NCBI RefSeq assembly: GCF_022045235.1
Contig: NW_027266273.1
Location: 18,228,001-18,292,000 of the forward strand
Origin: Haliotis cracherodii
Lineage: Eukaryota
Direction: 5' to 3'
DNA: 64,000 nucleotides
Of the stretch, positions 1 through 64,000 are shown in pieces (the first letter of the stretch is position 1; each line of letters opens with the position of its first letter). Position numbers and translations under genes: made by a program. The notes under the pieces are model-generated. The model made no database searches, had not been told where the DNA came from, and saw only the letters and a program-made list of their open reading frames with translations.

Positions 1-129
1 ACATACATACAGTGCAAATTTACATTTACATTTCCACCTGCTCCAGACATGAATGGCATTCAATGGCAGTATAAAATGTGAGAGCAGTTGAAATGACAAT
101 AACAAGAATAATAATCACCTCGCAGCCTC

Positions 130-2668
130 CGAGATAGCTTTGGCAGGACCCCAGTACGAAAAGGGATCTTCACACGAAAGCTGGTCTTGACTGGATTTCG
201 AACAGCTTGTTTAGGAAAAAGTCGAATGGATCCTTAAGAGTATGTATTGACCCGAGTCAAACAATAAACAAGTCAGTCGAAGTTTACCCAATACCAACTG
301 TTGAATAGCTTCTCCAAAAGTTGAATAAAGCACGGTTTTTTTCAAATGTGGATGTTCACAAAGGATTCACCAACATTGTGCTGGACGAACAGTCATCGTT
401 CTCAACAACCATGCACACACCATTAGGCATATACAGGCGGTTGCGGATGCCTATTGGCATGTCCAACGGGCCTGAATAGTACCAGAGGCGACAACATGAA
501 ATTTTGGAGGGGTTGGAGGGTGTCATAAACAAGCCAGATGACATTCTTATATACGGATCAGGAGACAAAGAAAAAGAAGCACCGCCGTCATACAGCTGAA
601 ATATTGCTGAATGCGGCGTTAACCACTAAAAAACAAGATAAAAAGGCTGAAGCCAACACTGTCAAGAATCTTTCGCGGTTCATGCTCAGGTGCCGTGAAG
701 TCAATTTGAAGCTTAACCCAAAACAGTTTACATTCAAAGTGAAGCAGGTTGTGTGGATGGGACATTCGATAAACAGCAAGGGTATTACCCAACATCCTGA
801 TAGGGCGAAGGCCATTGCGAGTATGACGACGTGGACAGAATGAAAGGGGTACAACGTTTCTAAGGAATGTGCAACTATCTACCATGATGACCAGTCAGTT
901 GCATTGACAAGCTCAACACTATCCTAGTCAAGGGTCAACTGGGCTCCCATCAAAAAGGAGTGTCTCGCAATCAAAGCTGCAAGTTCTACCAGTATATTTA
1001 TGGAAAGAATTATCTCAGAATTCACAGTGACCATCAGCCGCTAGAAAATATGTTAAGCAACCAAAAACAAAGTGTCCCGGCTTTTGCAGTGAATGATGCT
1101 TCATCCGCAACCATATAACTTCACTGTTGTCTTATAAGAAAGGAAAATACACATACTTGGCGGATACATTGTCGAGGGCAGTGTTGGGAAATCCACAAGA
1201 TGTTTGAACCAGAGCACATATTCGGGGTTGAAATTCTGCCTGAAGTTAGATCAGAGCTACAAACAACTTTATTGGAATCTCCAGAAATGCTACCGGAAAC
1301 CCGTGAGAAAATTTGCATTGCATCAAGGACGGATCCACTGATGGACTCGTTATGCGATATGTTGTCCAACGAGTGCCCTTGTGACAAGTCACATGTACCG
1401 ACACGTTTTCATCACTACTTTGGTTTTCGGGATGAGCTGTCGCTGTACAACGGTTAGTATAGAAGGGACACAAAGTTGTCATCCCTTGAGGCATACAAAA
1501 GGAGATGTATTGGCCCAGGATTCAAAGAGCCATTGAGGACTTGTGTAGAAGCAGTTCAGTGTGTGCCTCTTTCAACTCGACACTGCCAAAAGAGCAAATG
1601 TTGTCACAAGAAATACCTGATGTGGTGTGGCAGATAGTATCACAAGATCTGTTCAAACATGATGGGACCCGTGAACATCCGGGGTAGAATACGTTTCAGC
1701 AACCCTTGTTTGCCGTGAAAGGCGACTATGCTTGTCGTAGGAGGCGACTAACGTGATCGGGAGGTCAGGCTCGCTGACTTGGTTGATGCATGTCATCGAT
1801 CCCAATTGCGTGGATCGATGCTCATGATATTAATTACTGGATTATCTGGTCCAGACTCGATTATTTACAGGCCGCCGTCATATAGCTGGAATACTGCTGA
1901 GTGCGGCGTTAAACAACAAACCAACCAACCAGCCGAATCAAACATGATGGACGTCGGTATGCTGTGACTGTGGGCCATTAGAGTGACTGGTTTGAAGATG
2001 ATCTCACAGATCAGGACACCTCAGCAAAACACATTATATCAATAACAAAAGCCCATATCGCCCGATACAGCATTCCTTGGTGTGTGAATTCGAACTAGTC
2101 ACCTCACCCTGTATAAGCCACCGGAAAAGCTGAAGCCTGGCCTAAGAAATATTAATACAGTGTAGCCTGTTTGAGGGCTTACTGAAACACTCATGACACA
2201 ATACGTCCCTCCAGTGCCGGAAGAACTGGCCAGCAGACGTCTGAAGGCAAAGATGCAGATCACAAAACCACCACTTAAGAACAACACCTTTGAAGCAAGG
2301 GGACTGTGTGTACACGAAGCTAAATGAAATGCAAGGAGCTATAGGCAGATATTGAACAAGTGTACACCTAGGTCGTATGTGGTGGATTCAGGAGGCAAAC
2401 ACATACGATGCGTATCAAATACTCACTAGACCGGTGGCCCACCTACGTATGGTTCACCAGCGTATGATGAACATCATCAGAGTGACACGATGGTCAGGCG
2501 TAGTTGGCATCGTGTGAGCAGCCAGCCGTTTCAGATACGTTGCCACTGCCTGTGGAGATGACAAGGACACATGTTGTCTCTCCACATGCCGAGCCTATTG
2601 TGGTGTAGCACCAGCTGACCACCACGTCAGGCTGTGTTGTCAAGAAACCAGAAAGACTGGACTGCTGA
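130..2668 (+). mobile_element. Degenerate Ty3/Gypsy LTR-retrotransposon pol remnant (RT - RNase H - integrase)
   Basis: Fragmented motifs in pol order: LRVCIDP, FSNVDVHKGF, YRRLRMPIG, DDILIYG, RNase H-like SDHQPL, ADTLSR, MYWPRI, integrase WQIVSQDLF, C-terminal TTSGCVVKKPERLD*. Many stops and frameshifts; no LTR recognised. Confidence 0.9.
1666..1937 (+). mobile_element. SINE family A (V-SINE-like), full length, inserted in the Gypsy integrase
   Basis: Starts GACCCGTGAA and ends in a (CAAC)n tail. 13-bp TSD TCAAACATGATGG at 1653-1665 and 1938-1950. Near-identical copies at 8272 and 20463. Confidence 0.92.
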
Positions 2669-3777
2669 TTGAGACGGTGAGTGATCTCATAAATGAGATT
2701 ACCTCAATTTGGAAATTTGGTTTAATTAACCATTTAGCTAAAACACGTTTTTTTCTTTAATCTAGGCCAAAGCATCACCATCAAAAATTTTGCTTCAACC
2801 AGGTAAATTATCAAAATTTTATTGACATCGGCCTTTGTTTGTAATATTTGGCGAATTCGACAAGTTCAGACTTTTTTAGTTCAGCGACTTGTTCCATAAA
2901 AGGTTGGCTAACACACTCCTCTACACTAAACAGCAAAGTGATTGTTGGCTTCACACAATATCAAACAATGATATGTTTATTCAAAAATTTAGTGTGAAAG
3001 CAACAGCCTACTGGGTTTACAAATCAATTTAAATTACTGAACAGCAATTACATGGACAGTATACACTAGGTAGGTAGTACAATTTTTAATGGCAGCATTT
3101 ATATGTGAGTTTAGGGAAAAGGACAATGAGAAAAATAGAAACAGTACCGAAGCTTCCGAGATAGGCCTAGGCTGGACACCAGGGTGAAGATTTATCTTCA
3201 GACAACAACTGGTCTTGATGTAATGTGAGATGAAATGTGAGATGACTTGCACGCGCATGCTCCTCTTATATAGTCTTGACCAGTCTAGTGTCACTTGAAC
3301 ATCACAGAATATTCCACATGTTTCTCTGACGCTTGACATCCATCCATGCTTTTCCGGAAGTTTTATTATAATTCGAGCATCGAAATATAATAACTTCCTC
3401 ACCACTGCTTGCATTTAATAGTCCTCCATTCCTGACAACTAACCATTGTCTAAATACAATGCAAGAAATTTCTGCTGAATCGCAACAGAAACAATGTAAT
3501 ACAGATACAATTATTGCTTAACAATAGATTATACTGCCACGTGACAATATGCATATGCGTTCACTTGACACTCATGTATGTATAGTTACACAAGTATGCA
3601 GATATACACACATATGTATAGGGTTAAAATTAGAAAGCTTTGTGTGTGCTGAATTGAAAGTGCAGGTGTTGTTCATGAAATTCATGATCTGATATACAAG
3701 AATACATCGCGAGTGGCACACCTCCTTCCAAAACATAGATTTCTGAGTGTGTTTGTACCTAAGGAGATAACGTTTTA

Positions 3778-4075
3778 ATAAACTGAACCGCAAAAGAAAC
3801 GTCAACCCAAGTAACATTTCATGGGAAGTTGTCATTAAAATATCTGGGTACCACATGCAAAGATTGGCAAGAAATCAGCGACACAGAGCCCTTGTACGAT
3901 TGCAAGCTAGACAAACCGCCGGGCAAGTAGCCAATGCATTTCAAGTCCACGTAAGGACCACATACAGGCTCCAGCAACGGTACTAGATCACCAATACTAC
4001 AGATGACCGACCACGTAGTGGAAGACCAAGGGTCACCACCATTCAGATGCTGCGTTTCAAGAGACAAGGGAGAAA
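3778..4075 (+). mobile_element. Tc1/mariner 5' fragment (TIR-like start plus HTH-coding N-terminus)
   Basis: ATG at 3855 reads MQRLARNQRHRAL...VANAFQVHVRTTYRLQQRY*...DDRPRSGRPRVTT; the GRPR motif is typical of Tc1 transposases. Confidence 0.75.
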
Positions 4076-4228
4076 TCATAGGTAGATATGAGAAGCCTTA
4101 TCAAGAAAGAATTTTCAGCCCTGGCAATAATGACAATAGTGTGGCTTCAAATTCCTGAGACGTTATAAAAGAAAATTATAATAATTATGAATTAAAAGAA
4201 AAAATATCTTGGAAGGTAAATCACTTAC

Positions 4229-4460
4229 TGTTCTTCAGAGCATAGTATTGAACACCACTCCGACCCTGGAGCTGGTGACTGGCAACATACACATACTTCT
4301 CCAGGTAGCACTCATGAGTGATGACGTCATAGAAGAATGAGGAGCAGTTTGCACAGTTCAAACATGCTTGTGCACATTCTGGTTTGTTGGTGAACCCAGG
4401 CAGGAACGGGCCCAGATTGGCTGCAATGTACCCAGTGAAGAACAAGGAGAATGTGAACAT
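4229..4460 (-). CDS. PAN/apple + C-type lectin gene, copy A, exon 1 (PAN domain); exons 2-3 not seen in the window
   Basis: 232-nt exon MFTFSLFFTGY...ECAQACLNCANCSSFFYD...CYL ending in a phase-1 GTAAGT donor. Same length and phase as exon 1 of copies B, C and D. Confidence 0.8.
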
Positions 4461-4492
4461 GGTGGTGTCCTGTGTTGCAACGACTCAACGTC

Positions 4493-4500
4493 CTTTTATA
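4493..4500 (-). promoter_or_regulatory. Putative TATA box of lectin copy A
   Basis: TATAAAAG about 40 nt upstream of CACCACC-ATG; copy D has TATATAG at the equivalent position. Confidence 0.45.
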
Positions 4501-5711
4501 CTGATAGTCTAAGTGATAAAGTACGTCACACAGCTTGATATCGACTAATTTGTTTATCCATTCTGTGACCGTCCATTTAAATGTATATACGAAATACGAA
4601 GTTGACAAAGATTTTGGAAAGCCAGAGTAAAACAGAGATGATGTTTCAGTTGATCACGATTTCTGTGCATGTATTATTGTTATATATTATCCAAGCAACA
4701 TAACAACGTTCATGTTTTCACTTTTTACAGCTGCATTAATGGCTTACATGATCAATAAACCAATGCTTAATTATACTGAATTCTCAAACTAGATACAATA
4801 AAAACACATTAAATTGCCTTTTAACGACTACTTTGAACCTCAAATTGGAACACAAATAGAAACCAAAATGAATACTTCGATTACTTAAATTTGAGGACTT
4901 AAAGCATTATATTATTCTGTCACTTATGTCAACCACAGACACATATGGTTAGTTGGTGCAGATGATGCTATATCTGTTGTGATGGCAGGGGTGATGTGTG
5001 TCTATCTATTATTACAGTCAGTTTATTACAATGTCAGGATATAAAAGGAAACTATTTTCATCACAAAAGAGCCAGGATGCACTTCAACAGCACATCATCA
5101 GTCGACTGCACAAATGAGTCACACACAAGGTGATACCTTCTACATTATATGTCATGTATGTTGTTTTATGTTGAAATCTTTTAGGCATTATTCACTTCAA
5201 TTATCGATCATTCAGTATGTTTTTCTAACCAAATGATAATATTTGTTGAAAATTCATATATCTCTCATGGTTCATACCTGGTTCTCGGTGTTGTTGTAAA
5301 GAAAAACCATGCTGTGCAATCCGTCCTAAACTGCTGGTGGCAGATTTCGTATGATAAAGACCGGGCCAACGTTGTGAACAACTGATAATCCAAGCCATGG
5401 ATTTGGACATAGTTTGATATACCTACATGTACAGTTACATATCCTTCGATATCCTTCTTCCTGTCCACAAACAATTCATTAATTCAATAGTGTGTTTTTA
5501 AGTAATGTGGATGCCTTATTCATATATGGTTCTTAGGTAAAAGAGGTTATAAAATATCGAGACATAATAATATGTACAAGTAATTCTAGTAGACCATTTG
5601 CAAATATATGACAATTTCAACTGATGTTACTGTTTTTGTTGAAAGGTAAATTCTAAAATAAGATATAATCATCAGCATCCCTCATCAAATTGTATGGATG
5701 TCTAACAGAAT

Positions 5712-5905
5712 GGGGGACACGGGTGGCCCAGTCGTCTAAGGCGCCACAATTCGCTGTGCAGTGTTTTTTTGCATCCCTTGGGAACGCCAGATACCTAAGA
5801 TCATGTGTAGGAATCCCAGTTCGCCTCGATTATGTTTCAAGGTTTGACAGCACCATATTTGTGCTCTTGGGTTTCACGAAAGTGGTGAACGTCTGTATCT
5901 TGTAT
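5712..5905 (+). mobile_element. SINE family C (class-II tRNA-derived head), 3'-truncated
   Basis: GGGTGGCCCAGTCGTCTAAGGCGCC A-box head; homologous to 25489 and 8794. Confidence 0.75.
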
Positions 5906-6099
5906 CACTCACTCTGATGGATAATATAAAATGTCAAAACTTCGCAACAGAACATGAACTGAAACAGATTGCTAATCAGATGAGGGGCGCGTGCAAATAC
6001 ATGAGGGAAAATTTGGGACATATGTGGTGTGGACATGAAACGATATGCACTAAGTAAATGGTAATATCGGAATCACAATCTTGCACACCATTTTAAACA

Positions 6100-7015
6100 A
6101 TTGTGTTTCAAATAGACAGTTATTGTAGAAATTTACCACGTTGGTGAATCACGGATATGGTCAAACTAAGGATGATCATCAGGAAATATGAACACCTTTC
6201 CATAATCATAAGAACTCTCTGCTCATCGTCTTATTGCCCATGTCTATGAATCCCTATAATTTGGTGTTAATACCAGGTGTTCGCGAAGAGGTGTCGACCA
6301 TAAAACGTTTTGGAAGCTTTATGAAGGCCTTGAATGTTGTAACAATGTTTAAGCCACTTTTGAGCAAGAGTCGTATGGCGCTCTTTGAAATTTCCGTAGA
6401 AAGAGTTTGTTCGATCGTACCTAAAATTGTGAAATGTAGACACCAAAGGCTAAAGTTGATGAAACATTGTTCGGCATTAAGGGACAGTCTTGTGGGAAGT
6501 TTTTTGTCACTGTAAATATGTATACATAGATCTAAATATGCCTCGCCCAAGCTCAACAATATTTCAATCTGGAAATAAACTTGATTTTGAATGGAAGCTT
6601 GAGTAATATCCTATAATTATTTCCCATCATTGATGAAACAAGACCAGGAAATATCCTTTTTTGAAATTCAATAGAGATTTGAATGCTGTAACGATGAAAC
6701 CCCTATTGAGCGAGAGCAAGAAATGTAAACACCAAAGACTGGAGCCGCTAAAATATTATTCGAAATATAGGGACAGTTGACTACTGTCAAGTTGAAGTCA
6801 TCCTTCTTGTCATACAGTTTTCTTGAGATTTTGTTGTCACTGGAACTTTATGCATAAATATAAATATGAAATTGGCTTCTTTCATTTCTAGTTCAGGTAG
6901 GTCAAATCTGTTGACGGGAAATGTCAATTTGACCGTTATTGAACGATATCAGGTCATCGAAATAGCTGTACGTGAAGCTGAAGTTCTTGTCAAAATTGCC
7001 CTTCGAATCATATGC
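6100..7015 (-). mobile_element. Penelope-like retroelement RT fragments (two tandem pieces)
   Basis: Minus-strand translations FSFTYSYFDDLISFNN, KLYDKKDDFN and YLDLCIHIYSDKKL resemble Penelope-like RT and thumb motifs. Confidence 0.7.
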
Positions 7016-7020
7016 ATAAG

Positions 7021-7145
7021 GTGAGGTGAGGTGAAAGGGAGTTTAACGTCGCGTCAAAGATCATTGCACTTATATAACGACGTGCGTGCACGTGTGTGTG
7101 TGTGCTCTCCGGGCGGACGCTCTACCACTAAACTACGGAGGCGGT
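7021..7145 (-). mobile_element. SINE family B, internally deleted copy (tRNA head joined to 3' tail)
   Basis: Reverse complement matches the first ~40 nt and last ~85 nt of the 7693-8050 element. Confidence 0.8.
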
Positions 7146-7692
7146 CCACAGGTAAGTAAGAATAAGCAAAAAAAATCACAAAATATCTACAGTCACATAA
7201 CGATATATGCATACTTAGCTATGAAGATAGCCCCAAATGCATGTTCATTGTGACTACAACGGCACAACCGGCAGCCACGGCAGCATTTAGCAAGTCATTT
7301 ACACCTAATTTATACCGAGAATATTTCAAGGAGATAAAACACCCAAGTAGAGGCATACCGAAGGTCGTTATTTGATTCACCACATTGGCACAAAGTGTAA
7401 AACCTATAAATGGGGTCCCCGAGATACGGCTGGAATAGTACAAAAAGCGGAATTAATCTACCTCTCTCGCTAGAATAAGCACCAGACTGATTCTACGCTT
7501 ACCGTAAGCAACCGTCCCCGCTGTGAACTAGATGTCAGGCATTCCCGATATGTTTTGGAGGTCTAACTGCATTTAACATGAGTTAGGCTAGAACATTTTG
7601 GTATTTCAGGTACTACAAAGAGTTCCACCCCATTATCATGATACACACATCACTTCAGTTCTCTGCAGGTTGTTGGATTCTATACATTGGTA

Positions 7693-8050
7693 ACCGCCTC
7701 CGTGGTCTAGAGGTAGAGCGGAAGGTCCGGAGTCTGATCCCCGGCCCCGTCATACCAAAAGACGTTAAAAGATGCTACTTGTTGTTACCCTGTCTGGCGC
7801 TCGGCATTAAGGGGCTAAAACAAGGACTGGTCGGCTGGGAGTCAGTATACTGTGTCTGAGTGGGATATTCATGTTAAACTGCGGCCTGGTATCTCAGTGG
7901 GCTAGCACTATAAATCGGCATCAGTCCGGACTAGTACAAGCAGCCACACACACACACACGTACATGCACGTCGCTATATACGTGCAATAATCTTGGAAGC
8001 GACGTTAAACCCCATTTCACCTCACCTCACCTCACCTCACCACACCTCAC
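7693..8050 (+). mobile_element. SINE family B (tRNA-derived, Meta/MESC-like central domain), full length
   Basis: tRNA-like A/B boxes, core GTCATACCAAAAGACGTTAAAAGATG, (CACCT)n tail. 13-bp TSD CTATACATTGGTA at 7680-7692 and 8051-8063. Confidence 0.92.
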
Positions 8051-8271
8051 CTATACATTGGTACAGCAACATCGGAGTAGGTACGCTGTAGTGTATTTTG
8101 AAGAAATATGGTCTTCATTTGTTATGCTTTTAACCAACATAAAAACGTATTTAGATGTTTACAGAATTAACTGTCGTAAGTCTGAATGTTCCGCTGGCCT
8201 CATACCAACTCTTGTGTGTCATGTAATGACAAAATGTATCTGTTGTGTATATTTGGCTTTCATATGAAGTC

Positions 8272-8544
8272 GACCCGTGAAGATTCCGGGGTAGAATAGG
8301 TCTTCAGCAACCTTTTCTTGCCGTAAAAGGTGACTATGCTTGTCGTAAAAGGCGACTAACGGGGTCGGGAGGTCAGGCTCACTGACTTGGTTGCTGCATG
8401 TCATCGATCCCAATTGCGTGGATCGATGCTCATGATGTTAATCACTGGATTATCTGGTCCAGACTCGATTATTTGCAGGCCGCCGTCATATAGCTGGAAT
8501 ATTGCTGAGTGCGGTGTTAAACAACAAACCAACCAACCAACCAA
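8272..8544 (+). mobile_element. SINE family A, full length
   Basis: Homologous to 1666-1937; 12-bp TSD TCATATGAAGTC / TCATATGAAATC with one mismatch. Confidence 0.92.
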
Positions 8545-8793
8545 TCATATGAAATCATAACTGGAACAGGTGTTGTTTTTCGTAACATTGTCGACTTTAT
8601 TTACCACAAATACAGATACAATATTTGGAATGTCTTAGGTAGCGTCTGAACAGTGTTAAAGTCTTCTGTATCATATGTATCACTGTCGTGTCTGTAGAAA
8701 CAGAATTGTAACGCTCCATCTTCAGTGAGGGTAAGTAGTTCAATACATATATTTATAAAATACATGAACATCTATATATCCTAACACCAAAGA

Positions 8794-9034
8794 GTGAGTG
8801 AGTTGGGTTTAACGCCGCTTTTAACAGTATTCCAGTTATATCACGGCGTGCCAGCTAAATGTTGGAGGAAAGCCCGAATGATGCAGGTCTCAGACGTTTA
8901 CCATTTCGATGAAACCCACGAGCACGGTTATGGTGCTGACAAACACAATTGCGGCGAACCGGGATTCGAACCCACAATCACGCAGTTCTGCACAACGAAT
9001 CGCGGCGACTTAGACGACTGGGCCACCCGTGCCC
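8794..9034 (-). mobile_element. SINE family C, inserted just downstream of the lectin copy B stop codon
   Basis: tRNA-like head with a GGTTCGAATCCC B box and an (ACTC)n tail; 14-bp TSD CCTAACACCAAAGA at 8780-8793 and 9035-9048. Confidence 0.9.
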
Positions 9035-9050
9035 CCTAACACCAAAGACC

Positions 9051-9271
9051 TTAGTCCTTCTTCTCAATGTCAAGCTCACAGAGAGAACGTAGTTTCAACC
9101 CGATGGCCGACGAACCCCACCTGCGACTGGGAAACAACCTTACATAATTCCGACCACTTGAATTTCTGAGGTTCGGATTCCAGTTGCTGTAGGGCCCAAG
9201 GGGCTGTCCGTTTGTCCAGTGCCAGCCACCACTGCTGTCGTCACGTTTGAGGCCGATCCATACAGGATTGT
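9051..9271 (-). CDS. PAN-CTL lectin copy B, exon 3 (C-terminal half of the CTLD)
   Basis: TTACAG acceptor, phase 1; VWIGL...WHWTNG...YSNW...LCE...KKD*; 221 nt and in frame with exon 2. Confidence 0.85.
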
Positions 9272-9487
9272 CTGTAAATATGAAAATAGTTGTGCTATTA
9301 ATGTGTGATGTCACAACTGTATTTTATTCTACACAGAAAGAATACAAAACGACCTCCCGTGTCACACCAATCTTATTAAAGAAATAAATAGTTCTGGTTC
9401 CTGACAAGCGAAAACGAATCCGATACCAGAACTAGTTACAATTTTTTCAGAAAATTGGTATTACAAGGAAGCGAGTGGTGCACTTTA

Positions 9488-10035
9488 TTTATTACTTGCC
9501 GTTTACAACTTTTGAAAACCTCATTTGATCAAACTATGGCAATTGCCGTCATAAGCTAGTCAAGCGCGTTAATATTTAACTTTCGTATGCAAATAGGCAG
9601 ATATCTGCACGATCCTTTATTCATTATCAAATTGAGGTTAACATTATACTGAAACTTCAAACACATTAACAATTGGCCCGTATTATTGTAATACCATGAG
9701 AAGGCATTATATACCTTAAAAATTCAGCGCTGCAGATTTGTAAACACGTCACAAAACATTATGATGTAATTTGTGACATTTCCTGCCACCTACGTCGGCG
9801 AAACAATGTCTTCTGACGTCAGTCAAGCAACAGTTTATCGAGTGTGCATATGAGCTCCACTTAGTGATTCGTCATCTCTACACGTAATGTCATTAAATAC
9901 GCCCAGTTGAGAGTTTTCAATATTTGTCTGTGAAAACAAGTTCCGGCAGTACATTAGCCCGCGCTTTGGTATAAAACAATGTGTCATACAGCTGTATGTT
10001 TAATCAACGGGTGATCACTTCACGGATGAGTAATT
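9488..10035. mobile_element. Dispersed non-autonomous repeat (MITE-like); second copy at about 29280-29555
   Basis: 9760-10035 aligns by eye with 29280-29555 (for example GCGCTTTGGTAT..CAATGTGT..TACAGCTGTATGTTTA); short inverted ends. Confidence 0.55.
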
Positions 10036-10107
10036 CATGAAAGAAATATGCAAGTGAACTCCATAAAATGACAACTGGTAACCATTGGATTGGGTTAGTT
10101 AGGGGTA

Positions 10108-10260
10108 GAGTGAGTTGGATTTTAACAATATTCCATCAATATCACGTCGGGGGACGCCAGAAATGGGTTTCTAACATTATACCCATTACACCCTTATAAT
10201 CGAACACGTGCCTTCAGCATGACTATCGAACGCTTTAACCACTAGGCTACCCCTCCGCTC
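10108..10260 (-). mobile_element. SINE family D (short tRNA SINE), degenerate
   Basis: Reverse complement matches 59840-60035 (GGTAGCCTAGTGGTTAAAGCGTTCG...CCCATTTCTGG). Confidence 0.75.
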
Positions 10261-10364
10261 CAAAACGTGGTAGAGGTAAGAAGAGATAAACAAGGCTTAC
10301 TTTGGACTTAACTTGCGAAAACCCCTCTGGGATTACGAAATTGTAAAGTTTGACATTGTTGCTG

Positions 10365-10801
10365 AGATGGAAAGAGAGAAGGGTCAGGATGTGAGGGAGT
10401 GATGGACGGAGGGTAGACGGACTGGTTGGGAGAGCAATGGAAAATAGAGACGGGGAGAAAGATGAAAAAGGAGGGGCAGAGGGACTGAGTGAGAGAGATG
10501 GCAACAGATGGAAAGAGAGTGAGGCAGACATGACACAAAGGGAGTGCGGGATAGATGGAAGAAAGTAATGGACAGAGAGGGAGGGTGATGGCGGAGTGTG
10601 ATCGAGAAAGAGTGAGGAGAGATTAAAATAACAGATAGAGAGAGTGAGATAGAAAAAAGTGGGTGAGTGAGTGAGAAGAAAGATGGTGAGAGTTTGAAGA
10701 TGGATGGATGGATAGAGTGAGAGAGATGGGAACAATAGAAATAGTGAGTGGGAGAAAGAGTGATTAATCGAGAGAGTGTTCCGGGAGATAGAAGAAAGAG
10801 G

Positions 10802-10847
<46 letters not shown>

Positions 10848-11040
10848 AATGAGATGAGAGTGAGAGAAGCAAAAGATTGATGGAAGAAAGAGGTGGATAG
10901 TGAGTGAGGGATGAAAGGGATGGAAGAAAGAGATAGAGGGAAAGTGGTTGGGATTGAGAGACGGAAGAAAAAGATGGACATGGAGAGAGATAGGGGGTGA
11001 GTGAGAGATATGGAAGAAAGAGATGAGTGGACGAGAGATG
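10365..11040. repeat. Degenerate polypurine/polypyrimidine (GA-rich) tract with a perfect (GA)n core at about 10806-10846
   Basis: Visible composition; lies in intron 2 of lectin copy B. Confidence 0.9.
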
Positions 11041-11086
11041 CACGTTTTGACATTGTATCAGGTAGTATATCACGATTTGCACTTAC

Positions 11087-11257
11087 TGTTTGCAACAATG
11101 GATGCTTGTTTGTTCTTCTTCTCAGACATGATGAAGGCGAGATGCCCCGAGTCATCCACACACAGAGTTCTGGCATCTGGGAAAGGGAGTGTCGAGTTAC
11201 ACAGTCTGAGACACTGGTTTGTGAAACGACAGTAGATGTAGGCGTCGGGACAAGCAC
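11087..11257 (-). CDS. PAN-CTL lectin copy B, exon 2 (N-terminal half of the CTLD)
   Basis: TTCCAG acceptor and GTAAGT donor, 171 nt, phase 1-1; GACPDAYIYCRFTNQCLRL...ARTLCVDDSGHLAFI. Confidence 0.85.
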
Positions 11258-11559
11258 CTGGAATAAGACAAATGGCACTGTCTGACTGTATATTGGTGAA
11301 AGAAAACATATGATTTTGACAATTCTTTCAATGTTTCATTGTCTTATATAAGCGATTCTTTATTTATTAAAGAAATCACTTGACAAATCGTGTTTTAGAC
11401 ACATTAGACACACACTGTAATACGAAAATATGCTTCTGAATGGCATGTTACACTTATTTATAGGCTGGACGAGGGCAATATGATATATGTTGAAGGGCGG
11501 GGATTTAGTTTCATATATATTCAGTACAATGTGTCAAAATTGAAAGCAAATGCCATCTG

Positions 11560-11775
11560 AAGAAAACACTATGTGAAATGTTGGACTTACTCATTGATAA
11601 CATCTATGTAAAATGTGGGGGTAAGATATCTAGGCATCCCCATGGACACCAAAGTCAAAACAAAGTATTTTGGCTTGGTTTATCTCAAGTTAAGTTTCAG
11701 GTATATGGATGATCTGATATCGTTCAAAAACCATCAAATAGCCAATGTCGACTCATATTCCACTGCATACTTATA
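11560..11775 (+). mobile_element. Penelope-like RT fragment
   Basis: GIPMDT...FRYMDDLISFKN; homologous to the reverse complement of 46200-46290. Confidence 0.6.
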
Positions 11776-13840
11776 CTTATTCAACCTTATACTTATTACT
11801 AAGTATCGTTATTATCATTTTTATAAATAACTTACAGGATAAGAGACACGGGCATGTGGAAGGTAATGCTTTCTACATTATCAGCTGGGTATGTGATTCT
11901 ATGTTACATCTTAGAGATGTTATAAATTCATTTCAAATATCGATCTTCAGCATATGTTTGTCTCTCCTATCAATGTTCTTGGTTGAACATTCATCAATCT
12001 TTCACGGTTTATTCCTAGCTTATTCCTGGTTCTGAAAACTCAGTTGAGAGATTGTTGCCTTTTGTAGGACAATAATGTTTTGCAATCCACCATAAGCACC
12101 GGGTGGCAGATTATTTGTGGTGGAGACTTGGTCAACTTTGTGACAGTTCATGACAACTTAACAAGCCATGGATTTTGACATTTACCTAATCTTCACGTCA
12201 GTCTATTTTCCCGTATATGTCCTTGTTCCTGTCAACCAACAATCATCCATTCATTCACTTCAGCGTACTTGTATGTAAGATTGATGTGATATTTATATAC
12301 TTGTTTGGTAGGTAAAGAATTGCGTACGAGATTATCAAATTTCGAAATTAAACACTGTGTCAACAAAGTACATTTAACTTTAATTGACCATTTACAAATA
12401 TATGACAATAATTATCACAACTGATGGATGGGAAATGCAGAACCGGATAAAACTGTTCAATGAGGAGTATATTTCTTTTTTATTTAGTTCTAATAATTTT
12501 AAAAATATAGGATATGTTAATTCCTCAACAGAGAATGAACTGAAACAGTTTACCAAGTCCTAACGGACCATTGCTCTTTGAGTACGAAATCAACGTCTTT
12601 AAATATATCCCTTATGATGTACGCAAAATGGCAGCATTGTATGGTTACTGCATGCTGCATCAGCTGTAAAGTGAGCGATTGAAATGAACGACAAAACGTT
12701 TGAACGATTCCGACTATATCCTGAGTATGTGTTTTGATGGACATTTCCAAACTTGATGCATCACTGACAAAAATGATGTCCGATGCAATTCCGTATTTTG
12801 ACTTGTACCATATGTTCTCGTGTTTTGGAGGGGAAAGATTGACTTTTGTTTGTGTTTTTGACGGGTGCCAAGGGTGGAGCAGGATACGATCAATATATAA
12901 TTTTTTAATTTAAAGTTTACACAATATACGGCTTTTCAATTGGACGAGAGGTCAGTCACATGACCGCGAAACTGACGTTCATAATTGTATAAACGATATA
13001 ATTTGGCGTTCATAAGTTTTTCACGAGACCGTGTTCTTGAAATGACATAAACACTGACGGACTACTTCCCCATTCCTGGGGAAACCCCTCGGAATTCATT
13101 AGCACGAATACATACAGAAGCGTTCTTTCTAATCATTTAGCCCCATTGATCTTAAACTCAGCGTTTCAGTATACATTGAGCAACGTCAGAGTGTTTGACT
13201 GCATGATCGTTTACGAATATCCTCGCTAAGACCGAACCTATAGTGAAGAAAACGAAGAAATGCACATCCAAACTATCGAAGTATCGACTCGATCCGTATC
13301 TAGGCCGACAGTGACAGTCTACAGCAATCCATGAATTTACCTCAGTGTCAAATTAACACATGTTTTATCCCCTTTCAATGATCGACCAGTTGATCAATGA
13401 TGACTAAAACATGTAACCGCGACAGGTTCTTTAACAACTTCCGAAATCTCTTCCGACATGTTTATCATGTCGGCCATTTTGACGTCTTGTACTTGATGTA
13501 AATGTATTACGACGCGCTGTCATTGTGATAACATTGTTCTTAACATACATTTCTCATCTAATGAGGATATTATTTGAATACATTTGTTGTAAAGAAACTA
13601 CTAAAGTTGTTCCTGTAGAGCATGTTGAGCATACATACGTTCGTGTCACCTCTCGTTTTGAGGAACTATTTTATTCCGAACTGGACAACTGAAATGTACA
13701 TGGGCCTATGACCCCCCATACATGAGTAAAACATTCAACTCAACAATAACCACTTTGTTTGATTTGCAATAAACATTATATTAATAAAAACGACAAAACC
13801 ATCTCCAAAATGATTCGATATATATCAACACCCCTACTCA

Positions 13841-14285
13841 ACAATATCATTAAAATCAGATCTTAGTTTTCGCTACCTCTAAACAAAGATCTGAGGACAT
13901 CCCATTGCCTGTCATGTCAGAACGTCCTTTCATCTGACCAATCAGAGCATCGTTTAGCAGATCATAAAAGTGACAGTTGGAATGTGATTTTTTTATTGGC
14001 AATATAGACCATCTATTAGCCATTCCAGAATGTTCTTTTGTTCAGTCTTTAATCTTTTAATTGAGTATATGTCGAAATATGATTCGAAGCGTAGTCGCCA
14101 GTTTGAAACTCGTGCCGTAAAGCTCGATTAAGCTGCTTCTGAATGGATATTGCTGACTTCCTGTTAGTTATTCCATTGGTCGGTCAAAGTTCGCGAAAGT
14201 TCGGTCTGACGTGACCCGTAATGGGATGTCCTCAGATCTTTGTTTAGCGGTAGCGTGAACTAAGATCTGATTTTAATGAGATTGT
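13841..14285. mobile_element. MITE with ~64-bp terminal inverted repeats
   Basis: CAATATCATTAAAATCAGATCTTAGTT...GAGGACATCCCATT at 13842-13905 is inverted at 14220-14284; TSD CCTACTCA(A) on both sides. Confidence 0.85.
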
Positions 14286-14287
14286 CC

Positions 14288-14491
14288 TACTCAACATCTC
14301 AGACAGCCTTCGTGCTTGCTGTGGACGCATGGTCGTCCCACATACCATTGCGTGACATGAACATATATATTTGTCTTTCACCATCAAGCTTCCCCGAATC
14401 CAGTTGGTGGACATCCTAAGAGGCTCCCCATTTAACCAGTGCCAACCAGAAGCGTTGACACTGCGTAGGAGGCAGACCCATACAGGAGTGT
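14288..14491 (-). pseudogene. Orphan degenerate CTL exon 3 (lectin family pseudo-exon)
   Basis: Same acceptor and phase (ACAG|AC); TPVWVCL..SGWHWLNGEPL..TNW, then a frameshift, then GMWDD...AV*DVE*. Confidence 0.8.
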
Positions 14492-15114
14492 CTGTTGACA
14501 TCAAAACAGATATTAATTTGCTTATAAAAACGGAGATCATGTTGATGCGTCTCAGCTATGTACCACTGTACAACAACGATGTCTGATGCAGACTTGGAGA
14601 ATCATACGCCTGGTGACTATGACTTTGCGTTTAGAAATGCCATATAAATTTGCTTAGTCGACATAATTGCTTGAATGCCCTCTGTCTTGTCAGCCAGAAT
14701 TCTGGGTAATGAATTATTCTTAGCGTAGAATTATTAAACTCGTCTTAACTGTAGTTAGTTTATTGTGTAATCCATCATAATTGTGCGAGTGGTTTATAGG
14801 TATAACCCTTTGCTTCACCATCACTCGTAACAATATATGAAAGGAACTGGGATCTGTACCGTTATATCAATGAAGTTTCACATCATTTAGCAGTTGGACA
14901 CCCCCATCACTGAGTTGGATGAGTTTGGTTCAGCTCCACTTTAAACAGTAATTCAGTCTTATCCCATGAAATCAGGGAGGACATCATAAAGTAATGCAAG
15001 TCTTATATTATTTTCACTAATATTTTACCTTTTATGCCTAATGAAATCTGTTTGGGCGGATAATCGAGATTGGTTATTCTCTGACGCTGACGTTTTATTA
15101 TTATATTTATTACT

Positions 15115-15262
15115 TTAGCGAAACTCACGAGCACAGTATTGTGCTGACAAATATAGACATATTATCAGGGCGAATCTTGGATGAGAACCCCCGATCATAG
15201 GTTTCTGGTACGCCAAAGGGACGCATTCTCTAGAACGAATAGCGGCGCCTTAGGCGACTGTC
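15115..15262 (-). mobile_element. SINE family C fragment
   Basis: Reverse complement matches the head and body of the 25489 element. Confidence 0.65.
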
Positions 15263-16859
15263 TCTGTTGATCCTAAATAAGAAGTTTGCAATGTGTGATG
15301 TTCAAAAGTTGCATTGTTGAGCCATTACGATCATTGCCCAACACCGTTACCAATTATATCATAAAATCTAATTCCATAATAACTTAACCATTGTGATTTA
15401 AAACATTATTTGTGAAATAAATTAGTTCAGCGTTTTTATCACAATTTCTTTGACCTATAACCCCTACAATGTTGGTTGTCATACTGATTTCCAAGAAATG
15501 ACTTGGTTAAGTCTAAGCCTAGGAAATATGCCACCGGTTGCGATGAAGGGTAATTACATCAATTAGAAGACAAACCTACTGTGGATTGAAATTTGATGTA
15601 GTCCCATTGTGGAGTAGATACATTTTATTTCAATTTGGAACCGAGCGCTTTCTTCGTGTTCTCATGAATAAAGTTTTTTTAAAAACAATTTTGATAGTGT
15701 TTGGTGGTTATTGTTTTGGGGCCAATATTTTACTTTCATTATCGTTTGTTTCAATGAGGAAAATGCCCCGAACTGTTTCATAAACGGTATCATTTGTCTG
15801 CAAAAAATATGCCTTCGTTAAGTCTTGTAATCTCATCGAAGCAGTCAGGGTTGCGGCCTACATCTAGAACGTCAAAATCGTCGCCAAGAACATCCGATTT
15901 CAACCAAATTTCCTCCATTGGACGCTCAGCTTCTGTAAGAAACCCAGCGTCTAACAGTGGAAATATCGATACGGTATACAATTCTTATCGGTGATCGCCG
16001 GTCATTATTTTATAGATCGATATGTAGGCTCTCGATGTATTCATACGCACGTATTTTGTGTGAAAAAGCTTAATATATTTTGTTATGTGACAGTGTATTT
16101 TATTGTTAAACAAAGGTTGTAAACGTTTTTCATTATTTCTGTTGAGATTCCGTAAACGTTCATTGCATTGTGTGTGGACAATGATTAGTTGTAAGGAATG
16201 TAGTACTATGTATTGTAAGCAGTTGTGAGGAAGTTATTATTTTCAGATGCTCGAATTATCTGTAAACTTCCGGTATAGCATGGATGGATATCAAGCGTAA
16301 AAGAAGCACGTGGAATATTTTGTAATATTTAAAATAAGTATTATGACTTATAATTGGATTAGAATGTACAAATGGGATGACAATACAGCAGAACTCACTT
16401 CTACGAACATCGCCAAACTAGGTCGTGGGGTCATTAATATTCTTTTATAGAACAAATTCTCGGAAAGTTTGAGGCTTGTATCATGTCCGAGATTAATTTA
16501 AGCGTAGACATATTTTCAGGCTTATATCGCCACCAAAACTTATGATTATATTGATGTGTTTTACTGTAAAATGTAGAATGAGTGGTATTGCCTCTGTAAA
16601 TTTAATTTGAAGTAGATCTAAGTTTCTTGCTTTGTAAATATTTTTGCAAAACTAGTGTGGTCAGCGATGATGACGTTATTCAAACTTCAAAGACTTTGGG
16701 TGCCTTTCGTGGAATTAACGTCACACTAAATAATTTATAAAGATATTTCCCAACAATATTACAAAATGAGAATAATATATAATGTCACATACCCATGCAA
16801 AGTAATGACAAATGTGAGCCCACTAGCCCAAATGACAAGTCAACCCAATGAAGCCCAGC

Positions 16860-17330
16860 GATTTACAAATCTGGGCCCATCTGTTTCGATCACTATAAGA
16901 CGGGAACAATGTGATTCCAAATTTTAGAAAAAAGGTTATAAGTAAGCCAAGCTAATGAAGCTTAGCAATTTATAAATGTGGTCCCTCCTGTTGCAATCAT
17001 TATGGCGGAAGAACGTCTTCTCACTAGGCGATATACAAATGTGGGCCCACTTGTTTCGATCACCATATATGACGGGAACAATGTGGGCCCACATTTGAGA
17101 AAATGATTATCAATATTTAAGTAGAATTTCGCGATTAATAAATGTGGTGCCTCCTGATGCAATCAGTTTGACGGAAGAACGTCTACCCACATTTAGGAAT
17201 TGATTATCAGAACTAATTAAACAACATAACGAAGCTAGGCGATATACAAAGGTGGGCCCACTTGTTTCGATCACCATATATGACAGGAAAAATGTGGGCC
17301 CACATTTTAGAAAATGGTTATCAGCACTAA
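16860..17330. repeat. Imperfect tandem repeat, about 3 units of 170-210 bp
   Basis: GGGCCCA(C)TTGTTTCGATCAC..TA..GACGGGAACAATGTG recurs at about 16873, 17043 and 17254. Confidence 0.8.
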
Positions 17331-18095
17331 ACCTATCTAAGAAAATGTACGGATGGAACCATAAATATATAATGCATTCAAACATTTAATTAAGAATACG
17401 TTTTACTTTAGGGATAAGCTGGCCATTTAATAGCTGGACCAACAACGTACAACGTGACTGACGCCACTTCTCGAAAATACGAAAACAACGGAGATAGCTC
17501 CCGTTTGAAACTAGAGTGACCTCCCTTTCCCAATATGAACCATTGATAATGCGGTTTCGCCATAAATTTAAAAAAACGTGGCTACTCGCATTAATTCATG
17601 ATGCATTTTGGGCAAGGGGTAGGCAATAATTTGGCTCTCCATTTCAAGATATACAGCATTTGAGAATAATGCCAAGAGGACGGATCTCTTCATGTATGTG
17701 CGTCTTCATACACGGTTTTATAAATCTTATGAGCGATTTCTAATGACAGGAATACATAATGACAAAATACCCCCAATGTCTTTGAAACCCATTGAAGAAC
17801 GATTTAGTCTGGGTATCACTAATAGTCGCATACCTGGTCAGAATGTATCATCTTAAGGACAAGCTGCAGGCCATGTTAATGTTATGAATACTAATGTTCA
17901 CACCAATTTGTCTTTCTAATATCAGTTGTCAAAGAGCAAGGTTTTCAGAAGCGTTCACATTATGGAAAGGTTCCATCAGACTAAGAAAAAACTTGATTAG
18001 GATAAGTGATACGTTGATAAGGTTATTAGTTTGTCTAAGTAAGGAAGAGATTTTTGGAAGAACAACTTCTTTCTTACAATTAAGTGCAACGTTTC

Positions 18096-18190
18096 GGTCT
18101 AGTGGTAGAGCGTCCGCCGGGAGAGCGGAAGGTCCGGGGTTCGATCCCCGGCCGCGTCATACCAAAAGACGTTAAAAGATGGTACTTGTC
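18096..18190 (+). mobile_element. SINE family B 5' fragment bracketed by inverted Penelope-like ends
   Basis: Intact A/B boxes (GGTCTAGTGGTAGAGCG...GGTTCGATCCCC); flanks 18033-18098 and 18202-18268 are inverted copies of each other. Confidence 0.8.
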
Positions 18191-18407
18191 GTGGAACCTG
18201 CACCGAAACATCGCTCTTAATTGCAATAAAGAAGTTGTTCATCCATGAATCATAGCCTTACTTAGTACTCCAACTTCTAAATGCCTATGAAAGAAGTTAT
18301 TCTAGTTTGTCAGTCTTAATTTAATCCAATGCCATCTATCTTTTCAGATATAGAATATTCTCCTCCATATCAAAACAAGAAAATAATTTGATGAGAGATA
18401 AACCTAC

Positions 18408-18639
18408 CGCTGGTCAGTATGTAGTAATGAACACCGGTCCGATCTTGAAGCTGATCACTGGAAACATACACATACTTTTCCAGGTAGCACCCTTGAGTGT
18501 CGATGTCATAGAAGAATGACGAGCAGTTTGGGTGGTCCACACAGGCTACAGCGCATTCTGTTCTGAGGGTGACACCAAAAAGGAACGGACCAATGTTGGC
18601 TGCTATGTACCCAGTAAGGAGCAAGGAGAATGTGAACAT
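18408..18639 (-). CDS. PAN-CTL lectin copy B, exon 1 (PAN domain)
   Basis: 232-nt exon with a G|GTAGG donor, phase 1. Splicing to 11257-11087 and 9271-9051 gives an open 207-aa protein. Confidence 0.8.
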
Positions 18640-19436
18640 TTTGTCCTTAATAATGACACATCAACGCCGATGATTGAATTCTTGGAGGTATGTACATAAA
18701 CTGCCAGGTAGTTCTGATTCTTCTAGCGTATATATCATATTTCAGAACATGCTTTTATTGTGCTCAGACCTACCAGGTATTTCATTTTCTTTATAGATCA
18801 GAGATGCTTTATACCAACGTCTTTGTTTGGTCTCCGGGCAACAATCAAACCAGTAGGTTTATTTCAAGTTTTAAACAACAAAAACACATATTTAAGATTA
18901 TCCTGTATGCCTTGTATGTGATATCCCTTAAACGATTACACAAAGGGCGCCACAGTGGCGTCGCAGACTAATTTGAATGGAGTGGCAGCAAGGATAGAGA
19001 ACTCGCTGATAAAAATAACATCGTTTAGTGCAAAGGTTAGATGAGAAAATGATAAGGGCCCCATTCAACGCGATCGTATCGCAAGGACAGTCATAAGTCT
19101 ATACTAAACTATATGAGTTTAGCACTGCGACAGCATTGTGGAACGGACCATTCTTCTATAATCACAATTGTCTTCCTTCGGTATACTGTATCTGAGACAA
19201 GTATATGAGTAAATGAGGTCAATTGTATATTAAGTGCTGACAAGTTACTATTTGGTGTTGCTAACATGTGACTATTCGCCTGTTAGACTTATCTCACGTT
19301 GTGTGAGTTCAACTAACTTGTATCTGCCTACATAAAGCTTTACTGCTGTCGCTTGGTTTATTGCTCAGTGTTAATATATCCTTATACTTCAGTTTGGTTT
19401 ATCATGGCATGAGCCTTAATGCAATAGGTCTGACTA

Positions 19437-19606
19437 CATTAAACTACGTTTATTACGTTTATTATAGCGAACTGACGGATATAACGAACTGTTGTTTTGT
19501 CCCATCCATTTCCTGCATATAGGCTGTATTTGTACCTGTAACGAACTACGGTTATAACGAACTAAAATTAATAGTCCCTTTTAGTTCGTTATAACCGTAG
19601 TTTACT
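19437..19606. mobile_element. pogo/Tigger-type MITE (older copy)
   Basis: Homologous to 22244-22418; repeated TATAACGAAC motifs. Confidence 0.75.
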
Positions 19607-20462
19607 ATATATATTTTTCGACTTCCAACGTGTGAATATCGCGTCTCCTCGCTGTACATTCACAAACAATCACTCTGATCTCATCGGAAGATAAAGATAA
19701 AGGAGCGGTTCTTATCGAGTGAGTAAATCCACAATCTGCTTTGTTATATTGTCCGTCACATTCTTTTTTGTGATATGGAGCGTCAAATTGAAGAGATTTT
19801 TACATTGGAAACTTTGAAACTGATAGTGCAAGTTTTGTTGAAACTGCCATGGCTGACTGCAATCTCATTCAAATTGGAGAAACTACACCAGTGAGAAATA
19901 AAAGATCGCTTTCACCCTCGATTGGTCCACGAGAGGTAAAGACATTAAGACAGTCACACACATCTCTCGCGGAGCAGACGGACAGACAACTTTATACTGC
20001 GGGTTCTTCAGACCATTGAAAGTTCATTTGACAACAGACTGGGGGACATGGAAGCAAAGTTGACGGAAAATGTGAAAGCTGAAATACGCACAAATACCTC
20101 CCTCGAAGACGTGAATTAATGCATGAAAACCGAAGTAAGCGAACTTTCTGACCGCGTAAGAAGCTGGAAATTGGGCGCCAGCGCTCAGACACACGTAATG
20201 ACGAGACCTCACATTCACGCAACTTGAACATTGTTAATGACATCATTAGAGACGGTGACGTTTGTGTTGAAGATGCTGTGAGAAACGAACCTACGAATCC
20301 TTGTTTCCCGGTTGTTATACCTGCCTCTTGTAAGCAAGTAGACGATAAACAGTGTATTCTGTGATCCAAACAACAAAATTAGGGGAACAACAAGGTTGTT
20401 CATTTCTCAAGTGATAAACCAAAACAGCAGCGTATGTATGAAGCCAATCTGTGAGCCGTAGT

Positions 20463-20729
20463 TGGTTGGTTGGTTTGTTGTTTAACGCCGCACTCAGCAA
20501 TATTCCAGCTATATGACGGCGGTCTGTAAATAATCGAGTCTGGACCAGACAATCCAGTGATTAATGTCATGATCATCGATCCACGCAATTGGGATCGATG
20601 ACATGCATCAACCAAGTCAGCGAGCCTGACCACCCGATCCCGTAGGTCGCCTCTTACGACAAGCATAGTTGCCTTTTACGGCAAGCATGGGTTGCTGAAA
20701 ACCTTTTCTACCCCGGATCTTCACGGGTC
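20463..20729 (-). mobile_element. SINE family A, full length
   Basis: Reverse complement of the family A consensus; 12-bp TSD GTGAGCCGTAGT / GCGAGCCGTAGT. Confidence 0.92.
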
Positions 20730-21229
20730 GCGAGCCGTAGTACAATCGCGTAGTAAAATGCCACGTGGATATTCAGCAGACCGTGTTTGTAGGGAGCCAG
20801 GGCAGTCGGGAAGCCGAAGATGAACCAATAACGGTAGATGGCAAGAAATAGAAGCCAATCAGGAGCCGCTACGTCCCCATCAGGTAGTCGGCGGGTGCTT
20901 GAATGTGAAAGGTTCGGCGCAGGATATCACTACGTTACTACGACAGTTGTGAACGAAGAACAGCGAAAGTGACCTAATCGGCATTACGGAAACGATGTGG
21001 TGGTGATGTAAAAGAAATCGATGGTTACAAATGATCTGGACACAATCGGACAAACTCGCACGTACGTGCACCCCATTGGTCTGGGGGTCTGATTACGAAT
21101 GAAGTTGTTGACTTTTGTGACATATCCGTCAAAGATAAGTGTAACGAAGATGCTTTATGGCTTAAGTTAGAAAAAAAGATAGGGTGTCAACGGTACTAAG
21201 ACTTTTTAATTAGTGCAAATATGTGTATT

Positions 21230-22080
21230 CAACTATGCTTAATGGCCGTAGAACGAGTGTTTATGAATTTACATATGTATCAAATGTTATTAACTGTGGC
21301 AGATTATTGTACAGTATCACGTGGTCATTTTTTTACAGTAATGATATTAAGGCGATGCGCTCAAGTATTTTATTTCAACACCCAGGCTGTGTAAGGAGGA
21401 TTGATAGAGCAGACATTTTAAAAGTGGATCATTCTGTGCTATCATGGTCTTTGAACCATGATGAAGTCAAGAGATAAGACCTGAAGAGGAACAAGTATTC
21501 ACCGAAACTGTTTTAACACGAAACACCCAGTCGATTTAATGAAATCGTAAAAAAATATATATAGCAATATTGAAAAAACACTTCCAGTTCAAACCGTTGA
21601 TAATGTTATGTACGACAGCGAAAAGGAAACCTGGCAAAATCACCTGTTGCAAGATATGTCGGCGAGTGGTACAGGAGAAAACAAGCTACGGACATAAACA
21701 TTATTGAGAGTTGTAATGTCAGAGAACATATATTACACGTCCTATACCACGACGTCATTGAACAGCTCTTTTTAAGTTCAGTTGTGGCTTAGCACCCTTA
21801 TGCATTCAAACTGGCGGATATGAGAATGTCCCAGCCCAACTTAGAACCTGATTTAATTGTATTAAGGAAATTTAGGATGAAATGCATGTTTTAACGGAAT
21901 GTCCCGTGTATAATGCTGCTAGAGAAGTGCTTTTTAATGTATGCTCTGTTAAGATACCGGGTTTTGAAAATATGACAAACCAAGAAAAAAATGTGTTCCT
22001 TCTTGACAAGCCTATTCGTAACGTTTCGCATTGCCTGGACCTGCGATGACATATTAAATAAACGAGACATATGTCATACA
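21230..22080 (+). mobile_element. LINE 3' fragment (L2/Crack/Daphne-like C-terminus)
   Basis: KLRT...KFSCGLAPLCIQTGGY...DEMHVLTECPVY, the typical C-terminal Cys/His region. Confidence 0.7.
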
Positions 22081-22243
22081 AATAATTTACGATGTGCTAT
22101 GTATTATGTGTAATGTGTTTTAGCATAGTCAAATGAACATTGTGACCGTCTCTCATAAATACCTGAGCGATTGGTCATGGGTATTTTGCAATATGTTCAA
22201 AACATGTATATTTTATTGTATATTATAATATATCTGCTTTATA

Positions 22244-22418
22244 CAGTAAAGTACGGTTATAACGAACACGCTTATAACGAACTGACGGATAAAACGAACT
22301 TACTTTTTTGTCCCGACTATTTGCTGTAGTTATGCTGAATATATGCATATAACGAACCACGGTTACAACGAACTAAAATTAGTGGTCCCTTTGAGTTCGT
22401 TATAACCGTAGTTTACTG
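22244..22418. mobile_element. pogo/Tigger-type MITE
   Basis: TA|CAGTAAAGTACGGTTATAACGAAC ... GTTCGTTATAACCGTAGTTTACTG|TA, i.e. TIRs with a TA TSD. Confidence 0.88.
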
Positions 22419-23016
22419 TATGTCTGTCTGTCTATCTGTCTGTCTACTGGGGAGTGTGGAAAGAGTATGCTGTACGTGAAGCATGTCCGTTTATGTGTAG
22501 CCATTATAAAACCACATTATATGCTCGGAGCTAAGGAGTGACAAACCTTTTGTTTTCTGTTTGAATTACAATAGGTACATATTATACATCTGCAGTGTAT
22601 GGTGTTGCCTGAAGGGCCGTTATATCACTGGCAGTTTGCACAAACGTGTGTTTCCATATTAACTGGGGATTTTATCTTATGATATTACTTTTGTGGTGTA
22701 TATGTTAGTGTTGATGTTTAATAAAGAGTTCATGCATTACACATACATACAGCCAGTCCCATACCTTATTGTCAATTACGAGTCTTTTGGTGAAGCGTTA
22801 ATGAAGCGTTGCCGGCGCAATCGTAAGTTTATGACTGTTACATGGGTCAACCGATTGCGCCTAATTTCGAACAATAGTAAATTCCTCTCTTGTTGTGAGA
22901 CTTCATTGGATAAGGAGTATACAATTACATATGTTTTTTTCCACTAGCTTAATTCAATTTTATCTGCTTGACAGACTGTTACTGACTGTTGTAAAGTACA
23001 ATTCTATCAGTGATCC

Positions 23017-23200
23017 GCTTGTCGTAAGAGGTTACTAACGGGATTGGGTGGTCAGATTCGCTGACTGGATTAATGCATGTAATCGTATCCAATTTGTGTG
23101 GATCGATGCTCATGATGTCAATCACTGGATTGTAGGGTCCAGACTCGATTATTTACAAACCGCCGTCACATATCTGGAATAGTGCTGAAACGAACAAAAC
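23017..23200 (+). mobile_element. SINE family A, 5'-truncated
   Basis: GCTTGTCGTAAGAGG...CCAGACTCGATTATTTACA. Confidence 0.85.
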
Positions 23201-24299
23201 ATTCCCCCACTCTCTCATTCAAATATCCTTGTTTCACTTTGGCTACACGCATTATTTAAGATATAGTTTGCCCTTCTATATAGTTATGCTTATGCTTACA
23301 TTCACATGGATGTGTGTTGTTTTCGACATACAACGTATTGGAAGCAATGTTTTTCGTATGTTTCCTGGGAAACATCAATACCAACAGCAATTAAGCATTG
23401 ACCAAGCACTTCAAAATAGCTTCTTTAAAAGAAGCAGCAAGGCAGAGTACACTGCAGAATAATAGTCATTTTCCTTGTGTTACTAAGTGGTCCATCCCAT
23501 CATGTCGGCTACAATAGATTAATTGGAATACATGTGTACACAGACTAAACATGATGTAAAGCAAACAAAGGCAGGAAGAAGTCCACCAAGGTTGCAGCAC
23601 GTGTCCACTTACAATGTTACCTGAATAATGTATTTGTTTACGATGGGGGAAAATATTACAGATTAAAATGGTAAAATGATGATATAAGACTATGAAAGTG
23701 GGTATGCTAAATAACAGGATATAAGCAGCGGTGTGCATCATAGAGACATGCAGTAGAAAAAGTTTGAAAACAATTAAAAAAACAGAATTGAAAATGTCTT
23801 CGGTTTTCTTTCTTTAATGATAAATGAAAACATCCACAACGTCCAGTCCTATGGACATGAATAAATGCTGTTTATCGTTGGTCATATGGTGGCTTGTATT
23901 TTCGCTAGTATTCATGCATGATGTCGGGCGCTTTTTTTTGTCGCTTTGACAGAAACAACTTATACTGTGCGAAATGCGAGAACAGTTTGTGTAAAAAGTT
24001 GTTGCAATTGAGAGAAAGTGTCCTGAAAGTAGACAACGATATTGGACAAAATACAGAATTTATGATGAAGATGCGACAGAACAAGATATATAGAAATCGC
24101 GAGGGGGGGTCAACTCCTATTGAGCTTGGCACCGAAAACCATGTGTACTCCGAGCTCATAGCCATGCGGTTCCATAAGATAGGTATCTCAGGGCAGCACT
24201 CGCAAGTATCAATGTTATTATTTCTCACACAAATACAAGAAAAACTGAAAAAGCATCAATCCCAACTCTCAAATGTAGTAACATGCGACTATTCTTGTT

Positions 24300-24458
24300 G
24301 TAACGGGATCGGGTGGTCAGGCTCGCTGACTTGGTTGATGCATGTCATCGCATACCAATTGCTCCTGATATCAGTCACTGGATTGTCTGGTCCAGACTCC
24401 ATTATTTACAGACCGAAAATTGCCGAGTGCGGCGTTAAACAAACCAACAAACAAACAG
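24300..24458 (+). mobile_element. SINE family A, 3' part
   Basis: GGGATCGGGTGGTCAGGCTCGCTGAC...GCGGCGTTAAACAAACC. Confidence 0.85.
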
Positions 24459-25488
24459 TCAATGTAATGATGCTACCAATGCCAAAGCGTTGAAAGTGTT
24501 CTCTGGACATATATGAATGTGGAGAAAATGAACGAATGAAATAATCGGTAATCACAGGAAATCACAGGTCTCTGCTGACAGACATGAACATCGCGAGTGC
24601 TCAGAGACTTAGAAAGCCAGGATTCCCAAGACACATGGTAAAACCAAAGCCTGGGTGGGTTAGCGTTCCCGGACGGCAGTGATCAGTGAATTAGAGATAC
24701 CATGAAAGTCAAATCAAAGCCCGTAAAGAAGCAATATGGAGTATGTGAGGATTATCCGATTGTTTTTCCACAAGGAGATGGAACATGTTTTCCGAGATAC
24801 GATAATGGTGGGAAAGGGAAAGAAGGCCAAGTCTGGCCACCATATTCTTGTATTGAAAATATTTTGTTATTATGATTTGCAAACATTAGAAATATATATA
24901 TTTCTCGTGAATTTAGAAAATGTAAAGTTTGTAACGTAAACCATATCGAAAATGAATATCACTTTTTGTTAATTTGACCAGCTTATAGCCATCTTAGGCA
25001 AAGTTATGCCAATGCTGTAAGAACACAAATACTCCAAAATGTATAATGTGCAAATTTGTTAAAACTGCTCTTGTTAGAAAGCAAAGAAATTTGTATTATA
25101 TCTTATACTGTTTGAATCTCAATTGCATTTCGTCTGTACAAAAAGGCTCGTGGCCTACAAGTACTGAAATAAAAGTGAAAACAGTCAAAATACGGCCCGC
25201 GACTGCTTGCTCTGAACTAGGGATTTTACCTTGTTAGACGCTTCGGTTGCAGACGACCTCTTTTCCGGCAGCGCTCGGCCACTTGCATCTCGTATTCGTC
25301 AACACTCGCCCCTTTCCGTAACCTGCAAGAAGACGCTATTCGGCTTGTCCCGGGATAACACGAGTTGGTCACGAATGTTGCATCTCGGCCACGGCTGCCC
25401 GAACACACTTCCAACGGAAACCTAATGTCTCCGGTGGAAGTTGAGATCGTCTCACAATAGAGCTACTAAACTGTAGCTGTGTGTTAAA

Positions 25489-25755
25489 GGGGCACGGGTG
25501 GCCCAGTCGTCTTAGGAGCCGCCATTTGCTGTGCAGAGTTGCGTCCCTTCGGACACGCCGGAAACATATGATTGTGGGTTCGTATCCCGATTCGCCCCGA
25601 TTAGGTTTCTAGGTTTGTCAGCACCATACCCGTGCTCATGGGTTTCACCGAAGTGGTAAACGTCTGATACCTGCATCACTTTGGGCTTTCCTCCCACATT
25701 AAGCTGACACGCCGCGATATAACTGTGTTAAAGCCAACTCACTAACTCACTCACA
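25489..25755 (+). mobile_element. SINE family C, near full length
   Basis: GGGGCACGGGTGGCCCAGTCGTC head, B box at about 25577, (ACTC)n tail. Confidence 0.88.
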
Positions 25756-25835
25756 CTGTGAGCATACAGAATACATTCATAGACACATCTGTGAGACACG
25801 TGTATAAAACGTGGATGCAATTGGAGATATTTTCA

Positions 25836-26770
25836 GTGAGTGAGAGAGTTGGTTTCAACAGAAGAAGAAACTGCAGCAGAATACGTATAAGTATGAGGTG
25901 AAGATTGAATAGGAACTAATTTTTTTGCTTCCAAAAGAGAGATATTGTTGGTGTACATAATTTTGAGGATTTGCCACTGATGTTCAAATTTTGGGCAGGA
26001 TTTTGATTATGCCAAATGTGGTCCATCACAATTGGATTTTATTTGTGTACTCGGGGCTCTCATGAGCACCACTGCGAAGAATACAGACAGGACTGTGAGT
26101 GCAGGTCTTGGCACCATGGCCAAACTGTTGACATTTAAAACATCGGAATGGGTTAGGTATATATACCTCCACACCGATGTTACAGTACCCTGCTTTAATT
26201 GGTTTGGGGAGAGTAGAGAGTCTGAAAGTAAACAGGTAGGTATTTGTTTTGATAATATTGTTGTCTTGTTTTCAACGCCTTGATTTGTTAATGCTGCTGT
26301 AATATCTCCTTCTGTCATGTCAGACAGACGCTTTGCTCGATCTCGAACAAATCCTCGACAGGGGTTCAGAGATTTGTGCACTGAAACAACAACCTTGGTG
26401 TTGCACATTCCACAAGAAGTGAACCATTTTCTAACTTCTCCCCATGCACTCTGAATGCCCTTGGAGACAGCAAAAGGATTGAGTTTGAGAAGGTTTCTAT
26501 CAGTAGATGAGATAACTATGAACCTAGGCCAAGAATTAGCAACATCTGGAGAGACATGTTCATCAGACGACAAAGAGTCCACATGACGACGTATATTTGT
26601 TTTCAGTGAACAGAAGTTTGGTTTTGAGACATAGTGTGTTAATAGAATTCGAGGTCACTGAGCGAAATTTCAACGTTTTCATCGACGGCATTGCCAGGTG
26701 ATGCCATGGCGAACACTAGTAACATATCAAAACCTATACAGATACGGTGTTCGTCTGCAAGTCAACTCTC
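25836..26770 (-). mobile_element. I/Nimb-clade LINE remnant: 5'UTR and ORF1 (gag-like, zinc knuckle) joined to an (ACTC)n tail
   Basis: WPRFIVIS...LNPFAVSKGI, HKSLN.CRG, YIPNPFRCFKCQQFGH in shifted frames. Confidence 0.75.
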
Positions 26771-27044
26771 TACTCTGACGTCACGTCACTGCTCATTAAC
26801 TCTCGGTAGTTTCCGGAATACAAGTAGGATATAAAGTCCATGTCACAAATATTGGCTATAGGCCTTTCCCCTTTAAAAGACGGGTTTTTATAAGCTTAAA
26901 AATGATTTAATCCAATATTTATAGTAACAGCTGTTGAAATTATTGTTCACGAGGAATGTCCATGTATTGATGTTAATGATATTGATCATTTTGAAACTCA
27001 AACTCAATTTTGTATTGAAAAAAATCAATATGGCAAAGAAGCTC

Positions 27045-27420
27045 GGGTGGTCCAATCGTCTATGAGACCGACCAATCGATTTTATCTAAACAAATACTTT
27101 GCCTCAGATATATCTTGAAAAAAATAATTATGCTTCAGACTGTTAAAAAATACAGAAATCGTCTGCCAAATAAATTACACTGTGGCAAGGTGTCTCACAA
27201 ATATTCGCAGAGTTGCATCCCCTTGGCACGCCAGAAACATCGCGCATGCTCATGTTTCTAGGTTTTTAAGCAACATGTGCGTGCTCGTGGGTTTCACCAA
27301 GGAGGGAAAGGTCTGAGACTTGCATCACTTGGGGCTTTCCTCCCACTTTAAGCTGACACACCTTGATATTACTGGAATACTATTCAAAATGGCGTTAAAC
27401 CCCACTCACTCACTCAATCA
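27045..27420 (+). mobile_element. SINE family C interrupted by a ~135-bp insertion
   Basis: Head at 27045-27067; body resumes at about 27200; tail GGCGTTAAACCCCACTCACTC. Confidence 0.75.
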
Positions 27421-27956
27421 TTCATACCAGTCTAGCCAATTATGAGAAGAGTCAGTGCATGAATGCCAGTTTTGGACCAGTTGATGGCCACCTGCGCAAT
27501 GGTCGCACTGGCACGGTTTAGTTGCTGCTTAATCTGACCACATCATGCAGACTTTGAGTAGACCAATAAGTAGACTGTTCGGTACATCACAGTTCACAAC
27601 CGAAAATGTGTTTATTACATGGGTCATTTTTTTTATTTCAGGCAGCCAGGTGACCTTGAATTATGACCATGCAGAGATTTTCTGAGGTATCGTATCATAA
27701 TGCCTTTCGATTTTCTGTATATAGCTACACGTACCTGTTGAAATCGTGATGCTCTTATTAACGTTATGAACTGACATATCATTTCGCTCTTGGGAGAGGA
27801 CCCTGGGATCGATAATTAATTAAGTTCTCCAGATGTTTCACTTTGTACATATAAATACATCAACTCAGGAGGTTCTCCACACTGAAGACCTATATTTCAG
27901 TTATATTGTGACACGTAAAAATCAGATTTAATTATTTTAGTTATGGTGGTATTTAG

Positions 27957-29140
27957 ACAAGTTCCTGAATGTATTATTCTTTTAATGCATTTAATGTATT
28001 GCATAAATAGCATAGATTTTTACAATTTAGCTTTTGAAGATCCATTCCACGGAACGGATAACCAGGCGTTTGTTAGGTATTTAGAATTTATTCTTAAGTG
28101 AAAATACTGTAAATTCACATCGCCACAGAGGTTAATGTTGTACGAGATCTCATTTACCGTTTCTGATTGTCGTGCTAACAAGGTCGCAAAAGGTTTAGTA
28201 ATCCTTAGTTGGTGTGTAATCTATCTGTAACTTGTAACTTTGTGTATGCTTGACAGTAATGCATGGGCTACATGTAGGTTATCGCTCTAACATCACATAA
28301 AGTCACATACATCACACTAAGTCACATACATCACACTAAGTCACGTATATCACATTACGTCACATTCATCACATTTAGTCACACAAAGCCACATTAAGTC
28401 ACACTAAGTCACATACATCACACTAAGTCACGTATATCACATTACGTCACATTCATCACATTTAGTCACACAAAGCCACATTAAGTCAAACTAAGTCACG
28501 TACATCACATTACGTCACATTCATCACATTTAGTCACACAGAGTAACATTAAGTCATTCTAAGTCACATTTAGTCATATAAAAACATAAAGTCATATACA
28601 TCACATATACAAATTAAGTCAGATTAAGTCACATTAAGCCAAATCCAGTACAATTAGGTCACAAACAGCACACAAAGTCACATACAGCACTTTTAGTCAC
28701 ACTCAGTCACATTAAGTCACCTTAAGTCACACAAGTTCCTGAATGTATTATTCTTTTAATGCATTTAATGTATTGCATAAATAGCATAGATTTTTACAAT
28801 TTAGCTTTTGAAGATCCATTCCACGGAACGGATAACCAGGCGTTTGTTAGGTATTTAGAATTTATTCTTAAGTGAAAATACTGTAAATTCACATCGCCAC
28901 AGAGGTTAATGTTGTACGAGATCTCATTTACCGTTTCTGATTGTCGTGCTAACAAGGTCGCAAAAGGTTTAGTAATCCTTAGTTGGTGTGTAATCTATCT
29001 GTAACTTGTAACTTTGTGTATGCTTGACAGTAATGCATGGGCTACATGTAGGTTATCGCTCTAACATCACATAAAGTCACATACATCACACTAAGTCACG
29101 TATATCCCATTACGTCACATACATCACATTAAGTCACATT
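27957..29140. repeat. Direct duplication (offset 774 bp) interleaved with an AGTCAC(A/T) minisatellite
   Basis: 27957-28324 is reiterated at 28731-29098 with no mismatch seen; the TAAGTCACA array spans about 28290-28730. Confidence 0.92.
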
Positions 29141-30889
29141 GATGTTGACTTGTTGTTTACTGTTATTTTAGCCAGCATTGCTTCGAATTCCATATATATA
29201 GATATATCATATCTGTGAAGCAGTACAGAGCGAGTATCGGATGTTTTTTTTCTTCTCATCCACCTTGGACACAGATACTCAATGACGTGATTTGTGGAAT
29301 TTTGTTGCAAGATCCACCGGCGAAACAATGCATGGGACGTCAGCCTGCCAACGGGGTTGCTGGGGTCATTGAGTATGCATAAGCTGCTCTCAGTGATCTA
29401 TCATCTCCTCGCGCAATGTCGTTGAATAAGCCAATTGATGTTGAGAGTTTTCAATGTTTGTTAGTGTAACTTAAGCACGCGCTTTGGTATTACACAATGT
29501 GTAATACAGCTGTATGTTTATTAAACAGGTGATCACTTCACGGGCATGTAATAAATTTGATTTTACTTTATTTAAGTTGTAATAACAGTAATAATTCTTG
29601 GATTTACGACAATTCTTTTGAATAAAAGATTATATATGAATTCAAATTTGTGTTGTATATTTTAATAATGCAAATTAATTTATGTAAAGTACGGCAGACC
29701 CTCTTTTCTGATAATTTTGCCATCACAGTATTCCCTTTTCTGGAATATGGATCCGTGCTCATTCTATCTTGGATCCTGTCAATAGTTTCTCCTGCTATCA
29801 CATACCTAAATACTGGCAGTTACATGAAGTCCAATATTCTGGAAGTGTGAATTTAGAAATTTAGAATTCCAAACTAAGTGACCTTGGCAAACAGATTAGG
29901 ATAAACCTTATATCATTAACTAATAATTTCATTAAATTCTGAGTTAATTTAGGATGGCATAGATATGTTAAAACTTTTGCAGAGAGAAAGCTTACAGACA
30001 TTTGCTGCAGATTTGGGGCGGAGCAGTTCTAGATCTATCCCTGTTGACCAAAGGTTCCAGACGCCCAAATGAAATATATGTTACGAATCATTTATCATAT
30101 AATAAAATATGTAGCAGTGAGGGGAAAGATCTACTGCTTTGATTTTATCAACTATTCTTTTTTTTTTAATTCATTAAAAAGACCCACTGACTCTATGCCT
30201 TTCAGGTTATATTGGTTTTACTTTGAGCACCAGATGTACAACATGGGCAATGTGACTGTTGACAATCTATTTATAGATATCCACATGATTTGCAACTTGT
30301 GCTTATGGTTTTCACACAATTACGATGGAAAGTAAGTTTCCCCGCCCTCGGATTGTTGAGTAGTAGTGTTGAATTCCCTTTTGTGTTTTCAGTTGGTGAA
30401 ACAAGTTAAAAGGTAACAATGGGTATTCTTTTGGAAACTGTTTATCCCCACTGCACGGCAGAATTGTTTTACACAGATCAGTAAACTCATGTATGTTAGA
30501 AAGTGTGTTTTTATTAAAGGTCTCTTTGAATTTTTCAAACGAAAGAAAAAGTCCAGTTTGATCTGTTTGGCCATTGATAGTTTACCGCTTTTTCTTTCCA
30601 ATACTTATACAAGATATATTTATTATCTATTTGATTGTTATCGTTTTACCAAATTCCCTGTGAAAGAATACCAAAATCGCAATTTTCTTTCACTTTCATG
30701 GGTTTCTTAAAAAAATATTTGCGGGCATTTTATGCCTCCATTTTTATTTTTACATACAATTAAACTTCATTTATTTCATCTGGTTTATTTCCCCAAATGA
30801 ACTTGAAGTATCGCTTTTGAAACTGAACTATAACACAGTCAGGTGGGTATTGCTGAAAACAATTGATTGAGTTCTGGTAGAATGAAAGA

Positions 30890-33800
30890 TTTTAATATTT
30901 TCCTTTGCTCAAAACTTAATTCAACTAATATGTAGCGTTATAAAAATATTTCGCCTAAGGGTGAGAATATTTTCTTCAGCTCAAAACTCATGTTTTTCTT
31001 TTGCAAAAAAATAAAGGTGTGTGCATCATGACACAATTGATCTAATTTGTGGCGTTATTGAAATATTAAGCCCAAAGGCGAGAATATTTTTCTTTGCTTA
31101 AATCTCATGTTTTTCTTTTACAAATACATAAAGGTCCGCTACAAGCATCATGACACATGATTCAACTAATTTTAAGTTAATTCAACTAATTTGTGGCGTT
31201 ATTGAAATAGTACGCCCATGTTTTGGTCGAGGCCACAGAACGAATGAACCCGGCCTGCCGCATCTTTGGTCTTGTGTATTGTAGTAAAATTTTAACGGCC
31301 TACGCTTTCAGTTAATTTTACGTACCATATACCTTCCATTGATCACACTGGGTAATTAAGTGACACTGGGTGTGCAATATATAGGTACACATGTGCGTAT
31401 TTTAAAGTAAAAGACCGATTCGTTTTTCATTGCATAACGTCTGGCTGAATATCTCACATTCTAACGAAATCTCGAAATAATTACTAGTATTTCTTATATG
31501 GGGTATCGAACTGACCAATGGGAAATATGTTTGAAGCCGATGGAGGAAAACTTGAGTGAATATTGTGACACGAAAGCAACTTTTAAATGCATTGCCACTT
31601 TTGGTATTAATAAGAGAAACAGTCCATAAAAAACAACAGCCTTCTTATGTTAATTCCAATATTCTCACTAGTACGTTGCATCTAATTACAGCGTCGGCCT
31701 TATTTACAGATAAGTCCACAATACACCACGTGTGAATAAACAGCTATGCGGGTGGTGGTGTGGGCAAATACCTAGCCTGTACATATATTTTTGTAGATAC
31801 ATGTATTACATATTTTCGTTAATTGTGGATATATTAAGCACAAAGAAACAAAATGTTTATGAAAGATGCCTTGATAAATTCAACAAGAACGAATCTTGTA
31901 TTTTCTCCGCGATCTTGAAGTGTATCATCGTTTAATGGGTAATTCAATAAAAGTAAAACCGGTAGTATGTAGTTAATTGAACCAGACTACACAAAAAATC
32001 CGGTATAAAAAATTGGATATATGTTATTGGAAAATGTTGGTGGCCTGATATTCGACAAAGGGTGCGTCAAAACGCAGCCATTGTCGATTTGCCATGCTTT
32101 GAACAGCATTGTTTTCACACTTGTTCACAAATGTCAGTAAAGCAAAATGCACATGCAAGTTTTGGCATTCGTAAGTCTTGGTAGTGGCTATAAAAAGGCA
32201 AGCATAAGCCAATAATATGTCGCTCAATTGTCAATATTTTTCAAGTTCGAAAATGCCGAAACTCAGCGCTGCCTATCAGAATATCGCAATAGGACGTATC
32301 CAAAGAGGGGAATTCGAATCTTCTGTTGCACGCCTCTTCAACGTCCACCACAGCACCAGTTGCCGCCTTTAGGTACATACAGTTCAATTCTACTGCAGAC
32401 CGTCCGAGAACCGGCCAAACAAGAGTTCAGTCGACTGTTCCACCTACGTCACCGTAATGCCACAGCTACGGAGACCGCAGGACGCATCCCTGATTTGAGG
32501 AGGATATCAGACCAGACTGTCAGGAACCATCTTCGCGAGGCTGGAATCCGACCCAGAAGACCAGTTATCGTCCCTGTTTGGCAACAGATCCATCGACATC
32601 GACACTTGCGTTGGTTCCATACCTTACAACCTTGGAATTTGAGAAACAGGAGACTAGTGTGGTTTATCGATGAATCACGATTTCTTCTTCACCGGCGAGA
32701 TGCGTTTTGCCTTACATTGTGTACGTGAATTTGACAATTTCGGTGGCGGTACTATCATGGTGAACGGGGCCATATCCTACACCACGAGATCTGACTTGGT
32801 TGTGGTTCAAGGAAATTTGCAGCAAATCGCGACATGAATCAAATTCTTCAACCTCACCTTCGCCAATTATTGACCGCCAGATGAAGCTGTTTCAACAGAA
32901 CAACGCTCCACCGCATACAGCTCGTGTCAAGGTAGCCTACCTCCACAATGCCGACATCAACGGCTTGCCCTGGCCGTCGAGATCTCCAGATCTCAACCCA
33001 ATCGAACACCTCTGGGATGAACGCTCTCAGAAGACGCCGCAGACACCCCTACAACTGACCAACACGTTACAAGCAAAATGGCGCAGAATTCCGCAGGACA
33101 GAATTCGTACACTTATCCAGTCAGCGCCGAGCAGATGCAGAGCCGGGTCTGACACCGGGGCGGTCGCACGAGATACTGAGTTCAGCGTAACCTTGTGGCC
33201 TTATGTGACATGACGATGAATAGTTTTCAATGCCTTTGTACACCGACAACATGTGACTATCGAGCACCAAAATTGCATATTTGTATCTTTTATATTAAAT
33301 TAAATATATCGACTTTATTAGGTACAATGAATTTACTGAACATCTACCTATGCGTTTCTATTTTTTTAAACTGTGTATGTTTGGAGGCGATATCAAAGGA
33401 GCCGCCCAACAGACAGTTTTGTCCGCTTCACGTGAGCTATCATCCCACTCTCTTGCTTTCGTGTCACAATATTCACTCAAATTTTCCTCAGTCGGCTTCA
33501 AAAATATTTCCCATTGGTCAATTCGACACCTCATATAAGAAATCATTATTTCGAGATTTCATTAGAATGTGAGATATTCAGCCAGACGTTGTGAAATGAA
33601 AGACGAATCGGTTTCTTTCTTTAAAATACGCGCATGTGTACCTGTATATCGCATACCATAATTAATTAATCACTGAATTACCCAGTGTGATCAATGGAAG
33701 GTACATGGAACGTAAAATCCACTTAAACCAAACCAAAGATGCTGCAGACCGGGTTCTTCCGTTCTGCGGCCTCGTCTTTGTATGTCATAAACAATGTAAC

Positions 33801-34410
33801 GAATAGAAATGTAACAACGAGACATAAAATAGGAAATGAACCAAGTAAACTTAAATGTTGTGGATGATAATGCCAATGAATTGGAGTACACTCGCATGAA
33901 TTCGGATGATAAACTATAAATATATGTTTTGAGGTGAGGCTGGGTTCATAAAAGATCGTGACGATATGTACAAAAGGTAAAACTTTTTAAATAGTAATGT
34001 AATGACATAATTGAAAGTATGTTTCACATGATACAATATACTTTGCACACAAGTAGTTAATGTTTCAAAGAGACCGACCACAACATGGGCGAAATAGTTT
34101 AATAACGCCACAAAATAGTTGAATTACGTGAAAATTAGTTGAATCATGTGTCATGATGCTTGTAGACATACCTTGATGAATTTGCAAATGAAAAACATGA
34201 GTTTTGAGCAAAGGAAAATATTCTCGCCCATTGGCCAATCCTTTTCACCCATGGGCGAAATATTTTGACAACGCCACAAATTAGTTGAATTAAGTTAAAA
34301 TGAGTTGAATCATGTGTCATGATGCTTGTAGACACAACTTTATGCATTTGCAAAAGAAAAAACATGGGTTTTGAGCAAAGGTAACTATTCTCGTCCATGG
34401 GCCACATAAT
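30890..34410. mobile_element. Foldback-like element with long inverted arms built from sub-repeats
   Basis: 31230-31580 is inverted at 33450-33775, and 30890-31230 is inverted at 34070-34410. Sub-repeats include TTCAACTAATTTGTGGCGTT and GCATCATGACACA. Confidence 0.8.
31940..33377 (+). mobile_element. Degenerate Tc1 transposon (transposase pseudogene 32253-33179)
   Basis: MPKLS..., TVRNHLREAG, WFIDESRF, QQNNAPPH...WPSRSPDLNPIEHLWDE, GRTRY*; right TIR TGCGTTTC(T)n..GTGTA. Confidence 0.9.
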
Positions 34411-34664
34411 TTAAATTTTGAGTTTTCGAAAGATTTTGTTTTACATTTTTTATTCCCTTTTCTTTAATGTACCCATGGGAAGAGCATGTTCAGTGTTCGA
34501 AGTACCTTTGGCAGAGACTGGCCACAGCATGGAGAGTTTCTGGACAAATGGGTTTCCAAAATTTAAATGGGTCGTGTTATATTCTTTTTGCATGTAAAGA
34601 ATATAACGTTTTAGGGGCAAATGATATTTTGTGCATCGATCTACATAATTGGGATACAATAACA

Positions 34665-34765
34665 TTCATCAACCAGGTCAGCAATCTTGACTAACCGATC
34701 TCGTTGGTCGGCTCTTACGACTAGCATCGGATGCTGAAGACCAATTCTAAATCGGATCTTCACGA
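34665..34765 (-). mobile_element. SINE family A 5' fragment
   Basis: Reverse complement of CGTGAAGATCCG...GTCGTAAGAG...GCTGAC. Confidence 0.7.
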
Positions 34766-35100
34766 TTTTTGAACATAAGTACTGAGGTTCACTGTAGTTT
34801 CTGTAGACCTAAGGAAAAAGAAATTGTGCAGTACAGTTACATTGGCAGTCACTTTTTATTCAAACGTGAACAATATTAGATTGGAATTCTTTTTTGATAC
34901 TTGGAAACATTCCATTAAATATTCTGGGTTTAGCTTGGGTGTCTTGTTAAAGACAAGATATGTTTTCGATCATTGCTTCAAAACAGCCGATATTGTTCTG
35001 TGAAAGGAAACGAAAAATAAGAAAAGCCTTGGAATAGCGAGAAAATATTCCGTTAAGCAAACTATCCGCCGAGTCAATTTGTACCAACCAATGAGTACCA

Positions 35101-35294
35101 TACACTCTTCAAAAAAAGAAACGCACAGGTAGATTATTAGTAAATTCATTGTACCTAATAAAGTCGATATATTTGATTTAATATCATACATACAAATATG
35201 AAATTTTGGAGCTCGATTTATATACCGGATGTTTTGCGTCGTCAGGTTCAATGAACAACATACTATCTGTGCGTTTCTTTTTTTGAAAAGTGTA
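35101..35294. mobile_element. MITE derived from the 31940-33377 Tc1 family (both ends, internal deletion)
   Basis: TACACTCTTCAAAAAAAGAAACGCACAG ... CTGTGCGTTTCTTTTTTTGAAAAGTGTA; subterminal sequences match both ends of the Tc1. Confidence 0.88.
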
Positions 35295-36057
35295 AATAAT
35301 ACAATTATGCGTGATGCCCGGACAATGCTGATACTATCAATCATTCGATGGATATCAGGCCATATAGCTTTACGGTGTTAAGAAAACAACTACTCTACTG
35401 AGATTAGACAAACATGATTTCACGCCATATTAACTTTGAAAAATAAATTGAAATAACATTGGAAAAAGAAAAGTGAGCCTCGGGTTTTATAAGAACAAAT
35501 GTTCACTGGGCATGATGGATGTAGTAAAGAATGAGCTGTGAAAACAATACACACAATTATCATCTGTAACGTATTCTTTGTAATACATAAATGTGAATAT
35601 GAAAACATGATTTTGCCAAGATAGATCAAAGTAATACTATAACATCTTTTACATACATGTTTCCCCTGTGAAAAAAATGAAAACACATCTTTTACAGCTG
35701 GCATTTATTTTTGTGATTTACAATTACATTTCATGATTTGATAGGCAACACATACTTGAGTTCGCTATCATCACATAAGAACAATCTAATCAACGCCCTG
35801 CTCATACTGATTTATTGATGTGTCACACATTCAGCGAATGAAGCACACAAGATAATTACTGAAGTTGATTTTTCATATAATTTCGTACTTGGCTATTGTA
35901 ACATTAATATTAATCTATGCATTTGATTTGTATAATATCATGAGGTAAGGTATTTAGTGAAATAAACTAAGGGTGAAGTTCGTGCCACCAATCCTTTCTT
36001 AAAACAATGTGTATGACTTAACACAGTCACATCAATTTAATTCTGTTGAATACCATC

Positions 36058-37347
36058 TTATAAGGTGCCTCCACACACTAGTTTGCTCATGTCAAGCACC
36101 ATATCCGTCAGCATGCGTGGGGGTACGTGCACAGAGGTAGCAAACTTGTTGTTACTATACCAACTGCTGTATAGTTTACCACCCCAAACAGCCAACTGTT
36201 TCATGTGACTATTTCTGTGTTGTTTATACTTGTGAGGGAAGAGTTCAATCAACCCTGTTCCAGGAACCTGGAACAACGTGAGTGCTAACCCCGCACCGTG
36301 TACACCGATCAAAATATCCGTTTCCGTGATCAGTTGTATTTGTTCTCTGATGGTCAAAGTCTCCAACGCTACGGCTTGTACAGGAGTTTCAGGAAATGTG
36401 TTTTTCAGCGCCTGAATGAGTTCATCAGAATTATTAAACTGTCTCTCTATTATGCCCCTGACGTTTCGTGGATGGGCTATGTAGTTTTTTCTCAACACAA
36501 CAGTTATCCTAATCCTGTCACAAGCTAGTTTCCTGCCCAGAAAGCCTCCTGCACGATCAGAGACATCATAACGGAAATCGTCGATGTAAGGAATAGATTT
36601 GGCTTTGCGCAAAATGGGCACCCGTTTCAACCCGGGAACAAGGACAAACTGCTCCAGGAGCGTTGTTTTCTTCAACCATCCCACTCTGACGACCTTCTTG
36701 AACAGCAGTTCCCACAATCCGTCTAGGGCAGTAGCTGGATGGGCGTCAAGGATGAGAATTGTGGTCTCGGCAGCAGTTCTGTTCATTTCCCGGGTATTCA
36801 GATATGCGTTGTACAACTCTATCACGGTCCAGTACATATTTGCATAGTCGATACGAACAATTCCAACAGTTAGTCCCTCTAAACTCTCCATATATTCCAT
36901 CTCTGTTTTATTGGACACTGTGATTACGTTTGTCACATCATTCACAGATGCCTGATGAGGACGGTTTTCCATGTGTCTCATCAGATCAGGCGTTCCTCTG
37001 CATAGTGTTCTCAAAACGCCAAGTTCAAAGTTTAAAAATTCCGTACTTTCATCTTGATATTCAACTTCAGTGATGTTCTCGCCTCCTCTTCTGGTTCCAA
37101 AAGCTCTGGAAGGATCTAAAACCATGTCCTCTAACTTCATACCACCAGACGGCAAATGCCCAATGCTCTTTGAACATTCTCGTTCATGCCCATTTCTGTT
37201 CAACAACAATCGTTTAGTGCCAAAGAAAACCCGGCTTCCTGCGTTTGTTATTGCTACGAGGAGATAGGATAGCGCAATGATATAAATGATGATTTTCAAT
37301 CGCGACCTTAGTTTTCTTGTACGCCTGAATGACATATTATAATACAT
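36058..37347 (-). CDS. GT61 glycosyltransferase, plant beta-1,2-xylosyltransferase (XYLT)-like, copy 1; type II membrane protein
   Basis: 429-aa uninterrupted ORF with a basic tail and TM segment (IIIYIIALSYLLVAI). Motifs RGGE, DYANMYW, LDAH, RKNYIAHPR, IREQIQLI, LIGVHGAGL, IEL. Confidence 0.9.
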   Translation of the reverse strand: MYYNMSFRRTRKLRSRLKIIIYIIALSYLLVAITNAGSRVFFGTKRLLLNRNGHERECSKSIGHLPSGGMKLEDMVLDPSRAFGTRRGGENITEVEYQDESTEFLNFELGVLRTLCRGTPDLMRHMENRPHQASVNDVTNVITVSNKTEMEYMESLEGLTVGIVRIDYANMYWTVIELYNAYLNTREMNRTAAETTILILDAHPATALDGLWELLFKKVVRVGWLKKTTLLEQFVLVPGLKRVPILRKAKSIPYIDDFRYDVSDRAGGFLGRKLACDRIRITVVLRKNYIAHPRNVRGIIERQFNNSDELIQALKNTFPETPVQAVALETLTIREQIQLITETDILIGVHGAGLALTLFQVPGTGLIELFPHKYKQHRNSHMKQLAVWGGKLYSSWYSNNKFATSVHVPPRMLTDMVLDMSKLVCGGTL

Positions 37348-38011
37348 ATCAGCTATATTTTAAACAAAAAACGCCAATAACGGATTGCGTCCTAAAAAGT
37401 ACTCTTAACCAGCTTGAAACAGATTAAGATTTAAATAATCATTTTCTAATGTCTACAATGATTGCTGATTAAACATATACATGTACATGATGATGATTAA
37501 TGTCGTATGATTTTTAGTTGAGTACCTGTGAGTATACTTTCGAAACCAACCACTACTCAATAACAAATAATATCACACGTAGGTTGTTGTTGATGAGCGA
37601 CGTGAAACGTGAATGCAACTGCAAGTTTTGTTCACAAATCTAGAACTTCGACACAGTACAAAAGGACGTTAAGTGTGTTCCCTCACATGAGATCTGTATC
37701 AACATTTGTGATGAGAGTGAAGGTGCAGCAAATTCAGGGCCTTTGTTCTCTGTAACAAATTTCACAAATCTGTTTAGAAAGAAAGGAGGTTATCCTAATT
37801 TATTCAAACAATTATTTTGCAGTTATATCAGCATCAGTTTGGTCTATACTGGTGTACTATTTCGCATACTGAGATAACATCAAATGACAAATCATGGTTA
37901 TCGGTCCTTCACCTCGATCTGAGTTTAATGAAAATTTTGTACCTGTTTTTACAATTTCTGCCCAATCGAACTAAATGTAAATGATGCACATGGAAATTAT
38001 TCAAGCACCCC

Positions 38012-38014
<3 letters not shown>

Positions 38015-38088
<74 letters not shown>
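38015..38088. repeat. (TG)n microsatellite
   Basis: Directly visible. Confidence 0.98.
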
Positions 38089-38089
<1 letters not shown>

Positions 38090-41000
38090 TTTGTCAAATT
38101 GCTTTAAATATGAACATTGTTAAGGTAACATACAGCTACACATTATGCTACATATTACTAATACCGTTTTGTGATGCTGTAGTTTGGAACGACAATTGGA
38201 CGTCCCCAAATGAAACGATGCGTGTTTGAGCATCGCTGGCGACACATATTTACGGACAATTTGTTGAAAACATTCACCTGAATATTTGAAACATTGGTTC
38301 AAGGTAATGTATAATTGACAAACAACTGCCCATTCCTGAAGAATAATGGAGCGTTTAAACAATAAGACGACGTCGCAGGTGTGTGTTAATTTCATTGCGC
38401 GAATAGCAGTTTCTACAGTGTTGTATTTGAGTCAAAATGGGAACCATAATAACGACGGATCTGGGAAGTTGTAAGATCGGGTATAAATGACCATTGTTAT
38501 GCGAAAACGCTCATTGTAATCTCATAAAGACAAATGAAATTCCTTGAACTCAGCAGCGAGTGTAACCGCCACGTGTTATTGACGGGCGGTTGCTTAATTA
38601 ATTTCTAAATGGATACAAATTTGAAACGTGTTTAATTGTTTTGCTTTGCTCCATGGTTATAAGAATTTAGATACTGAATATTACAGCCGAAATTATAGCA
38701 TACGTTGGGTGACTTGGATACCAAATTTACCAATGAAATCCTCCGGAATAACATATTTAAAGATTAACGTTCGGTGTTTTACAATGAATGTAGACGCCTC
38801 TTGCAAAATGTCTATGGAAAATTGAGTTTTAAAATCTATTTGATATATCAACTCACCTTTTGTATTTCAACATATACAATGCAGATTTAGTCGTCTGACA
38901 TAACACCTCTTCATTGTCCCTTTTACCATCATGCGTAAACGTACATGTCTTTCTTTACAGATCAACCAATGTTTAAAACGCGTGGTGTGAACCACTGTCA
39001 TGATAAAAGGCTGATCAATGAATAATTATGCATTTATACATAAAAGGACAACACATACCTGTAAAATGTAAAAATGATAACACAGTGGACAGAATGGCAG
39101 AGGTAGATTGCGACGACTGTTCTCGGCTGCTGTTAAATGCGTCGACACATGCGGAACCGCGACATATGGTGTCATCCGTAGCTGTACATCATGGTTGTTC
39201 AGTATTTCGTTTCAGCAAAAGATCAATACTACATATACATGCGATATCACTGTATGATAATTATCTTTATATTGTCTGAGCTCTTTTAACCAGGATAGAT
39301 ATTTTTACAGCGTTACCTCTGATTATATTTCTGTATTTGTAGGATTGTACTACGACGTGTCTTGATGGAAGTATTACAGTGCATATTTTTCATTATACTT
39401 TTTTATATGTTTCACAAAATAACTTAACCTGGGAAATTTGACCATCATCTAAAACTGTAAATAAAATCAACACTTGTTAGGCAATACGGAAACTGTTCTG
39501 TTACCACCTGTTTGTGTAGTCAACTTTGATAGCATATGGCAGATAACATAGACGGAAATTACAACATCAAAGTAATTGTTAATGTGATACGAGTAGAGTT
39601 GTTGGGGTATATAACTCCTTGGGTGTTGGCCCTCGGCACACTTGCTTGAATGAACTCAAAAAACCTCACAGCTCTCTCCTCTCTTGTTTAGGCAAGAAAA
39701 TATTTAAATATTCCTATTTTATGACTAAAGTTCTCATTTCATTGATATTATTATCTGGAAAATGTTAGAGTTGAATCAGTACTGCCGTATTGTAACGCTC
39801 AGTCTACTATGTACACGTTCTAAATGACTGCCCATTATATATTATTTATCGTTTAACACTCAGACACTGTCCAGTGAAGTGTAATGCGTCGTGGGCTCCT
39901 CCAGTTTATGTGTCATTAATACGCGACAACAATAGTTCCCTCCTGTATTTCGACATCCATGATTAAATACCCCATCAATGTATATCATCATCTGTTCAAC
40001 GTGGCAGTTGCATATACAATCTATAGTTTCGTGTAGTAGCGTAACGAACATGTAGCTTAGTCACAAAACGGTTCCTATACTATATGATATATGTATGTGT
40101 GTTTGAATCATGGGTAATTAGTTGTTTTATATTGGTCACATTTATTTTTACCAGCATTGTTTCGAATTCTACATTTTCCATCAGTTGCGTGATCTTTTAG
40201 CACAGCAGATTTACCACTCAGCATATGGCAATGATGTTTTGCGGTAAAGCATCGATAGTTATGTACTCTGACTATGGAATATATGTATTTTATGAAAACA
40301 AAACAAATCCAGATTAATATAAAAGCAAAACTCTGACCCGTGAAGATCCGGGTACGAATTGGTCAAATGTCATGAACTTATATTCTCCCAAATAACATCG
40401 AGTTGATTTAAATAATGCAAAAAAGTCTTAATCAACGATATATCGATTGAGTTATAAGTGATGACCTTTATATATTTTAGGGGATCGATTTGTCGGAACT
40501 ATCAGAAGACACAAACAAATACCCACTTAAACACTTTATAGTTACAATATACATAACTTGTTCAACAAGCTTGGCAGTTGACCAATTCTGTCAAAATAAA
40601 GACAACATATTCTGTGCTATATCTGTGTTATGTATATGAAAAACAAGACAAATATGCAATAATGTACTCACTACACGGGAAAATGTTTTTTTTATTTTGG
40701 TGAGCATACATGAAAGCAATTACATCTTCTGCATATGTATCATGTTAAACAATAAATGAAATCGTATCGTCTGATGTTAGTGTTTAGTTTTGCAATATAT
40801 CATTACACTTCCTTGTGAACAACCTACACCTTTGGAGAGTACTGATTAACTATCACACTTCCAATCAATGCAGCACACAGAACACACATGTCGATGTTGA
40901 CCGACCTATTTGTTTCTTTAATTTCACGTCTGTTGAGATTTATTGCTCTCTAGAACATTTATTTTTCGTACAGTTATTTTAACTGGTAGATTATTTTCGA

Positions 41001-41112
41001 ATGTAGCGAATGAGCAAAATATTGACTGGGGTGATGTTCATACCAGTAAACCTGTATAGAAAATAAACTGTGCGACACAAAGGGAACATCACAGCTTTGA
41101 TTCTTTCAAATA

Positions 41113-42396
41113 TCATATGTAATAGAGTTTTTCACAGATTCTTAACCCCATGCCAAACACCATATCCGTCAAGACTCGTGGGGGTACGTGCACAGAGGTG
41201 GTAAACTTTTTGTTGCTATACCAACTACTGTATAGTTTACCACCCCAAACAGCCAACTGTTCCATGTGACTATTTCTGTGTTGTTTATACTTGTGAGGGA
41301 AGAGTTCAATTAACCCTGTTCCAGGAACCTGGAACAACGTGAGTGCTAACCCTGCACCGTGTACACCGATCAAAATATCCGTTTCCGTGATCAGTTGTAT
41401 TTGTTCTCTGATGGTCAAAGTCTCCAACGCTACGGCTTGTACAGGAGTTTCAGGAAATGTGTTTTTCAGCGCCTGAATGAGTTCATCAGAATTATTAAAC
41501 TGTCTCTCTATTATGCCCCTGACGTTTCGTGGATGGGCTATGTAGTTTTTTCTCAACACAACAGTTATCCTAATCCTGTCACAAGCTAGTTTCCTGCCCA
41601 GAAAGCCTCCTGCACGATCAGAGACATCATAACGGAAATCGTCGATGTAAGGAATAGATTTGGCTTTGCGCAAAATGGGCACCCGTTTCAACTCGGGAAC
41701 AAGGACAAACTGCTCAAGGAGCGTTGTTTTCTTCAACCATCCCACTCTGGCGACCTTCTTGAACAGCAGTTCCCACAATCCGTCTAGGGCAGTAGCTGGA
41801 TGGGCGTCAAGGATGAGAATGGTGGTCTCGGCAGCAGTTCTGTTCATTTCCCGGGTATTCAGATATGCGTTGTACAGCTCTATCACGGTCCAGTACATAT
41901 TTGCATAGTCGATACGAACAATTCCAACAGTTAGTCCCTCTAAACTCTCCATATATTCCATCTCTGTTTTATTGGACACTGTGATTACGTTTGTCACATC
42001 ATTCACAGATGCCTGATGAGGACGGTTTTCCAAGTGTCTCATCAGACCAGGCGTTCCTCTGCATAGTGTTCTCAAAACGCCAAGTTCAAAATTGAAAAAT
42101 TCCGTACTTTCATCTTGATATTCAACTTCAGTGATGTTCTCGCCTCCTCTTCTTGTTCCAAAAGCTCTGGAAGGATCTAAAACCATGTCCTCTAACTTCA
42201 TACCACCAGATGGCAAATACCCCATGATCTTTGAACATGCTCGTTCATGCCCATTTCTGTTCAACAACAATCGTTTAGTGCCAAAGAAAACCCGGCTTCC
42301 TGCGTTTGTTATTGCTTCGAGGAGATAGGATATCGCAATGATATAAATGATGATATCCAACGGCGACCGAAGTCTGGGTAACTGGAATGTTAACAT
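41113..42396 (-). CDS. GT61 glycosyltransferase, XYLT-like, copy 2
   Basis: The ORF track starts at TTG 42405; the first ATG is 42396 (427 aa). The core is almost identical to copy 1 at an offset of 5061 bp. Confidence 0.9.
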   Translation of the reverse strand: MLTFQLPRLRSPLDIIIYIIAISYLLEAITNAGSRVFFGTKRLLLNRNGHERACSKIMGYLPSGGMKLEDMVLDPSRAFGTRRGGENITEVEYQDESTEFFNFELGVLRTLCRGTPGLMRHLENRPHQASVNDVTNVITVSNKTEMEYMESLEGLTVGIVRIDYANMYWTVIELYNAYLNTREMNRTAAETTILILDAHPATALDGLWELLFKKVARVGWLKKTTLLEQFVLVPELKRVPILRKAKSIPYIDDFRYDVSDRAGGFLGRKLACDRIRITVVLRKNYIAHPRNVRGIIERQFNNSDELIQALKNTFPETPVQAVALETLTIREQIQLITETDILIGVHGAGLALTLFQVPGTGLIELFPHKYKQHRNSHMEQLAVWGGKLYSSWYSNKKFTTSVHVPPRVLTDMVFGMGLRICEKLYYI

Positions 42397-44239
42397 ATTT
42401 ATCAACTGTATTGAACTGAAACGCCACTAACTGATTGTCTACTAAACTCTAGCCTTACCGAGTTTGAAATAGATTGTTCATGACAGATAATACTATTCTG
42501 TGTATAGCTATTGTAACTGAAATGAAGATATTGTGAAGGCGATCAGTAAAATATTGATAACACTGCATGTCAGTATGCTGAAGACGTATGGATGTGTTGT
42601 ATACAAGGGTTTGGTAAGCCTGTTCCTTTCCCGACAGGAGGCACGTAACCACGTTTGTGAGAGGAGGTGTCGATTTAACTTGGGAGACTCTCTTTTCTGT
42701 AAAAAAAACATAATCCAATAGTCCTATTAGTTCCTAGTTTTATTCAAATAATTAAAATACATTAGATGACTAATTATCATATGACATTACGTTGTGGTGA
42801 TGAATCAGAAAAGCTTCTGATGACCCCTTTATCTAGATATTACATTTTCTGCCCAAGATGATAGAATACTCTCTATTAATGACACTCAATGTAAACGATT
42901 ATGCAATATATCCAAATCTGAAACTTGTTATTATTTTATGGTTCTTTGCTCAATGGTTAATTGTCCTGGGATTAGATAGGGCAATCCACTATTGTCATCC
43001 AATATACAGTATATATCCGGTGCTATATAACGTTTACATGGAGTTCCACATCAACTGGCATTTACGTTTTTAATGAAAATTGTTTGAGTTGTACAGCAGG
43101 ACATGTTTAGCCTTTTTGAGAAAAAACCTGTTGCCTTCACTGAATCAGCGATCCTTTGATTCATTTTTTAACTATTTCATCTGTTATTCCCCTAGGAATC
43201 TGCTTCAGGAAACATTCGAGACTCGTTATTCTCTGGCGTTCACTCAAAACTACAGGCTATATAAACTAACTTTCTTTGTATTTGGGCACAGACATGGTCA
43301 TCTAAGATAAATCCTCTTGAATGACTCCTCATACCATTGTAAGTAAAGGAAAGAGGAGCGATTTGTACATAAATGGAAAAATCTTACCTGTTATCTGTAA
43401 ACTGTGAAGTGAAAACACACGAACGGAAGAGGAAATCGTCATATTTTGGTGAGACAATTGTTCCCTATACAACGGTAGAGGGTTAAAACTGATACGTTCG
43501 CAACCACGAAATATGTTGTCATCTGCAGCTGTGCCCAATGGCTGATAAAATATTGTTTTAACATTGTACAGATTGTTCTAGCCTTGATGGAGCAAACGAA
43601 ATATGTGCTGACATACTTATTTTAATGTATTAATGTACGTTCTGATATGTTTGTGTGTCAATGGTTAGATTTATTTGAGGTACATGTGATCGGTGACGTG
43701 GGATGCGTTTGTTGCTGGAATGACACATGTGTACAGTCGGAATTGAACAATGAACTCTGCATACAGTCGAGAATTCTTATGATTATAGGAATGTTCTGTC
43801 GTTTATATGAAGAAATTGTATATTTTTGAACAAGTTATGTTCTCATTTGGGTTTTAATGTTTATAGATTATATTAGTACGATACATTCATTGTATCATTG
43901 TACGATACATGGTACATTTCCTAGCGTGTATATGTAGGGTTGATGATAGGTGGTAAAAGTGCATGTTTCCTTCAAACAAACAGGCAAACTTTAAAAAGAT
44001 TACAGGGGCAGTACCAGGTTATGGTATATATATATAATCAACAATTGATCAATCAGCTACAATCTGTTGAGGTAAGAACAATGTCACATGAACATTTGAT
44101 AGCTTTGGACCTAAGACTGAACAGGAGAAGTAGAATAATGTTAATAATGTTAACATGTGGGGAATACATTTGAACCGAACGGGGAGTGATCTGAGCCTTG
44201 AGTGAGTGTTCTGGCCTCGGTGTCCCCGTGCTTTAACTA

Positions 44240-45785
44240 TACTACTCAAAATTTGATAAGGATCACTAGGTGATATGTGTGTAAGTTACCACAAACATAA
44301 CAAAAGACATGACTCTGACTCAGAAACGTGTTTAATCATGTTATGAATGAAAATTCATGAGCGGCATGAACTTGTATCAATATGGAATGTTTGAAATCTG
44401 CAAACACCAAAAGGCATTTCATTAAAAAATGTTAACAGCAAACAAGAGAAAGAATTACATAGTTATGAGGGATAGTCCATCATTACACTTAGTCGATGAA
44501 GTGTCAATATCGAGTATGACCTCCCCTTGCATCAATGACGGCCTGACAACGTCGAGATATGCTGTCAATAGGCACCCGGATGTTCCCAATGGGAAGGTTG
44601 TTCCACTCTTCCACGAGGGCATGTCCGAGCTCTGCCAAAGTCGTGGGTTGTGCTCTACGGCGTGAAAGGGCAACCTGCAGCATGTTCCAGACATGTTCAA
44701 TCGGGTTCAAGTCCGGCGAGCGCGCTGGCCAATCCATGCGGACAATTGTCTCCTGCTCAAGGTACTGCTCAACCACCCTGGCGCGATGAGGACGGGCGTT
44801 ATCATCCATCAGGATGACCTCAGGGCCAACAGCCCCAGCATAGGGTCTGACGTACACATCGAGGATCTCATCCCGGTACCTCACCCCCGTCATTGTTCCT
44901 CTCTCCAGGACATGAAGATCTGTCCTTCCATCTCTGTTGATTCCACCCCAGACCATGATGGAACCACCACCATAACGGTCATGTTCACTGATGTTGGCAT
45001 CATGGAAATGTTCACGTTGTCGTCGCCACACCCGCTGCCTCCTGCCTGGACTCATCGGTGAACAGAACTGGAACCCAATCGTTCCGTGTCCAAGTGACAT
45101 GATCTTCAGCCCGTTCCAATCGCTCCCGCCGGTGTCGAACAGTCAGGGGGATTCAGACACATGCCCTTCTCGAGTAGAGACCTGCATTGTGAAGACGATT
45201 CCGTATCGTCTGAGTGGACACATTCACCCCCGAGGCGTTCAGGAGGTCGTTACGTAGGCTGGTTGCTGTCCAGAAGGGATGACATCGTGCCTGAAGAGCC
45301 ACAAAATGATCTTGGCGTTGGGTTGTCGACCTCTGACGACCACCCCCATGTCGGTGTGCTGCTGTACCAAAATTTTGCTGTCGGGACCAGGCCCTGCTTA
45401 CAACGCTCTGGCTGACGTTTAGTGCATTGGCGACGTCGCGTTGAGAATAGCCAGCATCAAGCATTCCAATACATCTGCCCAGTTGTTCTGTCGTCAGGCG
45501 ACGCCTTACACGTTGAGGGGGCATTGCGTAGATAAACGTAGTGTAAACACTCATTTGAGTTTACAGTTTCAGAATGAATCAGACACCGTTGCCTGATTGG
45601 AAATCGTGCAATGGTAGCAAAAGCATGAACTGTTATGTGAAACGCATTTCCCATGGCATGAAATGCACGTGCACGTGTGTTGGAGACGTTTTTGATTTCA
45701 CCTGAACACAATATTGCCAGTTATGCAGTTATTTTGTTTTTTATTAAGAAACATATATACGATCCTTATCAAATTTTGAGTAGTA
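44240..45785 (-). mobile_element. Full-length Tc1 (DD34E) transposon with an inactivated transposase (45524 to 44504)
   Basis: Perfect 25-bp TIR TACTACTCAAAATTTGATAAGGATC with TA on both sides. LFTDES, MDDNARPH...SPDLNPIE (34-residue spacing), GGHTRY*. One TGA at 45153-45155 and a frameshift after DES. Confidence 0.96.
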
Positions 45786-46199
45786 TATAATAGCTCAGGG
45801 CAAAACTATACTTTATTACACTACACAGTGGGTGGAGCCAACATCATTTCTGATCTAGACTGTATGCATGCATTTCAGTAAAGAGGCTAGATGATAGGTG
45901 AAGTGAAGATCTTCTCCAGTATGTGAAGTTCGTTAGTAAATATTGTCATTGTGATATATGTAGTTTAATGCAATATGTTAAGTATTGATTTCATTTTGCG
46001 ATGTCATGTGGATACAAACACACATGCAGGGATGTAAAGCTGTTTCTTTGATATAGTTGCTAAATTGAATAACTAATATATATATATATTGAAGTCACCC
46101 CTGTCATACAGTCCTGTGGAGAGTATTTTGTCACTCTGAATCTCTATGCATAGGACTTGAAACAGATGAGGCGGTCTCACTGTTCTCCTTTATTTTTAG

Positions 46200-46780
46200 T
46201 TCAGATGGGTAAGTCAGTGGAAGGGAATTGGCTATTTGATTGTTATTGAACGATATCTGATCATCGATACACCTGAAGCTTAAGTTAAACTACCTGGCCA
46301 CATTACCTTGGTTTGACTTTGCCAACCCGAGCAGAAATTATAACACATCATGACGATGTGGTCTGACTCATACACTGAATAAACAGAAACTAGACTTGTT
46401 AAGTAGGTTTGTAAATTTCACTTTCAAATATATCCGTCAACTTCTAAGTACTGCCTATCAAACAAATCACTATATTGTGGTTCATAACGTTTTAGAAGGT
46501 TATATCGATTTTGAAAGAATATTTATCTAGGTATCCTGTTTATATTTGCTTCAAATATTAATTAACGCATTATCGTGCTCTTTGCCGAAATAAAGCATAA
46601 GATGTCAGTTTAACTCCTTTAGTAAAATCCCAAGTTAGTAAATAAGGATATGGATAAACAGCTTCTATATTACAATTCGGAACGCGTTTCGGTCTAGGTT
46701 CTGACACCTTTATCAAGCAAGTGATGTTCAGAGTATGATTGACAAGCATATACACAGGTATGAGGCAGTATTTTTACATT
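46200..46780 (-). mobile_element. Penelope-like fragment with a pLTR-type hammerhead-like motif
   Basis: Minus strand FRCIDDQISFNN; motif TTGATAAAGG...CCGAAACGCGTT at 46681-46716. Confidence 0.55.
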
Positions 46781-47350
46781 TGAGTAGATTGGTATGTAGT
46801 TACAATGGATTGGGGAAGCCTGTTATGTACACAAGACGGGTAATACGAGGTAAACATCTTGACAGGTAGTATCAACAAAAGAATTATGACTGATTGGAGT
46901 TTTTGATGAGCTGATGGTGCCGAGGAGGTATGTAATCTATACACGTACACGGATAATCCAAAATTAGTACTTTATGAACACTTAATTTGTTCTAATTGGC
47001 AAACGTTTCTAAGGCATCCAACAAAACAAGGCCAAACAATACGGCATTTATGGAAAAAAACCGCATATGCAATGACGATGTTTGGCATGTTGCCTGGTTA
47101 TTGTGTACCCACAACATGAAGCTGGAATTAAAAACAAGTACTCGGAAATAGCATGTATATAAGGATATACCTTCCTGCCAGATCTACTTTTGAGACAATC
47201 ATTTACTAAAGCAACTCAGGATAATACTACAAACGCGCGGTAGCACTTTCAAACCTTATAACAGTCTGTGTACCTCATTATTCGCCTAAATTAATTAATA
47301 TATTAATTAATTTATTACAGAGACGTTAAACAGATATTACAACGCACACC

Positions 47351-47582
47351 ATGTTCACATTCTCCTTGCTCTTCACTGGGTACATTGCAGCCAATTTGAA
47401 TCCGTTCCTGTCTGGGGTCACCCTCAGACCAGGATGTGCACACGCCTGTCTGGACCATGCAAACTGCTCCTCGTTCTTCTACGACAGCAACAGTGGGGAT
47501 TGCTACCTTGAGAAGTATGTGTATGTGGCCAGTGACCAGCTCCTGGGTCGGGAAGGTATTCAATACTATTCCCAGCTGAACA
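47351..47582 (+). CDS. PAN-CTL lectin copy C, exon 1 (PAN domain)
   Basis: 232 nt, A|GTAAGT donor; GCAHACLDHANCSSFFYD...CYL. Confidence 0.88.
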
Positions 47583-48071
47583 GTAAGTTGGTAATCTTTC
47601 AAAAATTGTTTATGATTGTTCGGTTTACAGTAGCCGTACGTTTCAAGTCTGTGACGACATTGACCCTGTAAATACCGCGGCAAGAAAACACTTATTGGCC
47701 TCAACTACAATCAGAAGTGAAATTTTGCTCTTCGATGATGCTGTCAGTGTTTTAATTATTAATTACGCGCGTCTCTCAAAATCTGAAAGCCAAAGTATTC
47801 TTCATCAGTTGATAATTACAATACTGATATACTTCCACAGAGTCGCCACAGGAATCCGCGATCACAACTGTTACACTGTTGCTTTGATCATAATACATAG
47901 AACTGTTTTTAGCACATACGCAAAATATTTTATAACTGTCTTCTCATCTCATGAACTGCTACATTTCCCAACATTGCACTGTCTGAGATCTGTGTCCTTT
48001 TTCTCCAGATGTCTCTTAGGACGTAACTATTTATTGAAAACTATTCTGTATGGTTATGTGTCTTGTCCCAG

Positions 48072-48245
48072 GTGCTTGCCCCGCCACCTACATCTACAGT
48101 CGTTATACCAACCAGTGTCTCCGGCTATATAGGTCGCCACTCATGCGTTTCCGAGACGCCCAGCCAAAGTGTGGAGAGGACTCGGGACACATCGCCTTCA
48201 TCAAGTCTGAGGATGACAACATCCAAGCATCAATTGTTGCAAACG
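48072..48245 (+). CDS. PAN-CTL lectin copy C, exon 2
   Basis: CCCAG acceptor and G|GTATG donor, 174 nt; ACPATYIYSRYTNQCLRL...AQPKCGEDSGHIAFI. Confidence 0.88.
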
Positions 48246-49164
48246 GTATGAGAAACCTATCATATCACCTCGGATATATGATTGATATCGATATCATTTG
48301 ATGATCTTGCTGACTGAGTGTCACCATGGTCCGTCAGTATGAATATTTGCCCATGTTATCAAATCACTCGTACAAGTACTAAAAGAAATTATCATATACC
48401 TATCAATGATAAGAGGCATTTTGCATGAGCGGTAGCGACAACATTGTGACGGTCATATCACACCAACTAAAAAAAGTTAATTGTCTCTCGTAGTAATCAG
48501 ATATACTTTGAAAGTCAGCTTCCTGTAGGAGAGAAATACTATTAGTTATACAGCATCAACAGAGGTTTATAAACACAGAGAGTTTTAATCGTCGACAGAA
48601 TAGGAACCTGCAACCACTTTTTTGTAGTTACGTTGACAACTGTGCTATGGAGCCTATTGTCGTCACAAGTGTAAATTTTCATAGTCACAATTAACCGAGT
48701 TTGGTTAAATTGCACATTTTATGTTAATATTGTTCCAAGTTCCTTGTAAGTCCTGGTGGTATATGTGTTATGCAAGTGCATGTGTATCTTATTTGCACAT
48801 CTAATTTCAACATACATAACACATTTTACCCATTGTTGACCCATTGCCTTATGATTTGTGCTATATTTAAACATGCTTAAATTGTAAACATGTATTAACT
48901 TTTAGCATGTTTTAAATTCGAAACATGTTTAAATGTGTTATTTTCTGAACATGTTTCGATTATGCGGATGATGTGTTTAGGTTGTGTTGGGCTGTGAGGC
49001 GATAGCTCACTTCATGTGGTTATGCCTAAATGCCTTTAGAGAGAACACACCAAATGTGTATTCCGTTTAGGATTTAAACACATTCCTAATCATGTTTAGA
49101 TCGAAACATGTTTTGTCTGTATTTATATTTTGAACACACTTTTACAGTAAACATTTTACAACTT

Positions 49165-51460
49165 TAGGTTATGGTATATGATGAAAGGTTATTATTTATG
49201 TCAGTTTTCATATCGTACCCCACATCAACTGGGCGATATGGGGGTCAAGGGTTGATTTGGGGTATGATATGAAAACTGGCATTTAGCATTTAACTAAAAC
49301 ATTTATCCATGACATAAGCTTATGACATAAAAACATGTATGTCATACCCCAATGACATAAGTATGCAAATTAGATAACCGGAAGTGGATTTTTTTTCGCC
49401 GGTGCACGTGAGTAAGCGTTTACAAACAACATGGATACCTTTGATGTTGAAGACAATGTTTAAATAGATCAAAGGGGAAGTGCTACAGTGATATCCGTGT
49501 TGACAAATGGATATTACAGGTTACAGGTTGATGGTACCGAATTTGAATTTGACTGTCATGAAGGCAGATTATCAAAACTTCCCTGTGGCCAAAGTTTCAT
49601 CATCGAAACGCCATCGTCGAGCACGGCTAAGCAGACGACGAACACAAAGCCGAAAGATGCCCAAGGAAGATTTGTGGCTGTTGAGGATGGCATGGTCGAT
49701 GGTGTGATCCTAGACAATCAAAACAAAAACACAGCCAAGAAAACTTTGTACGATTTGAAACTGTTCGATAACTGTCCAAAATGAATTTCGCCAAATGCAC
49801 GAAATCCCCGCCAAACGAACTAGACACACTTCTCCGCAAGTTTTTCATTAGTGTTCGAAAAACAAATGGGGAAAATTATGAACCAAACAGACTCACGGGT
49901 TTTCAGAGCAGCATCGAGAGATCATTAAAACGAAGAGGGTATGGCTATTCACTCACGTCATCTTTAGAATTTTCACGATCATGGGAAGTATTAAAGGGGA
50001 GAAAAAATGCTATAAAGAAAGAAGGGCAACTTACCTAGGAGAGCCGACCCGATTGGTGATGAAGAGATCGATTCCCTGTGGCAGTCCGAATCCATTGGAA
50101 TCAGTAATCCAATGAACATAATATACTGTCTTTGGCTCTACAACACAATCCATTTCGGGTTAAGAGGTGTCAATGATCACTACAACATGTGTTGGGGGGA
50201 CATCACATTGCATGTTGATGGAGATGATCACGAATATCTTGAACTGTCCATGAGACAAGAAAAGAATAGGTCCGGTGATGTGGGCTAATGTTGCTGATCC
50301 CTCTCGGTGCCCTGTGCAGGTGTATAAGCTGTATGCCTCCACGCGTCCACTCGACTTCTGTCGAGATGGCGATCCCTTTTACATCGGCACACACACTTTA
50401 GGTATGCCTAAACTTGGCGATCAGTGGTTTATCCGCTATCATATTGGGAAAAACAAACTTTCCTCTCTCATGTAAAACATGTGCGATGCCGCAAGTCTCC
50501 AAACATCGAAACGACTCACAAATCACTCTGCGCGCAAACACCTTGTGCAAAAGTTGAATGACAATAATGTTCCGCCAATCAAATAATGCAGATAACTGGC
50601 CACAAAAACATCCATTCTGTGAACAAGTACTGTCATATTAATCCTGACCAGCACAAGCAAATATCCAACATCATTTCACAAAATACTCCATCCAACACCG
50701 TGACATCCCAGCTTGTTGATGAAACTCCCGTCATGCAGAGCGGCCCCTCGCGTAATGTCCAAATCGACAGTAGACAACACAGTCAGCGGTCTCAAATAAT
50801 AAATGTTTCTGGTGTTGTCAACGCTATGTTTGCTGGCAACATTACTGGTGGAAACATAACGATTAATCTTGTTAAACCTCCAAGCCCGGTCCCACTCAAA
50901 AGACGCCGGATTGTCATCGAAAGTGATAGTGACACCGACTAATGCATCTACTCTGACCTCTCAGCCGCGAGACATTCTTCAAGTGAGAGAGCGGTTTGAT
51001 TTGAAACTATATATTATAAGTAAAGTTACACCAGAGATATAATCAGATTACACAGAATCGTTGTTGTTACCGTTATTAAAGTTACAATTATTCTGCAAAA
51101 GTCTGTTCAAGTATTTTGTTTAAAATAATCCGAGGAACTTTTTTTCTCAGCGAAGGAATATGCCATAAAGGAGTTAAGAGGTTGTTTATTTTGGTTTACA
51201 CGGCTATGGTAAACATGTATCACTACGCACAATCTATACGTAAGTTTTCGACAAGTTGCTGATGTTAATTATTCCTTTAAAGGGAAGCAAAAATGTGAAA
51301 ATGATAAATAGAATTCATCACTCGTGTTTTTTAATATGGGTAATATCAACCTCGTCCCGTTAATCGGTATTTGCCTCGCCAAAGGCTCGGCAAATACCGA
51401 TTAACTAAGACTCGGTTGATATTTCCCATATCAAAAAACACTCGTGATGAATCTTCTATA
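49165..51460 (+). mobile_element. Crypton-type tyrosine-recombinase DNA transposon (DUF3504-like), degenerate, in intron 2 of lectin copy C
   Basis: VRKTNGENYEP, HFGLRG, RCPV..YKLY, TNHSARK, ITGHKN..SVNKY (R, HxxR, H, Y catalytic set) across stops and frameshifts. Hairpins at 49199-49283 and 51307-51458; no TSD seen. Confidence 0.88.
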
Positions 51461-51832
51461 TAATAACCTTTAGTCGTTGCCTGTAGGTAACAACAACATC
51501 TATCTACATTTTTTCTCTGTCTGTGATATTGATGTACGATTCCTGTGGCTATTTATTACCTATAAGGGCAAACATATCGGGGTTCATAAAAATCACGTGT
51601 GGGCTCGCGTTATATCACGTCATGGGACAACAGCGTATTGTTTCCGTCATCCGGACGGCATTGTTAACATCATTTGAATCTTATTAAAACGTGAGGTCGG
51701 AGTGGCGTCACACAAGAAACGACGTCATAGCTGAAGATTGTGGACGTGTGGTTCCACTGGTGTTGCGACTTGCTGTCCTAAATGGTAAACACTAAAATTC
51801 GTCTCTGTATGTAGATTTCTTCTTCGGTAATA

Positions 51833-51930
51833 AATAGAACATTATATGAGTGTTCATATCATACCATGTTTTCGACACAGGTGTCGTATACATAGTATGA
51901 CATGAACACTCATATAATATCCTCTATATA
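51833..51930. mobile_element. Short palindromic non-autonomous element (Crypton-like termini)
   Basis: About 95-bp near-perfect palindrome TAGAACATTATATGAGTGTTCAT...ATGAACACTCATATAATATCCTCTA. Confidence 0.7.
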
Positions 51931-52074
51931 TGGAGACCCTCTTTCATTCACACCATCCACTGGCTACCAGTTGCCATATCATGGCAGTCATCAGCATGTT
52001 TCTTTCCTATGTGCAGTGCAGTTGTACAGTCATCATATCACACAAAAGTAACACAGCTATTTTCATATCAACAG

Positions 52075-52319
52075 ACAATCATGTATGGATCGGCCTCGGA
52101 CGTGAAGACATCAATGCTGGTTGGCGCTGGACAAACGGGCATTCTCTTGGGCCATACAACAACTGGAGCCCGGGACTAGAAAATTCAAGTGACCAGATTT
52201 ATGCCAGGATGTTTTCTGATGGAATGTGGGGTGGTTCAGGCATCGCTATGGAGTTAAGTGCTCTCTGTGAGATTGACGTTGAGGTGGAGGACACTGCTCT
52301 TTGGTGTGAGGATAAATAG
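52075..52319 (+). CDS. PAN-CTL lectin copy C, exon 3
   Basis: ACAG|AC acceptor; DNHVWIGL...WRWTNG...YNNW...ALCE...EDK*. Spliced product is 216 aa. Confidence 0.88.
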
Positions 52320-53012
52320 ATTTGCATGTATTATATACCCAGCAAATATCATGACAAGATGTATTATTGTGGATCAGAACTTTTTTTATGTTATATACAC
52401 ATAACGTTCCAGGAACTCTTTGTGACCCTTCAAAAACATGAACATGAACTGCTAACCCTAGTAGAAGATGGAGTGTTACAATTTCGTTTGAACGGGCATG
52501 TCAGGAGATTTAAAATACAGAAGGCGTGGTAAGAAGTCTCGTACTCAACACCTGCGCTGGCTTGGCGATCCTAGGGATACTTAACAGAACCTGCATTCTT
52601 TCGTGCTTTAATTACGCACACACCTAAACACTTCTGTGTTGAAGAACTGCATAATCACTGAACAACACATTTCTTACAAACCACAGCACCTACAGGGGTT
52701 ATCCTGATGTTGTTGGAGCAATGTATAAAGACGTCCGCTAGCAGGTTACACTCAACTGACTCTTTTGACTTTTGTGGGAAAAGGGTACAAAAGCCATTAT
52801 TTTGTCAAGAGCTAGGATTTATAATTTGTCAATAAACTGCCAGCCCAAGCTATTCGACGCTATAGTAACGCCAATCTTAACATACGGATCAGAAATATGA
52901 GGATTTGAAAACTTAAACATTATTGAAAACATCCACTTAACGTTCATAAGAAAAATATTATCTCTTAGGAAAAGAACCCCATATATATGCTATGCAGTAA
53001 AATAGGAAGAAA

Positions 53013-53016
<4 letters not shown>

Positions 53017-53098
<82 letters not shown>
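53017..53098. repeat. Compound (TA)n(GA)n microsatellite
   Basis: Directly visible. Confidence 0.98.
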
Positions 53099-53101
<3 letters not shown>

Positions 53102-53129
53102 TCTGACCGATGACTCTCATCGATTAAAA

Positions 53130-53583
53130 GCAGATTCTACAAGACAATTAAGGAAAATACTTTGAGGTTTATTTACAATATTTATCTAACAAATGTAAAC
53201 CTTGTTTAGTTCAATTAAGACTTTCTTGTCACCGTCTACAGGTAGATGGTAGATGGTAGCACATTCCTCTCGAGGAAAGAAAATGTACATTCTGTCCATC
53301 AAATGATACTGCAGATGAATACAATCATTTGTTTAACTGTGTGTATTTTAATGATTCAATAAGTTTTTTCTGTCCTTATTACGTTAATCAACAATCAGTT
53401 TTGAAAATGACCAAGTTATTTCAATGTAAAAACATATCTACTCTGATGATACTTTCTCATTTGTCGCCACATTTACATTTAAATTGAACTATTGTATATT
53501 GTGCTGCCATGTAATACATTTATTTTCCGACCTGATTATGCTATATTCATAGCCTTGGGTGAATAAAGGTCTGCTCTGTTCTG
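53130..53583 (+). mobile_element. LINE 3' end (L2/Crack-like)
   Basis: RLSCHRLQV..GRW..EERKCTFC..DEYNHLFNC; ends AATAAA plus a short repeat tail. Confidence 0.7.
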
Positions 53584-53869
53584 ACATGTGTTCGATATTT
53601 TCATGACCAACACAATTGCAATAGAACAGTTGCGCAAACGTCCTTTTCACGTCACAAGCATCCTTCCGAGGCAAGTGAGGTAGCTGACTGTAAAAAAACA
53701 GTTTCCACCCTTGCCGAACTGGGTTGGATTTTCTGGGCTCGATCGTAGTGCCACCGATGGCTATTACGAGTCATGTCCCTTCTATGTCCCTCCTCAGACC
53801 AATCATACTCCACCTCTCATGGCACTTGCTTCGAGACGAGTCACGATGATGTGGTCGATAATCAAAATC

Positions 53870-53948
53870 TGTGAGTGAGTTTGGTTTTACGCCGCTTTTA
53901 GCAATATTCCCGCAATAGCACGGCGGGGTACACCAGAAATGGGCTTGT
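53870..53948 (-). mobile_element. SINE family D 3' part
   Basis: GTGAGTGAGTTTGGTTTTACGCCGC...CACCAGAAATGGGC. Confidence 0.75.
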
Positions 53949-54419
53949 AATATAAAGGCACCTTGATTAAAAACATGAAATGATTTGGAAAATATCTGTT
54001 GACACCGAGTTGGCGGTACACATGCTTTGCAAAGCCTGCATTCGATCGAAATCTACACGGCAGTTTACGAACCGGATGTCGATTTCGCAATTTTCGCGAT
54101 TTTGATTTTGATTGGACTATATATTATATTCGCTTGTTTGAACTGTTTGAACTGTTCAGCTATCCTGCCTTTGACACATGACTTCAAAGAAAATTATATT
54201 TAGTAATCGATGTTTCTTACATCATTATGTAGCCAGGATGATGTACAATACTATGGCCGAGAAAAAAGTGTGAAAATGTAGACCTAGCGCTGTTGCGCTA
54301 AATTAAAAGTATGCATTTTGAGGTTTGTATAAGTAACAGCGCTAAGGAGGAGGCGTGGCTTAATTACAGGTGCAGAATATACCTGATCGTTACATGAGTT
54401 GTTGGGAGAACTTAGTTGT

Positions 54420-54640
54420 ATACCCACTCTTCAAAAACGAAACGCACAGGTAGATTTTTAGTAAATTTATTGTACCTAATAAAGTCGATATATTTAATTC
54501 AATATCATAGATACAAATATGAAATTTTGGAGTTTTTGTCCATGTTCATTGTCTTGTCACACAAGGCCACAAGGTTGCGCGGAACTCAGTATCTCGTGTG
54601 ACCACCCCGGGCAGCAATCACGGCTCTCCCCGGCACTGAC
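54420..54640 (-). mobile_element. 3' end of Tc1 (same family as 31940-33377)
   Basis: TIR and subterminal region as in 35101; minus strand encodes GGHTRY*. Confidence 0.85.
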
Positions 54641-55989
54641 TTTCTATGGTATCTGACCGAGTGAAAGCGAGGTCAGATGCGATAGAAAGTTCACGAGTTT
54701 CGTAAAAATGACATCTAACGAGAATGAGTGTGGTATTTTATTTATTACCCATGTCAAAATATGTATTTAAATGTAAATATATAAAAACTTTCTTTCGTTG
54801 ACAGATGAAACTGAAACCGGTTGCAAATCTGGTTGCGCATGAATATTGAAACGATTATACGAATTGAATCAACAAGACATTAACTATCACATAGTTTGAT
54901 AAGACCGGTGCTTCAATGAGATTTATGGCATATTTAGATTTAACAAACAGAAATTAGTGAATTTTTAGATTTAAACATATCAATATGATTGTGTGTTGTC
55001 ACAGCTCTGTGACTAGTTATCTGGGTATATATTCTGTTCATATTTGATTCAAATATTGTCTAGATTTGTCTAATCATGCTCTATAGTGAAGAACGAATCA
55101 GTGAATTGAAGTAAATATCACCCCTCAATTAGTTCTATTTGACAAAATTTTCTAACAAAAACACAACGCTCAGGGACACGACATTTATAAATACACCAAT
55201 ATTCACGAAAGTGTCAATTCTGTATGAAAGTGGAACCACGATGTTTGCTTGGTTGCCTGGTTACTGAGTTGACAAAACATGAAGCTAGCGTAAAGTAGAG
55301 GTCTCCGAAAAAGCATGTAAATAATGACACGCCTTCCTCTACGTGTGAGCAAATCATTCACTAAGCTAACCCAGGATAATACACACATATGTTAGGTAGT
55401 ACTAACAAACCTTAGTAATAGACTGTGTACTTTGATCATCAGCGTATATAGGGACGTTGAATAGTTATTACAAAGTACACAATGTTCACATTGTCCTTGT
55501 TCGTCACTGGATATATCGCACTCAACCTTGGTCCGTTTATGTCTGGGGTCACCCACAAACCAGAATGCACAGTAGCCTGTGTGTACTATGCAAACTGCCC
55601 CTCATTCTTTTACGACATCAACACACAGGAGTGCTACCTGGAGAAGTATGTGTATGTCATCAGTAGCCAGCTCCAGGGCCGGATAGGTACTCAGTCCTAT
55701 TCACTGTTGAACAGTAAGACGATGTTCTTTCTAAATCGTTATGCATTTCACTTCGGGAGAGGGAATTATATTTTTCATTATGGAAATTGTTATGTCGCTT
55801 TTATATACATTGCTTTCAATTGATCAAACGTCAGCTGGAAGTATTGAAGACGGATAGTAAATAACACGAGAATAAACTCATATTTACTAGTATTGCACCC
55901 ATAACTATTCATGTTATCTAACAAGTTTGCAAGTCTTTTTCTCTACAATATGTAAGAGAGTATTTCAAATAGTTTCATCATTATTGACC

Positions 55990-56210
55990 AAAAGACGTCA
56001 AAAGATGGTACAAGTACTTGTCGGCTCGGGGTCAGTATACTGTGTCTGAGTGGGGTGTTCATGTTAAACTGCGGCATGGTATCTCAGTGGGCTAGCACTG
56101 TAAATCGGCATCAGTCCGGACTAGTACAAGCAGCTTTACACACGTGCATGCAGGTCGCTATATAAGACATTAGTGCAATAATCTTGAACGCGACTTTAAA
56201 CCCCATTTCA
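55990..56210 (+). mobile_element. SINE family B, truncated and deleted copy
   Basis: CCAAAAGACG..AAAAGATGGTAC...CGGACTAGTACAAGCAG...AAACCCCATTTCA. Confidence 0.85.
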
Positions 56211-56556
56211 TCATTATTATTGAAACTGCATATCAACCAAGTGTTAATTTGACAATCACATCTTTCCATGGCTTATGTAACATCGGAACGTCGATAAGAT
56301 GCGTGTATATTACCGAAACTGTGTTGTCAATTGCCCGAACAAGGCTATCAAAACTATGGTCTATCGTTTACTTTAGGCGTCCAAGTCTACATTGACCCTG
56401 TAAATACGGCGGAAAGAAAATACTTACTGGCCTCCCAAAACATCAAAAGTGAAACTTTGCTATCAGATTCATTTTTTTCATGCAATCTTTATCTGTTCAT
56501 TAAAATAATGAACGAAATATCTTCGTTCAGTGTCGTCATTGGATACTTTTTTTCTC

Positions 56557-56824
56557 ACCGCCTCCGTGGTTTTGTTGTAGAGCGTCCGCCCGGAGAGCGG
56601 AAGTTCCGGGGTTCGATCCCTGGCCGCGTCATACCAAAAGACGTTAAAAGATGGTACTTGTTGTTACCCTGTCTTGCGCTCGGCATTAAGGGGCTAAAAC
56701 AAGGACTGGTCGGCTCGGAGTCAGTATACTGTGTCTGAGCGGGGTATTCATGTTAAACTGCGGCATGGTATCTCATTGAGCTAGTACTATAAATCGGCAT
56801 CAGTCCGGACTAGTACAAGCAGCC

Positions 56825-56862
<38 letters not shown>

Positions 56863-56930
56863 TGCACGTCGCTATATAAGTGCAATTATCTTGGAAGCGA
56901 CGTTAAACCCCATTTCACCTGACCTCACCT
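56557..56930 (+). mobile_element. SINE family B, full length
   Basis: Near-identical to 7693-8050 with a longer (CA)n run. Confidence 0.92.
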
Positions 56931-58559
56931 CTCTCTTAGGACGTAACTATTTATTGAAAAACAATCTGTGTGGTTGTGTGTCTTGTCTCTCCTCATGAAC
57001 TGCTACATGTCCCAACATTGCACTGTCTGAGATCTGTGTCCTTTTTCTCCAGATGTCTCTTAGGATGTAACTATTTATTGAAAAAAACAATCTGTATTGT
57101 TATGTGTCTTGTCCTAGGTGTTTGCCCCGCCACCTACATCTACAGTCATTATACCAACCAGAGGGCTCGGGACACATCCCTTCACCAGGCATCAATTGTT
57201 GCAAACGGTAAGATAAACTCGTCATATCACCTCGGATACATATATGAGACTCAAAACGGAAACGATGTCAAATGTGCATCTCTCTCTCACTCATTCACCC
57301 TACATCACTTTCTTCTATCTTAAGCTTTCCTTCATCCCATCTGCCTTCGGAGGGTGCAAGTACTATCCTTGTATGTCGACCGACCTTAATGAAGTGGGTA
57401 TCGATGCCAGTTGGATGATCATGCTCATTAAGTGTATCCTGACAGTATGGATCTTTGCCCATGTTATTAAATCACTCGAACCTGAAGATATTGTTGACTG
57501 CATGGAACAACAAAATATACTTACATCATTCGTCACTGTGATATGGGTGTATAATTGCTATTGCTCCATGTAGAGCCTCTCGTTCATGTACATTTCTATG
57601 TTCAATCCAGTCCTGAAAACGTAGGTGACGGTTTTCTACAGACACTGGTGTTTTCATCGACCTTGAACGTGATGATGTCGGTATTGGTTGGCACTGGACA
57701 GATGGACAGTCCCTTGGTCCCGACAGCAACTGGAATGATTGGTGTCAACTTCAACAGATTGAATTTATGGCAGGCTGTTAACTACAGGCATATGGGGTAG
57801 TGGAAGCATCGGTACCAAGAGATTTGATGTTGAGGTTTAAGATAATGTTCTTTGGTGTAAGAATTTGTAAATTGACATGCATTGCATCTATTGAATAAAA
57901 CGTATAAACTGTGTGATGTGGCATTAAATGTTATAATGTATACGTTGAAACTGTATTTATTATGAATGAGGCAAATTGATTGAAGCGCCTGTAGAATATT
58001 TTGAATCTCTGTCTTCACTCCCGCAACTGTGAGTAGCTCCTGTGTCTTTGACACAGAGTTACCTCCCTTTAGAAGTCGTTGTTGACGCTGGGACAATCTG
58101 GAAACGTCACTGGACACATTGTTCCAGACACGTCATCAATGTTCGAGGCATAGGCCTCTGGAAGGCTGTACCCGAAGGCTGTACCTGTACCAAAGGCGAT
58201 TCGATGGCTGTCAACTCAATTGCTCATCACAAACACCGACATTTCTGTTTCCATAACACTGAGTCCTGGACTCAAGTCGGACCTCGTGCTTCGTTGAAAC
58301 TATTCAACACTGACTTTAGGGCCCGTACACTGACTTTAGGGCATGTACACTGGCGTCAGGATATGTAACTAATATTGTTCACTACTGCTGCCACACATTG
58401 TTTACCATTGTACCATACATTTGATCCATTATGTTGTCCTATTTTATTTTAAACCCCCTCTTGTGTATTTCAATATAATTGTTACTTGTGCATTGTTCTT
58501 GTGTGGTTATTTACTGATTTCCCAATCTACTACTGTAGTTACGGATTTCTGGGTTGACC

Positions 58560-58680
58560 TTTGACACATTTGTGCAGTGTTCCATCAGGAATGACAACGT
58601 CAAACAGACGGTCTCTTGCGTTTCAGTTTGGGAGTGGGACTGTCATGGTATGGGGCGGCGTCACAACTCATGTTCTACCC
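58560..58680 (+). mobile_element. Tc1 transposase fragment
   Basis: FGSGTVMVWGGV motif. Confidence 0.55.
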
Positions 58681-59672
58681 TCTGTGCAACTCACTCACCC
58701 GCCCACCCACTCACTCACTCACTGATATGAAGCACAGTTTCTTTTGTCCGCTAGCATGATGCATTATGAGTCATAATATTTTAGAGGCGCTTCGTTTTCT
58801 ACTCCGTAAGACAGCAAATTGGGTTTAACAGCACACTCGGCAATAGTCCAGCTGTATGAAGACGGTCTGTAAAGAAGTCAGGACCAGAAAATCAAGTGAT
58901 TGAAATCATCAGTATCGATCTACGAATTTGGGATGCTGCATCAAGCTGTGTAAGCTTGTTGTGGAATGAAATCCGAACATGACACACGCCACATGTTACC
59001 ACTTGGTGGAATCAAGAACGTTTGTGATATTGACTAACCAAAGAGCATAAGCAGGGATAATCTCGGACTCGAACCCACAATCAGCGAATCCTGCGAAGCA
59101 GTTGTACAAAAACATTGCGGTCCCTGAGGCAACTGGGCTACCTATACCACAATTTCTAGACTCGATGATATGCATGCCGCCGGAATACTGGTTTGATATT
59201 GTTGAATGCGACCATGAAATGCCAACATATTGTTATGGCTGCAGCCTCATTGTATGTTGATGTGTGATGTATGGCATATTGTAGACGAATCTGTGCCTCA
59301 GGATTACGAACGAACACAACCTCCGTCCCCTCACATTTCACTGTCTACATATAAAACGTCAATACCAGAGAAAAACCAGTCTCGATTATCCGCCGAAACA
59401 GATACCATTGGGCGTTTTATGGCAAAATAGTGGTGAAAAGTATCCTCACAAACACATGATTGGCTGGAGTTGAATGTGGAGTCGGACATGTGCACATTTA
59501 GTGGTTTACAAAGTGTTTCAATTTATTATTGAAAATTATCGCAGCATGAAAGCCTTTTTATGGAACTGATGTAAATAAAATCTGAACTAAAAATATGGTA
59601 TGAACAATCGATACGTTATCCACTGACGTTATACACGTTTAGCCTGTGGAAAGTATGGCATCAGTGTCTGTT

Positions 59673-59780
59673 GATTGGTTGGTTGGTTTGTTGTTTTTAA
59701 CGCCGCACTCAGCACTATGCTAGCCATATGACGGTGGTCTGTAAATAATCGAGTGTGGACGAGACAATCCAGTGATTAAT
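59673..59780 (-). mobile_element. SINE family A 3' part
   Basis: TTGGTTGGTTTGTTG..AACGCCGCACTCAGC...GTAAATAATCGAG. Confidence 0.85.
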
Positions 59781-59839
59781 ATCCTGCCGACTGGACTCCA
59801 TTTCCGTAACTCATCGAGATTCCTGGTGAGATTAGGTGA

Positions 59840-60035
59840 GGCGGTGGATTAGTCGAGTGGTTAAAGCGTTCGCTCGTTAGGCCGAAGACTAGGGTTCGAT
59901 TCTCCACATGAGTACAATGTGTGATGCCCATTTCTGGTGTCCGCCGCCGTGATATTGCTGGGATATTGCGTAAAACCATGCTCACTCACTCACTCACTCA
60001 CTCAATCATTTACTCACTCACTCACTCACTCACTC
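59840..60035 (+). mobile_element. SINE family D with an expanded (CACT)n tail
   Basis: A box AGTGGTTAAAGCG, B box GGTTCGATTC, shared 3' tail. Confidence 0.88.
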
Positions 60036-61426
60036 AAGGCCGGATCCACCATTTTTAAAAGGGAAGGGTCCAAAATAACAAAAGCCTCGCTCAAATAAGT
60101 TCACTGCCAACAACATGCCACAAGGTGTATGCTTTATCTGGTCATCTTTCCTGTTGGGATTCCTGGTTACAACATGTCCCCAGTAACCTATGCGGGTCGC
60201 ATGACGCGACCAAATGAATCGGCGTAAAACAACACGTTGACGCTGGCATACTCTTACACAAGTAGATAACTTGTATTTAATAACATGGTTAAATTTGAAG
60301 CTTGAATGCTTTGTCCAGGAGTAAATTGCTCAAATAGACAGGGATGTGGGTACGGATGGGGACATTTGTTTCCATCCAGTAACAGATTTTGACCGAAGAC
60401 ATCTGCCTCGCATGCAGTTATGATAGCCCGAAGCGAGAGACATCCGCACCCTTGCAGTGTGCGCCCTGGTTTTGAAAGTTATCTCCCTTTGACTGTAGGC
60501 CAGACATGAACATCACCACGAAATGCCCAGGGGGTCGGGGGTCATGATAAATACGAGGTATGGAATGCTCCGACGTAAGGGAAATATAGACCAAATAGTT
60601 TCAGCTAATGTTCTTGTGCATTTGATAAAACTTTTCCAATGACTTTATTGATAAAACACATATTACAAATGGTTTTAAACGCCCTGCAAATGGAGTGCAG
60701 CAAAGTGGACATATTGTAAGGTTACACAAGGAGGGAGGGAAAGAGAGAGAGAGAGAGATAGATAGAGACAGGGAGAGAGAGAGAGAGAGAGTAATGTGTA
60801 TTTTTGTGTGACATGTATTAACATATAATATGTAACATATCATCATACATTTTTTGCCTATTTTACAGTAGCTCAGGCACGTGTCAGTGAAACCGTATGA
60901 TGTTTCTAAAAAATATATTAGGCGCTTGAGTGATTTGGGATGTTCGGAAATTAAAATTAATGCCCCATCACAGATTACGTCAATTGATGTCTTGAAGCAT
61001 CTTCCTCACGTGCACATGATGCGTATGCACGGAAGCACCTGCATGCGCTTACTTCGTGACCCGACAAAAACTGACTCCCATGGAGGCAAGGGAAGTTAGC
61101 GAACATGCTGGTTCGACGGGCCATCGTCACATCCAGGGCTACATTCCTTCAAGCAGTATTTCATTTGCGGCGCGTGTGATTGTTAAAACAATCGGGCCAT
61201 TGTTTTCTTGTGATAACTCTATCCAAGGCACTGCGACCGATGCCAAACGTGGATGAGTTTTTATCTAAATCGACTTTAGCGACAGATCTCACGACAAAAA
61301 CACGCCAGCATTGTTCACCACATGCGATATTGTGAAGATCTACAAACTGTTTCTTTCAATTCTTGACATTTCCAGGTGCTATCTTGATTAATACATTAAC
61401 CATCAATACACACAACCTTCCACGAA

Positions 61427-61545
61427 ACCCGTGAAGATCCGGGTTGGAATAGGGCTTCAGCAAACCATGCTTGCCGTAACATGCGATAATGTTTGTCGTG
61501 AGAGGTGACTAAAGAGTGCGGCGTTAAACAACAAAGAAACAAAAC
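61427..61545 (+). mobile_element. SINE family A, internally deleted
   Basis: Head CCCGTGAAGATCCGGG joined directly to the GAGTGCGGCGTTAAACAAC tail. Confidence 0.8.
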
Positions 61546-61783
61546 AAAACCTTCCTTCGTTAAAATGTTTGCATGCTTTGTCAGAATCGTTTTGTGTTAA
61601 TTGAAAGACAAAACTGTATGATATCCTTGTAAAACGAAAGCAATAAAATGTCAATATAGGTTATGTATTGCTGAATGGCTTTTCTGTCGGTACGTTTGTT
61701 GTTTAACTTCCTGCGATTACCAGAAAATCAGGGCCAGACAACCCATTGGTTGACATCTTGAGCTTTCATCTACGCAATGGGGA

Positions 61784-61787
61784 TACA

Positions 61788-61818
<31 letters not shown>

Positions 61819-63320
61819 TTTATTCGGTATTTTAGGCCACATGGCCATTGTACAGTTGACATTTTCAGTTTCATTTGTTTAGTCACGTGATATACATGAT
61901 ATATAAAAACTATCTGACAAAGAATATATGTTTCAACAATATGGCTAATAACCGTATAACAGCAGAGTTCTTGGATTCTATAAGACTGGTCATTAACATC
62001 TTGTTTTTGTGCCTATTGTTAAACTTCGGAATATACTTTTCTCTAAGATGTTCATACTTATCACATACTAATAAAACATGAAATTCATCCTCACAGATAC
62101 CCATTTCAACGTCCCTTTTTCACATCTACGTCTAAAATTTACACAATTTACTAAATTGTGTAATGACACTCTGAATTTACATAATTCCCTAACAAGCGAT
62201 TTATCATCTAACATACATATATACTTCCCTGGTTCTATAGCAGACTTGATATCCTTGTAATTGCTCAGGAATCGAGAAGAAGATAGTATTATACTGTCAT
62301 GCCAGTTTTGACTATACATATCCTGTAACCTTTGTTTAAAAGAGTATAAGAACCAATTTGTAACCCCTACATCTTGGGATAGCCACATGAAAATAATAAA
62401 TATGACATTGGACACCCAATTCGTTTTGCCTTTGTCATCAAGAGCTTTCAGTAGTTTAAAATATTGGTAATGATATCTTTGCGGCTCCATCCTCAGTAAT
62501 GTTAACCAATATTTTGTCATTCGAAGTTGAAGTCGAAGTCCTGTTTCACCTAAAATAGCATATTTTCCAGCCATTACAAAGCGCTTAAAGTAGGAAGCAT
62601 GTACTTTTTCAATAGCGTCATTATATTTATATAGCAAGATTGGCGCGATTTTGCCGTCAAATATAGTACACGCTGTAGAAAAGGATACATGTATATTTTG
62701 CTTGAAAAAGGTATAGATAGGTTAATTGTTTTTGATGCTTGCGATGCTAAATGTTTGCACGCAACTGACCATGATAGTATAGATGATTGCGTCAGGCTAA
62801 ATATTTATAGTATGTAACAATTTTTAAGGCGATAATACTATATGTCCATTTTTCATTTTTGGCAATGATACCTCCATTTCTAAAAGCAATTACATTTGTT
62901 TTTGACAAATTAACTTCCAATCCCATCTACTGCAAAAAGAATGTAATACATTCAATTGTTTCTGTAGACCATTAACAGAGTATGAAAACATTTGTAATAT
63001 CATCAGCAAATAGAAGTAACATTAAATCTCTAATATCTTGTGTGACAAACACACCATGATGACATTCGTTATATATTTCTGTCACGAGCTCATTAATGAA
63101 AACAATGAATAAAACTGGACTTAATATACATCCCTGGCGTACACCACTAGATGTTAAGAAGCACTGTGTCCTACCAGATTGTCTTTACCGATGAATATAT
63201 ATATTTTTTAGAACTAGAAACAATTTCCCATCAGATCATTTGGTAAGAAGAAATATAAAAAAAATTCTCTATCCACATAATCGAAAGCTTTTTTTAAATC
63301 TAAAAATGCACAAAAAACGG
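61784..63320 (-). mobile_element. LINE RT/3' fragment (L2/Crack/Daphne-like) with a (TATG)n tail
   Basis: KAFDYVDR, GVRQGCILSP.LF, LLLFADD, LEVNLSKT, DEFHVLLVC; AATAAA followed by the (TATG)n tail at 61784-61824. Confidence 0.88.
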
Positions 63321-63329
63321 TGATACTTT

Positions 63330-63420
63330 GACAAGTCAGTGTGTCTGACCACCCGAGTTAGTCGCCTCTTACGACAAGCATGGGTTGCTAACGATCAATT
63401 CTAACCCGGATCTTCACAGG
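63330..63420 (-). mobile_element. SINE family A 5' fragment
   Basis: Reverse complement of GTGAAGATCCGGGTTAGAATT...GTCGTAAGAGGCGACTAA. Confidence 0.8.
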
Positions 63421-64000
63421 CTAAATGGCTTTTCTAATACAACATCTTACCGCGGTGTCAATTTAGTAATAGTATACATTTTATTACTATATAAAAAAAA
63501 AATGATAAGGGATATTTATTTGCAACTTATTTAGGTCGATGCCACAGTGTCTCCTTCGTGTGGTTGTGCTCAGCCAGGATGCGGAGATATTCTCCAACAG
63601 ATCTTCCACTTTTTGACATGCTTGTCCTGGGTGTGTTTAACGATGTTTCTGTTGAAGACATGTCCACCAAGGAGTATCTGAACCTGTGCTGTACGCCCCG
63701 TAACAGAGCCATGCTGATGTCGTAAGTCATCCCTAATTGTTCCTTTGTGGGTTACAATCCACTTCCACTTGCTAGTGATTTCGCAGGCAATTCTCAAATG
63801 TGTAGATGTCTTCTTTATATGGTACCTGTAAAATGTTCACCCAAATGAGTTTGTTTATTAACATTTAAAAAGGAAATATACGTATAAAAAAGATTTATTT
63901 CCTTATTGCATTGACCTCAATCAAATAGGAAATAAGAAAGGCTTATAAACATGCTTCAAACACGTATGATTCTAATAATAATTTCAACCACACACTACAT

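What the first reader, a model, noticed from the sequence alone, without database searches (positions are those of the whole stretch)
36058..42396. Animal homologs of plant N-glycan beta-1,2-xylosyltransferase: candidate molluscan core xylosyltransferases
Seen: ordered motifs RGGENITEV..Q.E..EF..F..G, RIDYANMYWTVIELYNAY, ILDAH....LDGLWELLF, RKNYIAHPR....I.RQFNN and IGVHGAGL. From memory, Arabidopsis XYLT has RGGEKLEEV, RFEYANLFHTVTDWYSAY, FVDGH...LEETWTALF, REDYLAHPR and IGAHGAGL. The YxAHPR block is not, as I recall, in the animal GT61s EOGT or POMGNT2. Known: some gastropod glycoproteins carry core beta-1,2-xylose, and to my knowledge the animal gene is poorly characterised. Inference: these are candidate enzymes. 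Their intronless coding regions raise ancient retention, retroposition or horizontal transfer as possible origins.
Basis: partly seen in the sequence, partly recalled or inferred. Interest (0 to 1): 0.8.

Follow-up and report, generated by a model that had tools for sequence, protein, structure and literature searches.

The report
Animal sugar-transferase missing its catalytic histidine
Two neighbouring abalone genes resemble the plant enzyme that adds xylose to glycoproteins but carry tryptophan where the family's proposed catalytic histidine sits, a swap also seen in coral, sea urchin and other marine invertebrate relatives, so they likely do a different, undescribed job, while two other abalone genes that keep the histidine are the likelier xylose-adding enzymes.

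Summary
The two ORFs are real, constrained GT61 genes of an abalone. They belong with core beta-1,2-xylosyltransferase (XylT)-like proteins, not EOGT or POMGNT2: their two UDP-binding arginines lie 16 apart, as in plant core XylTs (4-5 in the others). That animals have such homologs is already annotated and in print. The replaced His is the proposed base, and its mutation cripples POMGNT2 and EOGT. The UDP-binding residues are intact. This Trp type is an old subfamily: 51 of 302 homologs, in molluscs, a nemertean, a brachiopod, a sea urchin and a coral. The same genome holds two His-type paralogs (C56, C12), the better core-XylT candidates; an AU test rejects grouping them with the window genes. 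Best reading: a Golgi UDP-sugar transferase with a remodelled acceptor site (0.45); rivals are a pseudoenzyme (0.3) and a still-working core XylT (0.15). Horizontal transfer into molluscs and retroposition are not supported; a relative's contig shows a spliced 5' UTR intron. No plant XylT sequence could be put in the tree. No earlier scan note covered this.

The parts
36058..37347 (-). Coding region of copy 1: Trp-type XylT-like GT61, 429 aa, predicted type II membrane protein
   Evidence: hydrophobic stretch at residues 19-37, mean Kyte-Doolittle 2.1; N170, R286, R302, Q336, H350 kept
36829..36831 (-). TGG codon, Trp173, at the place of the GT61 catalytic His (EOGT H248, POMGNT2 H166, SbXAT H397)
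41113..42396 (-). Coding region of copy 2: tandem paralog, 427 aa, 94% identical, with a Glu in the predicted membrane anchor
41890..41892 (-). TGG codon, Trp169 of copy 2, same His-to-Trp swap
37348..37749 (-). Inferred 5' UTR part of the coding exon of copy 1 (402 nt, six upstream ATGs)
   Evidence: one contig runs through 36158-37755 without a joint
37750..39058 (-). Inferred 5' UTR intron of copy 1, 1,309 nt, GTATGT...TTACAG
   Evidence: joint 37755/39070 in one contig of run X3; splice letters read from the window
39059..39111 (-). Inferred upstream non-coding exon of copy 1 (5' end not known)
   Evidence: 42 letters on the short side of the joint
27336..39997 (.). Segment duplicated from or to contig C1 (68,446,125-68,458,809), 87-94% identical in pieces, carrying copy 1

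Best explanation
These two abalone genes encode GT61 proteins of the core-xylosyltransferase-like clade in which the proposed catalytic histidine is replaced by tryptophan, and they likely work as Golgi UDP-sugar transferases on an acceptor other than the N-glycan core mannose. Shown: intact frames, the GT61 family match, the His-to-Trp and Asp-to-Glu swap, intact UDP-binding residues, purifying selection, and the spread of the Trp type across marine invertebrates. Predicted: GT-B fold and an N-terminal membrane anchor. Inferred: the protein binds a UDP-sugar through N170, R286, R302, Q336 and H350; Trp173 would stack on the acceptor instead of taking its proton; the proton would be taken by His350 of the HGAG motif (also proposed as base in human POMGNT2) or by the UDP phosphate, or the acceptor would be acidic enough to need no base. 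The donor (UDP-xylose or another UDP-sugar) and the acceptor are untested.
For: P0017 NLYH aligns to EOGT NMYH (N245/H248) and to the window's NMYW. In 39 non-redundant Trp-type proteins the donor-side residues are kept at N170 97%, R286 100%, R302 97%, Q336 100%, H350 100%, E368 100%, D201 100%, H381 100%, while positions near the acceptor side that are fixed in 180 His-type proteins vary (176, 180, 240-241, 356, 389). dN/dS over residues 156-429 is 0.28 (copy 1 vs C1a, p 4e-5) and 0.30 (copy 1 vs C1b, p 1e-12). With the motif columns removed, 13 of 15 Trp rows form one clade (94/82), with a mollusc subclade holding the abalone genes (100/96); one origin for all 15 is not rejected (p-AU 0.34). 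Named Trp-type records: scallops, clams, mussel, cuttlefish, Tubulanus, Lingula, Strongylocentrotus, Stylophora. A second His is proposed as base in print (bioRxiv 10.1101/2025.07.18.665579). Contigs of runs guessed to be RNA cover both copies, one with a spliced joint.
Against: No activity was measured. POMGNT2 H166A is dead (PMC8360118) and EOGT H248A is much reduced (PMC13123520) although both keep the HGA His, so that His does not rescue catalysis in those enzymes; this favours a pseudoenzyme. No glycan is known that would be the product. The model's coordinates could not be inspected, so the place of Trp173 in the cleft rests on alignment. Support for the main Trp clade is just under the tool's star mark, branches are long, and the clade falls among lophotrochozoan His-type rows although it holds coral and urchin rows, which hints at a misplaced root or attraction of long branches. 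FastTree needed 3 changes between His and Trp, so the swap may have arisen more than once. The two window copies alone show dN/dS 0.67, not significantly under 1 (p 0.14).
Confidence: 0.45

Rival explanations
1. Pseudoenzyme: the protein binds UDP-sugar or glycan but transfers nothing, and would act as a regulator, chaperone or partner of an active Golgi enzyme.
For: The swapped His is essential in POMGNT2 and important in EOGT, and PMC13123520 calls it invariant in GT61. Its partner Asp is also changed (Glu in 21 and Asp in 29 of 51 Trp rows). A further paralog on C9 has lost both arginines and the HGAG motif, so this lineage does give rise to degenerate copies.
Against: Near-complete conservation of every donor-binding residue across coral, urchin and molluscs, and a fixed Trp rather than drifting residues at the site, fit a working active site. 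Trp-type genes have duplicated repeatedly in abalone (4 intact copies against 2 His-type).
Confidence: 0.3
2. One reading: these are working core beta-1,2-xylosyltransferases of N-glycans that use another base.
For: XylT-type 16-residue arginine spacing; predicted type II anchor; core xylose is reported on one glycan of Haliotis tuberculata hemocyanin (PMC7690630); NCBI auto-names some Trp-type proteins xylosyltransferase-like.
Against: The catalytic His is gone and acceptor-side residues have changed. The genome has two His-type genes under stronger constraint (dN/dS 0.20) that group with snail orthologs; joining them to the window genes is rejected (p-AU 7e-5). The reviews read report animal core xylose from gastropods and flukes, not from corals or urchins, which have the Trp type.
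Confidence: 0.15
3. The window copies are recent, redundant duplicates on their way to decay, whatever the subfamily does.
For: They lie in a 13-kb segmental duplication plus a 1.3-kb local duplication; copy 1 vs copy 2 dN/dS 0.67 is not significantly under 1; copy 2 has a charged residue in its anchor; a broken copy lies on C1.
Against: Both frames are intact; copy 1 vs C1a is constrained (dN/dS 0.47, p 8e-4); a 95% identical protein is on record in Haliotis rufescens; contigs of runs guessed to be RNA match both copies. The Trp swap is far older than these duplications.
Confidence: 0.1

Closest known systems
Plant core beta-1,2-xylosyltransferase (Arabidopsis XYLT, rice RCN11; CAZy GT61 clade C)
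   Same: PF04577, N-R-R triad, 16 residues between the two arginines (At R394/R410, rice R398/R414, read from the labels of Fig. S8 of PMC13123520; window R286/R302), predicted type II membrane layout.
   Different: Trp instead of His and Glu instead of Asp in NxxHxxxD; no activity shown. Direct sequence comparison was not possible: no plant sequence was retrieved.
His-type animal XylT-like proteins (abalone C56 and C12; Biomphalaria, Lymnaea, Aplysia records; Schistosoma and Cardicola candidates in print)
   Same: Same clade, same spacing, same donor-side residues, single-frame coding region; 34% identity to C56 (116 of 346).
   Different: They keep NxxHxxxD (225 of 302 rows keep the His) and a conserved acceptor-side surface; they form a separate lineage. 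They are annotated as xylosyltransferases by similarity and, in the papers read, not biochemically proven.
EOGT (GT61)
   Same: GT-B fold family; N245, R372, R377, Q412, H432 have counterparts.
   Different: Arginines 5 apart; His248 present; profile match only E 5e-18 against E below 1e-67 for the 150 best XylT-like proteins; ER enzyme with HDEL, which the window proteins lack.
POMGNT2 (GT61)
   Same: Best structural match (Z 25.4, rmsd 3.2, 319 aligned, 17% identity).
   Different: Arginines 4 apart; His166 present; C-terminal fibronectin domain absent from the window proteins; the abalone has its own POMGNT2-like gene on C2.

Membership tests
GT61 (PF04577) | Pfam match above the curated cut-off | tested here: met
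   52.6 and 52.8 bits against 27
GT61 (PF04577) | GT-B fold like POMGNT2 | tested here: met
   predicted model pLDDT 78.8; Z 25.4, next family 11.3
GT61 (PF04577) | N-R-R triad for UDP | tested here: met
   N170, R286, R302 by alignment
GT61 (PF04577) | Catalytic motif NxxHxxxD | tested here: not met
   reads NxxWxxxE in both copies; motif defined in bioRxiv 10.1101/2025.07.18.665579
GT61 (PF04577) | HGA motif of the C-terminal lobe | tested here: met
   H350-G-A-G
Core beta-1,2-XylT clade (by descent) | 16 residues between the two UDP-binding arginines (4-5 in EOGT, POMGNT2, XAT, XYXT) | tested here: met
   221 of 225 His rows and 50 of 51 Trp rows show it. The plant numbers were read from figure labels in a machine-read PDF.
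Core beta-1,2-XylT clade (by descent) | Groups with plant XYLT in a tree | tested here: inconclusive
   no plant sequence retrieved; tree has diatom and unnamed non-animal-like His-type rows as outgroup; the Atlas lists a Streptophyta-dominated GT61 cluster at rank 2 for the window protein and rank 1 for C56, a lead only
Core beta-1,2-XylT (by function) | Catalytic His in NxxHxxxD | tested here: not met
   Trp173
Core beta-1,2-XylT (by function) | Type II membrane anchor for the Golgi | tested here: inconclusive
   N-terminal hydrophobic helix; location in the cell not testable
Core beta-1,2-XylT (by function) | Transfers Xyl from UDP-Xyl to the beta-mannose of a GlcNAc-primed N-glycan | not testable with these tools
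   needs an assay
EOGT | Arginines 5 apart, NMYHH motif, HDEL end | tested here: not met
POMGNT2 | Arginines 4 apart, C-terminal fibronectin III domain | tested here: not met

The most novel reading that the evidence does not exclude
An undescribed GT61 subfamily, older than the split of corals from bilaterians, dropped the family's catalytic histidine for a tryptophan and still transfers a sugar by another route (second His, phosphate-assisted or base-free), building a glycan of marine invertebrates that no one has yet linked to a gene; the His-type sister genes are the long-sought animal core xylosyltransferases.
Probability: 0.35. Interest if true: 0.72.

Novelty: new variant of a known kind. 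Interest (0 to 1): 0.55.

Why it matters
Core xylose on snail and fluke glycoproteins is an immune and allergy epitope, and the reviews read say its animal gene has not been characterised. This work sorts the animal homologs into two kinds and names which to assay first: the His-type genes (G000 C56:31848451-31849884 and C12:7756304-7757731), not the ones in this window. The Trp type is a natural experiment on a live dispute over which histidine is the GT61 base. It is either a new catalytic solution or a very old pseudo-glycosyltransferase, and databases now name some of its members as xylosyltransferases or EOGT.

Tried and rejected
Plant XylT sequences for the tree: three homolog searches, one profile search (best 150 of 9,833 shown) and one metagenome scan (80 of 127 loci kept) gave none named as plant; the weakest metagenome hits inspected resembled the rotifer rows. 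Heterodimer of Trp type with His type: no verdict (scores 0.08 and 0.00, mark 0.34, alignments not used), which says nothing either way. A short first coding exon near 37705, suggested by the N-terminus of database protein P0004: the one spliced contig runs through that stretch unspliced, so I dropped it. No run on record as RNA was listed; the four runs laid are guesses and contigs, from three coded organisms, so they show presence only. Donor from the Phe/Tyr determinant of xylan enzymes: mapping by spacing alone points to residue 382 (Met in the window and in 64% of Trp rows, Phe in 98% of His rows); too loose to name a donor. The spacing count used a wrong pattern and was redone. The first mixture tree (quick search, motif columns left in) gave one Trp clade at 94; I rely, which dropped the motif. 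The His-type model (pLDDT 89.2) was not searched further. Earlier scan notes: none by sequence; one unrelated bacterial GT61 note by words. Paper searches were swamped by unrelated papers.
Full report
What is there. The window holds two minus-strand open frames, 36058-37359 and 41113-42426, giving Met-started proteins of 429 and 427 residues that are 94% identical (390 of 414). The best database hits are Haliotis proteins (95% and 87%), so the animal is an abalone. Each protein has one N-terminal hydrophobic stretch. The AlphaFold model (pLDDT 78.8, pTM 0.78, 11-row alignment) matches POMGNT2 far above anything else (Foldseek E 6e-14; Z 25.4, rmsd 3.2, 319 aligned, next family Z 11.3).

Which branch of GT61. 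The EOGT structure paper (PMC13123520; I read parts 1-3 of 5 of the text and parts 1-2 of 3 of the supplement) defines an Asn-Arg-Arg triad for UDP. In its figure labels the two arginines are 5 apart in EOGT, 4 apart in POMGNT2 and the xylan enzymes, and 16 apart in the plant core XylTs (Arabidopsis R394/R410, rice R398/R414, four more); I read these from a machine-made PDF layout. The window proteins have N170, R286 and R302, 16 apart, as do 221 of 225 His rows and 50 of 51 Trp rows. A profile of the window's kin scores EOGT at E 5e-18 and POMGNT2 at 1e-11, against E below 1e-67 for all 150 listed XylT-like proteins. I could not retrieve a plant sequence, so the recalled Arabidopsis motifs and a tree with plants stay untested.

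GT61 enzymes carry NxxHxxxD, whose His is the proposed base: H166 in POMGNT2, where the alanine mutant is dead (PMC8360118, three passages); H248 in EOGT, where it is much reduced; H397 in sorghum XAT (bioRxiv 10.1101/2025.07.18.665579, parts 1-3 of 5; its supplement, with the motif alignment, was not seen). That preprint also notes that the His of the HGA motif was proposed as base in human POMGNT2. The abalone protein P0017 aligns its NLYH on EOGT's NMYH, and the window proteins read NMYWTVIE at that place: Trp for His (TGG at 36831-36829 and 41892-41890) and Glu for Asp.

The genome has better candidates. Two searches of G000 found seven intact XylT-like frames: the two here, two more Trp-type on C1, one degenerate on C9, and two on C56 and C12 that keep NLYHTMTD; also a broken copy on C1 and a POMGNT2-like gene on C2. 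The His-type pair is 34% identical to copy 1, is under stronger constraint (dN/dS 0.20) and groups with Biomphalaria and Littorina genes (96/96). A tree that joins two Trp-type abalone rows with the C56 row is rejected (p-AU 7e-5). NCBI already names the H. rufescens ortholog of the pair 'beta-1,2-xylosyltransferase RCN11-like'.

The Trp type is an old subfamily. Of 302 proteins aligned, 225 have His, 51 Trp and 26 another letter or a gap at the site. The set is tilted towards Trp because one search used a Trp-type profile, and 20 cluster members fetched later are not counted. Named Trp-type records are abalones, scallops, Mercenaria, Ruditapes, Mytilus, Sepia, the nemertean Tubulanus, the brachiopod Lingula, the urchin Strongylocentrotus and the coral Stylophora; of 30 proteins looked up, 13 clusters had a name. 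FastTree on all 302 put 50 of 51 Trp rows outside the 236-row His group (95), as three groups, with 3 changes needed. A mixture-model tree of 33 chosen rows, with the eight motif columns removed, gave one clade of 13 of 15 Trp rows (94/82), split into a mollusc branch with the abalone genes (100/96) and a branch with nemertean, brachiopod, urchin and coral (98/93); two clam-like rows stood apart. One origin for all 15 is not rejected (p-AU 0.34). Against over-reading: branches are long, the clade sits among lophotrochozoan His rows, and I identified no His-type gene from a cnidarian or deuterostome. Diatom and rotifer relatives keep the His, so His is likely ancestral.

What was kept and what changed. 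After removing rows over 70% alike, 39 Trp and 180 His proteins remained. Trp types keep the donor side: N170 97%, R286 100%, R302 97%, Q336 100%, H350 100%, E368 100%, with D201 and H381 at 100%. Positions fixed in His types but loose in Trp types lie next to the motif (176, 180) and at 240-241, 356, 382 and 389. Among abalone copies the catalytic region is under purifying selection (dN/dS 0.28-0.30, p 4e-5 or less, for copy 1 against both C1 genes), though copy 1 against copy 2 is not significant (0.67, p 0.14).

How it likely works. I infer a Golgi type II protein that binds a UDP-sugar as other GT61s do but has a rebuilt acceptor site. Trp173 cannot take a proton and would offer a stacking face. 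Catalysis, if any, would use His350, the UDP phosphate, or an acidic acceptor; phosphate-assisted GT-B enzymes are known to me from recall, not from a call. I give 0.45 to an active enzyme with another acceptor, 0.3 to a pseudoenzyme (the His is essential in POMGNT2 even with its HGA His present), 0.15 to a still-working core XylT and 0.1 to decay of these particular copies.

Gene structure and origin. A contig from a run guessed to be RNA, about 95% like copy 1, spans 36158-37755 and jumps to 39070; the window shows a GT..AG intron of 1,309 nt there. Shorter pieces from two other runs match copy 2 closely (0 of 203 and 4 of 392 letters differ). So the gene likely has a 5' UTR intron, and single-frame coding regions are shared with the His-type and POMGNT2-like genes. 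Window 27336-39997 matches C1 in pieces at 87-94%, and copy 2 shares only 1.3 kb with copy 1. In H. asinina four Trp-type proteins and in H. rubra two share one contig length each, which suggests one ancestral cluster and a later duplication to this site. The spread over coral, urchin and lophotrochozoans does not fit transfer into molluscs; transfer into an early animal cannot be tested without plant and algal rows.

What is known. The 2019 review says xylosyltransferase activity was found in extracts but genes were characterised only for core fucosylation (PMC6935376, passages); the 2021 mollusc review cites only the Lymnaea activity (PMC8699351, passages and section 8). Candidates were named for Schistosoma, with mention of mollusc sequences annotated so (PMC4122909, passages and section 20), and for Cardicola (PMC9565688, passages). 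One review limits mollusc core xylose to Heterobranchia (PMC9300197, passages), another reports it on one H. tuberculata hemocyanin glycan (PMC7690630, passages and section 15). No xylose was found in a Crassostrea virginica glycome although that oyster has a His-type gene, so even the His type is unproven. Putative GT61 XylTs are widespread in microalgae (PMC12507850, passages). Passages of PMC10295696, PMC8724618, PMC13172533 and PMC12909830 added nothing on the gene. I saw no description of a Trp-type GT61 in the listings of searches or in the texts read; the library lacks most subscription journals, and PMC13123520 treats only EOGT and POMGNT2 for animals and calls the His invariant.

Verdict. 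Observation confirmed; interpretation partly supported. New variant of a known kind: a widespread animal XylT-like subfamily without the proposed catalytic His, plus a pointer to the true candidates for animal core xylosylation. Interest 0.55.

Noticed in passing
G000:C56:31848451-31849884 (-) (L005) and G000:C12:7756304-7757731 (+) (L006): Two His-type XylT-like genes, 478 aa, 88% identical, dN/dS 0.20, with the full NxxHxxxD motif: the best core beta-1,2-xylosyltransferase candidates of this genome.
   Followed up: yes
G000:C9:24399285-24400364 (-) (L007): Intact 429-aa paralog that has lost the His, both UDP-binding arginines and the HGAG motif (reads HGHD): a likely true pseudoenzyme; long branch, placed in the mollusc Trp clade by FastTree only.
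   Followed up: partly
G000:C1:68454632-68469724 (L003, L004, L008, L009): Cluster of two intact Trp-type genes and, on the other strand between them, a broken partial copy next to frames that look like a LINE endonuclease (my reading, not searched).
   Followed up: partly
G000:C2:10018230-10018541 (-) (L010): POMGNT2-like gene in a single 613-codon frame with NIMH motif and a C-terminal extension.
   Followed up: partly
window 44504-45560 (-) and 32216-33213 (+): Two Tc1/mariner transposase remnants (Pfam DDE_3 at 44504-45142; weak HTH_Tnp_Tc3_2 at 32216-32728), each split over more than one frame.
   Followed up: partly
window 26007-26654 (-) and 62068-62721 (-): Open frames of about 215 codons without a Pfam match that read like decayed retroelement pieces (my impression).
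   Followed up: no
window 10247-11335: Strongly skewed CT-rich low-complexity stretch that gives long spurious frames; no Pfam match.
   Followed up: partly
proteins P0182, P0184, P0252, P0256, P0276, P0280, P0281: An unnamed clade of XylT-like proteins whose motif reads NLHN (His one place earlier, Asn at the usual site): another rebuilt active site in this family.
   Followed up: no
proteins P0143, P0144, P0146, P0149, P0154, P0220 (809-1823 aa): Long unnamed proteins with a His-type XylT-like domain (in the C-terminal half where one search shows its place); the extra part was not examined.
   Followed up: no
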